Source: Chitinophaga pinensis | Lineage (GTDB): Bacteria; Bacteroidota; Bacteroidia; UKL13-3 | Reading direction: 5' to 3' | Assembly: GCA_945875195.1 (NCBI GenBank) | Contig: CAMCJW010000001.1 | Location: 1 to 60,534, forward strand | Length of the DNA: 60,534 nucleotides | Shown: positions 1 to 60,534 of the stretch, piece by piece | How the letters are laid out: the number at the start of each line of letters is the position of its first letter | How positions within the stretch are numbered: the first letter of the stretch is position 1 | Notes under the pieces: generated by a model | Told to the model about the DNA's origin: nothing | Databases searched by the model: none | The model's input: the letters and a program-made list of their open reading frames with translations, nothing else | Program-made: the position numbers and the translations under genes

Positions 1-169
1 GGTGTAAAACAGATTCAAATGGCAAAAGAGTTCAGAGAATTTAGAGTATGTTAAGAAATAATCACAATTAGATTTCGCAAATCCCTTTTTCAAATTAAAT
101 TTGCATAATTTATACCTATACCTCAAATGAGGTGTTTCAATTTGTAAAAACTAATTTCATCTAGATAAA

Positions 170-2989
170 ATGCCAAAAGATAGCAGTATTCGTTCAGTCC
201 TACTTATAGGTAGTGGTCCAATCATCATTGGTCAAGCATGTGAATTTGATTATAGTGGAAGCCAAGCCGCGAGATCACTTAAAGAAGAGGGTATCAAAGT
301 TATTCTTATCAATAGCAACCCTGCTACTATCATGACCGACCCAGTTACGGCAGATCATGTGTATTTACTGCCGCTGAATCCTGCATCTATTGAACAAATA
401 TTAACCGAGCACCAAATAGATGCGGTATTACCAACAATGGGTGGTCAAACAGCCTTGAACCTAGCCATTGAATGTGATGAGATGGGCTTATGGAAAAAAT
501 ACAATGTGCGCATGATTGGCGTTGACATAGATGCCATAGAAACAACAGAAAACAGGGAGAAATTCCGCCAAAAAATGATTGATATTGGTGTGCCCGTTGC
601 CGATTCTAATGTGGCAAACTCATTCTTGGAAGGCAAAGAGATTGCCCAAAGAATAGGATTTCCATTGGTAATCAGACCATCATACACCTTAGGTGGATCT
701 GGTGGAGGTTTTGTTTGGGTAAAGGAAGAGTTAGATGCAGCATTGCAACGCGGATTAGCGGCTTCGCCAACTCACGAAGTGCTGGTAGAAAAAGCTGTGT
801 TTGGTTGGAAAGAATATGAACTAGAACTCCTAAGGGATCAAAACGATAGTGTGGCCATCATTTGTACCATCGAAAATTTTGACCCAATGGGTATTCATAC
901 AGGAGATTCCATAACTGTTGCTCCTGCCATGACCTTAAGCGATACTGTTTTTCAAAGAATGCGCTCCATGGCCATTCACATGATGCGCTCCATTGGCAAT
1001 TTTGCCGGAGGTTGCAATGTTCAATTTGCAGTGAACCCAGAAGACGAAGCAATTATTTCGGTTGAGATTAACCCAAGGGTTTCTAGGTCATCGGCACTTG
1101 CAAGTAAAGCTACTGGTTACCCTATTGCAAAAATTGCTGCAAAATTGGCAATTGGTTATCATTTAGATGAATTAAAAAACCCTGTTACCAAAACTACTTC
1201 AGCATACTTTGAACCAGCCATAGATTACGTGATTGTAAAAATACCTCGATGGAATTTTGATAAATTTAAAGGCGCAAACAAAACATTGGGCCTACAAATG
1301 AAATCGGTAGGTGAGGTAATGGGTATTGGAAGAACCTTTATTGAAGCTTTACAAAAAGCCACACAAAGCCTAGAAATCAAGCGCAACGGTTTAGGTTCAG
1401 ACGGCTACCAGGAGCGCAACTTGGAAAACATTGTAGATAAATTGAAGAACGCAAGTTGGGACAGGATTTTTGCAGTGAAAGACGCATTGAGCTTAGGAAT
1501 GCCCATATCTTCTGTTGAAAAAATCACTCGAATTGATCGTTGGTTCTTAACGCAGATAAATGATATGGTTCGCTTAGAAAGTGATGCCAAACGTTTTAAC
1601 TTAGCTACCCTGCCAAAAGAGTTAATGGTTGAACTCAAGCAAAAAGGTTACAGTGATATTCAAGTAGCTTACCTATTAGGTGGCGATACCACAGAAGACA
1701 AAGTTTGGGATTTAAGAAAATCAATGGGCATAAACCGAATTTATAAAATGGTTGATACTTGTGCCGCTGAATTTCCGTCACCAACCAATTATTTCTATTC
1801 AAGTTTTGATGGAGAAAACGAGAGCATCGTTAGTGATAAAAAGAAAGTAATTGTTTTAGGTTCTGGTCCGAACCGAATTGGACAAGGAATAGAATTTGAC
1901 TACAGTTGTGTGCATGGGCTTTTGGCCGCAAAGGAATCTGGTTTTGAAGCCATCATGATTAATTGTAACCCTGAAACGGTAAGTACAGACTTTGATATGG
2001 CAGATAAACTGTACTTTGAGCCTGTATTTTGGGAAGCCTTGAGAGAAATAGTTGAGCTTGAAAAACCAGAGGGCGTAATTGTGCAACTTGGTGGTCAAAC
2101 CGCTTTAAAACTTGCAAGGAAACTGGAGGCCATGGGCGTAAAAATAATTGGGACCAGCTTTGCCAATATGGACATATCTGAAGACAGGGGTTCATTCTCC
2201 GACTTATTAAAAGAGTTGGATATTCCTTACCCAGATTATGGCGTTGCAGAAGATGCAGATGAGGCTGTAGCTGTTGCCAATAAAATTGGCTATCCAGTTT
2301 TGGTGAGACCAAGTTATGTATTGGGTGGGCAAGGAATGAAAATTGTAATCAATGATGAAGATTTAGAGCAAGCAGTCATTTCATTATTAGGTGATTTACC
2401 AGGCAACCGAGTTTTAATTGACCACTTTTTAGATAGGGCAGAGGAAGCAGAAATAGATTTGATTTGTGATGGACAAGATGCACATGTAATTGGCATGATG
2501 GAACACATAGAGCCAGCAGGTATACACAGTGGTGATAGCTATGCTGTATTGCCACCATTTAGCTTGAGCCAACATGTGCAAGAGACTATGGAAAAATATG
2601 CACGCAACCTTGCCATTAAAATGAATATAGTTGGATTGTTGAACATCCAATTTGCCATTAAAAATGAAAAGGTATATGTTATTGAAGCCAATCCAAGAGC
2701 CAGTAGAACCGTGCCATTCATAGCTAAGGCTTACCAAATTCCATACATTAACATTGCTACCAAAATAATGCTTGGAGCCAACAAACTACAGGACTTTAAA
2801 TTTGAAAGGAAGTTAGTTGGTTATGCCATCAAAGAACCAGTATTTTCATACGAGAAATTCCCGGAGGTAAAGAAAGAACTTGGACCAGAAATGAAATCAA
2901 CCGGAGAGGCTATTCGTTTTATCAAAGACTTACAAGACCCTTATTTTAGACATTTGTACAAGGAAAAGAGTATGTACTTGAGTAAATAA
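170..2989 (+). CDS. carB: Carbamoyl-phosphate synthase large subunit
   Basis: 939-aa ORF with two ATP-grasp halves. Each opens with a GSGPxxIGQxxEFDYS block (VLLIGSGPIIIGQACEFDYS near res 10, VIVLGSGPNRIGQGIEFDYS near res 562). The protein ends soon after the second synthetase half. Confidence 0.95.
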   Translation: MPKDSSIRSVLLIGSGPIIIGQACEFDYSGSQAARSLKEEGIKVILINSNPATIMTDPVTADHVYLLPLNPASIEQILTEHQIDAVLPTMGGQTALNLAIECDEMGLWKKYNVRMIGVDIDAIETTENREKFRQKMIDIGVPVADSNVANSFLEGKEIAQRIGFPLVIRPSYTLGGSGGGFVWVKEELDAALQRGLAASPTHEVLVEKAVFGWKEYELELLRDQNDSVAIICTIENFDPMGIHTGDSITVAPAMTLSDTVFQRMRSMAIHMMRSIGNFAGGCNVQFAVNPEDEAIISVEINPRVSRSSALASKATGYPIAKIAAKLAIGYHLDELKNPVTKTTSAYFEPAIDYVIVKIPRWNFDKFKGANKTLGLQMKSVGEVMGIGRTFIEALQKATQSLEIKRNGLGSDGYQERNLENIVDKLKNASWDRIFAVKDALSLGMPISSVEKITRIDRWFLTQINDMVRLESDAKRFNLATLPKELMVELKQKGYSDIQVAYLLGGDTTEDKVWDLRKSMGINRIYKMVDTCAAEFPSPTNYFYSSFDGENESIVSDKKKVIVLGSGPNRIGQGIEFDYSCVHGLLAAKESGFEAIMINCNPETVSTDFDMADKLYFEPVFWEALREIVELEKPEGVIVQLGGQTALKLARKLEAMGVKIIGTSFANMDISEDRGSFSDLLKELDIPYPDYGVAEDADEAVAVANKIGYPVLVRPSYVLGGQGMKIVINDEDLEQAVISLLGDLPGNRVLIDHFLDRAEEAEIDLICDGQDAHVIGMMEHIEPAGIHSGDSYAVLPPFSLSQHVQETMEKYARNLAIKMNIVGLLNIQFAIKNEKVYVIEANPRASRTVPFIAKAYQIPYINIATKIMLGANKLQDFKFERKLVGYAIKEPVFSYEKFPEVKKELGPEMKSTGEAIRFIKDLQDPYFRHLYKEKSMYLSK

Positions 2990-3015
2990 CGGTGGGATAA
3001 AAAATAAAATTGCTT

Positions 3016-3534
3016 TTAATCAAACAAGTTTTCAGGCTCTGGCACTTTAAAAACAAGTTTATTGGTTCCAATAAAGTTCAAAAAAATGTTGATGAAAATG
3101 GCCAATAAGTTTGAAACCAATGGGCCGTTTTGTTTCAGAAACAAAGACAACTGCGTTAAATCCAAATTCTGAGCCCATGCAGCAAACCACTCATTTGGAT
3201 GCAACCAATGATCAAAAAGAAAGTTAAGTAACAAGAAAATGACTAGGGTTACACCATAAACCAAAATATACTTTAATAGGTATTTCTCATCTTCTTCGGT
3301 ATGTTCTATGTAGGTCCAAAATTTGTTTAAAGTAAATCCAACAAAGAAGCCCATTACATATCCAATTGCTTTGGATATTAGATTTAAGGCCGGGTATTGC
3401 AATGATATTAGCCAAAATACACCAAGACTAACGCATGCGCTGGTTGCTCCAACAATTCCAAATTTTAAGAATTTCTTGGCTGTAGGATATTGTCTTATCC
3501 ATTTTCGAAAATGTTGTATTGGCTCTAAAAACAT
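3016..3534 (-). CDS. GtrA-family membrane protein
   Basis: 172 aa, four hydrophobic helices. N-terminal KFLKFGIVGATSACVSLGVFWL block is typical of GtrA-like proteins. Confidence 0.65.
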   Translation of the reverse strand: MFLEPIQHFRKWIRQYPTAKKFLKFGIVGATSACVSLGVFWLISLQYPALNLISKAIGYVMGFFVGFTLNKFWTYIEHTEEDEKYLLKYILVYGVTLVIFLLLNFLFDHWLHPNEWFAAWAQNLDLTQLSLFLKQNGPLVSNLLAIFINIFLNFIGTNKLVFKVPEPENLFD

Positions 3535-3595
3535 ATCGGTTCGAAAATAAATAAATACTTATCTAAACTGAGACCATTTAAATAATAAATAAAAA

Positions 3596-4303
3596 TTAAA
3601 GAAAACCGCTGTCAGAAAAGCTAAAATACTGGTTATTCCCAATAATTAGATGATCAGTTACAGCTATATCTAACAAACGCCCTGCTTCTTTAAGTTTATT
3701 TGTAATTTCACGGTCTTGTATACTGGGATTTAAATTCCCAGAAGGATGATTGTGACATAAGATTATACTGCTTGCAACATGGTCTAAAGCCACTTTAAAA
3801 ATAATTTTTGGATCAACCACAGTGCCAGCAACTCCGCCAATACTAATACGCTTTTGAGCTATCACCAAATTATTTCTATTGAGTAATAAAACCCAAAACT
3901 CTTCATGCTGATAATCTTCCATTAATGGCTCAAAGTATAAAAAAGCATCGTGGCTTGAAACAATTTTGACGGTTTTACGAGCTTCTTCTTCCCTCCTCCT
4001 TTTTCCTAATTCCAATGCTGCGCAGAGGGTTATTGCCTTTGCTTCGCCAATTCCCTTGATAGCAGTTAAATCAGAAATTGTCATTCTGCTCAAATCTCTC
4101 ATACTGTGATTAGCTAATTGCAAAATTTCCTGACCCAACTGCAAGGCAGAGGCATTTTTATTGCCGCTTCCAATCAATATTGCCAAAAGCTCAGCATGGC
4201 TCAAGGCTCTTGCGCCACTTAGTAATAATTTCTCTCTTGGTCGTTCGTCTTCGGCCAATTGTTTTATTCCAAAAAAAGGGGATTTTAATTGTTCCATGCC
4301 CAA
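3596..4303 (-). CDS. radC: RadC-like JAB-domain protein (UPF0758)
   Basis: N-terminal ERPREKLL..GARALSHAELLAILIGSG helix-hairpin-helix region and C-terminal ILCHNHPSG JAMM-like motif. Confidence 0.85.
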   Translation of the reverse strand: MGMEQLKSPFFGIKQLAEDERPREKLLLSGARALSHAELLAILIGSGNKNASALQLGQEILQLANHSMRDLSRMTISDLTAIKGIGEAKAITLCAALELGKRRREEEARKTVKIVSSHDAFLYFEPLMEDYQHEEFWVLLLNRNNLVIAQKRISIGGVAGTVVDPKIIFKVALDHVASSIILCHNHPSGNLNPSIQDREITNKLKEAGRLLDIAVTDHLIIGNNQYFSFSDSGFL

Positions 4304-4405
4304 AGGTAGGCATCTATAAAAGTAATGCCAAAAACTGCCACAACTTAAATCCTATAAATCAGATGCTTATTAACAATTAAGTCCTAATGCTTTGCCGAAA
4401 ATACA

Positions 4406-4436
4406 AACAAAAAAAGCCCCCGAAATTCGGAGGCTT
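4406..4436 (-). terminator. Rho-independent terminator downstream of rpsT
   Basis: GC-rich hairpin AGCCCCCG-aaatt-CGGAGGCT (4415-4435). On the minus strand it is followed by a T-run (A-run 4409-4414 on plus). Confidence 0.6.
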
Positions 4437-4458
4437 TTTCTATAATTGAATTAATTAT

Positions 4459-4785
4459 TTATTTCTTTTTGCTTTTGGATACAACTTTCTTAGCTGCTTT
4501 TGGCGCAGCTTTTTTTACTGCAGCAACTTCTGTTCCTACTTTATTAACCACTTTTGCCAATTTAGATTTTTGGTTAGCTGCTTTATTCTTGTGAATAATA
4601 CTACGTTTAGCCAATTTATCTAACATAGAACTCACTTCCACTAACAAAGCTGCTGCTTCACTTTTTACAGTTGATTCACGCAGGCGTTTTGCCAATGTAC
4701 GAGTTGTTTTTGCTTGGTAACGATTACGTAAACGCTTAGTTGCGTTGTTTCTAATTCTTTTCTTTGCTGAGCTATGATTTGCCAT
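4459..4785 (-). CDS. rpsT: 30S ribosomal protein S20 with Lys/Ala-rich C-terminal tail
   Basis: MANHSSAKKRIRNNATKRLRNRYQ N-terminus is canonical S20. The last ~25 aa are AKK-rich. Confidence 0.9.
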   Translation of the reverse strand: MANHSSAKKRIRNNATKRLRNRYQAKTTRTLAKRLRESTVKSEAAALLVEVSSMLDKLAKRSIIHKNKAANQKSKLAKVVNKVGTEVAAVKKAAPKAAKKVVSKSKKK

Positions 4786-4888
4786 GTTCTATATACTTAT
4801 CTTTTTATTTTTCCTCGTGATGCACTCAAAAGGGAGGGCAAATATAGGCATTTGTGTATTAAATCAAAAGTTCAATTAAAAATTATCC

Positions 4889-5215
4889 TCAAACTGAGAA
4901 GCTTTCACCGCAACTGCATGTGCGTGAGGCATTTGGATTGTTGAAAGTAAATCCTTTTCCATTTAAGCCATCTGTAAAATCCAATTCTGTACCAAAAAGA
5001 TAAAGAACTGACCGCTTATCGGTTACTACTTTTACCCCATTATGGTCAAAAATTTCATCGCCAGTTTTGGCTTCATTGTCAAAATCAAGCTTATAAGATA
5101 AGCCTGAACATCCTCCACTATCAACGCCTACTCTTAAAAAATAGGAAGCATCGTAGTGGTTTTCATCTATAAGTTGCGCTATGCGCGTTTTTGCTTTTTC
5201 GCTAACAGTTATCAT
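4889..5215 (-). CDS. HesB/IscA-family iron-sulfur cluster insertion protein (ErpA-like)
   Basis: 108 aa with GCSGLSYKLDF block and C-terminal CSCGESF cysteine motif. Confidence 0.85.
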   Translation of the reverse strand: MITVSEKAKTRIAQLIDENHYDASYFLRVGVDSGGCSGLSYKLDFDNEAKTGDEIFDHNGVKVVTDKRSVLYLFGTELDFTDGLNGKGFTFNNPNASRTCSCGESFSV

Positions 5216-5317
5216 GTGCGGGTATATTTAGGATACAAAATTAAGTTATATTTTTAATAGCAATGCAAGTGCCTAAATAGTTTTTGAGTAAATTTGACAC
5301 ATAAAAGAGAAACAATC

Positions 5318-6166
5318 ATGTCAGATATTACAACTATTGCCATTGCAGGAGCAGGAACTATGGGGAGTGGCATTGCTCAAGTTACTGCCACGGCGGGCTT
5401 TTCAACCATTCTTTTTGATATAAACCCTGTCATGCTGCAAAAGGCAGAAATAGCTATAAAAAAATCATTGCAATTTTTGGTTGAAAAGCAAAAAATTACC
5501 CTAATCCAAAGCATAGCTATTCAAGAAAAGATTAAATATACTTCTGAGATAAACCACCTTGTGGCAGATTTAATTATTGAAGCCGTTGTGGAGCGCTTAG
5601 ATGTTAAACACCAGTTTTTTCAATCAGTTGCAGCTATCAATAAAGAAACTTGCATTTTGGCAACCAATACTTCTTCTATTCCTGTAACACAAATTGCAGC
5701 TAAGATAAATTATCCAGAAAGAGTGGTAGGTATTCATTTCTTTAATCCAGCGCCAATTATGAAATTGGTAGAAATTATTAGTGGAGTTCAAACAAATAAT
5801 GAGGTTGCCCAAACTTGTAAGTTGTTTATTGAAGGAATGGGCAAAACATGCGTTATGGCAAAAGATGCACCTGGCTTTATTGTGAATAGAGTGGCCAGGC
5901 ATTTTTACGTAGAGGGATTGAAAGTACTTGAAGAAAATGTTTGTAGCCTTGAAGATATAGATGCACTCATGGAAAGTAGTGGTTTTAAAATGGGCCCATT
6001 TAGGTTAATGGATTTAATTGGTGTTGATACCAATTTCTCGGTAACTAGCAGTGTTTATGCACTTTTTCATCAGGACAGTAAATTTAGACCAAGCAGAATT
6101 CAACAACAAAAAGTAGATGCTGGTTTTCATGGGAGAAAAACAGGCCGCGGATTTTATGCGTATTGA
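5318..6166 (+). CDS. 3-hydroxyacyl/3-hydroxybutyryl-CoA dehydrogenase
   Basis: IAIAGAGTMGSGIAQV NAD-binding Rossmann motif and FFNPAPIMKLVEI block. The ORF track opens at TTG 5294; the first ATG (5318) gives the usual N-terminus. Confidence 0.85.
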   Translation: MSDITTIAIAGAGTMGSGIAQVTATAGFSTILFDINPVMLQKAEIAIKKSLQFLVEKQKITLIQSIAIQEKIKYTSEINHLVADLIIEAVVERLDVKHQFFQSVAAINKETCILATNTSSIPVTQIAAKINYPERVVGIHFFNPAPIMKLVEIISGVQTNNEVAQTCKLFIEGMGKTCVMAKDAPGFIVNRVARHFYVEGLKVLEENVCSLEDIDALMESSGFKMGPFRLMDLIGVDTNFSVTSSVYALFHQDSKFRPSRIQQQKVDAGFHGRKTGRGFYAY

Positions 6167-6671
6167 TCCAAAAATATTAGGCATTAGACTTGCCACCGAA
6201 GCTGATATTCCAACCATCACAGAAATATACAACGAAGCTGTTTTAAATGGAGTAGCCACATTCGATACCGAAACAAAGAGCATAGAAAACCGCATGGATT
6301 GGTTCAAACAGCGCCAAAAACAACACCCGGTATTTGTGGCATGTGTGGGCGATAAGGTTGCAGCTTGGGCAAGTTTAAATAAATGGAGCGACAGGGCAGC
6401 TTATGATGGAACGGCGGAGGTTTCAATTTATGTTCATGTAAATTTCAAAGGTCAAGGTATAGGTAGTTTATTGTTTGCCGAATTGGTAAATCAAGGAGAA
6501 AAACTTGGTTTGCATTATTTGTTATCGCGCATTTCTCAGGGCAATGATTTAAGCATACGATTGCACCAACGAAACGGATTTACTATTGTGGGCGTTATGC
6601 ATGAAGTGGGACAAAAATTTGGCTCATATGTTGATGTAACACTCATGGAAAAAGTTATTAAAAACAATTAG
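6156..6671 (+). CDS. GNAT N-acetyltransferase (phosphinothricin acetyltransferase-like)
   Basis: IRLATEADIPTITEIYNEAV...ATFDTE and FKGQGIGSLL acetyl-CoA-binding blocks. ATG 6156 overlaps the upstream stop by 11 nt; the track start 6117 is less likely. Confidence 0.75.
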   Translation: MRIDPKILGIRLATEADIPTITEIYNEAVLNGVATFDTETKSIENRMDWFKQRQKQHPVFVACVGDKVAAWASLNKWSDRAAYDGTAEVSIYVHVNFKGQGIGSLLFAELVNQGEKLGLHYLLSRISQGNDLSIRLHQRNGFTIVGVMHEVGQKFGSYVDVTLMEKVIKNN

Positions 6672-6684
6672 GTTCGAACCAAAA

Positions 6685-7188
6685 ATGATGAAAAAAAATA
6701 ATATACTATTTGCAACCTTGTTACTTCTTGTTTGCTTTGCCAATTGTAAAAAGGATGCTAAAAATGTGTCGAACCAAGATTTTTTTCTAGCAGTTAATGT
6801 TGACTTCTATATTAATCTTGATTTGCCGCTAAACGCAGATTTAAATTTTCCAAATGGGTATGCTTATCAAGCAGGTTATGGTTATAGAAACAGGGGAGTT
6901 ATTGTATACAATACCGGTTTTTCTGGACCAGATCAATACGTTGCATTTGATAGGTCTTGTCCATACAAAGTAGATAGCTCCTGTAGCATAGTAAGCGTTG
7001 ATAGTTCAACCTTGTATTATCGTTGTGGGCAATTTACTGGAAGTGGAGGTAAGTTTACACCTTGCTGCAATTCAAGGTTTATTGCAGGAAATGGAGGTCA
7101 GGTATCTGGGCCAGCAGATAGGGGCTTGAAACAATATTATGTAAGTGTATTTGGCAGGCAATTGCGAGTTACAAATACACCTCAATAA
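6685..7188 (+). CDS. Lipoprotein with Rieske-like fold lacking the His ligands
   Basis: Signal peptide plus lipobox (LLVCFANC). C-terminal half has Rieske-like spacing, with CPY and CCNSRF in place of CPH and CPxHGSxF. Confidence 0.5.
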   Translation: MMKKNNILFATLLLLVCFANCKKDAKNVSNQDFFLAVNVDFYINLDLPLNADLNFPNGYAYQAGYGYRNRGVIVYNTGFSGPDQYVAFDRSCPYKVDSSCSIVSVDSSTLYYRCGQFTGSGGKFTPCCNSRFIAGNGGQVSGPADRGLKQYYVSVFGRQLRVTNTPQ

Positions 7189-7210
7189 AAAGGGGCCTTT
7201 CGGCCCCAAT
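7189..7210. terminator. Shared hairpin terminator between convergent genes
   Basis: GGGGCC-tttc-GGCCCC (7192-7207), flanked by an A-run upstream on the plus strand. Confidence 0.5.
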
Positions 7211-7225
7211 TAAACCCCCAAAACC

Positions 7226-8707
7226 CTACTTCTTTTTCCTTACTTCGTAGTTCAAACTTTTATTGCACTTTTGCATCATTTTCATATCATCTTTGCTCAT
7301 GGTTTCTGCCCTTTGTATGCTTTTGGCATAATTTTGATTGATTGAATCTTGGCGTTGGAGTTCATAACTTCCGGGTAATTTCTTTCTTTTATCCTTTAAA
7401 TAAACCTCATTTTCACTAACAATCTTCCTAGCTTTATCATATTCACCCTTATCAACGGCTTTCATGGCCTCATCCATTTTTTCATTAGATTCGAACAAGG
7501 CAATTTGTTGCAAAACAAATTTGTTAGAACCCTGCTCTCTTTCTGATTCCAAAATAGTACCCTTTACTTCTGAGGACAGAACAGAGGCAATAGCTGGCAC
7601 CGACTCCATGGTGGCATCATCGTATTTTAAATGGGCTTTAATTTCAAATGTTTTATTGAAATTTGGCGGCACATTATATTTTATCAAAACTGCCTTGGTT
7701 TCCTCTGAAAATAGGTCTTTAAAATTAATTTCAATCTGATGATTTGAATAGGTAAATGGATAACCATAAACCTTATCAAGACTTGCTTCCAAAGGCAAAT
7801 CAATCATTAGTTTGGTGTTTTGGGCAACAACACTCAATAAGCCTTTCATTTCTTTTTGAAAGATTCCTGGAATTTTATCAGGAGAGGCAATAAAATAATA
7901 ATTACCACTTCCAAATTCAGCAAGATTTTGCAAAAGGTCTTCATTGTAATCATTTCCTACACCAAAGGTTGAAAGACTTATAGATTCATCTTTTAACCTG
8001 CTGGCAACAATTGCCTCCAATCTATTGGGTTCGGTTATTCCTTGATTGGCTAAGCCATCTGTTAACAGTAAAACGCGGTTCATAAAACCAGGCTTAAAGG
8101 TGCTCTTTACTTCTTTAAATCCATCAATCATGCCTCCACTTAAGTTGGTACTTCCATCAGATTCTATCGTATTTATTAACGTTTTAACTTGCTGCTTGTT
8201 GATGATTTTACTCGATGGGTAGAGTACTTTAACCTCAGTATCATAAATTACAATTGATAAATAATCTTCAGGACTTAAATTATCTACCACAAACGATGCG
8301 GCTTTTTTTACATAAGCTATTTTGTCGCCTTCCATTGACCCACTTCTATCTATTACCAATGAAATATTTAAGGGGGTTCTTTTTTTATTTGGATCAGGCA
8401 AATACTGACCTGCCTTTAATTCTGCATAAAAATACCCACTCTGCTTGTTTAAACTATTTTTAATAAAATAATTATTATCACTTGCTACCGAAAACCGAAT
8501 CAATTTCGTTTCAGTATGGGCAACCGTGGTATTAGTATCTTCGACAAAACTCTGGGTTAAAGTTGGCAGAATAGTTGCTTCTTGAAGATTATTATCTTGG
8601 AGAGGTTGAGCCATATTTTGGCTTAAAAAAGAAGAGCCAAAATAAACCAAAAGACCAGTTGTAAGGGTGAGCAATAATGCGCTTAAAATTGATTTGAAGG
8701 TTTTCAT
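7226..8707 (-). CDS. von Willebrand factor type A (VWA) domain protein, N-terminal membrane anchor or signal
   Basis: MIDAS motif DRSGSMEG, later LLLTDGLANQG block, N-terminal hydrophobic segment. Confidence 0.8.
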   Translation of the reverse strand: MKTFKSILSALLLTLTTGLLVYFGSSFLSQNMAQPLQDNNLQEATILPTLTQSFVEDTNTTVAHTETKLIRFSVASDNNYFIKNSLNKQSGYFYAELKAGQYLPDPNKKRTPLNISLVIDRSGSMEGDKIAYVKKAASFVVDNLSPEDYLSIVIYDTEVKVLYPSSKIINKQQVKTLINTIESDGSTNLSGGMIDGFKEVKSTFKPGFMNRVLLLTDGLANQGITEPNRLEAIVASRLKDESISLSTFGVGNDYNEDLLQNLAEFGSGNYYFIASPDKIPGIFQKEMKGLLSVVAQNTKLMIDLPLEASLDKVYGYPFTYSNHQIEINFKDLFSEETKAVLIKYNVPPNFNKTFEIKAHLKYDDATMESVPAIASVLSSEVKGTILESEREQGSNKFVLQQIALFESNEKMDEAMKAVDKGEYDKARKIVSENEVYLKDKRKKLPGSYELQRQDSINQNYAKSIQRAETMSKDDMKMMQKCNKSLNYEVRKKK

Positions 8708-8860
8708 AACATTAGATATTATGCGAAAAAACGCCGCAAAGTTGGCATTATTGCCTTATCTAAATTTTATGCGTTAAATTTAACCAAATTAGGAGATAAG
8801 CCTTTCTTTAAAAATTCTTCAAAAGATTCATTTGTTTATAAAAAGCAGAAAAAACTTATC

Positions 8861-9766
8861 TTAATCCTCCTCTGCAAGTAATGCCGCTTTTACTTTTTGC
8901 AACTCTGCTAATTGTTCTTTATTTACTTTTGGGTAACTCAATTTTAACTTTTCAAATTCAAAAAATATGACTGAACCTAAGCAAAGACGCGTAAACCATT
9001 TATCGTCTGCAGGCAATACATACCAAGGAGCCACATCTGTTGAAGTTGCACTCAACATTTCTTCATAAGCACTTTGATATTCATCCCAATGCAATCTTTC
9101 TTTGGTATCTGCCATTGAGAATTTCCAATTCTTTTCTGGACTATCAATTCTATCTAAAAACCGTTTTTTTTGTTCGTCTTTAGATAAGTGAAGGAAAAAC
9201 TTTAAAATCAAAGTACCATTTTCAGAAAGGTTTTTTTCAAACCTATTAATTTGCTTGTATCGCTTTTCCCAGAAAGCCTTGTTAATGTCTTTGAGCCCTT
9301 TTATTTTTGGTAATTTTTCATTTAAAATAAACTCAGGATGCACGCGTGTAACCAAAACGTTTTCGTAGTATGAGCGATTAAAAATTCCAATCTCCCCTTT
9401 TCCAGGTAATTCCTTGTAATGACGCCAAAAATAATCATGATTGAGCTCTAGGTGAGTTGGAGCTTTAAAGCTAGCTATTTTTACACCTTGAGGGTTAAAA
9501 CTAGTCATAACATGCTTTATTGCGCCATCTTTTCCTGCAGCATCCATTGCCTGCAAAATAATCAAGACACTGTGCTTATTTTCTGCATACAGCATGTCTT
9601 GCATTTTTGATAAATGAATTAAACCCGAAGAGAGAATTTCCTCACCTTCCTTTTTGCTTAACATTTTATGGTCGTAATCAGTATCTAGTTTCTTTAATGA
9701 AACTTTTTTTCCCTCTTTAACCAGTAAGGTTTTGAGGTATTGCTGCATATCCTTCCTAATTGCCAT
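8861..9766 (-). CDS. ppk2: Polyphosphate kinase 2 family protein (polyP:nucleotide phosphotransferase)
   Basis: 301 aa with Walker-A-like ILQAMDAAGKDG, and FNRSYYE and LSKDEQKKRF blocks typical of single-domain PPK2. Confidence 0.85.
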   Translation of the reverse strand: MAIRKDMQQYLKTLLVKEGKKVSLKKLDTDYDHKMLSKKEGEEILSSGLIHLSKMQDMLYAENKHSVLIILQAMDAAGKDGAIKHVMTSFNPQGVKIASFKAPTHLELNHDYFWRHYKELPGKGEIGIFNRSYYENVLVTRVHPEFILNEKLPKIKGLKDINKAFWEKRYKQINRFEKNLSENGTLILKFFLHLSKDEQKKRFLDRIDSPEKNWKFSMADTKERLHWDEYQSAYEEMLSATSTDVAPWYVLPADDKWFTRLCLGSVIFFEFEKLKLSYPKVNKEQLAELQKVKAALLAEED

Positions 9767-9776
9767 AATTGTGTTA

Positions 9777-12422
9777 TTAAGAACTGCTTACCATGGTTCC
9801 AAATTCCATTTCACCTGCATCATCCATAGCTTTAAGTTTCATGATTTGATCCAAGGCATCTGGCACCACATCGCTACAAATTGTTATAAAACTATGTTTG
9901 GCTGCATTTTTAATGGCATAATCAATCGCTTCTGTTTCTTTTCTAAAAATACTCACCTTCTTATTGGGATCAACCTGAGATATCCCTTTCATCATAAGAT
10001 CAATAATTTCTTGCTCAGTTCTGCCCCTCAAATTTTTATCCTGCCTTATAATTATTTCCTCAAACATTTGTGCAGCTAGTATTCCAAGGGCGATTGTGTC
10101 TTCATCCCTTCTATCTCCAACTCCTGCAATAATTCCAACATGTTTGGCTTCAATTTTACTTAACATTTCTGCAATTGCTTCAAAGCCTGCAGCGTTATGG
10201 GCATAATCAACCATTACTTCAAAATTTCTGAACCTAAAAATATTCATCCTTCCGGGTGTTTGAGCTGGCCCTGGTATAAAGGTATGCAGAGCAGTGCGCA
10301 TGTCTTCAATTTTAAAATTCCTGATAAAACCAGCCAATAATGTTGGCAAAATATTTTGAATATTATAGCTAGCTCTGCCACCAAAAGTTAGCGGAATATT
10401 TGCTGCTTTTTCTACCCTAATTTTCCAGGTACCTTTACAAATAGTTACAAAGCCACTTTCATAAATAGCGGCTAAACCACCAGCCTTCATGTGTTCTTGA
10501 ACCAAAGAATTGTTTTCGTTCATGGTAAAATAAGCAACCTTGCATTTTAAATCTTTGGCCATGCCAGCGGTCCATTTGTTATCTGCATTTAAAATGGCAT
10601 AACCATTGGGCAATACACTATTTGGAACCACTGCCTTCACCCTTGCTAATTGATCAATGGTATCAATGTCTTGTAAGCCTAAATGGTCTTCAGTAATGTT
10701 TGTTACGATGGCCATATCACAATTGTGAAAGCCTAATCCTGAACGTAAAATTCCACCCCGTGCACATTCTAAAACAGCAAAATCTACAGTTGGGTCTTTT
10801 AAAACAAACTCTGCACTTACAGGACCCGTGCAATCTCCACGCATCATCATTTGGTTTTGAATGTAAACGCCATCAGTTGTTGTATAACCAACTTTGTAAC
10901 CCATGGTTTTTACCATATGTGCCATTAACCTTGTGGTGGTGGTTTTTCCATTTGTACCAGTTACAGCGATGATAGGAATTCGTGCTGAGCTACCTGTAGG
11001 ATAAAGCATATCAATTACTGGTTCGGCCACATTTCTTGGCAAGCCTTCAGCTGGATCAATGTGCATTCTAAAACCCGGAGCAGCATTTACTTCAAGTATA
11101 GCACCACCATTATTTTGTATTGGCTCACTTAAGCTCTCGGCCATAATATCTACACCACAAATATCTAAACCAATGATGCGGGCAATTCGCTCGCACATAA
11201 AAACATTATCGGGATGCACAAAATCTGTGATATCAGTTGCCGTTCCTCCAGTGCTCAAATTTGCAGTAGGTTTCAGCCATTGTTCCTCCCCTTCTGGCAA
11301 AACAGAATCTAGGGTTAGGCCCTTTTGAGTTAACATATCTAAAGTAAAACCATCAACTTTTATGCTGGTGAGTGTTTTTTCATGTCCAAATCCTCTACGT
11401 GGATCAAGGTTTGTTGTGTCTATTAACTCCTGAATGGTATGTTTGCCATCTCCCATAACTGCTGCTGGCTTGCGAATAGCAGCTGCAACAAATTTATAGT
11501 TGATAACCAAAACGCGGTGATCCAAACCTGTTATATACTTTTCTACAATTACACCCTTACCATACTTACGAGCTGCTTCTAAACCTTTTAATGCATCTTC
11601 CCAATTGGTTATATTTGTTGTTGCACCTTTGCCGTGATTTCCATTCACTGGTTTGGTAACAATGGGATATTTAATACTTTCGATTGCCGCTTCAAGGCCC
11701 TCTTCTGTATATACAATTCTTCCTTTAGGCACTGGAATTTGAGCTGCCTCTAATAAGTTTTTGGTTTCTTCTTTATCACAAGCAATATCAACGGCAATGC
11801 TGCCTGTTGTGCTCGCAATGGTTGCTCTTATGCGTTTTTGGTTCACCCCGTAACCTAGTTGCACCAAGGAGCTGTGATTTAAACGAATATATGGAATTCC
11901 TCTTGCTACTGCTTCATCTACAATGCTACCTGTGCTCGGACCAAGGCGCTCGTCTTCCCTAATTTCTCTTAAATTTTGAATGTCTTCGGCCAAATCATAA
12001 GGATTGCCATCAATTAGTGCCTCAGTTATTTTTACAGCTGCTTTGGCTGTATAAATACCTGCCTTTTCTTCCATATAACTAAATACCACATTATAAACTC
12101 CATGCTTACCTGTGCCTCGAGTTCTGCCATAACCACATTCCATGCCTGCAAGGGTTTGGAGCTCTAGGGCAATGTGCTCAATAACATGCCCCATCCAAGT
12201 ACCTTCCTCAACCCTACTAAAAAAACCACCAGGCAGTCCTACAGAACATCTGTGTGAAAACATGGTTGGAAACAAGGCCTCCAAACGCTCTTTAAATCCA
12301 TCAATTTTATTGGTCGGACGCTCCTCCATCTCCTCCAAATCTAATCGCATTTGGATTAATTTATGTCGGCGTACACTCCAATAATTGGGGCCACGCATTA
12401 CTTTTATATCAATTATTTTCAT
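9777..12422 (-). CDS. cphA: Cyanophycin synthetase
   Basis: MKIIDIKVMRGPNYWS N-terminus, ATP-grasp middle, and Mur-ligase-like domain with VTGTNGKTTT P-loop. The track ORF extends to 12464; ATG at 12422 gives the canonical start. Confidence 0.9.
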   Translation of the reverse strand: MKIIDIKVMRGPNYWSVRRHKLIQMRLDLEEMEERPTNKIDGFKERLEALFPTMFSHRCSVGLPGGFFSRVEEGTWMGHVIEHIALELQTLAGMECGYGRTRGTGKHGVYNVVFSYMEEKAGIYTAKAAVKITEALIDGNPYDLAEDIQNLREIREDERLGPSTGSIVDEAVARGIPYIRLNHSSLVQLGYGVNQKRIRATIASTTGSIAVDIACDKEETKNLLEAAQIPVPKGRIVYTEEGLEAAIESIKYPIVTKPVNGNHGKGATTNITNWEDALKGLEAARKYGKGVIVEKYITGLDHRVLVINYKFVAAAIRKPAAVMGDGKHTIQELIDTTNLDPRRGFGHEKTLTSIKVDGFTLDMLTQKGLTLDSVLPEGEEQWLKPTANLSTGGTATDITDFVHPDNVFMCERIARIIGLDICGVDIMAESLSEPIQNNGGAILEVNAAPGFRMHIDPAEGLPRNVAEPVIDMLYPTGSSARIPIIAVTGTNGKTTTTRLMAHMVKTMGYKVGYTTTDGVYIQNQMMMRGDCTGPVSAEFVLKDPTVDFAVLECARGGILRSGLGFHNCDMAIVTNITEDHLGLQDIDTIDQLARVKAVVPNSVLPNGYAILNADNKWTAGMAKDLKCKVAYFTMNENNSLVQEHMKAGGLAAIYESGFVTICKGTWKIRVEKAANIPLTFGGRASYNIQNILPTLLAGFIRNFKIEDMRTALHTFIPGPAQTPGRMNIFRFRNFEVMVDYAHNAAGFEAIAEMLSKIEAKHVGIIAGVGDRRDEDTIALGILAAQMFEEIIIRQDKNLRGRTEQEIIDLMMKGISQVDPNKKVSIFRKETEAIDYAIKNAAKHSFITICSDVVPDALDQIMKLKAMDDAGEMEFGTMVSSS

Positions 12423-12602
12423 AAGATTGTTGAGATGGTAATATATGCACAATATACCATTCACTATTTAAAATCAAAACACTCAGCTAAAATAATTAGT
12501 CGGCCTAAGTAATTTATGAATTTGCCGTTCTTTAGAATTCATATTTTTTTATACATTCGTGAAGCTATTAATTATACAAAAATCATAGACTAAAAATCAA
12601 AC

Positions 12603-14012
12603 TTGCTATTTAACTCTCTGCAATTTCTTCTTTTCTTTTTAATAGTTACCACAAGCTATTTTGCAATTTCACATAGATTTAGGTGGATTCTGTTGTTGGC
12701 ATCTAGTTGCTTTTTCTACATGTCTTTTATTCCCATTTATATCCTTATTTTAGGCTTTACAATTCTAATAGATTATTATGCTGGTATTTTGATTGAAGGG
12801 GCAAAAGGGAAAGCTAGGTTAATTTTTTTAATTGCAAGTCTTATAGCTAATATTGGGGTTTTAGCCGTTTTTAAATACTATAATTTTTTCTTTGAAAACA
12901 TTTCTTCTATTCTGTTATCTTTCAATTGGAGCAACCCCATCCCAGCATTAAAAATCATTCTTCCCATAGGGCTATCTTTTCATACATTTCAGGCAATGAG
13001 TTACACCATTGAAGTATACAGGGGCAATCAAAAAGCAGAAAGAAATTTTGGCATCTATTCTTTGTATGTGATGTTCTACCCTCAACTAGTTGCTGGTCCT
13101 ATTGAAAGGCCGCAAAATCTGATTCATCAATTTAAAGAAGAACATTTTTTTGATTTTGAACGTTTCAAAAGTGGGTTCACGCAAATGGCTTTTGGCTTAT
13201 TTAAAAAGGTGGTAATTGCAGATAGACTTTCGCTAGCAGTGGATTATTCATATGCAAACATTGGCACCCAATCTGGTTTATCCCTAATAATTGCAACAAC
13301 CTTCTATGCCTTTCAAATTTATTGCGATTTTTCTGGCTATTCAGACATGGCTATAGGTGCAGCACGCATTATGGGATTTAAGCTAATGGATAATTTCAAT
13401 ATGCCCTATTTTTCAAAGTCTGTATCAGAATTTTGGCAAAGGTGGCATATTTCTTTATCCGCTTGGTTCAAAGATTATTTATACATAAGCATTGGTGGAA
13501 ACCGTGTAAAGTTACCTCGTTGGATTTTTAACATTTTGTTGGTGTTTACCCTAAGTGGTTTATGGCATGGAGCCAGTTGGACTTTTATTTTATGGGGTGC
13601 AATTCATGGTGTGTTTTTAATTATTGCCAAGCTTAAAAACAGCATAATTGATAAGTTAAAATTATCAGTATTTAAGCATCGGTATTTCTTGATACCTAAC
13701 ATGCTTGTAACATTTGCACTTGTATGTTTTGCTTGGGTATTTTTCAGGGCAACATCAATAAACGATGGGCTTGAGGTAATCAAGAAAATGGCCCAATTTT
13801 CAGTTTACGACAACATTAGTTTATATTTTTATAGGTACGAGCTGCTATTTTGCTTTTTACTCATTGCATTTTTAATGGTGAAAGAAAAGTTATGGTTACA
13901 TATCAATACCCAAAAAAACAGCTACTTCTATGTAATCAATTTCATCGTACTATTTTCTTGTTATCTATTTGGTGTTTTTAACCAGAAACAATTTATTTAC
14001 TTCCAATTTTAA
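12603..14012 (+). CDS. MBOAT-family membrane O-acyltransferase (AlgI/DltB-like)
   Basis: Polytopic protein with (M)LFNSLQFLLFF N-terminus and FWQRWHISLSAWFKDYLYISIGGNR His block. TTG start. Confidence 0.85.
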   Translation: MLFNSLQFLLFFLIVTTSYFAISHRFRWILLLASSCFFYMSFIPIYILILGFTILIDYYAGILIEGAKGKARLIFLIASLIANIGVLAVFKYYNFFFENISSILLSFNWSNPIPALKIILPIGLSFHTFQAMSYTIEVYRGNQKAERNFGIYSLYVMFYPQLVAGPIERPQNLIHQFKEEHFFDFERFKSGFTQMAFGLFKKVVIADRLSLAVDYSYANIGTQSGLSLIIATTFYAFQIYCDFSGYSDMAIGAARIMGFKLMDNFNMPYFSKSVSEFWQRWHISLSAWFKDYLYISIGGNRVKLPRWIFNILLVFTLSGLWHGASWTFILWGAIHGVFLIIAKLKNSIIDKLKLSVFKHRYFLIPNMLVTFALVCFAWVFFRATSINDGLEVIKKMAQFSVYDNISLYFYRYELLFCFLLIAFLMVKEKLWLHINTQKNSYFYVINFIVLFSCYLFGVFNQKQFIYFQF

Positions 14013-14013
14013 C

Positions 14014-15093
14014 ATGAGAAAGTTTATTTCGTTTTTGATAATTGCGCTCTGTTTAGTTATTTATTATGGCAGCAATAGCGCAAAAATAACAGAACAATAC
14101 ACTGATTATAGAGAAAGGAGAACGCTGTTAGGTTCAGACAAAGTAGGCTATGGAGGATTGTATGGCATGTGTTACCTTTCTGATTACCGTTACCCTTTTT
14201 CTTATGATATAAAAGCAGCTAACGACACCCTAGAAAAAAACATTAACCTTTATCTTTTTTCGGATAGCTATTTGTATTATAGGGTTACCTCAAAGCATTT
14301 TTGTAATACAGATAAGCTATATAAAATGAAGTGGTTTGAAACCGAAACATTTTTAAAACAGGAGGCTCTTGATATAACAAAAAAAAATGTACTTGTATTT
14401 GAGATGACTGAAAGGTATGTGAGAATATTACTTGATAATTTTGATGGCGCAGCAAACATGTTGTCTATTGGCAAAAAAGCTGCCGAGGCGGCTCCCAATA
14501 ACGAAAACACAAATTCATACAATTTATTGGAGAAGTTACAAACCCCATTAATCAATCCTAATATCAATTCTAATTTGGAATTAAATTTGTTTGATTACAA
14601 ATTTTTTAGGCCATTAAAAGAGTTAAAAGCTAATTTAAATTATTACGTGTTTAATAGATTAAATGATGAAGTTTTTGTTGACACCGCATACAAACAATTG
14701 TATTATAAACCCACCGTTTCTGGAGAGCAGAAAATGAACGCATTTTACCCCGTTGATTCAGTAGAATTCAAAATTATTTGTACCACCATCAATAAACTAT
14801 ATGATTTGTATCAATCGAAAGGTTTTGATGAAATATATTTGGCCATCATACCCAACCCGGTTACAATTGTAAATCCAAATTTAGGCAACTATAATAACCT
14901 AATTCCTACTATCAATAAGGTTGACACTTTAAGAATGAAAATATTGGATATTTATAGCATTTTTAAACAGCATCCTTCTGCCTATTACGCTAAAAGCGAT
15001 TCACATTGGAATTCTGCTGGACTCCAGCTTTGGTTGGATGAGTTTAACAAAAGATTGAAGGTAATTTCAAAAAAAAATAGCAAAACTTCGTAA
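14014..15093 (+). CDS. AlgJ/AlgX-like SGNH-fold acyltransferase partner (DxHW motif)
   Basis: N-terminal anchor, FSDSY Ser block near the N-terminus and SDSHWNSAG near the C-terminus. ATG lies 2 nt after the MBOAT stop; the track start 13969 is inside the MBOAT gene. Confidence 0.55.
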   Translation: MRKFISFLIIALCLVIYYGSNSAKITEQYTDYRERRTLLGSDKVGYGGLYGMCYLSDYRYPFSYDIKAANDTLEKNINLYLFSDSYLYYRVTSKHFCNTDKLYKMKWFETETFLKQEALDITKKNVLVFEMTERYVRILLDNFDGAANMLSIGKKAAEAAPNNENTNSYNLLEKLQTPLINPNINSNLELNLFDYKFFRPLKELKANLNYYVFNRLNDEVFVDTAYKQLYYKPTVSGEQKMNAFYPVDSVEFKIICTTINKLYDLYQSKGFDEIYLAIIPNPVTIVNPNLGNYNNLIPTINKVDTLRMKILDIYSIFKQHPSAYYAKSDSHWNSAGLQLWLDEFNKRLKVISKKNSKTS

Positions 15094-15186
15094 TTTTTTC
15101 TTGCCAAGAATCATCGCTACCATTGGCATTTTTAAAGCAGTTTTTGCCTGTAAAAGTGCTTTTTTTCAAAAAATGATAACAAAAGT

Positions 15187-16119
15187 TTGTCAGATAGGTC
15201 GCGACCATTATATTGCACGGAATATCATATTAATTTAACATTGGAAAAACCAAAAGGAAAGCTCATCTCCATAGGTGGAGCAGAGGATAAAGGAACAGAT
15301 TTGGAGCAGGGATTTGTGCAAAGAAATAGGCTTAATTTTTTTGAATTAGGGATCCTAAAGCGCATAGTTGTTGAGGTTGGAGGAACAGAAAAGCGCATTG
15401 AAGTAATTACTACAGCATCTTCTATTCCAGAAGAAGTGGGTGAAAATTATGTAGATGCGTTTGGTAAAATTGGCTGTAATAACGTTGGTATTATGCCCAT
15501 TCGCAATAGGCAAGATGCAGCTCAAGAAGAATATATTAATAGGATCAAAACGTGCAACGGTGTTATGTTTAGCGGTGGCGATCAATTAAGATTAACCAGC
15601 ATTTTTGGAGGAACAGAAATTTATCAAATTTTACATGATAGGTTAATCGCCGAAGAAAATTTTGTAATCGCAGGCACAAGCGCAGGTGCAATGGCCATGA
15701 GCAATACCATGATTTACCAAGGCAAAAGTGATTTAGCCCATTTAAAAGGTGAAGTAAAAATAACAACAGGTTTAGCTTTTGTTGCCAATGTAATTATCGA
15801 CTCACATTTTGATAAGCGCGGGCGTTTTAATCGCTTAGCGCAAGCAGTTGCGAGTAACCCTCAATGCACAGGAATTGGCCTTGGCGAAGATACTGGTGTA
15901 GTAATTACCGAAGGAAACCAATTAGAAGTAGTAGGCAGCGGTGCAGTGGTAATTGTAGATGGCAAAGACATTCGTCATTCAAATATTACAGATATTTCTG
16001 AAGGTGCGCCCATTTCTATTGAAGGATTAAAAGTAAATATTCTTGTAAAGGGCAATGGTTATTTACTTAAAGAAAGAAAGTTTCAAGAAGTTGCTTTAGT
16101 AGAAGAGGTTCACCAATAA
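15187..16119 (+). CDS. cphB: Cyanophycinase (peptidase S51)
   Basis: LISIGGAEDKG, FSGGDQLRL and nucleophile block AGTSAGAMAM. No signal peptide, so intracellular type. Only TTG starts are available; in-frame TTG 15241 would give a canonical-length N-terminus. Confidence 0.85.
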   Translation: MSDRSRPLYCTEYHINLTLEKPKGKLISIGGAEDKGTDLEQGFVQRNRLNFFELGILKRIVVEVGGTEKRIEVITTASSIPEEVGENYVDAFGKIGCNNVGIMPIRNRQDAAQEEYINRIKTCNGVMFSGGDQLRLTSIFGGTEIYQILHDRLIAEENFVIAGTSAGAMAMSNTMIYQGKSDLAHLKGEVKITTGLAFVANVIIDSHFDKRGRFNRLAQAVASNPQCTGIGLGEDTGVVITEGNQLEVVGSGAVVIVDGKDIRHSNITDISEGAPISIEGLKVNILVKGNGYLLKERKFQEVALVEEVHQ

Positions 16120-16130
16120 CAAAATAACCA

Positions 16131-16295
16131 ATGCATATTTTAAGTGATTCTGATATTGAAATAAGAGAAGAATTCCAATCCTTTATTGCCGAAATTCCAG
16201 AACTCCCGGGTTGTTCTGCAAGTGGAATTACAGCGCATGAAGCCATTGAAAATTTGAAGTTTGCCTTAACAGAATTAGGTATTAACTATTCTTGA
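16131..16295 (+). CDS. HicB/UPF0150-like small protein (54 aa), absent from the ORF track
   Basis: Hand translation: MHILSDSDIEIREEFQSFIAEIPELPGCSASGITAHEAIENLKFALTELGINYS. The xPELPGCxxxGxTxxEAxxN core is typical of HicB N-terminal-like domains. Confidence 0.55.
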   Translation: MHILSDSDIEIREEFQSFIAEIPELPGCSASGITAHEAIENLKFALTELGINYS

Positions 16296-16340
16296 TAATT
16301 AAATACCTTTTATTATCTTTGGATTGCCAATCATTTACGC

Positions 16341-16559
16341 ATGAAGAAGTCAATATCCTTATTCTTCCTCTCCCCTTTACTTTGCTATGCAAGCGGAATA
16401 ACAGGTTCTGCTGGCAATGAGCTGCTATATTTATACCTCATCCTTCTTGGCATTTTAGGCGTTTTTTTCGGTTTGAACCTAGCCATTAAGTTTGTTTGGC
16501 GTAAATACAAAAACTGGAAGTTTCAAAAGCAATACCCAGAGTTGGATGGGTTGTTTTAG
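16341..16559 (+). CDS. Small membrane protein, hypothetical
   Basis: 72 aa with a signal-like N-terminus and one further hydrophobic helix. No recognisable family. Confidence 0.3.
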   Translation: MKKSISLFFLSPLLCYASGITGSAGNELLYLYLILLGILGVFFGLNLAIKFVWRKYKNWKFQKQYPELDGLF

Positions 16560-17149
16560 GAATGAAGCCAATTCATTCTTGGAGACCCTGCAAGCCTTTC
16601 AAAATCTCGGTCATATTTGTTTAAACGGTGTATTTTAATGGCCTGCGCTATTTTTTCAACCCAAACCATACCTGCAGAAGAATAATAACCCTTGTTTATT
16701 TTCATTAGCCACTCCATGTAAGCCATATTTCCTTTCATAGAGGTGTAATATCCTTTTCGCTTTATGATGGTGCAAAAGTGGCCAAAAGAGGCCTCATCCG
16801 ACCTATAGCTTCTATACATTGAATGGTAATTAATGCCTTGACTAGGTAGGTGATTTTTGCCTTTAACACCAAAATGATTTTTTAGCATTCTGGTGTTTAA
16901 CCCCGATCCATGTCCGGATTCAATTAGCGCAATTCCTAAGATTACACTTGCTGGAATACCTGTTTGATCCGACAAACTTTGCGCTAAAGGAGCATAGTTA
17001 ACAATATATGAGTTGGCAGATTGGTTTCTGGTAAAGGCATATAGCGGAGCTATAAAACAGAACAGGGAAATGGTTATCCTTAGTTTTGCATTTTTCCAGT
17101 ACGGGTAAATACTAAGATTGTTGCGATATGTGGTTTCGGTTTGTTTCAA
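16556..17149 (-). CDS. Glucosaminidase-domain protein (GH73-like peptidoglycan hydrolase)
   Basis: SVILGIALIESGHGSG catalytic-Glu block and later YYSSAG.VWVEKI region. Confidence 0.7.
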   Translation of the reverse strand: MKQTETTYRNNLSIYPYWKNAKLRITISLFCFIAPLYAFTRNQSANSYIVNYAPLAQSLSDQTGIPASVILGIALIESGHGSGLNTRMLKNHFGVKGKNHLPSQGINYHSMYRSYRSDEASFGHFCTIIKRKGYYTSMKGNMAYMEWLMKINKGYYSSAGMVWVEKIAQAIKIHRLNKYDRDFERLAGSPRMNWLHS

Positions 17150-17374
17150 TTCTTAAAGAATTAATAGCACCGTTTCTACCCACAAAGTAAAATGAAAATT
17201 AGCCTAAGGCAATGCACAACCTTTTACAACTTGTCTCATAAAGTATTCAAAATGAATTTACTACAAATTTGTCGCACTCAGTGTAATGGTAAATTGGGTA
17301 TGGCTTGTATGCCATAAAGGAAGTTATTAGGGGATTTTAAAACCTAAAAAATATTCAAATTATAGCCCAAATAA

Positions 17375-18313
17375 TTATTTATAGATGGCCACTTCTGGGT
17401 TTTTACCTTCAAATTGCCAAGCTCTATACATACCTTCTGAGTTAAATGGCAACTCAATATTGCCAAAATAATCTATGGCAATTAGCCCTCCCTCACCACC
17501 AAATTTTACCAATTTGTCTTTAACAACAAAATCACAAGCCTCCTTTAAACTCATGCCTTTGTATTCTATTAAACACGAAATATCATAAGCTACAACTGCA
17601 CGTATAAAAAATTCACCATGACCAGTGCAAGAGATTGCACAAGTTTTATTGTTGGCATAAGTTCCTGCGCCAATCATTGGTGTATCGCCAATACGCCCAA
17701 AGCGCTTATTTGTCATGCCGCCAGTGCTTGTTGCCGCAGCCAGGTTTCCTTGTTTATCTAGCGCTACTGCTCCAACAGTGCCAAACTTCTTTTCGCCTTG
17801 TTCTGTTTTATCTGTATGATCCAATTGATAGGTATCACTATCCTTTACATCTTGCCATTGCTTATACCTTTCAACAGTATAAAAATAGGCATCATCTTCA
17901 AAAGTTAATCCGCACTTTTTGGCAAATAATTCTGCTTCACTACCAGCTAAAAAAACATGTCCAGATTTTTCCTTGATCAAACGTGCTAATGATACAGGAT
18001 TCTTTATGTTACTCACACCACTAACAGCACCAGCCTCTAGGTTCAAACCGCACATAATAGAAGCATCCATTTCATGTGTGCCTTTATTGGTAAAAACAGC
18101 ACCCTTACCAGCATTAAATAAAGGAAAGTTCTCTAAAGATATTACAGCTGCTTCTACAGCATCCAAACTGCTTCCACCGTTTTTAAGGATGTTTGAACCA
18201 ATTGATAATGCCTCAGATAAACCCAAACGATAATTGGCTTCCTTTTCTGGGGTCATTAAATAAGGCAATATGGTTCCAGCGCCACCATGAATGGCCATTG
18301 AAAAATTATTCAT
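17375..18313 (-). CDS. iaaA: Isoaspartyl peptidase / L-asparaginase (Ntn hydrolase)
   Basis: MAIHGGAG start, autoprocessing site FGTVGAVALD, and GGMTNKRFGRIGDTPMIGAG block. Confidence 0.85.
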   Translation of the reverse strand: MNNFSMAIHGGAGTILPYLMTPEKEANYRLGLSEALSIGSNILKNGGSSLDAVEAAVISLENFPLFNAGKGAVFTNKGTHEMDASIMCGLNLEAGAVSGVSNIKNPVSLARLIKEKSGHVFLAGSEAELFAKKCGLTFEDDAYFYTVERYKQWQDVKDSDTYQLDHTDKTEQGEKKFGTVGAVALDKQGNLAAATSTGGMTNKRFGRIGDTPMIGAGTYANNKTCAISCTGHGEFFIRAVVAYDISCLIEYKGMSLKEACDFVVKDKLVKFGGEGGLIAIDYFGNIELPFNSEGMYRAWQFEGKNPEVAIYK

Positions 18314-18334
18314 TCTGTAAACTACTTTATAAAA

Positions 18335-19099
18335 CTACCACTCGGCAGTAGGATCGTATCTAAAAACCTCACTCATTTCTTCCACCAAAGGAGAAAGATG
18401 ATTGGTGTGATTTCCAACTCTTCCGCCATATACTGGCTTCCAGGTTTCGGAACTAGGAATGCTAATACCTGCCTTTATAATATAAGGGGTAATGTTTGCT
18501 AACCATTTTTCTTGCAAGGTTTCTTCACCTTCAAAAATGCCCTCACCAATTAATAAGTCTTCATTTTTGCTTGGTTCAAACATACCTAAAGCATAATTCC
18601 AAGCTTCATTGAATGCTGCCTGCATGCGGTTATGGCTCTCCTCGTTGGCTGAACCTAGTTTTACAAACCAAGTATTGCCATGGAACACATGGTATTTTAA
18701 CTCACCTTTTACCTTGCGGGCAACTTTTGCCAAAGGTTCATAACTCGAATTTGCTAGCGCTTCAAATCTTAGTTGATCGGCATGGTCGAATAAAAAATGA
18801 CGCACCAAGCTAAAATCGTATTCGCCATTTGGCAATTCTACTAACTGTGAATTATGAAATTGATTTGCATTGCGCATAAACGCAACGGTATCTGGCTCTT
18901 GCTCGCCAAGCTCATTTAACAAAACGTATAATGCTTGAGCTTGCCCAATTTTATCTTGGGCCATGCTGCTAAATGAAATATCCTCTTCTAAAATTGGACC
19001 TAAACCTGTCCATTCACTATTGCGGTGACCAATTATTAAAAGGTCATCTGCCATTTTATAAAGCAATTCTTTGATTGCATCTGTTGTATTTTGATTCAT
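18335..19099 (-). CDS. paaC: 1,2-phenylacetyl-CoA epoxidase subunit C
   Basis: MADDLLIIGHRNSEWTGLGPILEEDISFSSMAQDKIGQAQALY matches the PaaC signature region. Confidence 0.8.
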   Translation of the reverse strand: MNQNTTDAIKELLYKMADDLLIIGHRNSEWTGLGPILEEDISFSSMAQDKIGQAQALYVLLNELGEQEPDTVAFMRNANQFHNSQLVELPNGEYDFSLVRHFLFDHADQLRFEALANSSYEPLAKVARKVKGELKYHVFHGNTWFVKLGSANEESHNRMQAAFNEAWNYALGMFEPSKNEDLLIGEGIFEGEETLQEKWLANITPYIIKAGISIPSSETWKPVYGGRVGNHTNHLSPLVEEMSEVFRYDPTAEW

Positions 19100-19153
19100 T
19101 TAATGTGCATTTACGCTGTTAAGAAACTCCAAAGTTGAAAAGATAAAAAAGTA

Positions 19154-19519
19154 CTAAAATCCCTTTTTGAATTTGTTAATTTTATCCATCACTTTATAAC
19201 CTCCTGCTTCGCGATAATTTTTCTCTGGAACAGTATCATAAATATCAGAATCTTCATAATCAGAAACATAAACATCGCGTGTTTTAACAACCCAAATATT
19301 TACGCTTAAACCTCTTCTGCCAAACTGTTCTTTGCCAAAAATAAAGGCCATTTCAGCATTTGGCGCGTGCACAATTCCAACATGCATGTGTTGATCACCA
19401 CGTTTTTTCTGGTGAAAAACTTCATAGGTTTCCCATTGATCCAAATCTCTTAACGGCTCAATGGTGTTTTCAAGATTTATTTCTGCACGAGTAATGCGTG
19501 GGTCGAGTGATTTAATCAT
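19154..19519 (-). CDS. paaB: 1,2-phenylacetyl-CoA epoxidase subunit B
   Basis: 121 aa. WETYEVFHQKKRGDQHMHVGIVHAPNAEMA block is typical of PaaB. Confidence 0.85.
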   Translation of the reverse strand: MIKSLDPRITRAEINLENTIEPLRDLDQWETYEVFHQKKRGDQHMHVGIVHAPNAEMAFIFGKEQFGRRGLSVNIWVVKTRDVYVSDYEDSDIYDTVPEKNYREAGGYKVMDKINKFKKGF

Positions 19520-19529
19520 GATGAATAGT

Positions 19530-20516
19530 TTATGCTAAAGGAACAATGTATTTAGATTCGGTTGTGTTTAAGGCTTCTCTCACCCAACGTCCGCGTTCTT
19601 CAGCATTTCTGCGAACTGCCAAACGCTCAGCATTACAAGGGCCACCACCGTTTATTACACGTTTAAACTCTTCCCAATCTGGCTCAGTATATTCCCACTT
19701 TCCTTCTGCGTTTTTCTTCAAATTTTCATCGGGAAGCGTTAAACCTAAATCCCAAATTTTAGGAACATACATGTTTAAAAATTGCTGACGCATATCATCA
19801 TTAGTAGCCATCTTAACTTTCCAACGCATTAAAATTTCTGTGTGGTTAGAAATTTTATCAGAAGGGCCAAAGAAATGCATGATTGGAGGCCACCAGCGGG
19901 TTAAAGCTGCTTGTACCATTTCACGTTGTTTAGGCGTACCTGTTGCCAAGGTTACAACATTGTCATGACCATATTTTAAATGAAAAGATTCTTCGGTACA
20001 AATGCGATCTAAGGCGCGGCAATAAGGACCATAACTGCCTTTTGCATTTGCTACTTGATTGATAATAGCACCGGCATCAATAAGCCAAGCAATGATACAC
20101 GCATCAGCCCAAGTAAAAGCAGGGTAATTAAACACATTAGAGTACTTAGATTTTCCAGTGATTAAATCATTGATCATGGCCTCTCTGCTTTTGCCTAATG
20201 TTTCAGCAGCACTATATAATAATTGTGCATGACCAACCTCATCTTGAACCTTTGCCATTAACGCCAATTTGCGTCTAAATCCTGGTGCACGAGTGATCCA
20301 AGTTCCTTCTGGCAAAGCACCAATAATTTCACTATGGCCATGCTGTTCAATCATGCGCACAAGTTGTTTGCGGTACTCTTTAGGCATCCAATCCATTGGT
20401 TCAATTTTTTCACCACGAGCAATTCGCGCTTCAAACTCTTCAAGTTTCTTAGGGTCCTCTCCAGCAGTCATTGCTGTAGCCTTGTCGTTTGGATCAATGT
20501 AAGCATTTCCGTACAT
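19530..20516 (-). CDS. paaA: 1,2-phenylacetyl-CoA epoxidase catalytic subunit A
   Basis: FEARIARGEKIEPMDWMPKEYRKQL, HGHSEIIG and VQDEVGHAQLLY di-iron ligand blocks. Confidence 0.9.
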   Translation of the reverse strand: MYGNAYIDPNDKATAMTAGEDPKKLEEFEARIARGEKIEPMDWMPKEYRKQLVRMIEQHGHSEIIGALPEGTWITRAPGFRRKLALMAKVQDEVGHAQLLYSAAETLGKSREAMINDLITGKSKYSNVFNYPAFTWADACIIAWLIDAGAIINQVANAKGSYGPYCRALDRICTEESFHLKYGHDNVVTLATGTPKQREMVQAALTRWWPPIMHFFGPSDKISNHTEILMRWKVKMATNDDMRQQFLNMYVPKIWDLGLTLPDENLKKNAEGKWEYTEPDWEEFKRVINGGGPCNAERLAVRRNAEERGRWVREALNTTESKYIVPLA

Positions 20517-20565
20517 ATATATATATTTATTATTGTTGTTATTTTAATTTAGTTAAAGTCAAATG

Positions 20566-21177
20566 CTATGGTCGGTAATGTGGATCGGTAATCATCTTTT
20601 TTCTTAGTCCACCCATCACAAAATCACTTATTTTTTTTGCAATTTCCTCTGCATTCATTTTCCCGTCTGCTTGGTACCATTCATTGATCCAATTTACGCT
20701 ACTTAATATGCTTAACACTGCAAACTTCTTGTCTACATTTTCAAAAATATCCTCCTGCATTCCATTCTCAATAATATGTGTAAACTCACTTTCGTATTGA
20801 TTGCGCAAAAGCATAAATTCTTTCAAGGAGTTTTCTGGCAAACTCCTCCATTCTCTCAAAAAAACAGCACTTTTATTGATATCTTCTGTAATTATTTCAA
20901 CATGGTGCAAAATTGCTTTACGCAACTTTTCTTCTGCATTGAAATAAATATCGTTTACTTCGGCAATGGCAGATAAAAATTTTTGGGCCATAGAAAAGCA
21001 AATCAACTCCAAAATTTCTTCCTTAGATTTAATGTGATGGTACAAACTTGCCGCCTCAATATTAAGCACTAGAGCAATGTCTCTCATGGAGCTTGCTTCG
21101 TAGCCCTTTTGTTTAAACAACTGAGCAGCTGTTAAAATTATTTGCTCTTTTCGGCTGATAGTTTGAAATTCCGTCAT
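20566..21177 (-). CDS. TetR/AcrR-family transcriptional regulator
   Basis: N-terminal HTH: ILTAAQLFKQKGYEASSMRDIALVLNIEAASLYHHIKSKEEIL. Confidence 0.8.
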   Translation of the reverse strand: MTEFQTISRKEQIILTAAQLFKQKGYEASSMRDIALVLNIEAASLYHHIKSKEEILELICFSMAQKFLSAIAEVNDIYFNAEEKLRKAILHHVEIITEDINKSAVFLREWRSLPENSLKEFMLLRNQYESEFTHIIENGMQEDIFENVDKKFAVLSILSSVNWINEWYQADGKMNAEEIAKKISDFVMGGLRKKMITDPHYRP

Positions 21178-21246
21178 TTTACCTAACGATTGTTAGGCAA
21201 ATTTATAAATTCCTGATTATTATGCAAACAAAAATAATTTTAGTGC

Positions 21247-21954
21247 TTACCCCAAAACAAAAACACAAGGAATTTTGTGCAATTCTGGCTTATTGGTTTT
21301 CCATTGCGCCAAGGTTTTGGTTCGAACCCAACCCTTTTCTGAGCTGATATTACAGGCAATACACAATTTGGTTTGGGCATTACATTGTGTGATAAGTTCC
21401 TCTAAAAGTTGGTTGTTTCTATAGGGTGTTTCCATAAAAATTTGCGAAACTCCCCTGTGGGCATAGCTTTCTAGTTCTTTAATTCTTTTAATTTTAGGTG
21501 CTTTATCAATAGGCAAATAACCTAAAAAAGTAAATTGTTGACCACTAAATCCACTACCCATTAATGCCATTATCATGCTTGAACCACCTGGTAAGGGTAC
21601 AACTTCAATGTTTTTAGTTTGTGCCAAAGCCACCAAGGCTGAGCCAGGATCAGCAATACAAGGTAAGCCTGCATCACTAATTATTCCAGCATCATTTCCT
21701 TCCAAAGCTTTTAAAAGAGAAGGCACCTCTTGTGCTTGGGTGTGTTCATTTAACAACCAAATATGTAAATCTTGCTGATTGTTTTCTAAACGCAGTCTTT
21801 TTATTAAAGCTCTGCCTTGTTTTTCGTTTTCTACCACAAAATGTTTCAAATGATGAACCATTCGCCTCACCATTTCGGCAATAAAATCATCAGAATTATC
21901 CTCACTCAAGAAGTTTGGAATGAGGTACAATTTACCATAAGTTGTAGTAGACAT
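21247..21954 (-). CDS. SAM-dependent methyltransferase, tetrapyrrole-methylase fold (RsmI-like)
   Basis: LYLIPNFL start, ISDAGLPCIADPG and VPLPGGSSMIMAL blocks. Confidence 0.65.
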   Translation of the reverse strand: MSTTTYGKLYLIPNFLSEDNSDDFIAEMVRRMVHHLKHFVVENEKQGRALIKRLRLENNQQDLHIWLLNEHTQAQEVPSLLKALEGNDAGIISDAGLPCIADPGSALVALAQTKNIEVVPLPGGSSMIMALMGSGFSGQQFTFLGYLPIDKAPKIKRIKELESYAHRGVSQIFMETPYRNNQLLEELITQCNAQTKLCIACNISSEKGWVRTKTLAQWKTNKPELHKIPCVFVLG

Positions 21955-22051
21955 AATTTAATGTGTTGATTAGTTGTAAGTTAAAACAAAAAAAATAAAG
22001 GTTGATTTTTGGCTTTTCCAACCTTATTTTCGCCCTTCTTAAAGTATTACA

Positions 22052-24172
22052 ATGGCAATATTAACAAAAATAAGAAACAGATCAGGATTAGCTATAGGTG
22101 CGGTAGGTTTAGCCTTAGGATTATTTGTGGTTTCTGACGCTTTAAATTCAAACTCAGCATTATTTGGCGGCAGCAGCCAACAAAACAATGTAGGTGAAAT
22201 TGATGGTGAATCAATTGGCATCAAACAATTTGACGACAAACTTCAATACAACTTGGAGAACTTCAAAAAACGCACACAACAAGAAAACCTAGACGAGGCA
22301 ACTCAAGGTCAGGTGCGCGATCAAACTTGGAATCAAATGTTAAATGATTTCATGCTTACAAAAGAATACGACCAATTAGGATTAATAGTTGGCGAGGAAG
22401 AACTTTCCGACATTATTTATGGTAACAATATTCACGCTCAAATTAAGCAATCATTTACCGACCCAAAAACAGGCGTATTTGATGTAAACAACGTTAAGCG
22501 TTACCTTAAACAAATGACTGAAGGCACTGATGAAGCTGCTAAAGCACAGTGGAAAGAATTTGAAGACTTTTTGGTAACAGAATCTCTTCAACGTAAATAC
22601 TCTAGTTTATTGAAAAAAGGTTTATATGCTACTTCCCTTGAAGCTAAAAATTTATACACAGGAAGAACACAAAGTTCTGAAGTAAATTTTGTGGCTTTGG
22701 CTTATTCAACGATTGCAGATTCAACCGTTGTTGCAGAAGAAGGTGATTTAAAATCATACTTCAAAAAGAACATGGAAAAATACAAGGAGCGTGAAAACTC
22801 TCGCAAGTTAGAATTTGTAGTTTGGGATTTTGCACCAACAACTGAGGATAGTGCTGTAGTTCAAAAATGGGCTTTCGATCAAGTTGCTCAATTTCAAGCT
22901 TCAGAAAACGACACTGCTTATGTTGATGTAAACAGTGATAGCAAGTTTATTGCTGCCGCTCGCAAAAGAAGTGAATATCCAGAATCGGTTCAAAACCGTT
23001 TATTTACCGAGCCAGTTGGAACTGTAATAGGACCAATTTTTGAGGGTGGAAAATACAGTATATATAAGGTATCTGGTATTTCTGAAGATTCGGTATATTC
23101 TATGCGTGCTAGTCATATTTTAATTCGTCCAGAAGGTGCCACCGATGCAGATACCCTTAACGCTACCAAAAAGGCAAATGATATCTTGGCTCGTATTCGC
23201 AAGGGTGAGAATTTTGCAACCTTGGCTGGCGAGTTTGGCACCGATGGTACCAAGGACAGGGGTGGTGATTTAGGTTGGTTCCCAGAAGGACAGATGGTAA
23301 AAGAATTCAATGATGCGGTTAAGAATGGTAAAAAAGGCGACCAATTTGTATTAAAAACACAGTTTGGTGTTCACGTTATTAAAATTACTGAAGACAAAAC
23401 TAAGAAATTAGTTTGTGCTGGAGTATTAGAACGCTCTATTGAGGCAAGTGAAAAAACCTCTTCAGCAGCTTATAGCGATGCCAGTCAGTTTGCAGCCACT
23501 AGCAGAAATTCTGAAGATTTTAACAAGAATGTAGAAGAAAAGAAAATGCTTAAACGTGTTGCAGAATTTGTGCGTGAAACCGACAATTTTTTACCTGGCT
23601 ATAGCGAAGCACGCGAAGCGGTTCGTTGGGCATTCAATGCTAAAAACGGAGATGTTAGTGAAGTAATGACTGTAGGAAAAGACAAATATGTAATTGCTAC
23701 TTTAACTTTAATCCGTGAAAAAGGTAAGGCAAATTTTGAGGCAGCAAAAGATAGAGTAACTACTGATTACCGCAAGGATATGAAAGCAGAGAAGTTAATG
23801 GAACAATTGAAAACCGCAATGGATGGTACCACAACCTTGGATGCTGTAAGCAGAAAAATCAACCAAACGGTAACGCCAATTGCTGCTCAAACTTTTGAAA
23901 ATGGTAGTATTCCATATGTGGGTTACGACAATTCATTTGCTGGAACGATTGCAGGAACTACTTCCATTAATAAACTAAGTGGACCTGTTAAAGGAGATGC
24001 CGCAGTATATGCTTATCAAGTTAGCAAAATTGTTCCTGCACCCGCTATGACAGATTTTTCACAGCAAAAAACCGAATTAAGCAGTGCCTTACAACAAAGA
24101 GTTGAGTATGGTTACTTTGAAATATTAAAAGAGTTGAAAAATGTAAAAGACAACAGATTCCTATTCTATTAA
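22052..24172 (+). CDS. PpiD-like periplasmic peptidyl-prolyl isomerase/chaperone
   Basis: MAILTKIRNRSGLAIGAVGLAL anchor, SurA-N-like region, and parvulin block ASHILIRP...GGDLGWF. Confidence 0.8.
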   Translation: MAILTKIRNRSGLAIGAVGLALGLFVVSDALNSNSALFGGSSQQNNVGEIDGESIGIKQFDDKLQYNLENFKKRTQQENLDEATQGQVRDQTWNQMLNDFMLTKEYDQLGLIVGEEELSDIIYGNNIHAQIKQSFTDPKTGVFDVNNVKRYLKQMTEGTDEAAKAQWKEFEDFLVTESLQRKYSSLLKKGLYATSLEAKNLYTGRTQSSEVNFVALAYSTIADSTVVAEEGDLKSYFKKNMEKYKERENSRKLEFVVWDFAPTTEDSAVVQKWAFDQVAQFQASENDTAYVDVNSDSKFIAAARKRSEYPESVQNRLFTEPVGTVIGPIFEGGKYSIYKVSGISEDSVYSMRASHILIRPEGATDADTLNATKKANDILARIRKGENFATLAGEFGTDGTKDRGGDLGWFPEGQMVKEFNDAVKNGKKGDQFVLKTQFGVHVIKITEDKTKKLVCAGVLERSIEASEKTSSAAYSDASQFAATSRNSEDFNKNVEEKKMLKRVAEFVRETDNFLPGYSEAREAVRWAFNAKNGDVSEVMTVGKDKYVIATLTLIREKGKANFEAAKDRVTTDYRKDMKAEKLMEQLKTAMDGTTTLDAVSRKINQTVTPIAAQTFENGSIPYVGYDNSFAGTIAGTTSINKLSGPVKGDAAVYAYQVSKIVPAPAMTDFSQQKTELSSALQQRVEYGYFEILKELKNVKDNRFLFY

Positions 24173-24173
24173 T

Positions 24174-24932
24174 ATGTTAAATTACAAAAGAACGGGATCT
24201 GGCAATCAGACTTTGGTTCTGATACATGGATACTGCGAAAACAATACCTGCTTCAACGAGCAGGTATTGTTTTTTAAGGACATTTGCAATGTGCTTACTC
24301 TTGATTTACCTGGGTTTGGCAAAACTCCTAGTGTTCCAGAAATAACTATTGAAGAGATGGCCCAAATGGTGAACCAAGTTTTGGTTCAGGAAAAAATTGA
24401 ATCTTGCATAATACTTGGACATAGCATGGGCGGATATGTTACTCTAGCCTTTGCTGAGTTATTTCCAAATAAGCTAAAGGGATTTGGATTAATCCATAGT
24501 ATAGCCAATGCAGATACGGAAGAAAGAAAGGATAAAAGAAAACAGGTTATTTCTTATATTCGAGAAAATGGAAAAGAAAAATATATTAAGAATTTCATCC
24601 CTGGTTTATTTACCCCAAATGCACAAAAAGATATTATTGAATACGCTATTGAGCAAGGATTAGTAAGTGATGAATTAGGGATTATTGAAGCTGCACAGGC
24701 CATGATGCTCAGGCCAGATAGGCAATCAGTATTAAGAAATACCTCCCTTCCAGTTTATTTTGTTATTGGTAAAAACGACCAGTTAATACCAGAGGCAGCT
24801 ATGTTTGCTCAAGCAGCAATTTGCCAAAAATCTATGATTACTTATTTGGAAAAATCAGCACACATGGGTATGATGGAAGAGCCAAAATTACTAAATATTG
24901 GCATCAATAAATTTCTAGCATTGGCTAAATAA
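24174..24932 (+). CDS. Alpha/beta-fold hydrolase
   Basis: LVLIHGY and nucleophile elbow GHSMGG; C-terminal SAHMGMMEEP His block. Confidence 0.75.
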   Translation: MLNYKRTGSGNQTLVLIHGYCENNTCFNEQVLFFKDICNVLTLDLPGFGKTPSVPEITIEEMAQMVNQVLVQEKIESCIILGHSMGGYVTLAFAELFPNKLKGFGLIHSIANADTEERKDKRKQVISYIRENGKEKYIKNFIPGLFTPNAQKDIIEYAIEQGLVSDELGIIEAAQAMMLRPDRQSVLRNTSLPVYFVIGKNDQLIPEAAMFAQAAICQKSMITYLEKSAHMGMMEEPKLLNIGINKFLALAK

Positions 24933-24951
24933 AAAACCGTTTTCAGCTTGC

Positions 24952-26913
24952 TTAAGAGTTTAGATTGCCTGTGCTTCTAATTGATTTCAAAACAATTAAA
25001 AAGTCTTTTTCTATGGAATAATCTTTGGCATACAAAAAGTTCAATTTTTGTATGGTAACAATATTCATTCCCTTGCCTCTTTGCCCATCTAGCGGACTAA
25101 GAACACCCTTTTTGATTACAGGTAACAATTTAATATTATCGGCATTTGCATAGCCAACCCATGTTTTGGCGCCTACTAAAACTTGAAAAATGTTTTGAAA
25201 AAAGTTTGCCCTTTGCCTAACCAATAAAATTAAGATTGGTGAAAACAACACCATAAGAAAGCTGGCTGCTATGTCGAACACGCGCTTCTTTTGTTGCTCA
25301 AAAGCCTTTGCCAATTTTAAATTTATTTCTATTGTATAAAAATCACCTGGGGTGTTTTTGTTGTTACTTCCTATTATAAACAAGCTTTCCTCTGGAACAA
25401 TCTTGTATAGAATATCTTGTTGACTATTGCTACCCATCCATTCAATGATGGAGCTTGCAGCCAAATCTTTGCTACAAAAGATAATCTCTTCTACACCAAA
25501 GAATTTTACCAATTCGGAAAGCTCGCTAACTTGACCTAAATAATTTTCATCCTTATAAGGTTCAAGCGAAACGTAACCTAAATAATCGCTTTTAGATTTT
25601 GATTTGATGAGCAAGTCTTGCACTCGCTCTACTTCAGATTTATTACCAACTATTATGGTTTTTAACTGGCCGCCCAAAGCAAAACTCCATCGTTTGTGTT
25701 TGGCATAATACAATACCAACCTAATAACAAATGCATCAATAATTGCGGCCATTGCGCCAATTAAAATAATTGCCCTAGAAAATCGGTAGTCTTCTTCAAC
25801 AAATGCATAAAAAACGGCAATGGCCAGGGTTCCAAAGGCAATTCCTTTGGCAACACTTAAGAAAGTTTTCCTTTTATTGTAAGACCCAGCCAAGGCCAAT
25901 CCAATAAGCCACAACAGAGCATACACAAGACTATTTGAATAAACAATTTGGGTTGGATAGGCTAAAGGAGTATCATATTTTAGGTTCGACCAAAAACCAA
26001 CTATAAGAGTTAGACTGCTAAAAATTACAATAAAATCTAGTAAGGGCACAAAAACTTTAGAAGCAAACCTAACAATTAAGGCAGCAAAGGCACGTAAATA
26101 GATTGCCACATGAATAAGGGCACTAAAATTGCGCGCATGACGACGAGAATAATGCTTATTGGCAAATATTACCATTGCCTTATAAAAGGTAAAAACAAAA
26201 TTTACACTGGTTTTTTTAGTGCTCTCGCCTTTGTAATGAATAATAGTTGTATCTGGAAAATAATAGTTCTTGAACCCAGCCTTATTAATACAATAGCTGA
26301 GGTCTATATCTTCGCCATACATGAAATAATCTTCATCCAACAATCCAACTTGCTTCAACACATCATGTCTAATCATCATAAATGCACCGGCAAGTACATC
26401 CACCTCATGAATTTCATTTTTGCTTAAAAAGCCCAAATGATATTTGCCAAACTTCCTCGACTTCGGGAAAAGTGCTGCCAATCCGCTAATTTTATAGAAA
26501 GCAACCTCAGGAGTGGGCAACCCCCTCTTCGATTCCGGCAAAAATTTTCCTGAACCATCTATCATTTTTACCCCAACGCCACCGGCATCTGGGGTTTGAT
26601 CCATAAAATGAATCAGCTTATCAAAACAATCTTCTTCAATTACTGTATCTGGGTTAAGTAGCAAAATATATTTTCCTTTTGCAAGGCGAATTGCTTGGTT
26701 ATTCGCTTTTGCAAAGCCCACATTGTCCTTATTTTCAATGAGCTTAACCTCTGGGAAAAGGGAGCGAACCATTTCACAAGAACCATCAAAAGAGTGATTA
26801 TCAACAACAAAAACTTCAACTTGTAGCCCCATACAGGCTCTGCGAACTGAATGCAGGGCCTGCTCAAGGAAATACTTAACGTTATAATTAACTATGACTA
26901 CCGAAAGTTGCAT
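24952..26913 (-). CDS. GT2 glycosyltransferase fused to a WbaP-like membrane/Rossmann module with a degenerate phosphoglycosyltransferase tail
   Basis: N-terminus is VVIVNYN...VVDNHSFDGS...LLLNPD...GEDIDL (GT2). It is followed by ~5 TM helices, a Rossmann-like IIVGNKSE segment, then KRVFDIAASFLMVLFSPILILLV. Confidence 0.7.
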   Translation of the reverse strand: MQLSVVIVNYNVKYFLEQALHSVRRACMGLQVEVFVVDNHSFDGSCEMVRSLFPEVKLIENKDNVGFAKANNQAIRLAKGKYILLLNPDTVIEEDCFDKLIHFMDQTPDAGGVGVKMIDGSGKFLPESKRGLPTPEVAFYKISGLAALFPKSRKFGKYHLGFLSKNEIHEVDVLAGAFMMIRHDVLKQVGLLDEDYFMYGEDIDLSYCINKAGFKNYYFPDTTIIHYKGESTKKTSVNFVFTFYKAMVIFANKHYSRRHARNFSALIHVAIYLRAFAALIVRFASKVFVPLLDFIVIFSSLTLIVGFWSNLKYDTPLAYPTQIVYSNSLVYALLWLIGLALAGSYNKRKTFLSVAKGIAFGTLAIAVFYAFVEEDYRFSRAIILIGAMAAIIDAFVIRLVLYYAKHKRWSFALGGQLKTIIVGNKSEVERVQDLLIKSKSKSDYLGYVSLEPYKDENYLGQVSELSELVKFFGVEEIIFCSKDLAASSIIEWMGSNSQQDILYKIVPEESLFIIGSNNKNTPGDFYTIEINLKLAKAFEQQKKRVFDIAASFLMVLFSPILILLVRQRANFFQNIFQVLVGAKTWVGYANADNIKLLPVIKKGVLSPLDGQRGKGMNIVTIQKLNFLYAKDYSIEKDFLIVLKSIRSTGNLNS

Positions 26914-27050
26914 AAAAGAAGGTAACGAAGATAAGGCATTGTGTATTGTATTCCCAGCAAGAAAAATCCTACTCTATTTTTTAAAAGTTTTCATTAATAT
27001 CGTAGTAAATATTGTAAGGCTATTGAACAAACAATAAAACGCATTAAACA

Positions 27051-27845
27051 ATGAACATGAGTGAATTTAGGGTACGCACAATGGCTAATATGGCGGCAAA
27101 TGGAGAAGAGGCTGAAATTTTGTTTTGGGTTGGCTGCGCGGGGAGTTTTGACGAGAGAGCGCAAAAAATAACCAAAGCTGTTGCAAAAATTTTGCATGCC
27201 GCTGGCCTTAAATTTGCCATTCTTGGAACCGAAGAGGCATGTACAGGAGATCCTGCTAAACGTGCAGGAAATGAATTCCTATTTCAAATGATGGCCATGC
27301 AAAATATCGCAACACTGGATGCTTATGGCATTAAAAAAATTGTAACTGCTTGCCCTCATTGTTTCAATACCCTAAAAAATGAATACCCAGCACTTGGAGG
27401 TACCTATGAAATTTTACATCATACCACACTTATAAACCAACTCTTAAATGATGCAAAAATTAGCATTCAAGGTGGTGGTTTTAAGGGGCAAAGAATTACT
27501 TATCATGATAGTTGTTACTTAGGGCGATCTAATAATATTTATGAAGCTCCAAGAGAAATTATTGAAAAACTAGATGCCGCACTCGTTGAAATGAAACGTA
27601 GCAAAGCTAATGGTTTGTGCTGTGGTGCTGGTGGTGCACAAATGTTTAAAGAAGCTGAAGAAGGTAAAAAAGAAGTAAATATTGAACGAGCCGATGACAT
27701 GTTAGAAACGCAAGCAAATGTGGTGGCTGCTGCTTGTCCTTTTTGCATGACTATGCTCAGAGATGGAGTAAAGCACCACAATAAAGAGGCTGAAATTGAG
27801 GTAAAAGATGTCGCTGAATTGGTTGCCTCGGCAATGGATTTATAA
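27051..27845 (+). CDS. (Fe-S)-binding protein with two CCG cysteine-rich domains (HdrB/GlpC/LutA-like)
   Basis: VGCAG...ACTGD...CPHC and DSCYL...LCCGAGG...CPFC repeats. Confidence 0.7.
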   Translation: MNMSEFRVRTMANMAANGEEAEILFWVGCAGSFDERAQKITKAVAKILHAAGLKFAILGTEEACTGDPAKRAGNEFLFQMMAMQNIATLDAYGIKKIVTACPHCFNTLKNEYPALGGTYEILHHTTLINQLLNDAKISIQGGGFKGQRITYHDSCYLGRSNNIYEAPREIIEKLDAALVEMKRSKANGLCCGAGGAQMFKEAEEGKKEVNIERADDMLETQANVVAAACPFCMTMLRDGVKHHNKEAEIEVKDVAELVASAMDL

Positions 27846-27981
27846 ACACCCTTTCAAGTATTCCCATCATACTTGAGGTGCCTTTTGATAACAACAACTT
27901 GGGACTATGAAACAGGTTGATACAGGTGAAAAAAATGGCAATGTTATTATAACTATGTAAGGACATTTAGCCTGTAAATTT

Positions 27982-28575
27982 TTATATAATTTTTCTAAAA
28001 GTAAGGTTAATTCTTGGTCCGCATTCTTGCATTGATTTAGGAATAGCATGCAACCAATGGTGTTGCATGGTTCCTTCCATTAAAAGCAAGCTTCCATTAT
28101 TTAAGGCTACTTTCAACTTCATTTGCTTTTGGGTTTTGTGTTTCAACTGAAACGTTCTGCTTGATCCAAGACTTATTGAGGCTATTTTAGGGTCTGAACC
28201 AAGCTCTTTTTCATCATCGCTGTGCCATCCCATGCTATCATTTTGGTTGCGATATAAGTTCATTAAAACGCTGTTGAATTTAAATCCTGAAAGGGCTTCT
28301 ATGTCTATTTTTATTTGCTCAATCAAGGGCGTAAAAGGCAGGGGCTCCAAGTGGATACCCGAATAAGAATAGTCAGCTCCTTTTTCTCCATACCAGGCTG
28401 TTAGTCTAGGTTGCGGTATAATTCTGCCAAACATTTGAATGGAGTATTGCTTCCAATCTACTTCAAGCATCAATGTCCTATACAAATCATTTGCCTTTTC
28501 TTGAACATAAAAAGCATCTTGCAAACTGCAAATTCCATCTACAGGAAGTAGATTAGTAATGTTGGTTTTAAACAT
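27982..28575 (-). CDS. alkB: Alpha-ketoglutarate/Fe(II)-dependent dioxygenase AlkB
   Basis: MGWHSDDE and later HAIP..RINLTFR 2OG-oxygenase motifs. ATG 28575 is preferred over the track start 28596. Confidence 0.8.
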   Translation of the reverse strand: MFKTNITNLLPVDGICSLQDAFYVQEKANDLYRTLMLEVDWKQYSIQMFGRIIPQPRLTAWYGEKGADYSYSGIHLEPLPFTPLIEQIKIDIEALSGFKFNSVLMNLYRNQNDSMGWHSDDEKELGSDPKIASISLGSSRTFQLKHKTQKQMKLKVALNNGSLLLMEGTMQHHWLHAIPKSMQECGPRINLTFRKII

Positions 28576-28876
28576 TAAATTTTTCTTTTCCTGCAATTAT
28601 TTCGAAATACAATTTAAAATCACTCAATAAACTATAGAGCGGATATTGAAAAGTAGCGGGTTTGTTTTTTTCAAAAAAGAAATGCCCAACCCAAGCAAAA
28701 CCATATCCAAATAGCGGACAAAGCCACAGCAAGCTCAATTTGTGAAATAGAAATGCCCCCATGATAACCACAAAAAACAAGGTGGTGCCTATAAAATGAA
28801 GCACCCTGCAAGTATAGTTTTGATGGTCTTTTAAATAATAGGAGTAAAACTCATTCAATGATTTGTATTTTTTCAT
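28568..28876 (-). CDS. DUF962 (Mpo1-like) membrane protein
   Basis: HFIGTTLF...GYGFAWVGHFFFEKNKPATFQYPLYSL signature. Confidence 0.65.
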   Translation of the reverse strand: MKKYKSLNEFYSYYLKDHQNYTCRVLHFIGTTLFFVVIMGAFLFHKLSLLWLCPLFGYGFAWVGHFFFEKNKPATFQYPLYSLLSDFKLYFEIIAGKEKFNV

Positions 28877-28885
28877 GCTTACTAC

Positions 28886-29422
28886 TTATTTGTTTTCATT
28901 ATTAATTCCAGAAAGCATGTATTTAATTACACCTTTGGTTCGAGATAAATCTCTACTAGGGTCGTCAAAATAATAAAGTTCATACTTATCCTCCCAAACA
29001 ACTCTATCTGTTTGCATATACTTTGCTTCCATATATAATTCAATTCCTTTGCTCATTCTAGAGTAGGCATAATAATTTATTCCAGGACCTGTATATGCCA
29101 AGCCATGGTTAAAAGACGAATCAACTTTTATGGTTAACACCAGCAGATACTTGGGGTTTTTATTGGTATAATTATACCCTTCTTTGGCCAATCGTTTGAT
29201 GCAATACTTTTCAAGCTCTCTTTCAAAATTCTTTGCTATTTTCTCTGGTGAATTATTCTCAATTTGGAGGGTAACTGTGCCTCTCTTTTGAATAGCATTT
29301 ACTTTACTAAAATTTGTATAGCGCTTGTTACAACTACTAATCAGAAGAAAAGGAACAAACAACCCGATGAATAAATTTGAAATTTTTATCATTGCCAAAC
29401 TACCATTTTTCAAAATTCGCAA
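28886..29422 (-). CDS. Lipoprotein, hypothetical
   Basis: Lipobox LLISSC after a hydrophobic leader. No family recognised. Confidence 0.45.
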   Translation of the reverse strand: MRILKNGSLAMIKISNLFIGLFVPFLLISSCNKRYTNFSKVNAIQKRGTVTLQIENNSPEKIAKNFERELEKYCIKRLAKEGYNYTNKNPKYLLVLTIKVDSSFNHGLAYTGPGINYYAYSRMSKGIELYMEAKYMQTDRVVWEDKYELYYFDDPSRDLSRTKGVIKYMLSGINNENK

Positions 29423-29450
29423 AAAAAAGCAGAAAAACTACATAAAGCTT

Positions 29451-30731
29451 TTATTTCAAAAACCTATCAAAAGTAGCTCGTTCCAGCATTTCTCTATCGT
29501 CTGGATGCGCAATACTAGTGAGCATTTCAGCCCTTTGTTCCATATTTTTACCATAAAGATTAACTGCGCCATACTCAGTAACTACCCAATGAATGTGTCC
29601 CCTAGTAGTTACCACCCCAGCCCCAGATTTTAATACAGGTGTTATTCTAGAAATACCTTTTCCTGTTCTAGCTGGTAAAGCAATAATTGGTTTTCCTCCT
29701 TCCGACAATGCAGCACCTCTAATAAAATCCATTTGCCCGCCAATTCCAGAATATTGATACATCCCAATTGAATCGGCACAAACCTGCCCAGTAATATCAA
29801 TTTCAATGGCACTATTAATTGCTGTTACTTTGGGATTCAAACTCAGAACACGAGGGTCGTTAACATAGCTTATATCTAAACATTTTACAATGGGATTATC
29901 ATCCACAAAATCATATAATCTTCTGGTGCCAATTAAAAACCCACTTACACAATAACCGTTTACAATTTTCTTTTTACTGTTATTTATCACGCCGCTTTTA
30001 ATTAAATCAATGGCACCATCCGAAAACATTTCAGAATGAAGGCCCAAATTTCGGTGAGAATGTAAGTTCTTCAACACATTATCAGGGATAGTTCCTATTC
30101 CCAATTGTAAGGTTGCACCATCTTCAACTAAAGCAGCAACATTTTTTCCAATTTGCGCACAAACCATATCTGAGTCATTGGAATAGCTCACCTCCGGCAG
30201 TTCATCATTTACCTCAACTGCATAATCAATTAGAGAGAAAGGAATAAATGCATCGCCATGGGTACGAGGCATATTTGGATTAATCTGGGCAATAATTATT
30301 TTGGCCGTAAAAGCCGCGGATTTAGCAACATCTACGGATGTACCAAGGCTTACATAACCATGTTTATCTGGCGGTGAAACATGTAAAAGGGCCACATCAA
30401 TTGGCAAAAATCCTTGGTTAAATAGCTTAGGAATTTCACTCAAAAAAACTGGTACATAATCTCCGCGATTTGAGTTTACTGCCTTGCGAACCGATTCGGA
30501 AACAAACAAAGAATTAATAAAAAAATGACCCTCTAAAGAAGGGTCGTTCAAATCAAAGCCAAGCGTGCTAATACTAACCAATTCTACATTTCTTAATTCC
30601 TCTTTTCTATCCATTAAAGCCTGCACAACAGTGATTGGGGTTGCAGCGCTTCCATGAACAAAAACCCTATGATGAGATTGTATATGACGCACAGCCTCTT
30701 GCGCACTTACATATTTAGTTTCCTTTTTCAT
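29451..30731 (-). CDS. Acetyl-CoA hydrolase/transferase family protein (4-hydroxybutyrate CoA-transferase-like)
   Basis: 426 aa with HGSAATP, SEMFSDG and GIGGQMDF blocks typical of the family. Confidence 0.8.
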   Translation of the reverse strand: MKKETKYVSAQEAVRHIQSHHRVFVHGSAATPITVVQALMDRKEELRNVELVSISTLGFDLNDPSLEGHFFINSLFVSESVRKAVNSNRGDYVPVFLSEIPKLFNQGFLPIDVALLHVSPPDKHGYVSLGTSVDVAKSAAFTAKIIIAQINPNMPRTHGDAFIPFSLIDYAVEVNDELPEVSYSNDSDMVCAQIGKNVAALVEDGATLQLGIGTIPDNVLKNLHSHRNLGLHSEMFSDGAIDLIKSGVINNSKKKIVNGYCVSGFLIGTRRLYDFVDDNPIVKCLDISYVNDPRVLSLNPKVTAINSAIEIDITGQVCADSIGMYQYSGIGGQMDFIRGAALSEGGKPIIALPARTGKGISRITPVLKSGAGVVTTRGHIHWVVTEYGAVNLYGKNMEQRAEMLTSIAHPDDREMLERATFDRFLK

Positions 30732-30860
30732 GGCCCAAAGATAGGACCCTAACTGATTCCACCATTTAAAAAAACCATGATTTTTATCTTAGTTGGCGCA
30801 AAACATTTATGGATTTTTGTGCTGGCAATTCTTAAATTCGAATTAGCGCACAAACGAAAG

Positions 30861-31316
30861 CTACTTTTGTGACTTGAGCTTCCTTAATAACTCGCGCTTA
30901 AACTCTTGCTCAGCCAGGTAAAGTTTCACTACTTTTTTTGTTGGAAGCACTTTCTTAAACTCTTGATTGTACTTTTTAAACAATTCAACTTCGGAGGTTT
31001 TGTAAGCTATCATATCATTTAATGCTTTATTTGCTTCTGCATCGGTCATAAGGTCAACATCTTTAACTTCCTCCATCATTTTACCTCTAAAATCTTTGCG
31101 ACTTTTTTCCATTTCTTCTGCAAATCGATTGTAAACAGGCCAAAATTTTTGCGCCTCTTCAGATGTTAAATCAAGTTGTTGAGTAATAAAACCAACTTTC
31201 ATGGCTTCAATTTTTTCTCTGCGAGGAGCACCTCCCTTTTGAGCAGATACTATACCTACACATCCCATTGCCAATAGGCAAATTATCACTAGTTGCTTTT
31301 TCATTTCAATACTCAT
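30861..31316 (-). CDS. Periplasmic Spy/CpxP-like (LTXXQ-motif) protein
   Basis: Signal peptide (..IVSA|Q) and LDLTSEEAQKFWPVYNRF; helical, Lys/Glu-rich. Confidence 0.6.
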   Translation of the reverse strand: MSIEMKKQLVIICLLAMGCVGIVSAQKGGAPRREKIEAMKVGFITQQLDLTSEEAQKFWPVYNRFAEEMEKSRKDFRGKMMEEVKDVDLMTDAEANKALNDMIAYKTSEVELFKKYNQEFKKVLPTKKVVKLYLAEQEFKRELLRKLKSQK

Positions 31317-31858
31317 TATAACTCTTCAATAATTAATGCTTCCTCACTATTCATTAACAAATCCTCTTCTAATTCATTGGATTTATTACCTAACTTTTCT
31401 AACTCAACACACCAACCTGCATCGCACAAAAACGCCTCATTTAAATCTCCAATACTTAGTTGTTCTGCAATTTCATCCTCACTAATTTCTCCATTCAAAG
31501 TGATGCCTACTTGTTTATTTGTTTCACCAAAAAACAACACAGAAACCAACAAGGCCGATGCTGCAATTCCTGTGAGCCAGTATACTTTTGCTTGCCTAAA
31601 AATAGGAATCTTTTTAGCCTCTGAACCGATTGTTTTTTGCAAAATATTTTGGTTCAAGCTTTCAAAATAATCGGCTGGTACCTCAAAAGTGCTTTTACCT
31701 GCTACTCCCTTTGTTTCGGTTTGATCCAAATCTTTAGCCACCTGAACTTCTAATCGTTCAAAATAGCCAGCAGGCGCCTCAAAACCTCCAGAAACTGGAA
31801 GATTTTTTAAGAACGATTCGCTATTGTTGATTTCTTGATTCATGGTATTTAGACACAA
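31316..31858 (-). CDS. Putative anti-sigma factor (single-pass membrane protein)
   Basis: Located 7 nt after the ECF sigma gene and overlapping the next gene by 1 nt. One TM helix (WLTGIAASALLVSVLFF). Assignment is by position only. Confidence 0.45.
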   Translation of the reverse strand: MCLNTMNQEINNSESFLKNLPVSGGFEAPAGYFERLEVQVAKDLDQTETKGVAGKSTFEVPADYFESLNQNILQKTIGSEAKKIPIFRQAKVYWLTGIAASALLVSVLFFGETNKQVGITLNGEISEDEIAEQLSIGDLNEAFLCDAGWCVELEKLGNKSNELEEDLLMNSEEALIIEEL

Positions 31859-31865
31859 TTTTTAT

Positions 31866-32426
31866 TTAATGGTTTAAACTCTTTTTTACGATTTCTTCAA
31901 TTTTCTTAACAGCAATATGATAAGAAGCTTTTAATCCACCAACACTGGTTCCAAGAATAGCTTCAATTTCCTCATACTTCATTTGCTCATAATATTTCAT
32001 ATTAAAAACCAAACGTTGCTTCTCTGGTAGGCTCAAAACTGCTTGCTGTAATAGCAACTCCAATTTATTCCCATTAAAATAAGTATCTGAAACCAGTTGC
32101 TCTCCAAGCTGTTCTTGCAAACTTTCTATACTGATGTTTAAGCTGGCCTTTTTCTTTTGCAAAAACGCCAAAGCTTCGTTGGTGGCAATTCGGTACAACC
32201 AAGTATATAATTGACTGCTTTCCCTAAAATCATCTAGCTTTTCCCAAACTTTAATAAAGGTGTTTTGAACCACATCGTCTGCATCATCATGATTAATAAC
32301 AATCCTTCTCACTTGCCAATAAACTTTTCTGCTATAACGAGACAGCAACAACTTGTAAGCGGCCTGCTTGGTGGCTGGCACTTTAAACTGCATAATCAAC
32401 TCCTTATCGCTTAGTTCATTGCTCAT
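31866..32426 (-). CDS. ECF-type RNA polymerase sigma-70 factor
   Basis: Region 2 (DADDVVQNTFIKVWEKLDDF) and region 4 (LPEKQRLVFNMKYYEQMKYEEIEAILG). ATG at 32426 preferred. Confidence 0.85.
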   Translation of the reverse strand: MSNELSDKELIMQFKVPATKQAAYKLLLSRYSRKVYWQVRRIVINHDDADDVVQNTFIKVWEKLDDFRESSQLYTWLYRIATNEALAFLQKKKASLNISIESLQEQLGEQLVSDTYFNGNKLELLLQQAVLSLPEKQRLVFNMKYYEQMKYEEIEAILGTSVGGLKASYHIAVKKIEEIVKKSLNH

Positions 32427-32612
32427 TTTAAACACTATAACTATAGGATACAAATTAAAGGAAATGGTTTAATGTTGGTGTAAAATAATTGTTTCATCGA
32501 GGTTAAAGTGAATTTCACCTACTTATTTAAAACATTCATCCATAATTCTTTTAATGGATATGTAACTTTTTGCATTTTTGTTTCGTTACACAACTATAAA
32601 AACCAAAAACCT

Positions 32613-32792
32613 ATGAAATCAATGAATCTATTTATCTTAAACATATTATTAATTGGAGGATTAACAATTCCTACCTGCAACAAGGCTAAAGCTGCAGAAA
32701 ACCTCGATAAAATAGCTTCTCCAAAAATTAATGCCACCAACATCATTACCGCATTGCCAATTAATCATCATTTCAAAATTTACCCTCATTAA
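32613..32792 (+). CDS. Small secreted or membrane peptide, hypothetical
   Basis: Internal ATG of track ORF 32508-32792 gives MKSMNLFILNILLIGGLTIPTC... No homology recognised. Confidence 0.2.
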   Translation: MKSMNLFILNILLIGGLTIPTCNKAKAAENLDKIASPKINATNIITALPINHHFKIYPH

Positions 32793-32894
32793 GCATTTAT
32801 TCCTTTAATTCTGCCATAACTTTTAAATCCTATAAAGTCTCCAACAGCATTTGTTTTAGAGCTAGACTTCACATTTTTTAGTATAATTGTGGAG

Positions 32895-34019
32895 ATGAAA
32901 AGGAAAGCAATGCAACTTTTATTTTTGGTATTGGGAGTTTGTTACCAATTAAAAGCTCAGCTGCCCAACGAGGTAATTACAGATAAAATAAGCATAAATT
33001 CCACTGATTCTGGCATTTTTGGTTTTAGTTTAATGAATACCAATTATATGCGAAATACCGAGTATTTTAGTCCTATTGAAGAAGGAAGAACATTATTTGG
33101 GTATCAATTACAACCAAAATTTACCTACCAACCAGCACCCAATGTAAAAATAGAAGCAGGCACTTTGATTCGCCACGATTTTGGCGGAAACAACCCATTT
33201 ACAGAGGTTTTGCCAACTTTCTCCATTAAAGCAAAAAAAAACAACATGGAAATGATTTTTGGCACCTTGGAAGGCGCTTTAAGTCATGGTATTTTAGAAC
33301 CCATGTTGGATATAAATAGTGTAATCAACAATAGAATTGAAAATGGCTTTCAGTTTAAGGTAGAATCACAAAAAAGATTTTTAGACATTTGGATCAATTG
33401 GGAAAATTTTATACAACCAAACGAATTCGACAAAGAAAGATTCACCGCCGGAATTCACAGCAAACGGACATGGAAAATAGCAGAAAAAAGTAGTTTAACC
33501 CCCTATTTTCAACTAATGGCATCGCACCAGGGAGGCCAAATAGATACTGATACAATTGACCCCTTTATGATGCAATTTAATGCTGCATTTGGCCTTAAAG
33601 TTTCCAAACAATTAAATGACCGTAAAAGTGTTTATGCAGATATAGCTTACTTACTTTATAATGAAACCAGTGATAGTAAAATATACCCTCAAAAAACAGG
33701 CAATGGTTTTATGGCGAATGCCGGGGTAAAGCAAGGTGCTACTGATTTTATTTTTAGTTATTGGAATGGAACTGATTTTATTGCACCAAGAGGAACAAAC
33801 TTTTACCAAAGCAAAGGAAATGTTGATGCAAGTTATTACGAAAAAAACAGACAACTCTTATTTTTTAGGATCATCCATAACAAGGCTTTATTTAAATCAC
33901 CCATAACAGCTTCGGCTAGGTTTGAACCAGTTTATGATTTAAACAATGAGATTCTTGATTTTAGTTATTCCTTGTATTTAGTTTATAGAGGAGATTTTAA
34001 GTTTCACAAGAAACACTAA
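32895..34019 (+). CDS. Outer-membrane beta-barrel-like protein, hypothetical
   Basis: Signal peptide ending KA|Q and alternating aromatic/hydrophilic pattern. No family recognised. Confidence 0.45.
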   Translation: MKRKAMQLLFLVLGVCYQLKAQLPNEVITDKISINSTDSGIFGFSLMNTNYMRNTEYFSPIEEGRTLFGYQLQPKFTYQPAPNVKIEAGTLIRHDFGGNNPFTEVLPTFSIKAKKNNMEMIFGTLEGALSHGILEPMLDINSVINNRIENGFQFKVESQKRFLDIWINWENFIQPNEFDKERFTAGIHSKRTWKIAEKSSLTPYFQLMASHQGGQIDTDTIDPFMMQFNAAFGLKVSKQLNDRKSVYADIAYLLYNETSDSKIYPQKTGNGFMANAGVKQGATDFIFSYWNGTDFIAPRGTNFYQSKGNVDASYYEKNRQLLFFRIIHNKALFKSPITASARFEPVYDLNNEILDFSYSLYLVYRGDFKFHKKH

Positions 34020-34020
34020 A

Positions 34021-35514
34021 TCAGGCTTCCCTTTCAATTATTATTTCTGAAACAATCTTGCCAGAGCTCAGGCACAAAGGAATGCCGCCTCCAGGGTGAA
34101 CACTTCCGCCACAGAAATACAAACCCTTTATTTTACTAGAAAAATTAGCATGTCTTAAAAAAGCCGCATACCTATTGTTACTTGCATTTCCATACAATGA
34201 CCCTCCAAAACTAGATGTTTTACTTTCTATTAACCTAGGATCTAAAACCGATTCGCTTTCAATTAATGGTTCAATTGGCTGCTTCAATAATCTACTCAAC
34301 TTAGCCAAAATATTAACTCTTGCCCTTGCAATGTAATCGTCCCAATCTTGGCCGGTATTGGCTGGAGCATTTATCATTACAAACCAATTTTCGCAATTTA
34401 GAGGAGCATCTGAGGGCAAATATTTGCTGCTAATATTTACATAAACAGTAGGATCGTTATAAAGCTCTTTTCTTTTAAAAATATAATTGAACTCTTCTTC
34501 ATAATTTGAACTGAAGAAAATGTTGTGCAAATCCATTTCACTAAATTCTTTTTTAATTCCCCAATAAAAAATTATTGCCGAAGACGATTTCTCTTGGGCC
34601 AAGAGCTTTTCTGGGGCGGTTTGATCAGAAAGTAGCTTGCGATAAGTAGGATGAACATCCATATTGGAAACAACCAAATCAGCTAATATAATTTGTTCAC
34701 CTACAACAATTCCTTTTACGCTTCCACTATCCACTTTAATGGCATTAACCTTTTTATTAAAATGAAAATTTACACCCAATTTTTCAGCTGCAGCCATCAA
34801 AGAATTAGTAATTTGAATCATTCCATGCTTAGGAAAAAAGGTACCAATACCGTGTTCTAAATGCGGAATCATATTCAAAATTGCTGGAGCTTCAAATGGA
34901 TTAGAGCCATTATAGGTGGCAAATCGATTAAAAAATTGAACCAAATGCGGGTTTTTTAAATCGCGCTCATTTTGTTGATTCATGGTCTCAAACAAATTCA
35001 GTGAAGGTAACGCCAATATTCCTTTAAGGGCTTTTTTACTAAAATAAGTCTTCTTTAAGTGTAAACTTGATTCTAAAAAAAGTGGAGCCGTTGATTCATA
35101 TTTTTTTTGGGCAATGCTTAAATAATTAAATACCATTTGAGGGTCGACTCCAAGTTTCATTTGTAGCTCCTCTGCAAATAGCTTCTGATCGTGATAGGCA
35201 ACCAACCTAAGTCCATCTTCGTAAAAATAATGACAACCTTTTTCTATTTTTATTACCTGAAAATCCTGCGCAGGTATTTTTGCCAACGACAATAATTCTT
35301 GAACCAAGTGAGGTAAGGTAAACAGTGAAGGGCCTGCATCGAAACGATAATTACCTTGCGCAAAATCACTTAGTTTGCCACCAGGATATTCATTGGATTC
35401 AAAAATATCAACTGCAAAACCAGCATGCGCTAAACGAATGGCTGTAGCTAAACCTCCTACTCCAGCTCCTATAATGATTGCGTTCTTTTTCAAATTCTCT
35501 AGTATTTTGCACAA
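34021..35514 (-). CDS. Phytoene-desaturase-family carotenoid desaturase, CrtD-like
   Basis: IIGAGVGGLATAIRLA FAD fold, FNRFATYNGSNPFEAPA block, C-terminal GGSVHPGGGIP. Confidence 0.7.
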   Translation of the reverse strand: MCKILENLKKNAIIIGAGVGGLATAIRLAHAGFAVDIFESNEYPGGKLSDFAQGNYRFDAGPSLFTLPHLVQELLSLAKIPAQDFQVIKIEKGCHYFYEDGLRLVAYHDQKLFAEELQMKLGVDPQMVFNYLSIAQKKYESTAPLFLESSLHLKKTYFSKKALKGILALPSLNLFETMNQQNERDLKNPHLVQFFNRFATYNGSNPFEAPAILNMIPHLEHGIGTFFPKHGMIQITNSLMAAAEKLGVNFHFNKKVNAIKVDSGSVKGIVVGEQIILADLVVSNMDVHPTYRKLLSDQTAPEKLLAQEKSSSAIIFYWGIKKEFSEMDLHNIFFSSNYEEEFNYIFKRKELYNDPTVYVNISSKYLPSDAPLNCENWFVMINAPANTGQDWDDYIARARVNILAKLSRLLKQPIEPLIESESVLDPRLIESKTSSFGGSLYGNASNNRYAAFLRHANFSSKIKGLYFCGGSVHPGGGIPLCLSSGKIVSEIIIEREA

Positions 35515-35702
35515 GTTTTCATTTAGTGACTTTAAATGTAATACTTTTGCTTTGTTTAATATTTGCCTTAATACCTTTCTTTAAAGCAAATATAGGCTCA
35601 ACATATAATTAAATATCACCAATTGTTATCTGGGCAAAAAAAACAAATCTCAATATTGTTTTGTTATAGATAACTTCAATTATTAAATTTAAATTAATCA
35701 AA

Positions 35703-38138
35703 ATGCTAAGAAACTTTTTTTTGATTCTAACTCTTCTACTTTTTTCTTTTGGTAAAGCCTTTGCACAAAACACCTGCGAAATCATTGGATTGGTTCAGGA
35801 TAAAAATTCTCAAGAAGCTTTAATAGGCGCAACTGTATTTTTAGAAGGAACAACGATTGGTGCTAGCACAAATGCAGAGGGCAGGTTTATTATCAAAAAT
35901 ATTCCTCCAAAATCCTATAATATCAAATTTCAGTATGTGGGTTATGTGAGCAAAACCATTTTCAATGTTGTTATAAACACAGGTAATATACAATCTTTTA
36001 ATGTTGATTTGGAACCAGAATCCAAAAGTTTAAACGAGGTGGTGGTGCAAGGACGCACCTTTGGTAAAAACACAGAAACACCCTTGTCCATTCAAAGCCT
36101 TACAGCAGAAGAAATAAAAAGTAATCCTGGGGGTAATTTCGATATCTCCAAAGTAATTCAAGCATTACCTGGTGTGGGCGGCAATACGGGAGGAGCTAGC
36201 TTTAGAAACGATATTGTTATTAGAGGTGGTGGGCCAAATGAAAACGTTTTTTATATTGATGGAATTGAAATTCCTGTGATCAATCACTTCTCCACGCAAG
36301 GAAGTTCTGGTGGGCCACAAGGAATGTTGAATGTAAGTTTTATTCAAGATGTAACGCTTGCCTCAAGCAGCTTTAACGCAAAGGTTGATAACGCGTTGTC
36401 ATCGGTATTTACGTTTAAACAAAAAGATGGAAATACCCAAAAACTACAAGGCAACTTTAGGTTAAGTGCCTCAGAGGTTGCTTTAACTCTGGATGGACCA
36501 ATAAGTAAAAATACTACCTTTTTAGCCTCGGCAAGAAAGAGCTATTTACAATTTTTATTCGCGGCAATAGATTTGCCAATCCGGCCAAATTTTTGGGATT
36601 TTCAATATAAAACAACCACTAAAATTAATGATAAAACGACCCTTACAACTTTGGGCGTAGGAGCAATTGATGTGTTTAGTTTTTCTGTTCCGAAAGAATC
36701 TACCCCAGAAAAAGAATATGCCATAAGAAGTAGTCCTAATGTTAATCAGTGGAATTATACAATTGGTGCAGTTGTTAAACGTAGGCTTCGCAATGGCTAT
36801 GTTAATTATTCTACCAGCAGAAACATGTTCAATAATAACCTAGATAGGTGGGAAGACGGGCGTGAAAACGATGAAATTTACCGTGCACTCAAGATTAGGT
36901 CTCAAGAAATTGAAAACAAATTTAGGGTTGATGTGAATCGCTATTCTGGAAAATGGAAATACACCTATGGAGGCATGTTTCAATATGTTAAATACAATAA
37001 CCAAACTTACAATAAAATAAACAATGGCGTTTATGATACTGCTGGAGTTCAAATTGCACCGCCTTTGGTTATCAACTTTAATACTGCCATTGAGTTTTTT
37101 AAAGGTGGGTTGTTTGGCGATGTTTCTAGAAGAATGTTAAACGATAGGTTGAATATCAACTTTGGATTAAGAACTGATTTGAACTCATTTACCAACGAAG
37201 GCTTGAACCCATTCAAAACTATATCTCCTAGAATTTCGGGAAGCTACGCTTTAACAGAAAAATTGTCGCTAAATGCAACAGTTGGACGCTACTTTAAAAC
37301 TCCTATTTATACTGTTTTAGGCTTTAAAGATAACGCAGGAAACTTTGTAAATAAAGACAACAAATATATTTCATGTAATCATTTTGTAACTGGCATAGAA
37401 TACCTGCCAACTGCTAGCTCACGAATTACAGTTGAAACTTTTTACAAGCAATACAATAACTACCCCATATCTGCTTATAATGGAATTTCATTGGCAAATA
37501 TGGGTGCTGATTTCAATATTTTAGGTAATGAGAAAACAAGCTCTAGTGGCAAAGGAAGGGCTTATGGTTTTGAAGTTTTCTTTCAACAAAAACTGAGTAA
37601 AAATATTTTTGCTACTATATCTTATACTTGGTTTGTAAGTGAATTTAGCGGCTCTGACAATATACTTAAACCCTCTGCTTGGGACAACAGAAATCTTATT
37701 TCAACCATATTGGGTTACAAGTTTAAAAAAGGTTGGGAAATTGGTGTCAAATATCGTTTTGCAGGTGGATCTCCTTATACGCCGTTTGACTTAGAGGCCT
37801 CTCAAGCCAATTATCTGAGCACGGGAAATGGGGTATTTGATTACAAGCAACTAAACACCCTAAGAGTTGGACCATTCCAACAATTAGATTTGCGCATTGA
37901 TAAGAAAATGAATTTTAAGCACACAACATTAGACCTATTTATTGATATTCAAAATGCACTGCTTATTGCTTCAGAATCTTTTCCTTCCTACACCTTTCAA
38001 AGAACAGCAGATAATACCAACTGGCAATCAACTGATGGCAAAGCTGTGCAAACTAATGGTACAAATGCCATACCTGTGATTTTAAATAATGCCAGCAATA
38101 CCGTTATTCCTACTTTTGGACTGATAATAGAATTCTAA
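35703..38138 (+). CDS. TonB-dependent receptor with N-terminal carboxypeptidase-regulatory-like domain
   Basis: Signal AFA|Q, GLVQDKNSQEALIGATVFLEG domain, plug region (PLSIQSLTAEEIK..IQALPGV), and C-terminal aromatic residue (..LIIEF). Confidence 0.85.
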   Translation: MLRNFFLILTLLLFSFGKAFAQNTCEIIGLVQDKNSQEALIGATVFLEGTTIGASTNAEGRFIIKNIPPKSYNIKFQYVGYVSKTIFNVVINTGNIQSFNVDLEPESKSLNEVVVQGRTFGKNTETPLSIQSLTAEEIKSNPGGNFDISKVIQALPGVGGNTGGASFRNDIVIRGGGPNENVFYIDGIEIPVINHFSTQGSSGGPQGMLNVSFIQDVTLASSSFNAKVDNALSSVFTFKQKDGNTQKLQGNFRLSASEVALTLDGPISKNTTFLASARKSYLQFLFAAIDLPIRPNFWDFQYKTTTKINDKTTLTTLGVGAIDVFSFSVPKESTPEKEYAIRSSPNVNQWNYTIGAVVKRRLRNGYVNYSTSRNMFNNNLDRWEDGRENDEIYRALKIRSQEIENKFRVDVNRYSGKWKYTYGGMFQYVKYNNQTYNKINNGVYDTAGVQIAPPLVINFNTAIEFFKGGLFGDVSRRMLNDRLNINFGLRTDLNSFTNEGLNPFKTISPRISGSYALTEKLSLNATVGRYFKTPIYTVLGFKDNAGNFVNKDNKYISCNHFVTGIEYLPTASSRITVETFYKQYNNYPISAYNGISLANMGADFNILGNEKTSSSGKGRAYGFEVFFQQKLSKNIFATISYTWFVSEFSGSDNILKPSAWDNRNLISTILGYKFKKGWEIGVKYRFAGGSPYTPFDLEASQANYLSTGNGVFDYKQLNTLRVGPFQQLDLRIDKKMNFKHTTLDLFIDIQNALLIASESFPSYTFQRTADNTNWQSTDGKAVQTNGTNAIPVILNNASNTVIPTFGLIIEF

Positions 38139-38164
38139 ACAATTAACAATAGATTTGGATACAA

Positions 38165-39649
38165 ATGGGAAGAAAGAAAGCAATAGTAATTGGGTCTGGT
38201 GTGGCAGGATTATCTGCAGCAAGTTACCTTGCCAAAGAAGGTTATTCGGTGACCATTCTTGAGAAAAATGAGCAAACTGGTGGAAGGGCAAGAAAATTTA
38301 GTGCCCAAGGATTTACCTTTGATATGGGCCCAAGTTGGTATTGGATGCCCGATGTGTTTGAAAAATATTACCAGGATTTTGGCTATACCACCTCAGATTT
38401 TTACGAATTAATTCGCTTAAGTCCTAGTTACCGGGTTATTTCCAAAAGTGGGGAAGCAATTGATATTCCTGCAAACATGGATGAACTTGAGGCCTTGTTT
38501 GAAAAATTTGAGCCTGGCTCAGCAACCAGATTACGTGGGTTTTTAAGTGAGGCAAAATACAAATATGAAGTAGGAATAAACGACCTTGTTTATAAACCTA
38601 GTTTAAGCCTACTTGAATTTGCTGATGTTCGTTTGCTTAAAGGTCTGCTAAAAATGGATGTTTTGAGTAATATGCGCAAGCACATTGCTAGTATTGTAAG
38701 TAACCCCTTTTTACAAGAACTTCTTGAGTTTCCGGTACTGTTTTTGGGCGCATTACCACAAAACACACCTGCATTATATAGCTTAATGAATTACGCAGAC
38801 ATGCAGCTAGGTACTTGGTATCCTCAGGGCGGCATGCATCTTTTTATACAGGCTTTTCAAACAATTGCTGAAAAATTAGGGGTTACTATATTGTTGAACC
38901 AAGAGGTTATTTCGGTTGATACGAAACAAGGGAGTATAATTGCTGTTAATACTACAGATCAAACTTATTTGGCTGATGTGGTTATCAATGCCAGTGATTA
39001 CCACCACATGGATCAGGTGATACTAAGTCCTGAAAATCGCAGCTATTCGCCATCCTATTGGGCGAAAAGAAAGATGGCTCCTTCTTGTTTATTGTATTAT
39101 GTTGGGGTTAACAAAAAAATAACAAATCTATTACACCATAACCTATTTTTTGATACCGACTTCAACTTACATTCTAAAGAAATTTACACCACCCCAAGCT
39201 GGCCAACAAAACCACTATTTTATGCTTCAGCTCCAAGCAAAACAGATCCTTCTGTAGCGCCAGATGGTTGTGAAAACTTGTTTCTTTTAATTCCTATTGC
39301 ACCCGGATTAGAAGGCGACAATGAGAAGTTACGAGACAAATATTTTGAACTAATTATTAAAAGGTTGGAGCAGCAAACTGGAGAATCTATTTTGCCTTTT
39401 GTAATCTATAAACGCAGTTATAGTGTGAATGATTTTAAGGAAGATTACCATGCCTTTAAAGGAAATGCCTATGGATTGGCTAATACCTTGGATCAAACCG
39501 CTATATTAAAGCCTAGCTTAAAAAGCAAAAAACTTAAAAATTTATTTTATGCAGGTCAATTAACGGTACCCGGACCTGGTGTTCCACCCAGCATAATTAG
39601 TGGAAAGGTTGCAGCCATGCAAGTGGTCAAAGAATTTGGTAACGGTTAA
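38165..39649 (+). CDS. crtI: Phytoene desaturase
   Basis: IVIGSGVAGLSAASYLAKEG..GGRARKFSAQGFTFDMGPSW and GTWYPQGGM blocks, collinear with Pantoea-type CrtI. Confidence 0.85.
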   Translation: MGRKKAIVIGSGVAGLSAASYLAKEGYSVTILEKNEQTGGRARKFSAQGFTFDMGPSWYWMPDVFEKYYQDFGYTTSDFYELIRLSPSYRVISKSGEAIDIPANMDELEALFEKFEPGSATRLRGFLSEAKYKYEVGINDLVYKPSLSLLEFADVRLLKGLLKMDVLSNMRKHIASIVSNPFLQELLEFPVLFLGALPQNTPALYSLMNYADMQLGTWYPQGGMHLFIQAFQTIAEKLGVTILLNQEVISVDTKQGSIIAVNTTDQTYLADVVINASDYHHMDQVILSPENRSYSPSYWAKRKMAPSCLLYYVGVNKKITNLLHHNLFFDTDFNLHSKEIYTTPSWPTKPLFYASAPSKTDPSVAPDGCENLFLLIPIAPGLEGDNEKLRDKYFELIIKRLEQQTGESILPFVIYKRSYSVNDFKEDYHAFKGNAYGLANTLDQTAILKPSLKSKKLKNLFYAGQLTVPGPGVPPSIISGKVAAMQVVKEFGNG

Positions 39650-39761
39650 TTCATTTGTTTCTAAAAATAAATTTTTCTATTTTTGATTGAATTAAAAACA
39701 AATTAGCGCTTTCTCACATTATACCTATACAATTAATATTTTTAGCTATCTTTACCTTTCA

Positions 39762-40598
39762 ATGAAATCAATCTTCGACAAAATCTCAATTAAAAGCAGC
39801 AGGTTGGTAACTAAAACTTATAGTACATCCTTTTCATTGGGAATTAGTTTCTTGTCGAAACGGTTTCAAGATCCCATTTACGCAGTGTATGGTTTTGTTA
39901 GGTTGGCCGATGAAATTGTTGATTCTTTTCATGGTTATCCAAAAAGACAATTGTTGGAAGAATTCAAGGAGGAAACGTATAAATCTATTAACAGGGGAAT
40001 TAGCACTAATCTAATTCTAAATAGCTTCCAGCAAGTTGTGCATGAATACAACATTGACCATTCTAGTATTGAAACTTTTTTGAAAAGTATGGAAATGGAT
40101 TTAATGTTAAACACATACACACAAGATGGTTATGAAAACTACATTTTAGGATCTGCCGAAGTAGTTGGCTTAATGTGTTTAAGGGTTTTTGTTGAAGGAG
40201 ATAACCAGCAATATGAAAAGCTTAAACCCTATGCAATGAAATTAGGTTCAGCTTTTCAAAAAATAAATTTTTTACGCGATTTCAGAGCTGATAAAGAAGA
40301 TTTGGGAAGGATTTACTTTCCTCAAATGAAGGATAATGATTTCACAGAGGAAGTGAAAAAAGAAATTGAACTAGACATTCTTAAAGACTTTGAATCTGGC
40401 TATCAAGGTATTAAACTCCTGCCAAAAGACACTCGATTTGGTGTTTACGTAGCTTATATTTATTACTCTAGGTTATTAAATAAAATAACCCAGTTACCCG
40501 CCCAAAAAATAATAGAGGAGAGAATTCGAATAAGTAATAAGCAAAAATATGCTTTGTTTTTTGGCTCGTATTTGAGGCATAGCCTTAATATGTTATAG
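39762..40598 (+). CDS. crtB: Phytoene synthase
   Basis: SFSLGISFL, YGFVRLADEIVD and QKINFLRDFRADKEDLGRIYFP Asp-rich blocks. Confidence 0.9.
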   Translation: MKSIFDKISIKSSRLVTKTYSTSFSLGISFLSKRFQDPIYAVYGFVRLADEIVDSFHGYPKRQLLEEFKEETYKSINRGISTNLILNSFQQVVHEYNIDHSSIETFLKSMEMDLMLNTYTQDGYENYILGSAEVVGLMCLRVFVEGDNQQYEKLKPYAMKLGSAFQKINFLRDFRADKEDLGRIYFPQMKDNDFTEEVKKEIELDILKDFESGYQGIKLLPKDTRFGVYVAYIYYSRLLNKITQLPAQKIIEERIRISNKQKYALFFGSYLRHSLNML

Positions 40599-41092
40599 TG
40601 AACAGCATGCTTTATTTGTTTTCTTGCCTGATCCTATTAACCCCTATAAATGATAAAGATTTACTTACTATGCGCGCTGAATATTACCAAGCCATCAATA
40701 GCGAGGAAATTGCAATTAAGTTAGACAAAGAATTAGGCGCAATTAGCAATAAAACGTTTTTACAAATGGGCTATTTTGGTGCAAATAAAATGATACTTGC
40801 CAAATTTGCCTTTTGGCCTAATACCAAATATGCTTTGTTTGTTGATGGTAAAGCAATTTTGGAAGAGGCAATTAAAAACGATTCAAAAAATATTGAATTG
40901 ATTTTCCTGCGTTATCCAGTTCAACTAAACGCACCATCCATATTAGATTATAATCAAAATGTGGCAAGCGATAAAAAAATACTCGTTAACGAAGTAAAAT
41001 CAATAAAAGACAAAGATTTGAAAACTCGAATTTTGGCGTTTCTATTAAGTGATGGTAAATTAACGGAAGCGGAAAGGAAAGCTATTCAATGA
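40598..41092 (+). CDS. Hypothetical protein embedded in the crtB-idi operon
   Basis: 164 codons from GTG 40598 (or ATG 40607). The start touches the crtB stop and the stop overlaps the idi ATG (ATGA at 41089-41092). Hydrophobic N-terminus, predicted helical, no family recognised. Confidence 0.6.
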   Translation: MNSMLYLFSCLILLTPINDKDLLTMRAEYYQAINSEEIAIKLDKELGAISNKTFLQMGYFGANKMILAKFAFWPNTKYALFVDGKAILEEAIKNDSKNIELIFLRYPVQLNAPSILDYNQNVASDKKILVNEVKSIKDKDLKTRILAFLLSDGKLTEAERKAIQ

Positions 41093-41601
41093 GCCCCGAA
41101 ATGGTAATTCTTGTTGATGAAAACGATAATCAAATTGGGTTCATGGAAAAACAAGAAGCACATGAAAAAGGAGTGCTTCATCGAGCATTTTCTGTTTTAG
41201 TCTTTAACTCTAAAGGAGAGCTTCTGTTACAACAAAGAGCTTTAAATAAATATCATTCTGGTGGCTTATGGACCAATACCTGCTGCTCTCATCCTCGCCA
41301 AGGCGAAACAACCGAAGAAGCGGCCCACCGCAGATTAAAAGAAGAAATGGGTTTCGATTGCCCACTCAAACTTCATCAGTCATTCATCTACAAAGCGCCG
41401 TTTGAAAATGGACTAACCGAACATGAATTAGACTATATTTATATTGGACAATACAACGAAAATCCCCAATTTAATCCTGTAGAAGTGCATACTTTTAAAT
41501 GGATTTCTATGGAAGAATTATACACTCAATTAACATTGGAACCTAAGCAATTTACTGTTTGGTTTAAGATGATAATGGATCATTATTTGACTGATAAGTA
41601 G
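41089..41601 (+). CDS. idi: Isopentenyl-diphosphate delta-isomerase, type 1 (Nudix)
   Basis: LHRAFSVLVFNSKGELLLQQRA..KYHSGGLWTNTCCSHP and TEHELDYIY blocks. Confidence 0.9.
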   Translation: MSPEMVILVDENDNQIGFMEKQEAHEKGVLHRAFSVLVFNSKGELLLQQRALNKYHSGGLWTNTCCSHPRQGETTEEAAHRRLKEEMGFDCPLKLHQSFIYKAPFENGLTEHELDYIYIGQYNENPQFNPVEVHTFKWISMEELYTQLTLEPKQFTVWFKMIMDHYLTDK

Positions 41602-41730
41602 TGTTTTAAAATCATTTTTTCATTCAAAGTAGGCAACATAAGCTTTATTGCTACTGCAATTGGTAGTTTCTATGCCATGAATCAAGCATTTTTTCATAAT
41701 ATTCCTCCGAAAATTGTATTTTCGCACTTT

Positions 41731-42102
41731 ATGAGTGTACGTCAAGAGAAGTTTGCCGGTTTAATCCAACAACACCTAGCAGAAATTTTCCAACGCAATT
41801 CTGAATATGTTAACAGAGAATTTGTTACCATCAGTAAAGTGGAAATTTCGCCAGATTTGGGTTATGCCAAAGTTTATATTAGCCTAATTAAAAAAGAAGG
41901 AAGAGATGCATTGATGAAATGTGTGAACCTACACAACCCTCAAATAAGAAAACAATTGGCAACGAAAGTGCGAAATCAAGCCAGAATAGTTCCAGAACTC
42001 AACTTTTTACTTGATGATAGTCTTGATTATGTATTCCATATGGATGAAGTAATGAAACGCATTAACGAAGAAGACGAAAGAAAAAGAAACGAAAACAATT
42101 AA
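41731..42102 (+). CDS. rbfA: Ribosome-binding factor A
   Basis: MSVRQEKFAGLIQQHLAEIF...VTISKVEISPDLGYAKVYIS. ATG 41731 preferred over the track start 41677. Confidence 0.85.
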   Translation: MSVRQEKFAGLIQQHLAEIFQRNSEYVNREFVTISKVEISPDLGYAKVYISLIKKEGRDALMKCVNLHNPQIRKQLATKVRNQARIVPELNFLLDDSLDYVFHMDEVMKRINEEDERKRNENN

Positions 42103-42119
42103 ATTACGAGTTTTATCCA

Positions 42120-42926
42120 ATGAATTACGATCCAATTAAAAAAGACCTTGGTATAGTTTTTAATCAAAATACCTTTTTAAGAAAGATATTTTATTCCCTT
42201 TTAGATTTGCTATTGCTCCGCACTTGGCATGTTCACAGAGAATTAAAATTGTGGATGAAAAACAATTCTTCTGCCCTGATCTTAGATGCAGGATCGGGCT
42301 TTGGTCAATATAGTTTTTTCATGGCTAAACAAAGTCGCCAATACATTATTGAAGCTGTTGATGTGAAAGATGATCAAATAGCAGATTGCAATCAATTTTT
42401 TAATAAATGTAACCTTGGCAACGCCACGTTTGCAATAGGTGATTTAACCAAGCCCATTGCTCAAAACAAATACGACTTGGTAATGTGCGTAGATGTAATG
42501 GAACATATTTTAGAAGATGTAACCGTTTTCAAAAACTTCAACCAAGCCATGAAACCAGGGGCAATGCTTTTAATTTCAACTCCTAGCGACCAAGGAGGTA
42601 GCGATGTTCATGAAGAAACTGGAGAAAGTTTTATCGGTGAACATGTTCGCGATGGTTACCCTGTTGAAGAAATGGCAGAAAAACTAAAGCAAGCTGGTTT
42701 TTCCAAAATGGAGATTTTATACAGCTATGGAAATCCTGGTAAAATTGCTTGGCGTTTAAGCATGAAATACCCGATGCTCCTGCTCAATACCAGTAAAATA
42801 TTTTTTGTCTTAATTCCGTTCTATTATTTACTTACCTATCCTTTTAGTTTCTTACTAAACTGGATAGATACCAATACAACCCATAAAACAGGTACTGGCT
42901 TAATTGTAAAAGCTTGGAAATCCTAA
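42120..42926 (+). CDS. Class I SAM-dependent methyltransferase with hydrophobic C-terminus
   Basis: ILDAGSGFGQYSFF motif I and DLVMCVDVMEHI. Confidence 0.75.
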   Translation: MNYDPIKKDLGIVFNQNTFLRKIFYSLLDLLLLRTWHVHRELKLWMKNNSSALILDAGSGFGQYSFFMAKQSRQYIIEAVDVKDDQIADCNQFFNKCNLGNATFAIGDLTKPIAQNKYDLVMCVDVMEHILEDVTVFKNFNQAMKPGAMLLISTPSDQGGSDVHEETGESFIGEHVRDGYPVEEMAEKLKQAGFSKMEILYSYGNPGKIAWRLSMKYPMLLLNTSKIFFVLIPFYYLLTYPFSFLLNWIDTNTTHKTGTGLIVKAWKS

Positions 42927-42934
42927 AATGACAG

Positions 42935-44161
42935 TTGAACCTACCATTTAAAATAGCTAGTCGGTATTTTTTCTCTCGCAAAAAAAGCGGTGGCTATAAT
43001 GCCATTTCATTGATTTCCTATATTTCCTTATTGGGATATGCCGTTGGAGCGGCCGCATTACTTATAGTGCTCTCGGTTTTCAATGGTTTTGAAGGTTTGT
43101 TCACAAAAATGTATAGCAATTTTGATGCAGATTTTCAGGTACTCCCAAAAACAGGAAAAAACATTTTAATAAAAGACATTCCTATTAATAAGATAAAAGA
43201 AAAATCTTGGCTTAAAGGAGTTTCGGCCGTGTGGGAAGAAAATGCCCTGCTCCGCTATAATGGCAAACAAACAATTGCTACCATTAAAGGGGTGGATCAA
43301 AACTACCTCAAAACAAATCCACTAGATAGCCATTTGCTCAGAGGAGCCCTCATGCTTCAAAATGGCGATACTTCATTTGCAATTATTGGTCAGGGAATCG
43401 CATACCAATTAGGGGTAGATCCAGATGATCAGTTTCATTATTTGGGAGTTTACCTGCCCAAAAAGGGCAACATAGACTTGCTCAATCCGGAAGGGGCATT
43501 TGCCCACGGACTTGTTTTTCCGGTTGGTGTAATTGGTGTTCAAGAGGAGGTTGACAATAAATATGTACTGTTACCACTCAATTATATTTTTAATCAAATT
43601 GGTGATAGCACACATATTAGTATGCTCGAAATTAGGGTGCAAGAAGGCCAAGACTTATCAGGAGTAAGAGCCGATTTAACAGATTTGATAGGGCCAAATT
43701 ATACCCTAAAAAACCGATTTGAACAAAGAGAAAGTTTTTTTAAAGTGATGCAATCCGAAAAAAGTATTTCTTATTTCATTTTGGTATTTATTTTATTAAT
43801 TGCTGCTTTCAATACAATTGGATCTTTGTATATGTTGGTAATAGAAAAAAAACGCGATTTGAGCGTTTTGTCAACCTTAGGTTTGAGCCCAAACAAGGCA
43901 GCACAGATTTTTATTTACCAAGGACTATACATTGCCATTGTAGGCGGCTTATTAGGCCTTGTAATAGGCTACGGCATCTGTTGGGGGCAACAAGAATATA
44001 GTTGGGTGGCACTACAAAGTAATGGAAGTACCATGATAAGTGCATATCCTATAAACGTAAAGTTTTACGATACAATTAAAGTATTTTTCACTTTGCTTGG
44101 TATGGGGGTAATTACCTCACTTTATCCGGCATGGAAAGCAAGAGAAATTGTAAAAGAGTAA
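42935..44161 (+). CDS. FtsX-like ABC transporter permease (LolC/E-like)
   Basis: (M)NLPFKIASRYFFSRKK N-terminus, large periplasmic loop, three C-terminal TM helices. TTG start. Confidence 0.8.
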   Translation: MNLPFKIASRYFFSRKKSGGYNAISLISYISLLGYAVGAAALLIVLSVFNGFEGLFTKMYSNFDADFQVLPKTGKNILIKDIPINKIKEKSWLKGVSAVWEENALLRYNGKQTIATIKGVDQNYLKTNPLDSHLLRGALMLQNGDTSFAIIGQGIAYQLGVDPDDQFHYLGVYLPKKGNIDLLNPEGAFAHGLVFPVGVIGVQEEVDNKYVLLPLNYIFNQIGDSTHISMLEIRVQEGQDLSGVRADLTDLIGPNYTLKNRFEQRESFFKVMQSEKSISYFILVFILLIAAFNTIGSLYMLVIEKKRDLSVLSTLGLSPNKAAQIFIYQGLYIAIVGGLLGLVIGYGICWGQQEYSWVALQSNGSTMISAYPINVKFYDTIKVFFTLLGMGVITSLYPAWKAREIVKE

Positions 44162-45154
44162 TTAGGGTTTCTCTCTATAAACAACTTCCAAAAGCGTTTG
44201 CCCAACTGCCTTCAACGTATTTCTATCAATAACACTTAACTTATCATTTATAGTATGCCAATGGGCCGGAAACCGGGAATCAGTTCCTTCTGTGTAATGA
44301 ATGATATCTATGGTTGGTATGCCTGCTAATTCGTTAATGTATTTATGGTCATCTGTGATATAACCACCTTGGTAATAATAAAAGTAATTGGTATATCCCA
44401 ATTGGGTGGCCTGATCCCATACTTTTCTCAGAACTGGTTCTGCATATTTCAAGCTATATCCCTCCCAAATAAAACGCGCATTAAACGCGCCAACCATATC
44501 CAATAAAACTCCATAATCTGCTTTATAGCCTGGCTTGTGTTTATTCTTAGACCAATATTGTGAGCCCAAACAATAGGTATCTCCACCTTGATCAGATTTT
44601 CCTAGATCTTCTGCATCTAAACAGATAAAATCAACACCAATATCAGGCCTTTGGGCTTGCATCATTCTTGCCATTTCTAACATCACTGCAACGCCACTTG
44701 CACCATCATCAGCCGCATCTATTGCCTTGTTATGATTTGCTGGATTTGGGTCGTTGTCTGCATAAGGTCTGCTATCCCAATGCGAACAAATTAGTACCCT
44801 TTTTTTTGCCTTAGGATTAAAGGAGGCTATGATGTTTTTTATTTGAAGTTTTCTTTTATCCCAGTTGGTAACGGTAGCCTTTTGCTCAATTACCTCATCG
44901 GCATATTTTCTAAATTCTGCAGCCAAATAATTTCCACATTTCGTATGTGCTTCACTGTTGCAAACACGTGGACCAAATGAAACCTGCTTCTCAATAAATA
45001 TAAAAGCAGAATCTGCATTAAAGTTTGGACTCAGCTTTTGGTAAGCTGAAACAACCGGAGATTGCGTTTCGGTACTTTTGTTTTTCTTGGGTTTGTTTTC
45101 ACAAGAAGCAATCATAAAAATCAAAATGGCGGTGGTTATAACTGTTAATTTCAT
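44162..45154 (-). CDS. M28-fold lipoprotein, probable glutaminyl-peptide cyclotransferase
   Basis: Lipobox MIASC, plus HWDSRPYAD, DDGASGVAVMLE and DAEDLG metal-ligand blocks. Size and layout resemble the Bacteroidota type II QC. Confidence 0.65.
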   Translation of the reverse strand: MKLTVITTAILIFMIASCENKPKKNKSTETQSPVVSAYQKLSPNFNADSAFIFIEKQVSFGPRVCNSEAHTKCGNYLAAEFRKYADEVIEQKATVTNWDKRKLQIKNIIASFNPKAKKRVLICSHWDSRPYADNDPNPANHNKAIDAADDGASGVAVMLEMARMMQAQRPDIGVDFICLDAEDLGKSDQGGDTYCLGSQYWSKNKHKPGYKADYGVLLDMVGAFNARFIWEGYSLKYAEPVLRKVWDQATQLGYTNYFYYYQGGYITDDHKYINELAGIPTIDIIHYTEGTDSRFPAHWHTINDKLSVIDRNTLKAVGQTLLEVVYREKP

Positions 45155-45285
45155 TGGCGTAAAAATAACTATTTAACAACCTATTTACCTAAAAAAGCTT
45201 AATTTAAGCCCACAATTAAAACAGTGGGTTTGGAAGTGTAAATTCAATTCCTAATTCAAGTATATTCGCAATTTAACCATGTAAT

Positions 45286-47718
45286 ATGAAAAACACATTA
45301 CTCATTCTACTATGCATTATCGGTTTTTTTGGTTCGGCCCAAAACACCTTTAACAGTTATTTAAAAGACCCTGCTACCTATAGAGAGCACCCAATTGATA
45401 TGCAAAAAATGATTGTGGAAGTTTCTTTCGATGCCCAAAAAGGCATTGTGAATGGTAAGGTTAAGCACCAGTTTAAGGTATTACAAAAAACAGTTGATTC
45501 CCTTTTTTTTGATGGACCAGGCATCCAGATCTTAACTGCAACGTTTAACGGTTTGAACCTAAATTACCACATAGTTTCAACTGGTGTTTGGGTAATACCT
45601 GCACAAGCCTTTAAATGGGATCAAACAGGAGAAATTGTATTTACCTACAAGGCAACGCCTCGCAAAGGAATTTACTTTATTGGCTGGAATATTCCTGAAC
45701 CAAAAGTTGCCGATCCATTTACTGTGCGCAAACAAATATGGACGCAAGGGCAAGGAGTTGACAACCGCTATTGGATTCCGATGTATGATGACATGAATGA
45801 TAAATTTATTACAGAAACCATCACCAGCTTTGATAAAAACTACCAAGTTTTAAGTAACGGAAAACTCCTAAGTAAAAAGGCCAATAAAGATGGAACAATT
45901 ACTTGGCACTATGCAATGAGCAAGCCTCACGCAGGCTATTTGCTCATGTTAGGGATAGGCAAATATGCAATTGCAACCGCAAAAAGCAAAAGTGGTGTGC
46001 CTTTGCAATTTTGGTATTATCCAGAATTTGCAAATAGAATGGAGCCTACCTTCAAGCATTCCGCTATGATGATAGATTTTCTTGAAGCACAAACAGGTAT
46101 TCCTTATCCTTGGGAAAGTTATAGCCAAATTATGGTTCAAGACTTTTTATATGGCGCTATGGAAAATACAACAGCCACTATATTTGGCGATTTCTTTAAC
46201 GTGGATGAAAGAGCCTTTTTAGATAAAAATTATATAGGTGTAAATTGCCATGAACTTACCCACCAGTGGTTTGGAGATTTTATAACAGCAAGAGACGGAA
46301 GAGACACCTGGTTGCAAGAAAGTTATGCTACCTATTTTCCAAAACAATTAAGCAAGGTATTAGATGGCGATGACGAATGGAATTGGCAGAGAAGGGCTCA
46401 TCAAAATTCAGCAATTGAAGCGGGTAAAAAAGACAATTATGCGGTAAGGCATACCTCTGGCGGAACTGCACGAGTATATCCCAAAGGCGCTGCTGTTATT
46501 AGCATGCTTTCTGATATTCTTGGTGAAGAGCAATGGAAAAGAGTGCTGAACCATTATTTAAAATCCCACGCATATTCAAACGTAGAAACCAATGATTTAC
46601 AACAAGCCATAAAAGATGTTTTAGGATTAAATCTAGATTGGTTTTTTGACCAATGGATTTACAGAGGAGGTGAGCCACATTACCGCGTGCACTACGAAGA
46701 CCTTTCCTATAAAGACGGCAACAGAGGAACAGAAATTGCTATTGAACAAATTCAAAAAATGGATGAAACAATCCATGCATTTAAAATGCCAATTACCCTT
46801 GAGGTTCATTACATGGATGGTTCTGTTTCATCGGTAACCGAAATAATCAGCAATGAATTTGAGGTAGTAAAAATAAACAACCCAAATAAGTTAAATATTG
46901 CATTTGTTCTGTTTGATCCAAACTCTATTGTGCTCAAACAGCTAAGCTTTAAAAAGTCTTTTGACGAACTCAAGTATCAGGCAGACCAAGCCAAATTTAT
47001 GCTCGACAGGTACGATGCCGTTGTGGCCATGAAACAATTACCAATTGAACAAAAAAGGGCTATTTTATTGAAGGTATTGAATCAAGAAAAACATGAGGGT
47101 ATCATCAATGAAATTATTAGCCAACTTGGATCAGACCAAAACAGCCAAAGTGCCATAAATAAACTGGCATCCTCGCCAAAGTCAGCTATTCGCTATCAAA
47201 TCATTAAAATGCTTGAACCAACAAGCTCAAACAAAGAGCTGTTTGAAAAAGCACTCCTAGATAGCAGCTACGATGTGGTCAAGCTATCTTTAGAAAAGTT
47301 GTGCAACCAATATCCTTTAGAGGTTAAAGACTTCTTACATAAAACCTCGCAAATAGAGGGTATGAACCATTCTGTTCAAATAAAATGGCTAGAAATTAGC
47401 ATCCTTAATAACGTGGAGGAACAAAATGCCAGGAAAAATTTAACTTTATTTGCTTCAGAAAACTATGAATTTAGAACCAAGATATTGGCTTTTGCTGCTT
47501 TAAAATCAACCAATACCTGTAACGAGGAAGTGGCTAGAAACCTTTTGCAGGCTATTCTTTCGAGCAATGGAAGACTAGCTGGCCCTGCCACCGACTTAGC
47601 AAATTATTTTTGCAGTAACCTGGCATTCAAAAGGGTTTTCGTATCAACTTTGCAAAACCAAAATTTTACCGATCAAGAAAAAAATGTGCTAACAAAAGCC
47701 TTATTTTTGTCGAACTAA
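45286..47718 (+). CDS. M1-family metallopeptidase (aminopeptidase N-like) with helical-repeat C-terminus
   Basis: GAMEN exopeptidase motif and HELTHQWFGD...E zinc motif; signal peptide SA|Q. Confidence 0.85.
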   Translation: MKNTLLILLCIIGFFGSAQNTFNSYLKDPATYREHPIDMQKMIVEVSFDAQKGIVNGKVKHQFKVLQKTVDSLFFDGPGIQILTATFNGLNLNYHIVSTGVWVIPAQAFKWDQTGEIVFTYKATPRKGIYFIGWNIPEPKVADPFTVRKQIWTQGQGVDNRYWIPMYDDMNDKFITETITSFDKNYQVLSNGKLLSKKANKDGTITWHYAMSKPHAGYLLMLGIGKYAIATAKSKSGVPLQFWYYPEFANRMEPTFKHSAMMIDFLEAQTGIPYPWESYSQIMVQDFLYGAMENTTATIFGDFFNVDERAFLDKNYIGVNCHELTHQWFGDFITARDGRDTWLQESYATYFPKQLSKVLDGDDEWNWQRRAHQNSAIEAGKKDNYAVRHTSGGTARVYPKGAAVISMLSDILGEEQWKRVLNHYLKSHAYSNVETNDLQQAIKDVLGLNLDWFFDQWIYRGGEPHYRVHYEDLSYKDGNRGTEIAIEQIQKMDETIHAFKMPITLEVHYMDGSVSSVTEIISNEFEVVKINNPNKLNIAFVLFDPNSIVLKQLSFKKSFDELKYQADQAKFMLDRYDAVVAMKQLPIEQKRAILLKVLNQEKHEGIINEIISQLGSDQNSQSAINKLASSPKSAIRYQIIKMLEPTSSNKELFEKALLDSSYDVVKLSLEKLCNQYPLEVKDFLHKTSQIEGMNHSVQIKWLEISILNNVEEQNARKNLTLFASENYEFRTKILAFAALKSTNTCNEEVARNLLQAILSSNGRLAGPATDLANYFCSNLAFKRVFVSTLQNQNFTDQEKNVLTKALFLSN

Positions 47719-47731
47719 TCAATTTAATAAT

Positions 47732-48400
47732 ATGAAAAAAATATTTACATTTATTGTTTTAACGCTATGCCTCATCAATTCAAAAGCACAAGTAAAACCA
47801 TACTCAACTGGTAGCGGTGAACTTATTTTTTCTTTTGCCGATTATAAAGTTAACAATGAGCAAATAAATACGCCTGTTCGTTTTACTTGTTTTTTTCATT
47901 TGGGTATTTTTGAACATTTCGACTTCAGCGACCACGTTGGTATATATACTGGCGGCGCAATTAGAAATGTTGGGTTTACCTCAACCAAAGGTGATACCAT
48001 GATGAAAAGAAGGAATTATTATATTGGTGTTCCGTTGGCCCTAAAAATCGGGAATCTTAAAAACGATACATACCTTTTTGGTGGTGTGGAAGGTGAATTT
48101 GCATTCAACTACAAGGAAAAAGTTTTTGTAAACGAAAACAAATTAGACGATTTAAAATTTAGCACTTGGTTCAGCGACAGAACCAATGCGTTTATGCCAA
48201 GTGCTTTTGTTGGTTTAAACTTAAAAAGTGGCTTGAACCTAAAGTTTAAATATTATCTGAGGGATTTCTACAACAAAGATTATACGGCCCAAGGTGTTAA
48301 AATATACGACAACACGAAAAGTCAAATGTTTTATTTCTCCTTAGCCATGAATATTAGAACAATTTCCACTACAGGTAAAACTTATAACAAAGGTTTATAG
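47732..48400 (+). CDS. Small outer-membrane beta-barrel-like protein, hypothetical
   Basis: Signal KA|Q and alternating beta-strand pattern. No family recognised. Confidence 0.4.
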   Translation: MKKIFTFIVLTLCLINSKAQVKPYSTGSGELIFSFADYKVNNEQINTPVRFTCFFHLGIFEHFDFSDHVGIYTGGAIRNVGFTSTKGDTMMKRRNYYIGVPLALKIGNLKNDTYLFGGVEGEFAFNYKEKVFVNENKLDDLKFSTWFSDRTNAFMPSAFVGLNLKSGLNLKFKYYLRDFYNKDYTAQGVKIYDNTKSQMFYFSLAMNIRTISTTGKTYNKGL

Positions 48401-48687
48401 TTATTTAAGCCCGTTTTGTTTGGCCTTTTTATTGACTAAAAGTTTATTAGCTTAATCTGCTGTTAAAGGTTTAATGCCCATAACAAGTAATTGACAAAGG
48501 TGGGCAAAGTTGCGGCTTATTTGGCAAGGAACTGCCCATTGAATCGCATTGTAATTAAAAAGGTTATCGTTTGAAAAATTAATTTGACGAACAGAAACTA
48601 AATTAAGCCCAAGTTATATAGGAATTTTCATTTTATTGCATCCTTTCAAAAAGAATAAGAAGTAGGAAGGTTTTGTGAAAAACCAGA

Positions 48688-48748
48688 CAAAAAAAATGTG
48701 CAAGTGCTTTAAATCTCTATTTTGATTTGAGATATAATGCACTTGCAC
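48688..48748 (-). terminator. Rho-independent terminator of the rhodopsin gene
   Basis: GTGCAAGTGC (48698-48707) pairs with GCACTTGCAC (48739-48748), with inner ATCTC/GAGAT pairing. The minus strand then reads a T8 run (A-run 48688-48696). Confidence 0.65.
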
Positions 48749-48769
48749 ACTTAAAAATATGTAAATATT

Positions 48770-49486
48770 TTAGTCTTCGCTTCTACTTAAAGTGTAGATA
48801 ACTAAGCCAAATCCAATTTTATTAATTGCGTCTGCAATATTATATACAATATCCATTGCATGTGAAGCAGCAGCTGGATCAGATACCAATTGAATTCCAA
48901 GCAAACCACCTGGTGTGCCTAAAATGTAACCCAATGGATAAATTGCCCATCCTACTAAAACAAACCAACCCAATACTCTAGTTGCTTTTGCAACTTGAAC
49001 ACCAGCTGTTTGAGCCAAATTAGCCACTTCTCCAAACCAAACTAGGTAAACGATGTAGAAGTAAGCAGCACCAGAAATAACACCCCAAAGTACGCTGTTT
49101 CCTCTGTCTATTGTTTCACCAAAATAGCCAGTTACAAGCATTACCAAAGAAGCAAAAATCAATCTCCAAAGCAAGCCAATTTTGGCGCCTGCCTTTTTGG
49201 TGATAAGATAAAACTCAACACACATCAACGGCACAGTAAGAATCCAATCAACATATCTAAAGAATGTTGGTGAATCTCCTGTTTCTAAATTGTAACTCCT
49301 CATGTAGTAGTAGTGTACTGCTGCAATGAAAGTAATCAAACCAGAAACTAAAACAGAAGTTCTCCATTTTTGAGAAGTTGTACTTAACTCAAAAAAGAAA
49401 AACACAGAAGCGGCCATCATGGCCATTGTTCCGATAAAAAACGTGAACGCCACGTAATTATCACTTGCAATTTTTAAATGTTCCAT
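48770..49486 (-). CDS. Proteorhodopsin-type light-driven proton pump (DTE motif)
   Basis: 238 aa, 7 TM helices. RYVDWILTVPLMCVEF gives D80/T84/E91 (GPR D97/T101/E108) and M88 at the tuning site. H58, D219 and Schiff-base K223 (NIADAINKIGFG) are present. Confidence 0.9.
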   Translation of the reverse strand: MEHLKIASDNYVAFTFFIGTMAMMAASVFFFFELSTTSQKWRTSVLVSGLITFIAAVHYYYMRSYNLETGDSPTFFRYVDWILTVPLMCVEFYLITKKAGAKIGLLWRLIFASLVMLVTGYFGETIDRGNSVLWGVISGAAYFYIVYLVWFGEVANLAQTAGVQVAKATRVLGWFVLVGWAIYPLGYILGTPGGLLGIQLVSDPAAASHAMDIVYNIADAINKIGFGLVIYTLSRSED

Positions 49487-49594
49487 AAATATATTTATGT
49501 TTTTTGCCTACTCTTAAGGATTTTCGGATTCTCCCCGTTTTTTTACTTGGTATCTGGATTCCAATACACCAAAAGAACATCATATCTGTAAATA

Positions 49595-49637
49595 AGTTTT
49601 GTCATATTTTATATTTTTAGAAAATTATGACAAAACT
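49595..49637. repeat. Perfect 12-bp inverted repeat between the cyclase-dioxygenase gene and the rhodopsin gene
   Basis: AGTTTTGTCATA (49595-49606) and TATGACAAAACT (49626-49637), separated by a 19-nt AT-only loop. It begins 11 nt after the upstream stop codon. Confidence 0.8.
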
Positions 49638-49648
49638 ATGAGACTGTC

Positions 49649-51694
49649 CTATTTTTTAGAATCGTAAAAAAACTGATTTCCAATCAATTGATAAAACTTA
49701 TTCATAGCTATAATATGCGGAAAACTGATGCAAGAAATGAAAATGAAAAAAGTTTTCATCCATTCGTCTAGGGTAGATTTCGAAGTAAAGCTGTTAAAAT
49801 AATAAAGTAAAACCCCAAAAAGTATAAAGGCGGCAAGGTTAAATGGTAATGCTTTTACAAAAACTTGCTTGTTATTTAAGTGTAAACCCTTTTTTATGTG
49901 TGTCCAGCCATTTAAACTGTGTTGCCCAATAAAATATATTCCAAATGAAGTAATAAGGGGCAACTGCACACAAACCAATAAAATTGTTGCGCTTATGAAC
50001 ATGGCTAATCTACGTTCCCAATATGCCCATAAAATTGATATTATGCCTAGCACCATGGTTATCGCCATACTTATCTTGTTTGTAAGCGGTATGGTATTTG
50101 CTTTCATGTTACCTAAAATTTGATTTGTTTCTGGTAAATGACCCAATAATAAAATGCCTAAAAGAAGTATTCCCCATACCCAATTATTTAGGCTTCTCTT
50201 TTTTTTAAACTGCCATTCATGCATATCGGCCTCCCCAAAATGCCAAGCAGAGTATAATAGAAAAAAGAGCAATGCCAAGTTGGGAACAAATAGCCATAGC
50301 AATAATAACGCAAATGCCTTGCTCAAATAGCTTATAACAAATGTAAGCCTTATGTTTTGTTTTTGTTTCTCCTTTACCAATAGGTGATCAACTGCGCCGT
50401 GGGGTATTCCTAGAAAAAACAAGCCTGTTGTAAAAATGCCTATTTGTATGGGTTCAAATATTGATGGCGTAATTATATGGATTGCCCAAAGTACTAGGGT
50501 AAATAGGAATAAAAAGATTGGAGCAGCCAAATATTGAAAGCGCACTTTTGCGTCTAAATGCCATGCTATTAAAAATGGTTTAATGGGTAGGCTAATCAAT
50601 ATTCTTATGTCTTGCGATAGGGATGTTTTTTCATCTAAAAACTGCAAAACATTTATCAACTTATTCTTGTCAAATAAGGCTTTAAAAATGCCACTGCCTG
50701 CTTCTGGATGGTTATTTAATATGAGTAACAACAACCTATCATAAAATCGAAACCTTTTTGGACTCTCTTGTTTTATTGGTGATATCGCCATTTGCATACC
50801 TTCTGCCAATTTTTCCGCGTGTTTAAACATGTTTTTAAAGGCATAACCTGTGCTAGGTTTTATCGCCCCATTTCTTCCTCCAATTGCAATCAAACCTGGC
50901 AGCGTATTTTCCGAAATTCTTAAGGTGCTCATTGGTATGCAGCCGGTTTCAATGTGTGATACGGTGCAGGTGCCAAATCGTTTTGTTATGTATTCATTTA
51001 ATATAGGTTCAGCGCTAATAGGGTCAAGGATTTCTTTGCCGAATCTTGTTAATTCCACTAAGATTTTGCCAGAATCGTAAGGTAAAACATAAATGAATTG
51101 GGTATAACCTTGTTGCTCTATCCTAAAATCCATTAAATCGATGGCCTGTTTAGTTTCTTCTTTATTTTCTGGTTGTACCACAAATCCTATAAACGACTGT
51201 TTTAGATGAACCTCGTTTTTTTTAGCTGTTAAATAGGTTGGTGGTCGGCTATCGAAAACTTGGGCAGATTGCCAAACTCCTTCCTCTGTTATAACTTTAA
51301 GCCCTTCATTTATTGCCTCAATACTTACTACATTTGTTTGTATTCTTTGGATGTGATAATTTTCCAAGATTCTTCGCATTTCATGGTATACATCAATACT
51401 AGCTATTTGCATGTATTCCAGAGGTTTGATGGGTTCTAGTGCTCTTCCATTTACGCACATTTCTTCCCATTTCTGACTTATTAAATGCTTACAATTTATA
51501 CTTATTTCATCTGTAGGTTTTGCCCAAAAACAGTATGTTTTGTCGTTGTGAATCTTGGAATCTGGATCAATCACCAAAATTTTTTTATTTTTTAACAAGC
51601 CTCTTCGCTCCATGCTCATTAGCAAAAGCGTTGCGGAAGCTCCTGCACCTGCAAACAAATAATCAAATTTTGGGTATGTTGTGCTTTCCAACAT
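49649..51694 (-). CDS. Fusion protein: lycopene beta-cyclase (CrtY-type, N-terminal) plus Brp/Blh beta-carotene 15,15'-dioxygenase (C-terminal)
   Basis: One uninterrupted 681-codon ORF. N-terminus has FDYLFAGAGASATLLL (FAD fold) and FIYVLPYDSGKILVELTRF. The C-terminal polytopic part has GIPHGAVDH, SAWHFGEAD and GQHSLNGWTH His blocks. Confidence 0.85.
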   Translation of the reverse strand: MLESTTYPKFDYLFAGAGASATLLLMSMERRGLLKNKKILVIDPDSKIHNDKTYCFWAKPTDEISINCKHLISQKWEEMCVNGRALEPIKPLEYMQIASIDVYHEMRRILENYHIQRIQTNVVSIEAINEGLKVITEEGVWQSAQVFDSRPPTYLTAKKNEVHLKQSFIGFVVQPENKEETKQAIDLMDFRIEQQGYTQFIYVLPYDSGKILVELTRFGKEILDPISAEPILNEYITKRFGTCTVSHIETGCIPMSTLRISENTLPGLIAIGGRNGAIKPSTGYAFKNMFKHAEKLAEGMQMAISPIKQESPKRFRFYDRLLLLILNNHPEAGSGIFKALFDKNKLINVLQFLDEKTSLSQDIRILISLPIKPFLIAWHLDAKVRFQYLAAPIFLFLFTLVLWAIHIITPSIFEPIQIGIFTTGLFFLGIPHGAVDHLLVKEKQKQNIRLTFVISYLSKAFALLLLWLFVPNLALLFFLLYSAWHFGEADMHEWQFKKKRSLNNWVWGILLLGILLLGHLPETNQILGNMKANTIPLTNKISMAITMVLGIISILWAYWERRLAMFISATILLVCVQLPLITSFGIYFIGQHSLNGWTHIKKGLHLNNKQVFVKALPFNLAAFILFGVLLYYFNSFTSKSTLDEWMKTFFIFISCISFPHIIAMNKFYQLIGNQFFYDSKK

Positions 51695-51848
51695 TTATTT
51701 AACTCCTTTTTTTATGGTAAAACAAAGCGTAATACTCTAATAATCTAATATTTCTGTTTTTATAAAGAGTATATTTGTTGTAAATATATAAATTAACATT
51801 TAATAGTAAGACCAAAGTTTAATTTTATAGCTGATCCTACAATTTATC

Positions 51849-52637
51849 TTAGGTGCTGGCAGTTGTTCTTTCTGTCAATTGTCGGTAAACACCGTTCCAC
51901 AATTCAATTCTTTGTTTCAAGGAATGTATAACTGATTCTTCTGCTTCTTTCCAATATTGCTCGTTGTCATTACAAAGATTGGCCGTCATTTGTAAGGCAA
52001 GGTTACTGTGGTGGTCACCATCTACTTCGATGTGCCTTTCTATATAATATTTAAAGACAGAGATATCATCAGGAAAGTTCTTGTGCATTTCATTTATTAT
52101 GGAGATAAACATACCTGGGATTAAATCTTCACGGCCAAAGGTAAAAATGGCTGATTGCAAATACGCTTTATCACTCTCAATAACTTTAAAAGTAAAATCA
52201 ACAAAATCTTGTGCTTCCTTTGGAGTGCCTGAGGATAAATAAGCGGAGTTGAAGTCGCTGGTATTTTTCAATACGCTTGTAAAAACTTCAATTTTAGTTG
52301 TATCAGCTCCACATTGTTTCATGGCGTCTAAGTATAATTCAAAATGGCTTTTCCTAACACCATTTAGGTCTACGTCTGATTCTTCACCTACAACTATTTC
52401 GTTAATAAGATACCTTGTGTCTGCAGTTCCTTTGGGAAACCAAGGAACAGAGGTACAAGTTAAGTTACGCTGTAACGTTTTTAATAACGACATAAAGTCC
52501 CAAACTGCGTAAACGTGGAATTGCATAAATACTTTTAAGTCGTCTATATCTTTAATTGCTGAATAAACTTTATGATTAATAATCTCTTGTCTTAAGGGTT
52601 CAATTGCTTTTTTAATTTTTTCAATTTGAGTACTCAT
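51849..52637 (-). CDS. Heme-oxygenase-like fold protein (probable DUF3050 family)
   Basis: 262 aa, helical. FMQFHVYAVWDFMSLLKTLQ block and IERHIEVDGDHH carboxylate/His cluster. Confidence 0.55.
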   Translation of the reverse strand: MSTQIEKIKKAIEPLRQEIINHKVYSAIKDIDDLKVFMQFHVYAVWDFMSLLKTLQRNLTCTSVPWFPKGTADTRYLINEIVVGEESDVDLNGVRKSHFELYLDAMKQCGADTTKIEVFTSVLKNTSDFNSAYLSSGTPKEAQDFVDFTFKVIESDKAYLQSAIFTFGREDLIPGMFISIINEMHKNFPDDISVFKYYIERHIEVDGDHHSNLALQMTANLCNDNEQYWKEAEESVIHSLKQRIELWNGVYRQLTERTTAST

Positions 52638-52896
52638 TTTTGCTTTTTGTTTTTCAGAACAACATTTAAATTTAACTAATGTTTGAATTTCTATGCCAAT
52701 TTGTGAATTCCAATTCCAAAATCTTATAATGCAATTAATTCGTTTAAATACTTGGTTAAGGAATAAATAGCACGTGAATAGAATTTAACTAATATTTAAT
52801 GCGTTTTTGCTGAGGAGCTACTCATTTGTTTAATTTATTGGAAACAATTTTAGAACTTTTTTTGAATTATCATTTGAACATGTAAATTTGATTTAT

Positions 52897-53118
52897 ATGA
52901 TAACTGAATGCCCCTTATGCGATTCGATAGTTCCTATTAACACAGAGCTGCTGCTTAAATTAAAAGAAAATGGCATTAAATGCCCAAGCTGCAAAAAATA
53001 TTTTAGTCCCAATAATTCAGAATTAGAAAAAGCTGAGCTAAAAATTGAAGAACTAAAAGACGAACTGATTATAAATAATAGCTTGAAAAATATTCACAGG
53101 CTGTTCGACGATTGTTAA
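52897..53118 (+). CDS. Small zinc-ribbon plus coiled-coil protein, hypothetical
   Basis: CPLC...(20 aa)...CPSC followed by an EKAELKIEELKDEL heptad-like segment. The track start is TTG 52888; the first ATG is at 52897. Confidence 0.4.
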   Translation: MITECPLCDSIVPINTELLLKLKENGIKCPSCKKYFSPNNSELEKAELKIEELKDELIINNSLKNIHRLFDDC

Positions 53119-53416
53119 TGAATCTTAAACAGTCTTTTTTCACTGACAATGTTAGCATTGAACCTAGCCTTAGCAAGATTACTTGTTAACTCGTCCATCA
53201 TCAGTAAAATTAAAACTTATTCGAAGTTTCATTTTGGTCATTTTGTAGGAAACTCATTTGAATATGCAAAATTGAACGCTTAGGTTTGGCCTACCTTATT
53301 ATTAGCTTATAATACAACACATAAATATGGCAAAAAGATTGGTTGATAATCATTCGAAATATTACCAATACCCGAAAAGAATAAAACCGAAAATTTCCCG
53401 TTTTTTTTATTTAGGC

Positions 53417-53446
53417 TTTGTTTTTTATTAAATTCCAATACTTTTG
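53417..53446 (+). promoter_or_regulatory. Bacteroidota-type promoter for metK (TTTG ... TAnnTTTG)
   Basis: TTTG at 53417-53420 and TACTTTTG at 53439-53446, 18 nt apart. This places the transcript start at about 53452, the foot of the structured leader. Confidence 0.45.
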
Positions 53447-53452
53447 CACTGC

Positions 53453-53577
53453 ATTAAGAATTCTGCACAGGTGTAGGATGCCAACCGGGAAGAACACCAC
53501 GGTGGTAAAACAATGCGGACTTTCTTGTCAAATATAGTTCCTAGATATCTGCGGAGAGTCCTCATAGTTTGCTTAAT
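53453..53577 (+). promoter_or_regulatory. Structured metK 5' leader, candidate (SAM-responsive?) riboswitch of unassigned class
   Basis: Mutually exclusive helices. TCTGCA 53462-67 or TCTGCG 53548-53 can each pair with TGCGGA 53514-19. Other pairs: AAGAA 53456-60/TTCTT 53522-26, ATTAAG 53453-58/CTTAAT 53572-77, GGTGT 53470-74/ACACC 53494-98, GGACT 53517-21/AGTCC 53557-61. Confidence 0.35.
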
Positions 53578-53615
53578 CGTTTAATTTGAACCATTAAAAA
53601 AACATATAAAAAAAC

Positions 53616-54869
53616 ATGGCTTATTTATTCACGTCAGAGTCCGTTAGTGAAGGACACCCAGACAAAGTTGCCGATCAAATATCGGATGCATTAATTGATA
53701 ATTTCCTGGCATTCGACCCAGAGTCGAAGGTGGCTTGTGAAACCCTTGTTACTACCGGTTTAGTAGTACTTGCTGGTGAAGTTAAATCTAAGGCATACTT
53801 AGATGTACAAGAAATTGCCCGTGGTGTTATTGGCAAAATTGGTTATACCAAAAGCGAATACATGTTTGAGGCCAATTCATGTGGAATTATCTCTGCCATC
53901 CATGAGCAATCTGCCGATATCAACCAAGGTGTTGATCGCAAGAAAAAGCAAGATCAAGGTGCCGGCGACCAAGGTATGATGTTTGGTTATGCAACCAACG
54001 AAACTGCAGACTACATGCCTTTGGCCTTAGACTTAGCCCATAAAATATTAATTGAGCTTGCTGCCCTCCGTCGCGAGAACAAAGCAATTAAATACTTGCG
54101 CCCAGATGCTAAAAGCCAGGTTACTTTAGAGTATGATGACAACAACAACCCAGTTCGCATTGAGGCTATTGTGCTTTCAACTCAGCACGATGATTTTGAT
54201 AAAGAGCCTAAAATGTTGGCTAAAATCAAAGAGGATATCGTTAAGATTTTAATCCCTCGCGTAAAAACCAAATACAAAAAATTCGCCCATTTGTTTAATG
54301 ATAAAATTACTTACCATATCAATCCTACAGGTAAGTTTGTAATTGGTGGTCCACATGGCGATACCGGTTTAACTGGTCGTAAGATTATTGTTGATACATA
54401 CGGTGGTAAAGGTGCACACGGTGGTGGAGCTTTCTCTGGTAAAGATCCTTCAAAAGTTGACCGTTCTGCTGCTTATGCAACCCGTCACATTGCTAAAAAC
54501 CTAGTTGCTGCTGGTGTTTGTACTGAAGTATTGGTACAAGTATCTTATGCTATTGGTGTAAAAGATCCAATGGGTATTTTCATCGAAACTTATGGTACTT
54601 CTAAAGTAAATATGACTGATGGTCAAATTGCTAAGGTGGTAGAAAAATTGTTCGATATGACTCCTTATGGTATCGAAACTCGTTTGAAATTGCGTAATCC
54701 TATCTATAGCGAAACTGCTGCTTACGGGCACATGGGTCGTAAAAATGAAATTGTTACCAAGAAGTTTAAAGGACCAGATGGTAAAGACCACTCATTTAAA
54801 GTTGAGTTATTTACTTGGGAAAAATTAGACATGGTTGATGCTGTTAAAAAAGCATTTAAAATCAAATAG
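53616..54869 (+). CDS. metK: S-adenosylmethionine synthase
   Basis: [33 protein letters not shown] and [19 protein letters not shown] blocks. Confidence 0.95.
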
Positions 54870-54890
54870 TTTTTGGTTCAAACCGAATAA

Positions 54891-54927
54891 AAAAGGCAGT
54901 GAAGAGAAATCTACACTGCCTTTTTTT
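54891..54927. terminator. Bidirectional rho-independent terminator (metK / GH13 gene)
   Basis: GGCAGTG (54895-54901) pairs with CACTGCC (54914-54920). It is flanked by an A-run upstream and T7 downstream. Confidence 0.7.
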
Positions 54928-54943
54928 ATGAGTCTATTTTAAG

Positions 54944-57757
54944 CTAATCTATCATCAACTTAACAACTTGATTGCGTTCTCCAGATTTTACATGCAACAA
55001 ATACAAACCGCTTGAGAGGCCAGTGTTCTCAATATAAACCTGATTGCTGTTTCCATTAAAAGTTCTCTGAAAATGCTGTCTTCCATTTACATCAAATAAG
55101 GTAATTTCATCAATTATATCCTTATCTGAATGCACATAGAAATTGCCTGTTGATGGATTTGGAAATACTTTAAACGTTGAAACCGATGTTTCATTTAAAC
55201 CTATAGGGTTTTGTGGGATTTTGTTGTTCAACTTTTTATCGGTATACACCAAATATTGACCCGGTGTTAATGGAATGCTCTGGTTCAATGCGGTTACATT
55301 GAGCGAATCGCCTGTCATATAATTGTACCACCAACCTAGGTGTTGAAATCCAGGTGCCATGCTGATATTAATCACATCAAAATTGCCAACTATTATGGTA
55401 TTGAGGCTGTCATGGGTAACTTTTAAAAACTTTCCAGTTCCTAAAATGCTACTAAAAATATAGTTATCAGAAGTAAATGATACGTGTTGTTTTAACCTAG
55501 CCAATTCACCAACAGCATCAAGCACTGCAACCCTTTCAGGCACTTTTAAATACTCCCATTTAAATGGCTTATTACCTGTTCTTCCATTGGTATTAATTGA
55601 AACCTCATAACCCAATTCTCCTCCTTGCCACAGCATTTTTGGACCTCTCAATGGAATTAATAAGGCGTGGTAAGCGGCGGCTCTTTTAAGCGCTGTATTC
55701 AAGTTTTTAGTGCTATAAGTTCCGCTAGTGTTGCCATAAGTTAAACAAGTAAACATTACGCGTTCCTCATCATGACTTTCGGCATAAGTAACCAAGTTAG
55801 GATTGGCAAAAGTGCGTGATTTGTAATCGCCCCAGCTTAAGTTGGCCTTAGAATTATTGTATCCCATTAAAGCTTCCGCATAGTTTTCTGTCATTTTTCC
55901 CCAAAGCATAAAACCGGCATTGGCCAATATTTTTTCTTCGGCATTTTCTCCCAAATGCTCTAAAATTAAATAGGCATCAGGAGCATATTTCACCACCTCA
56001 CCTTTTATCCTATTTAAGATATCTATTCTGCTTTGGTCAAAAGCATTCCAAGCACCAACATCTGTGCCTGTATTCTTTTGCGTAAATCCTTTCGACAAAT
56101 CAAAACGATAGCCATCTATCTTATATTCTGTGAGCCAATATTTCAAGTTTCTATCTACAAAATCCTTGGTCGGCTGGGCTTCGTGGTTATAATCATAACC
56201 AACTCCATAAGGGTGTTTATCTACCTGGTTGAACCAAGGATTTTGCGCCGTTGGTTGTCCGTAAGGACCTAAGGTTGGATCAAAATACATTCTTACCTGA
56301 GGGTTTTGGCCAAAGGAATGGTTGTAAACAACATCAAAAACTACTGCAATTCCCTCTTGGTGACAAGCATCAATAAAAGCTTTCAAATCGTTTTTGGTGC
56401 CATAATATTTGTCGGGAGCAAAAATAAATGAGGTATTATACCCCCAGCTTTCATTGCCCTCAAACTCCATAATTGGCATCAATTGAACACAATTTATTCC
56501 GGCTCTTTTTAAGTAACTAATGGTATCTTTTAATGTTTTGTAATCATGAGCGCCAATAAAATCTCTTAACAATAATTCATAAATGACTAACTGCTCGCTC
56601 TTAGGCTTATTAAAGGTATTGGTTTTCCATAGATAAGGAACTTGTGCTGTTTGCAATACAGAAACAATTTCGGTGGTTTTTCCCGTTGGATAAGGCATCA
56701 AATTAGGGTAAGTACTTGGTGCAATCCACTTATCGTTGTTGGGGTCAAGAACCTTATCTGCATAAACATCTGCTACCCGCATTTGCAGATCATCAATGCT
56801 GTACTGAAACCCATATTCCTTGCCACTTGTTAAGCCATTAATCGTGAGCCAAAACCTAGTGCCATCAGGAGTTCGGTTCATGATATAATTAGGATTGTAT
56901 TCCCAATTTGTAAAATCACCTATAACATAAATGTAGCTTTTATTAGGTGCAAAAATTTGAAGTGTTACAGAAGTATCACTGATATAATTAATACCGTCAA
57001 TTACCCCATTTGGAGATACAGCAACATTGGAATATTGGCGTTGCATAATATAGCTGGTATCATAGCTTTTGGTAATCCCGTTGTCTCCTTCTAAAACAAT
57101 ATTTATTCGGCCTGAACCAATATCTGAGAAGCGCATTTTTTGAGAGATGACACTATCGTTGGTAACAGAGGCTATTTGTGTACCATTAGCAAAAATCTTT
57201 ATGGCCGATTTAACAGAGGCCGTTCCCAAAAAGCTCACGCTATCTGTTGGCAAATAAAAACTTGCCTTGTTAGGTGAATTCAATTTTACTTGAAAACCGC
57301 CCTGATTGATATCCAAAAATATGTCGCCTCCAGAGGCTGTTTTGCCCGTTTTTGAACCATCAGCATTTCTAAAAACCAAAGCCAATTTTAAAACTGTTTC
57401 GTTAGCAGGTACACCGTAAAAAGTTTTAATATTCCCAATATTCAAGGTATATAAATTGCTTGAACCAACTCTTGTTAGCAGGGCCTTAGGCAAATTGGTG
57501 GTCCAATTGGTTAATACATATTTCCAATCGCTACCCGAAGTACTTAAAGTGGTAATTACTCCCGTATGGGCATATATAACCGACTCTCCCAACAAACCTG
57601 CATTTCCTTTTGAGGCATCATAGGTTAACACCACATTGTTATCAGAGCTTGTAGCAAATGGTGGGGAGATAGCAACAATTTGTTGTGCACTTAAATTATA
57701 AGCAGAGAATAAAAACAATAAACCAAAAACAACTTTACTAAAAAATAACCTATTCAT
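54944..57757 (-). CDS. Secreted GH13 alpha-amylase-family glycosidase with T9SS C-terminal sorting domain
   Basis: Signal SA|Q and N-terminal beta-rich modules. GH13 blocks DVVYNHS, DGYRFDLSKG, LILEHLG and ESHDEER. C-terminal FPNPSTGNFYV...GLYLLHVKSG..VVKLMID. Confidence 0.85.
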   Translation of the reverse strand: MNRLFFSKVVFGLLFLFSAYNLSAQQIVAISPPFATSSDNNVVLTYDASKGNAGLLGESVIYAHTGVITTLSTSGSDWKYVLTNWTTNLPKALLTRVGSSNLYTLNIGNIKTFYGVPANETVLKLALVFRNADGSKTGKTASGGDIFLDINQGGFQVKLNSPNKASFYLPTDSVSFLGTASVKSAIKIFANGTQIASVTNDSVISQKMRFSDIGSGRINIVLEGDNGITKSYDTSYIMQRQYSNVAVSPNGVIDGINYISDTSVTLQIFAPNKSYIYVIGDFTNWEYNPNYIMNRTPDGTRFWLTINGLTSGKEYGFQYSIDDLQMRVADVYADKVLDPNNDKWIAPSTYPNLMPYPTGKTTEIVSVLQTAQVPYLWKTNTFNKPKSEQLVIYELLLRDFIGAHDYKTLKDTISYLKRAGINCVQLMPIMEFEGNESWGYNTSFIFAPDKYYGTKNDLKAFIDACHQEGIAVVFDVVYNHSFGQNPQVRMYFDPTLGPYGQPTAQNPWFNQVDKHPYGVGYDYNHEAQPTKDFVDRNLKYWLTEYKIDGYRFDLSKGFTQKNTGTDVGAWNAFDQSRIDILNRIKGEVVKYAPDAYLILEHLGENAEEKILANAGFMLWGKMTENYAEALMGYNNSKANLSWGDYKSRTFANPNLVTYAESHDEERVMFTCLTYGNTSGTYSTKNLNTALKRAAAYHALLIPLRGPKMLWQGGELGYEVSINTNGRTGNKPFKWEYLKVPERVAVLDAVGELARLKQHVSFTSDNYIFSSILGTGKFLKVTHDSLNTIIVGNFDVINISMAPGFQHLGWWYNYMTGDSLNVTALNQSIPLTPGQYLVYTDKKLNNKIPQNPIGLNETSVSTFKVFPNPSTGNFYVHSDKDIIDEITLFDVNGRQHFQRTFNGNSNQVYIENTGLSSGLYLLHVKSGERNQVVKLMID

Positions 57758-57903
57758 AACATGGTATAATTATACGTGTAACATCAACAAAGTAAGACAA
57801 ATCAGGCCGCTTTTCAAAATTAGTATGGTTCCGTTTTTGTCATTTTTGCTTGCTGTAATGTTCCTTTTTTTTATCTTAGCAGCAACTAACAAATTTTACT
57901 CCT

Positions 57904-60534
57904 ATGAAATCCAAGCAATTATTGTTACTTAAATTTGCCTTTGTTTTGGCTTTGTTTCTTCCCGTTTTTTCTGTGAAAGCTTCGCATGTTGTTGGCTCGG
58001 AAATGACTTACCAATGCACTGGCACACCAGGTGTTTATAATGTTACAGTTAAATTGTATAGAGATTGCCAAGGTGCAGCTCAAATATGTATAAGTTGCCC
58101 AACATCCTTAAGCCCTACTTGTAGTATTCCTTTAAATATAACTGGCTATGCCTCACCAGCAGGTTCTGGTATGCCAACAAGCCCTTGCACTGGTGTTAGC
58201 TTTGGAACACAAAACCTTGCTGTAGTTACATCAGCAAGCGGATTTGATGTAGTTCAATTATGCAATACAACTAAATCTGTTTGCACAAATTGTGGCACTA
58301 GAACGGCGGGTACTTATACTCCCGGAGTTGAAATTTATACTTTTACTGGGCAAATAAATTTATCTGGCATACCCGCTAGCTGTTGCTTTATTTCTATAGG
58401 TTATAATACTTGTTGCAGAAACAATGCAATTACAACCCTAGTTAATCCAGGGGGTATAAATTTTTACTCTGAGGCAATCATTAACAGGTGTGCAACACCA
58501 TGCAATAGTAGCCCAACTTTTGCATTTGAATCTGAAATTGCTGTACCTGCTGGAAATGATTTTGTAGTAAACCTTGGCGCCACAGACCCCGACGGTGATT
58601 CATTGAGCTATCATCAAGGAGCTTCTTTAACAGGCTCAAATACTATAGCACCTTATGTTACACCATATTCTCCTACTGTCCCTTTCTCCTACTTAGGTGC
58701 TCCAGCGCAAAGCCCGCCAGCTTTGGCTCCACTTGGTATTTCAATGAATGCAGTTACTGGCGATTATAGGTTCAGACCACAAGGAAGTTTTGTGGCACCA
58801 ATTGTTATTGAAATAAAACAATGGAAAACCATAGCTGGTGTTCCAACTTTAATGGGTATAACTAGAAAAGAACATCAGTTTTATTCTCAATTTATGGCTG
58901 CTAATAATGCGCCAACAATAGTATTATATCGCGACTCTAGCTCTCAAACCATTAGTTTAACTGCCTATACCATGTTTGATACCATTTGTGTGGGTCAAAC
59001 TTATTGTAGAACTTTTGTGGCAGCAGATAATAATATTGCCGATACTACAGACTTTACATGGAACTTACCTAGTGCTATTTCTTCTTCTGGGGGATCATTT
59101 ACTCGATCATTTAATCTTGCAACACGAGATATAAACGGCCCGCGAAAAGATTCAATAAAATTCTGTTGGACACCCCCAAATGGCGTAGCAAATAGTAGGC
59201 CTTATTATTTAAACGTTATTGCAAAAGACAGAAGATGTCCACTCAAGGCAAAAACCATTCAAAATATTGGATTGGTGGTAAATCCTGCACCATCAGCCAT
59301 TATTAACAAAGTTTTTATTGATACCACCACACGAAAATTTAAATACACAAAAACGAATGCCGTTTTTAATAATCCAGCATTAACTCAATGGCAAATTGAA
59401 ACAACTCCTAAATCGAACGCTTTTACAAGCTACAATTCCGATAGCTTAACTAGCCACACTTTTACTAACATTGGATGGTATAAAATAAAGCTTTTATTAG
59501 CTGGCAATTGTTCTTCGCTATTAGCAATTAATGACTCAATATTTATAACAAATTTTAACCTCACACTTGTTGAGGCAAAAAACATAATTTGTAAAAATGA
59601 CTCCTCTGGTAAAATAATTGTAAAAGCTACAGGTGGTTGGCCACCATACCAATACCAAATTAAAGTTGGTTCAAACCTTTCTGCATTTGGCACCAATGAT
59701 ACCTTTAGCAGCCTGGCTGCCAACACATACACAATCAATGTAAAAGACAGCCTTTCTAATACAAATGGAACTAATGCTGGTTCTTTAATTGTTACCTTAA
59801 CCGAGCCTCTCAATTCCATTTCAATGGGAGTGCAAGTTAAAGGCGTAACTTGTAATGGCGACTCGAATGGAGTTATAACTATAAGGGCATTAAACAATGT
59901 TGGCCCTTTTCAAGTTAAATTGGGAGCAGGTAGCTTTCAAAACGACACATTATTTACTAATTTAAAGCCTGACGAGAGGCTTTTTACAATAAGGGATTCT
60001 ATTGGATGTATGGTATCCCAACTTGTTAATTTTTTTGACCCAGCGGTTTTAATGTGTAACATTGATAATATTTCCCATGTAAATTGTAAAGGTGATTCCT
60101 CGGCAACAATTACTATTGGAACTTCTGGCGGTGTTACACCTTATAAAATGCGAATTAATGGATCAGCCTACCAAACAAATACAATATTTTATAATCAAAA
60201 GGCTGGGCCTAAACTTATAGAAGTTTCAGATGCAAATAATTGTATAAAAACCATTTCTACAACTATCAATGAACCAGCAACTAAATTAACAGTTAGCGTA
60301 CTTTCAAAAACACCTGTTTCATGCGCTTCTTCCCTTGGATCAGCTACCTTATCAGCAACAGGGGGAACAACCCCTTACAAATATGGTAGGTTAAGCGGCC
60401 CAGCTCCTGTAACATCTCCTATAGTTGGCAACCTGCCTGCAGGTGTTTATACCTTTTTAGTTAGAGACTCTAACCTTTGTCAAGCGACCGTGGTAGATAC
60501 AATTAAGTCAATAAGTACTTTGAACCTATTGTTG
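57904..60534 (+). CDS. Large cell-surface adhesin with SprB repeats, 3'-truncated by the window end; absent from the ORF track
   Basis: ATG 57904 opens 877 sense codons, which I checked line by line with no stop to 60534. Signal peptide, Cys-rich SHVVGSEMTYQC..VKLYRDC head, then SprB-type repeats. Confidence 0.8.
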   Translation, partial: MKSKQLLLLKFAFVLALFLPVFSVKASHVVGSEMTYQCTGTPGVYNVTVKLYRDCQGAAQICISCPTSLSPTCSIPLNITGYASPAGSGMPTSPCTGVSFGTQNLAVVTSASGFDVVQLCNTTKSVCTNCGTRTAGTYTPGVEIYTFTGQINLSGIPASCCFISIGYNTCCRNNAITTLVNPGGINFYSEAIINRCATPCNSSPTFAFESEIAVPAGNDFVVNLGATDPDGDSLSYHQGASLTGSNTIAPYVTPYSPTVPFSYLGAPAQSPPALAPLGISMNAVTGDYRFRPQGSFVAPIVIEIKQWKTIAGVPTLMGITRKEHQFYSQFMAANNAPTIVLYRDSSSQTISLTAYTMFDTICVGQTYCRTFVAADNNIADTTDFTWNLPSAISSSGGSFTRSFNLATRDINGPRKDSIKFCWTPPNGVANSRPYYLNVIAKDRRCPLKAKTIQNIGLVVNPAPSAIINKVFIDTTTRKFKYTKTNAVFNNPALTQWQIETTPKSNAFTSYNSDSLTSHTFTNIGWYKIKLLLAGNCSSLLAINDSIFITNFNLTLVEAKNIICKNDSSGKIIVKATGGWPPYQYQIKVGSNLSAFGTNDTFSSLAANTYTINVKDSLSNTNGTNAGSLIVTLTEPLNSISMGVQVKGVTCNGDSNGVITIRALNNVGPFQVKLGAGSFQNDTLFTNLKPDERLFTIRDSIGCMVSQLVNFFDPAVLMCNIDNISHVNCKGDSSATITIGTSGGVTPYKMRINGSAYQTNTIFYNQKAGPKLIEVSDANNCIKTISTTINEPATKLTVSVLSKTPVSCASSLGSATLSATGGTTPYKYGRLSGPAPVTSPIVGNLPAGVYTFLVRDSNLCQATVVDTIKSISTLNLLL
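59557..60510 (+). repeat. Four tandem ~78-aa SprB-type repeats inside the adhesin gene
   Basis: Each unit has a conserved Cys then the GG..PY motif: ICKNDSSGKIIVKATGGWPPYQY, VTCNGDSNGVITIRA..GPFQV, VNCKGDSSATITIGTSGGVTPYKM, VSCASSLGSATLSATGGTTPYKY. Confidence 0.65.

Follow-up and report, generated by a model that had tools for sequence, protein, structure and literature searches.

A gene that joins a CrtY-type lycopene cyclase to a Blh dioxygenase beside a Bacteroidota proteorhodopsin and probably encodes a bifunctional retinal synthase

The DNA analyzed here (the window) is a stretch of 60,534 nucleotides from a Bacteroidota genome (contig CAMCJW010000001.1 of assembly GCA_945875195.1). In it, a fused gene for a CrtY-type cyclase and a Brp/Blh-type dioxygenase lies beside a proteorhodopsin gene, with two further elements in the spacer between them:

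48770..49486, minus strand: proteorhodopsin, 238 aa (PF01036 Bac_rhodopsin, E 2.6e-40)
49501..49569, minus strand: Rfam RF03081 "DUF805 RNA", a cis-regulatory motif within the 5' leader of the rhodopsin gene; its end lies 14 nt ahead of the ATG
49595..49637, minus strand: hairpin with 16-nt arms and an 11-nt loop, beginning 11 nt past the fusion stop codon
49649..51694, minus strand: fused CrtY-type cyclase/Blh gene, complete ORF of 681 aa plus stop
49652..50527, minus strand: Blh half of the fusion, residues 390-681 (PF15461 and TIGR03753; domain at about residues 390-675)
50528..50569, minus strand: junction or linker (about residues 376-389), leading from the cyclase homology to the first Blh membrane helix
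50540..51694, minus strand: cyclase half of the fusion, residues 1-385 (PF05834; homology at about residues 9-378)

The fused gene starts with ATG and has zero internal stops in the ORF call for the window. Its domains were assigned by Pfam and NCBIfam profile searches with curated cut-offs: Pfam Lycopene_cycl (PF05834) covers residues 13-374 (E 8e-36; positions 3-375 of the 380 in the profile; 124 bits, with the gathering score at 23.4), Pfam BCD (PF15461) covers residues 425-667 (E 2.6e-38; 133 bits against 28), and TIGR03753 (Brp/Blh) scores 151.5 bits against a cut-off of 95.25. An earlier note, made from the DNA letters alone, had described one uninterrupted ORF joining CrtY and Brp/Blh domains 162 nt upstream of a proteorhodopsin on the same strand and had suggested a scan for both families. 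This description holds throughout—the 681-aa ORF carries both domains above cut-off, and the spacer (49487-49648) is 162 nt long.

The cyclase half carries the motifs G16-x-G18-A-S, N50-D-K-T-Y-C-F-W, L187-M-D, F200-x-Y-x-L-P...V-E214-L-T-R-F-G, and G272-G-R-x-G-A-x-K-P-S-T-G-Y and can be aligned over its whole length with annotated Pantoea CrtY at about 24-26% identity. Common to both proteins are D11, G16, G18, T53, F56, LMD189, F200, Y202, and P205 as well as E214, T216, E249, G251, P254, and T282-G-Y, and the conserved Glu of the E-x-T block (E214) probably corresponds to the catalytic Glu of Pantoea CrtY. The dinucleotide (FAD)-binding motif is invariant in alignments of 18 and of 51 fusions, as are the blocks F-x-Y-x-x-P...E-x-T and P-S-T-G-Y, and full-length matches of this half extend to the Pfam family and to the Pantoea, Streptomyces, and Persicobacter cyclases. 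NCBIfam cyclase models span it end to end, too, yet all of them score under cut-off: TIGR01789 (CrtY) with 45 against 215 bits, NF045687 (CrtL) with 37 against 500 bits, and TIGR01790 (carotene-cyclase subfamily) with 83 against 209 bits. The cyclase half therefore appears to be a divergent branch of the family and no equivalog of characterized CrtY or CrtL, and its sequence is compatible with mono- or bicyclase activity or even a changed one. An AF2 model of the fusion (pLDDT 82; pTM 0.73 for the whole chain) compared by Foldseek gives this half the fold expected for the family, that of a PHBH/glutathione-reductase-2-type flavoprotein, with geranylgeranyl reductases as the best PDB matches (3oz2, TM 0.62 normalized to the target) and tetracycline destructases and PHBH-type monooxygenases as further ones. 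Searching PDB sequences with the family profile gave only marginal thioredoxin-reductase matches and no solved CrtY or Blh.

All of the His blocks previously claimed for the Blh half are indeed present. The five histidines of H432/D436, H485/D490, H519, H592, and H660 are invariant in the alignments of 18 and 51 fusions, with their aspartates, and at least 90% of the 51 also keep H437 and H599. The spacings of H432/H485/H592/H660 (53/107/68) resemble those of His-21/78/188/256 (57/110/68) in the 66A03 Blh, where these four are the proposed iron ligands (bioRxiv 10.64898/2026.08.06.743266), an equivalence that we drew by spacing and motif context and not by direct alignment. This characterized beta-carotene 15,15'-dioxygenase of an uncultured marine bacterium belongs to the same Pfam/TIGRFAM family with the same conserved-His pattern and is a multi-helix membrane protein surrounding a cavity (bioRxiv 10.64898/2026.08.06.743266), but it is a stand-alone protein, whereas the Blh of the window has a cyclase of 385 residues at its N terminus. 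Blh cleaves beta- and gamma-carotene and not lycopene (bioRxiv 10.64898/2026.08.06.743266), so a cyclase is needed upstream of it. Hydropathy reveals about 8 hydrophobic segments in the fusion, with the first helix at residue 390, and the AF2 model has about 9 long helices in the stretch from residue 387 to residue 675; when tested in this way, the Blh half indeed comes out as a predicted polytopic membrane protein of about nine helices. Both halves are under purifying selection (omega 0.11-0.32 overall); omega lies at 0.11-0.18 in the cyclase half and at 0.13-0.32 in the Blh half.

The proteorhodopsin has D80/T84/E91, the DTE motif of proton pumps, together with M88 in the spectral-tuning position and K223 as the Schiff-base Lys; it carries the motif RYVDWILTVPLMCVE and is 42% identical to green proteorhodopsin. 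A rhodopsin adjoins the fusion at every locus examined, in three gene orders and down to 28-30% fusion identity, and the two form a conserved two-gene module. The hairpin between the two genes (dG -12.8 kcal/mol, z -3.6; 0 of 200 shuffles fold as well) is kept at the loci L001 and L002 and is possibly a terminator, attenuator, or operator. Closer to the rhodopsin, the RF03081 match is full length and reaches 67.3 bits (gathering score 51.1). The motif recurs ahead of the rhodopsin gene at L001, L002, L005-L008, L016, and L017, and its core is nearly invariant; its gene associations are not given in the main text of the 2017 paper, where the motif goes unmentioned. A scan for sigma-70 promoters and terminators around both genes, which is ill-suited to Bacteroidota promoters, gave counts no higher than in shuffled sequences.

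Further genes of carotenoid metabolism are found elsewhere in the window:

34021..35514, minus strand: CrtD 1-hydroxycarotenoid 3,4-desaturase (NF042421, 648 bits against 500)
38165..39649, plus strand: CrtI phytoene desaturase, "CrtID" equivalog (NF058655, 720 bits against 640)
39762..40598, plus strand: CrtB phytoene synthase (SQS_PSY, E 6e-41)
41089..41601, plus strand: Idi, isopentenyl-diphosphate isomerase type 1 (NF002995, 171 against 127; TIGR02150, 139 against 106)

CrtI, CrtB, and Idi, encoded 8-10 kb from the fusion on the opposite strand, could supply it with lycopene, and CrtD appears to represent a competing pigment branch that likewise depends on a lycopene-derived substrate. Profile scans of the window found no crtE or other polyprenyl (GGPP) synthase gene, and a complete contiguous photosystem cluster (crtE, crtI, crtB, crtY, and blh with the rhodopsin) is not present, as only the fusion adjoins the rhodopsin. 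The earlier note had also seen no second cyclase in the window, and we found none either: Pfam scans detected none among ORFs of at least 120 aa, and the shorter ORFs, which were judged by mean hydropathy, include no adjacent hydrophobic pair that could represent a CrtYc/Yd-type cyclase.

Taken as a whole, the fusion is probably a natural bifunctional retinal synthase that supplies the adjacent proteorhodopsin, and the sequence lends good support to the predicted route from lycopene via beta-carotene to retinal within a single polypeptide. CrtB and CrtI would make lycopene, and an N-terminal FAD-dependent cyclase of the CrtY/CrtL family (about residues 9-378), facing the cytoplasm, would convert it to beta-carotene. 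A linker of about 10 residues would tie this domain to the first helix of the membrane-embedded Blh dioxygenase (about residues 390-675), in which H432, H485, H592, and H660 are thought to hold the iron and which would cleave beta-carotene into two all-trans-retinal. The retinal would then load the putatively green-tuned, proton-pumping proteorhodopsin of the DTE type that is encoded 162 nt downstream. The two enzymatic activities are inferred, as are the cofactors FAD and iron, the membrane orientation, and any kinetic benefit of the fusion.

Fusions of this kind are genuine and not rare, which does not bear out the rarity implied previously. All of the best 120 clusters at 90% identity (120/120) are proteins of 663-689 aa with both Pfam domains, and the best 150 representatives at 50% identity comprise 96 complete fusions, about 20 fusion fragments, and 34 cyclase-only proteins; the fusion is the majority form within a large, old clade. 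The carriers are freshwater and marine Bacteroidota plus one metagenome-assembled genome (MAG) labeled as Pseudomonadota. The search for this domain architecture that had been proposed thus finds it to be common already in public Bacteroidota genomes, where automatic annotation names just one of the halves, either as "lycopene beta-cyclase" or as "Brp/Blh family". In the literature, we found no description or characterization of a CrtY-type/Blh fusion; the architecture is uncharacterized rather than unknown since it is already in public databases. Salinibacter is reported to have crtYcd and not crtY.

The split relatives of the fusion form the same module as the fusion loci (rhodopsin, cyclase, and blh), and their stop and start codons coincide with the position of the linker in the fusion. 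Among the nearest unfused relatives, the cyclase and blh genes overlap by 4 nt in an ATGA (L018 and L023) or leave a gap of 1 nt (L020). A neighbor-joining tree of the cyclase domain, which has no support values, mixes fused with split forms, and certain clusters at 90% identity hold fused and split members together. Because split genes that overlap or abut turn up in between the fused ones in this way, the covalent link looks dispensable, and substrate channeling as the reason for the fusion, which the earlier note had suggested, seems weakened.

These observations lend themselves to the reading that the protein is bifunctional but that its fusion is near-neutral and reversible, with no special kinetic role or channeling, which we would put just short of an even chance. 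In this scenario, fusions would arise from translationally coupled genes with overlapping stop and start codons, and selection would keep co-expression, 1:1 stoichiometry, and perhaps a noncovalent complex. The overlap or near-contact of the split genes, their scattering through the fused forms, the mixed clusters, and the break point at the linker all speak for it. Weighing against it are the predominance of complete and partial fusions over cyclase-only proteins among the 150 representatives and the whole-chain pTM of the AF2 model, which suggests a defined relative placement of the halves; moreover, the cyclase-only entries may include artefacts of frameshifts or contig ends, so that fission would be overcounted, and the tree remains a simple one. 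For the retinal synthase itself, we picture an origin in which a cyclase stop codon, overlapping or abutting the blh start, was read through, with repeated reversion. Coupling to blh is not universal among stand-alone relatives of the cyclase half, since the stand-alone cyclase of Persicobacter has neither a Blh nor a rhodopsin gene within 6 kb; we therefore dropped it as a candidate for a cultured, Blh-coupled stand-alone cyclase.

A bolder reading, which we consider rather unlikely, is that the rhodopsin and the cyclase-Blh fusion, often with a DUF805-type leader RNA, constitute a self-contained lycopene-to-phototrophy cassette: a mobile unit with the RNA as its dedicated regulator, in which the fusion would shield beta-carotene from the CrtD-type pathway. 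If this were true, the cassette would spread through the Bacteroidota of fresh and marine waters, now and then reaching other groups, and it could turn any lycopene producer into a photoheterotroph.

We regard it as improbable that the N-terminal half is something other than a lycopene beta-bicyclase, be it a monocyclase whose product, gamma-carotene, would yield one retinal plus an acyclic analogue on cleavage by Blh, or a domain that derives from a cyclase but has another role, e.g., in substrate delivery, with beta-carotene coming from another cyclase elsewhere in the genome. It is true that every NCBIfam cyclase model scores well under its cut-off, that the CrtD of the host is typical of monocyclic or 1-hydroxy carotenoid pathways, and that gamma-carotene can be cleaved by Blh (bioRxiv 10.64898/2026.08.06.743266). 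However, the half matches the Pfam family and the Pantoea, Streptomyces, and Persicobacter cyclases over its full length, its three conserved blocks are invariant in 51/51 fusions, and the scans found no other cyclase in the 60 kb. Its tight, recurrent coupling to blh and rhodopsin is also what would be expected if the cyclase made the substrate of Blh.

That an error of assembly, frameshift, or gene calling joined two separate genes has virtually no chance of being correct and is effectively refuted: gene calls show a split pair in a few relatives, but the ORF is unbroken in the window, an identical protein is present in another assembly (P0001), MAGs from other lakes carry the same unbroken ORF independently at 95% (L001) and 88% (L002) identity, the aligned fusions have no indels in the two conserved halves or at the conserved junction, and the architecture is shared by more than 100 diverse 50%-identity clusters, drawn from assemblies of NCBI, JGI, ENA, and Logan. 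The fusion is a real gene and not a product of assembly.

Compared to known systems, the module differs in how its parts are packaged. SAR86-type fosmids and other Proteobacteria likewise bring both terminal reactions next to the rhodopsin, with crtY and blh as neighbors. In those clusters (PR, crtE, crtI, crtB, crtY, blh, idi), these two genes are separate and the pathway is contiguous, whereas here a single polypeptide forms a two-gene module with the rhodopsin. The genes crtI, crtB, and idi sit on the opposite strand at a distance of 8-10 kb, and crtE is absent from the window. Dokdonia-type flavobacteria are reported to have a PR-blh pair with their crt genes elsewhere (descriptions such as those of Gomez-Consarnau 2007 and Riedel 2013). 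They resemble the host of the fusion as Bacteroidota with a rhodopsin next to blh, Met at the tuning position, and the bulk of the carotenoid genes at another locus, but their crtY stands alone in the carotenoid cluster, whereas here the cyclase has moved to blh and is fused with it. Pantoea CrtY, an FAD-dependent lycopene beta-cyclase, shares the Pfam family, the residues of the FAD-binding and catalytic blocks, and the predicted fold class with the cyclase half; by contrast, the latter would be membrane-tethered through the fusion and falls below the CrtY equivalog cut-off. Verrucomicrobiota carry crtE, crtI, crtB, crtY, and blh beside the rhodopsin (PMC10284914). Natural fusions of carotenoid enzymes include CrtIB of Verrucomicrobiota, CrtB-CrtYc/d of fungi, and CrtIBY of thraustochytrids as well as CrtI-CrtB-CrtYc/d-Blh of Thecamonas trahens, which has a cyclase and Blh in one polypeptide (PMC10016063, PMC10284914). 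As in our case, consecutive enzymes of the pathway share one chain in these proteins, but they involve an unrelated membrane cyclase of the CrtYc/d type, are eukaryotic, or join other steps. A list of natural fusions from 2023 does not include a CrtY-type/Blh fusion (PMC10284914).

Retinal supply in much of the Bacteroidota thus seems to be packaged unlike in textbook proteorhodopsin operons, although the fusion, whose enzymology is predicted, does not overturn current understanding. Given lycopene, two genes would suffice, which would lower the barrier to gaining phototrophy by gene transfer. Surveys that score crtY and blh separately can miscount the rhodopsin carriers able to make retinal because public pipelines name the fusion after one half only. 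As a predicted single-chain enzyme from lycopene to retinal, it may also serve as a ready-made part for retinoid production and heterologous rhodopsin expression.

The two genes of the module diverge to very different extents, with the rhodopsin still about 93% identical where the fusion is about 50% identical, and dS is equal for both in close pairs and lower for the rhodopsin in distant pairs. This dS pattern first suggested horizontal transfer of the rhodopsin alone, which we rejected since rhodopsin identity rises monotonically with fusion identity in a wider matrix of loci; co-inheritance of the two genes under very different constraint appears to be the simpler reading. A residual discrepancy at synonymous sites between rhodopsin and fusion is left over by co-inheritance.

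The earlier note had claimed a lycopene cyclase and a Brp/Blh-type beta-carotene 15,15'-dioxygenase joined in one ORF, with a proteorhodopsin gene 162 nt away on the same strand, and both claims hold for the following pair of genes:

49649..51694, minus strand: cyclase-Blh fusion ORF, single and uninterrupted, 681 aa, ATG start
48770..49486, minus strand (as the fusion): downstream ORF of 238 aa, Bac_rhodopsin (Pfam)

The spacer from the fusion to the rhodopsin ORF is exactly 162 nt. In the fusion, Pfam detects Lycopene_cycl (residues 13-374) and BCD (Brp/Blh; residues 425-667), each over the full length of the domain and far above the gathering score. The Blh half passes its NCBIfam cut-off, while the cyclase half spans the whole of the NCBIfam models for CrtY, CrtL and carotene cyclases with scores well under their cut-offs and is therefore a divergent family member, not an equivalog of characterised CrtY.

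The fusion is real and not an artefact. The same uninterrupted gene is found with conserved synteny in independent lake MAGs (L001 and L002, 95% and 88% identity), and the best 120 90%-identity clusters from a database of 5.8 billion proteins (with sources in NCBI, JGI, ENA and Logan assemblies) are without exception 663-689 aa long with both Pfam domains, one of them being identical to the window protein and one 88% identical. Contrary to the unusual status that the earlier note had given this architecture, its proposed domain-architecture search of public genomes reveals a widespread and common fusion: when 1.84 billion 50%-identity representatives were searched exhaustively with HMMER, 4560 matched, and the best 150 of these, which were domain-parsed, include 96 complete fusions and ca. 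20 fusion fragments cut by contig ends besides 34 cyclase-only and 6 Blh-only proteins. Among these best 150 hits, the identity of fusions to the window protein reaches from 55% down to 31%, and the architecture is therefore old. Named carriers belong to Bacteroidia, Saprospiraceae, Schleiferiaceae and Cryomorphaceae, plus one MAG labelled Pseudomonadota (GCA_026390435.1). The fusion of this MAG (loci L014/L015) is the most distant one examined (28-31% identity) and adjoins a 252-aa rhodopsin; either the module has been transferred beyond Bacteroidota, or the contig is mis-binned or mislabelled.

The closest unfused relatives carry the same module with cyclase and blh as two genes. One locus (L020) has the order rhodopsin, cyclase (402 aa) and Blh (292 aa) with a cyclase-Blh gap of 1 nt, two others (L018 and L023) have a 4-nt cyclase/blh overlap (ATGA), and L024 contains the same pair. 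In a protein alignment, these split pairs are interrupted where the fused proteins have their short linker, near residue 385 of the window protein. A crude neighbor-joining tree of the cyclase domain shows split forms intermingled with fused ones, and some 90%-identity clusters contain both states together, though some split calls may be sequencing errors. The clusters of two related proteins (P0224 and P0230) hold full fusions (656-682 aa) as well as cyclase-sized and Blh-sized proteins encoded apart, in some cases on one contig. The latter are due either to very recent fission or pseudogenisation or to assembly frameshift errors, and they affect any count of fusion and fission events. Even so, the overall picture is that fused and split states interconvert easily and repeatedly, which weakens the case for the covalent link being essential; selection may see translational coupling and stoichiometry. 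Cultured Persicobacter encodes a stand-alone cyclase relative with no Blh or rhodopsin nearby, so the coupling of cyclase and Blh is not universal.

Both halves of the protein are under purifying selection by themselves (selection ratio omega between relatives of 0.11-0.18 for the cyclase and 0.13-0.32 for Blh). Alignments of 18 and 51 fusions show an invariant G16-x-G18-A-S dinucleotide motif in the cyclase half, which also keeps N-D-K-T-Y-C-F-W, L-M-D, F200-x-Y-x-L-P...L-V-E214-L-T-R-F-G and G-G-R-x-G-A-x-K-P-S-T-G-Y. Annotated Pantoea CrtY (24-26% identity) can be aligned with all of this half and has the FAD-motif residues as well as the F-x-Y-x-x-P...E-x-T and T-G-Y blocks in common with it. 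The alignments with cyclases of Streptomyces and Persicobacter (26-30% identity) likewise cover the entire half. In an AlphaFold2 model of the fusion (mean pLDDT 82, pTM 0.73), the N-terminal half resembles geranylgeranyl reductases and PHBH-type flavoenzymes of the PDB, as expected from the fold class of such cyclases. The Blh half has no match among the best 50 hits of this PDB structure search; hydropathy and model indicate about 8-9 long helices from residue 390 on. As the earlier note had stated, its histidine blocks are kept: H432, D436, H485, D490, H519, H592 and H660 are invariant in both alignments, and at least 90% of the 51 fusions retain H437 and H599. For the characterised stand-alone Blh of uncultured marine bacterium 66A03, a 2026 preprint reports a cavity surrounded by nine membrane helices and a coplanar arrangement of His-21, 78, 188 and 256 (bioRxiv 10.64898/2026.08.06.743266), and their spacing of 57/110/68 matches the 53/107/68 of H432/H485/H592/H660.

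Further carotenoid genes lie elsewhere in the window:

34021-35514, minus strand: CrtD, 1-hydroxycarotenoid 3,4-desaturase
38165-39649, plus strand: CrtI ("CrtID" equivalog), in the 8-10 kb range from fusion/rhodopsin
39762-40598, plus strand: CrtB, in the same 8-10 kb range
40598-41092, plus strand: 164-aa ORF, no Pfam/NCBIfam match, conserved in the two lake MAGs
41089-41601, plus strand: Idi, in the same 8-10 kb range

A profile scan found no second cyclase and no GGPP synthase (crtE) in any window ORF of at least 120 aa, and a hydropathy listing of the ORFs below 120 aa contains no adjacent pair of hydrophobic small ORFs, in line with the earlier note's view that the window has no other cyclase. 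Since crtZ and cruF are likewise missing from the window, the hydratase and cyclase of the CrtD branch would be encoded elsewhere or supplied by the fusion. Lycopene would be made by CrtB and CrtI and cyclised at the membrane surface by the tethered flavoprotein half; the Blh half would cleave beta-carotene into two retinals, and the product of the neighboring rhodopsin gene would take these up as chromophore. Blh cleaves beta- and gamma-carotene but not lycopene (bioRxiv 10.64898/2026.08.06.743266), and a cyclase is therefore required immediately upstream of it, which fits the persistent cyclase-Blh pairing. The reading of lycopene to beta-carotene to retinal on one chain is well supported by sequence; the two activities and their cofactors are predictions, and channelling is a hypothesis.

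The literature gives crtY and blh of characterised proteorhodopsin photosystems as separate genes (PMC10284914), as the earlier note had stated. A 2023 enumeration of natural carotenoid fusions lists CrtBY, CrtIBY and new CrtIB and no CrtY-Blh (PMC10284914), and Klassen's fusion-protein table holds only fungal CrtB-CrtYc/d. Full-text searches of open-access papers turned up no description of a natural CrtY-type/Blh fusion, though such an absence is not proof. Database names of fusions are either "lycopene beta-cyclase" or "Brp/Blh family" and never both. The window gene is thus one more member of a family that has many database entries, all named automatically and after one half only, and that is apparently uncharacterised. 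Its remaining interest is moderate to low and lies in a widespread, putative single-chain lycopene-to-retinal enzyme, in the compact two-gene phototrophy module, and in the conserved RNA leader on the rhodopsin.

The window rhodopsin has a DTE proton-pump motif (D80, T84, E91), Met at the tuning position and the Schiff-base lysine. A rhodopsin adjoins the fusion in every fusion locus examined, down to 28-30% fusion identity, either behind it (window, L001, L002, L016, L017), in front of it (L003-L010, L014, L015) or divergently oriented (L013), and the neighborhoods of the relatives' fusion loci examined contain no crtE, crtB or crtI. Comparing the window with L003-L009, L013 and L016, rhodopsins are 86-97% identical across lineages with fusions of 44-55% identity, and the genes flanking the module are unrelated; where the fusions share 48-55% identity, the rhodopsins share 93-97%. 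The two identities vary in parallel over all pairs, which fits a module that is inherited as a unit under very unequal constraint. Synonymous divergence (dS) is equal in both genes for close pairs; in distant pairs, rhodopsin synonymous sites are less diverged, with a codon identity at same-residue sites of 0.59-0.68 versus ~0.47 expected, and the fusion is saturated. This retained signal could stem from extreme constraint, codon-level constraint or rhodopsin exchange between lineages.

The 162-nt spacer is structured. Rfam RF03081 "DUF805 RNA", a cis-regulatory element that takes its name from another gene family, matches at full length at window 49501-49569 (minus strand) in the rhodopsin 5' leader, leaving 14 nt to the ATG. 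With an almost invariant core, the motif also lies ahead of the rhodopsin gene in eight related loci, irrespective of gene order:

L001 12126-12194; L002 7486-7554
L005/L006 9119-9187; L007/L008 9122-9190
L016 12098-12166; L017 6061-6129

At this position, the divergent locus L013 matches DUF805b, a relative from the same clan, below threshold, and the rhodopsin leader of L003-type loci matches neither motif. A hairpin at 49595-49637 (minus strand; 16-nt arms, 11-nt loop, dG -12.8 kcal/mol, z -3.6) begins 11 nt past the fusion stop codon and is conserved in the two lake MAGs. It could be a weak terminator/attenuator between enzyme gene and rhodopsin or a palindromic protein-binding site (TTGTCATA...TATGACAA). 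Rhodopsin-first loci have a GC-rich terminator-like hairpin after the rhodopsin instead.

The gene immediately upstream of the fusion (51849-52637, also on the minus strand) encodes a DUF3050 protein (E 8e-99) that weakly resembles haem-oxygenase-like iron redox enzymes. This gene is kept at this place in L001, and L002 has a 787-aa gene inserted between; it is absent from more distant loci and therefore probably not in the module. Genes for cyanophycin metabolism cluster at 9777-18313, where a cyanophycin synthetase (9777-12464) is joined by a cyanophycinase-like gene of the Peptidase_S51 family (15187-16119) and by an Asparaginase_2 of the isoaspartyl-peptidase type (17375-18313). Next come PaaA/B/C-like subunits of a phenylacetate-CoA oxygenase (18335-20516). 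A SAM-I/IV riboswitch (53446-53545, plus strand) lies upstream of the S-adenosylmethionine synthetase gene (53616-54869), as in L001, which is an ordinary arrangement.
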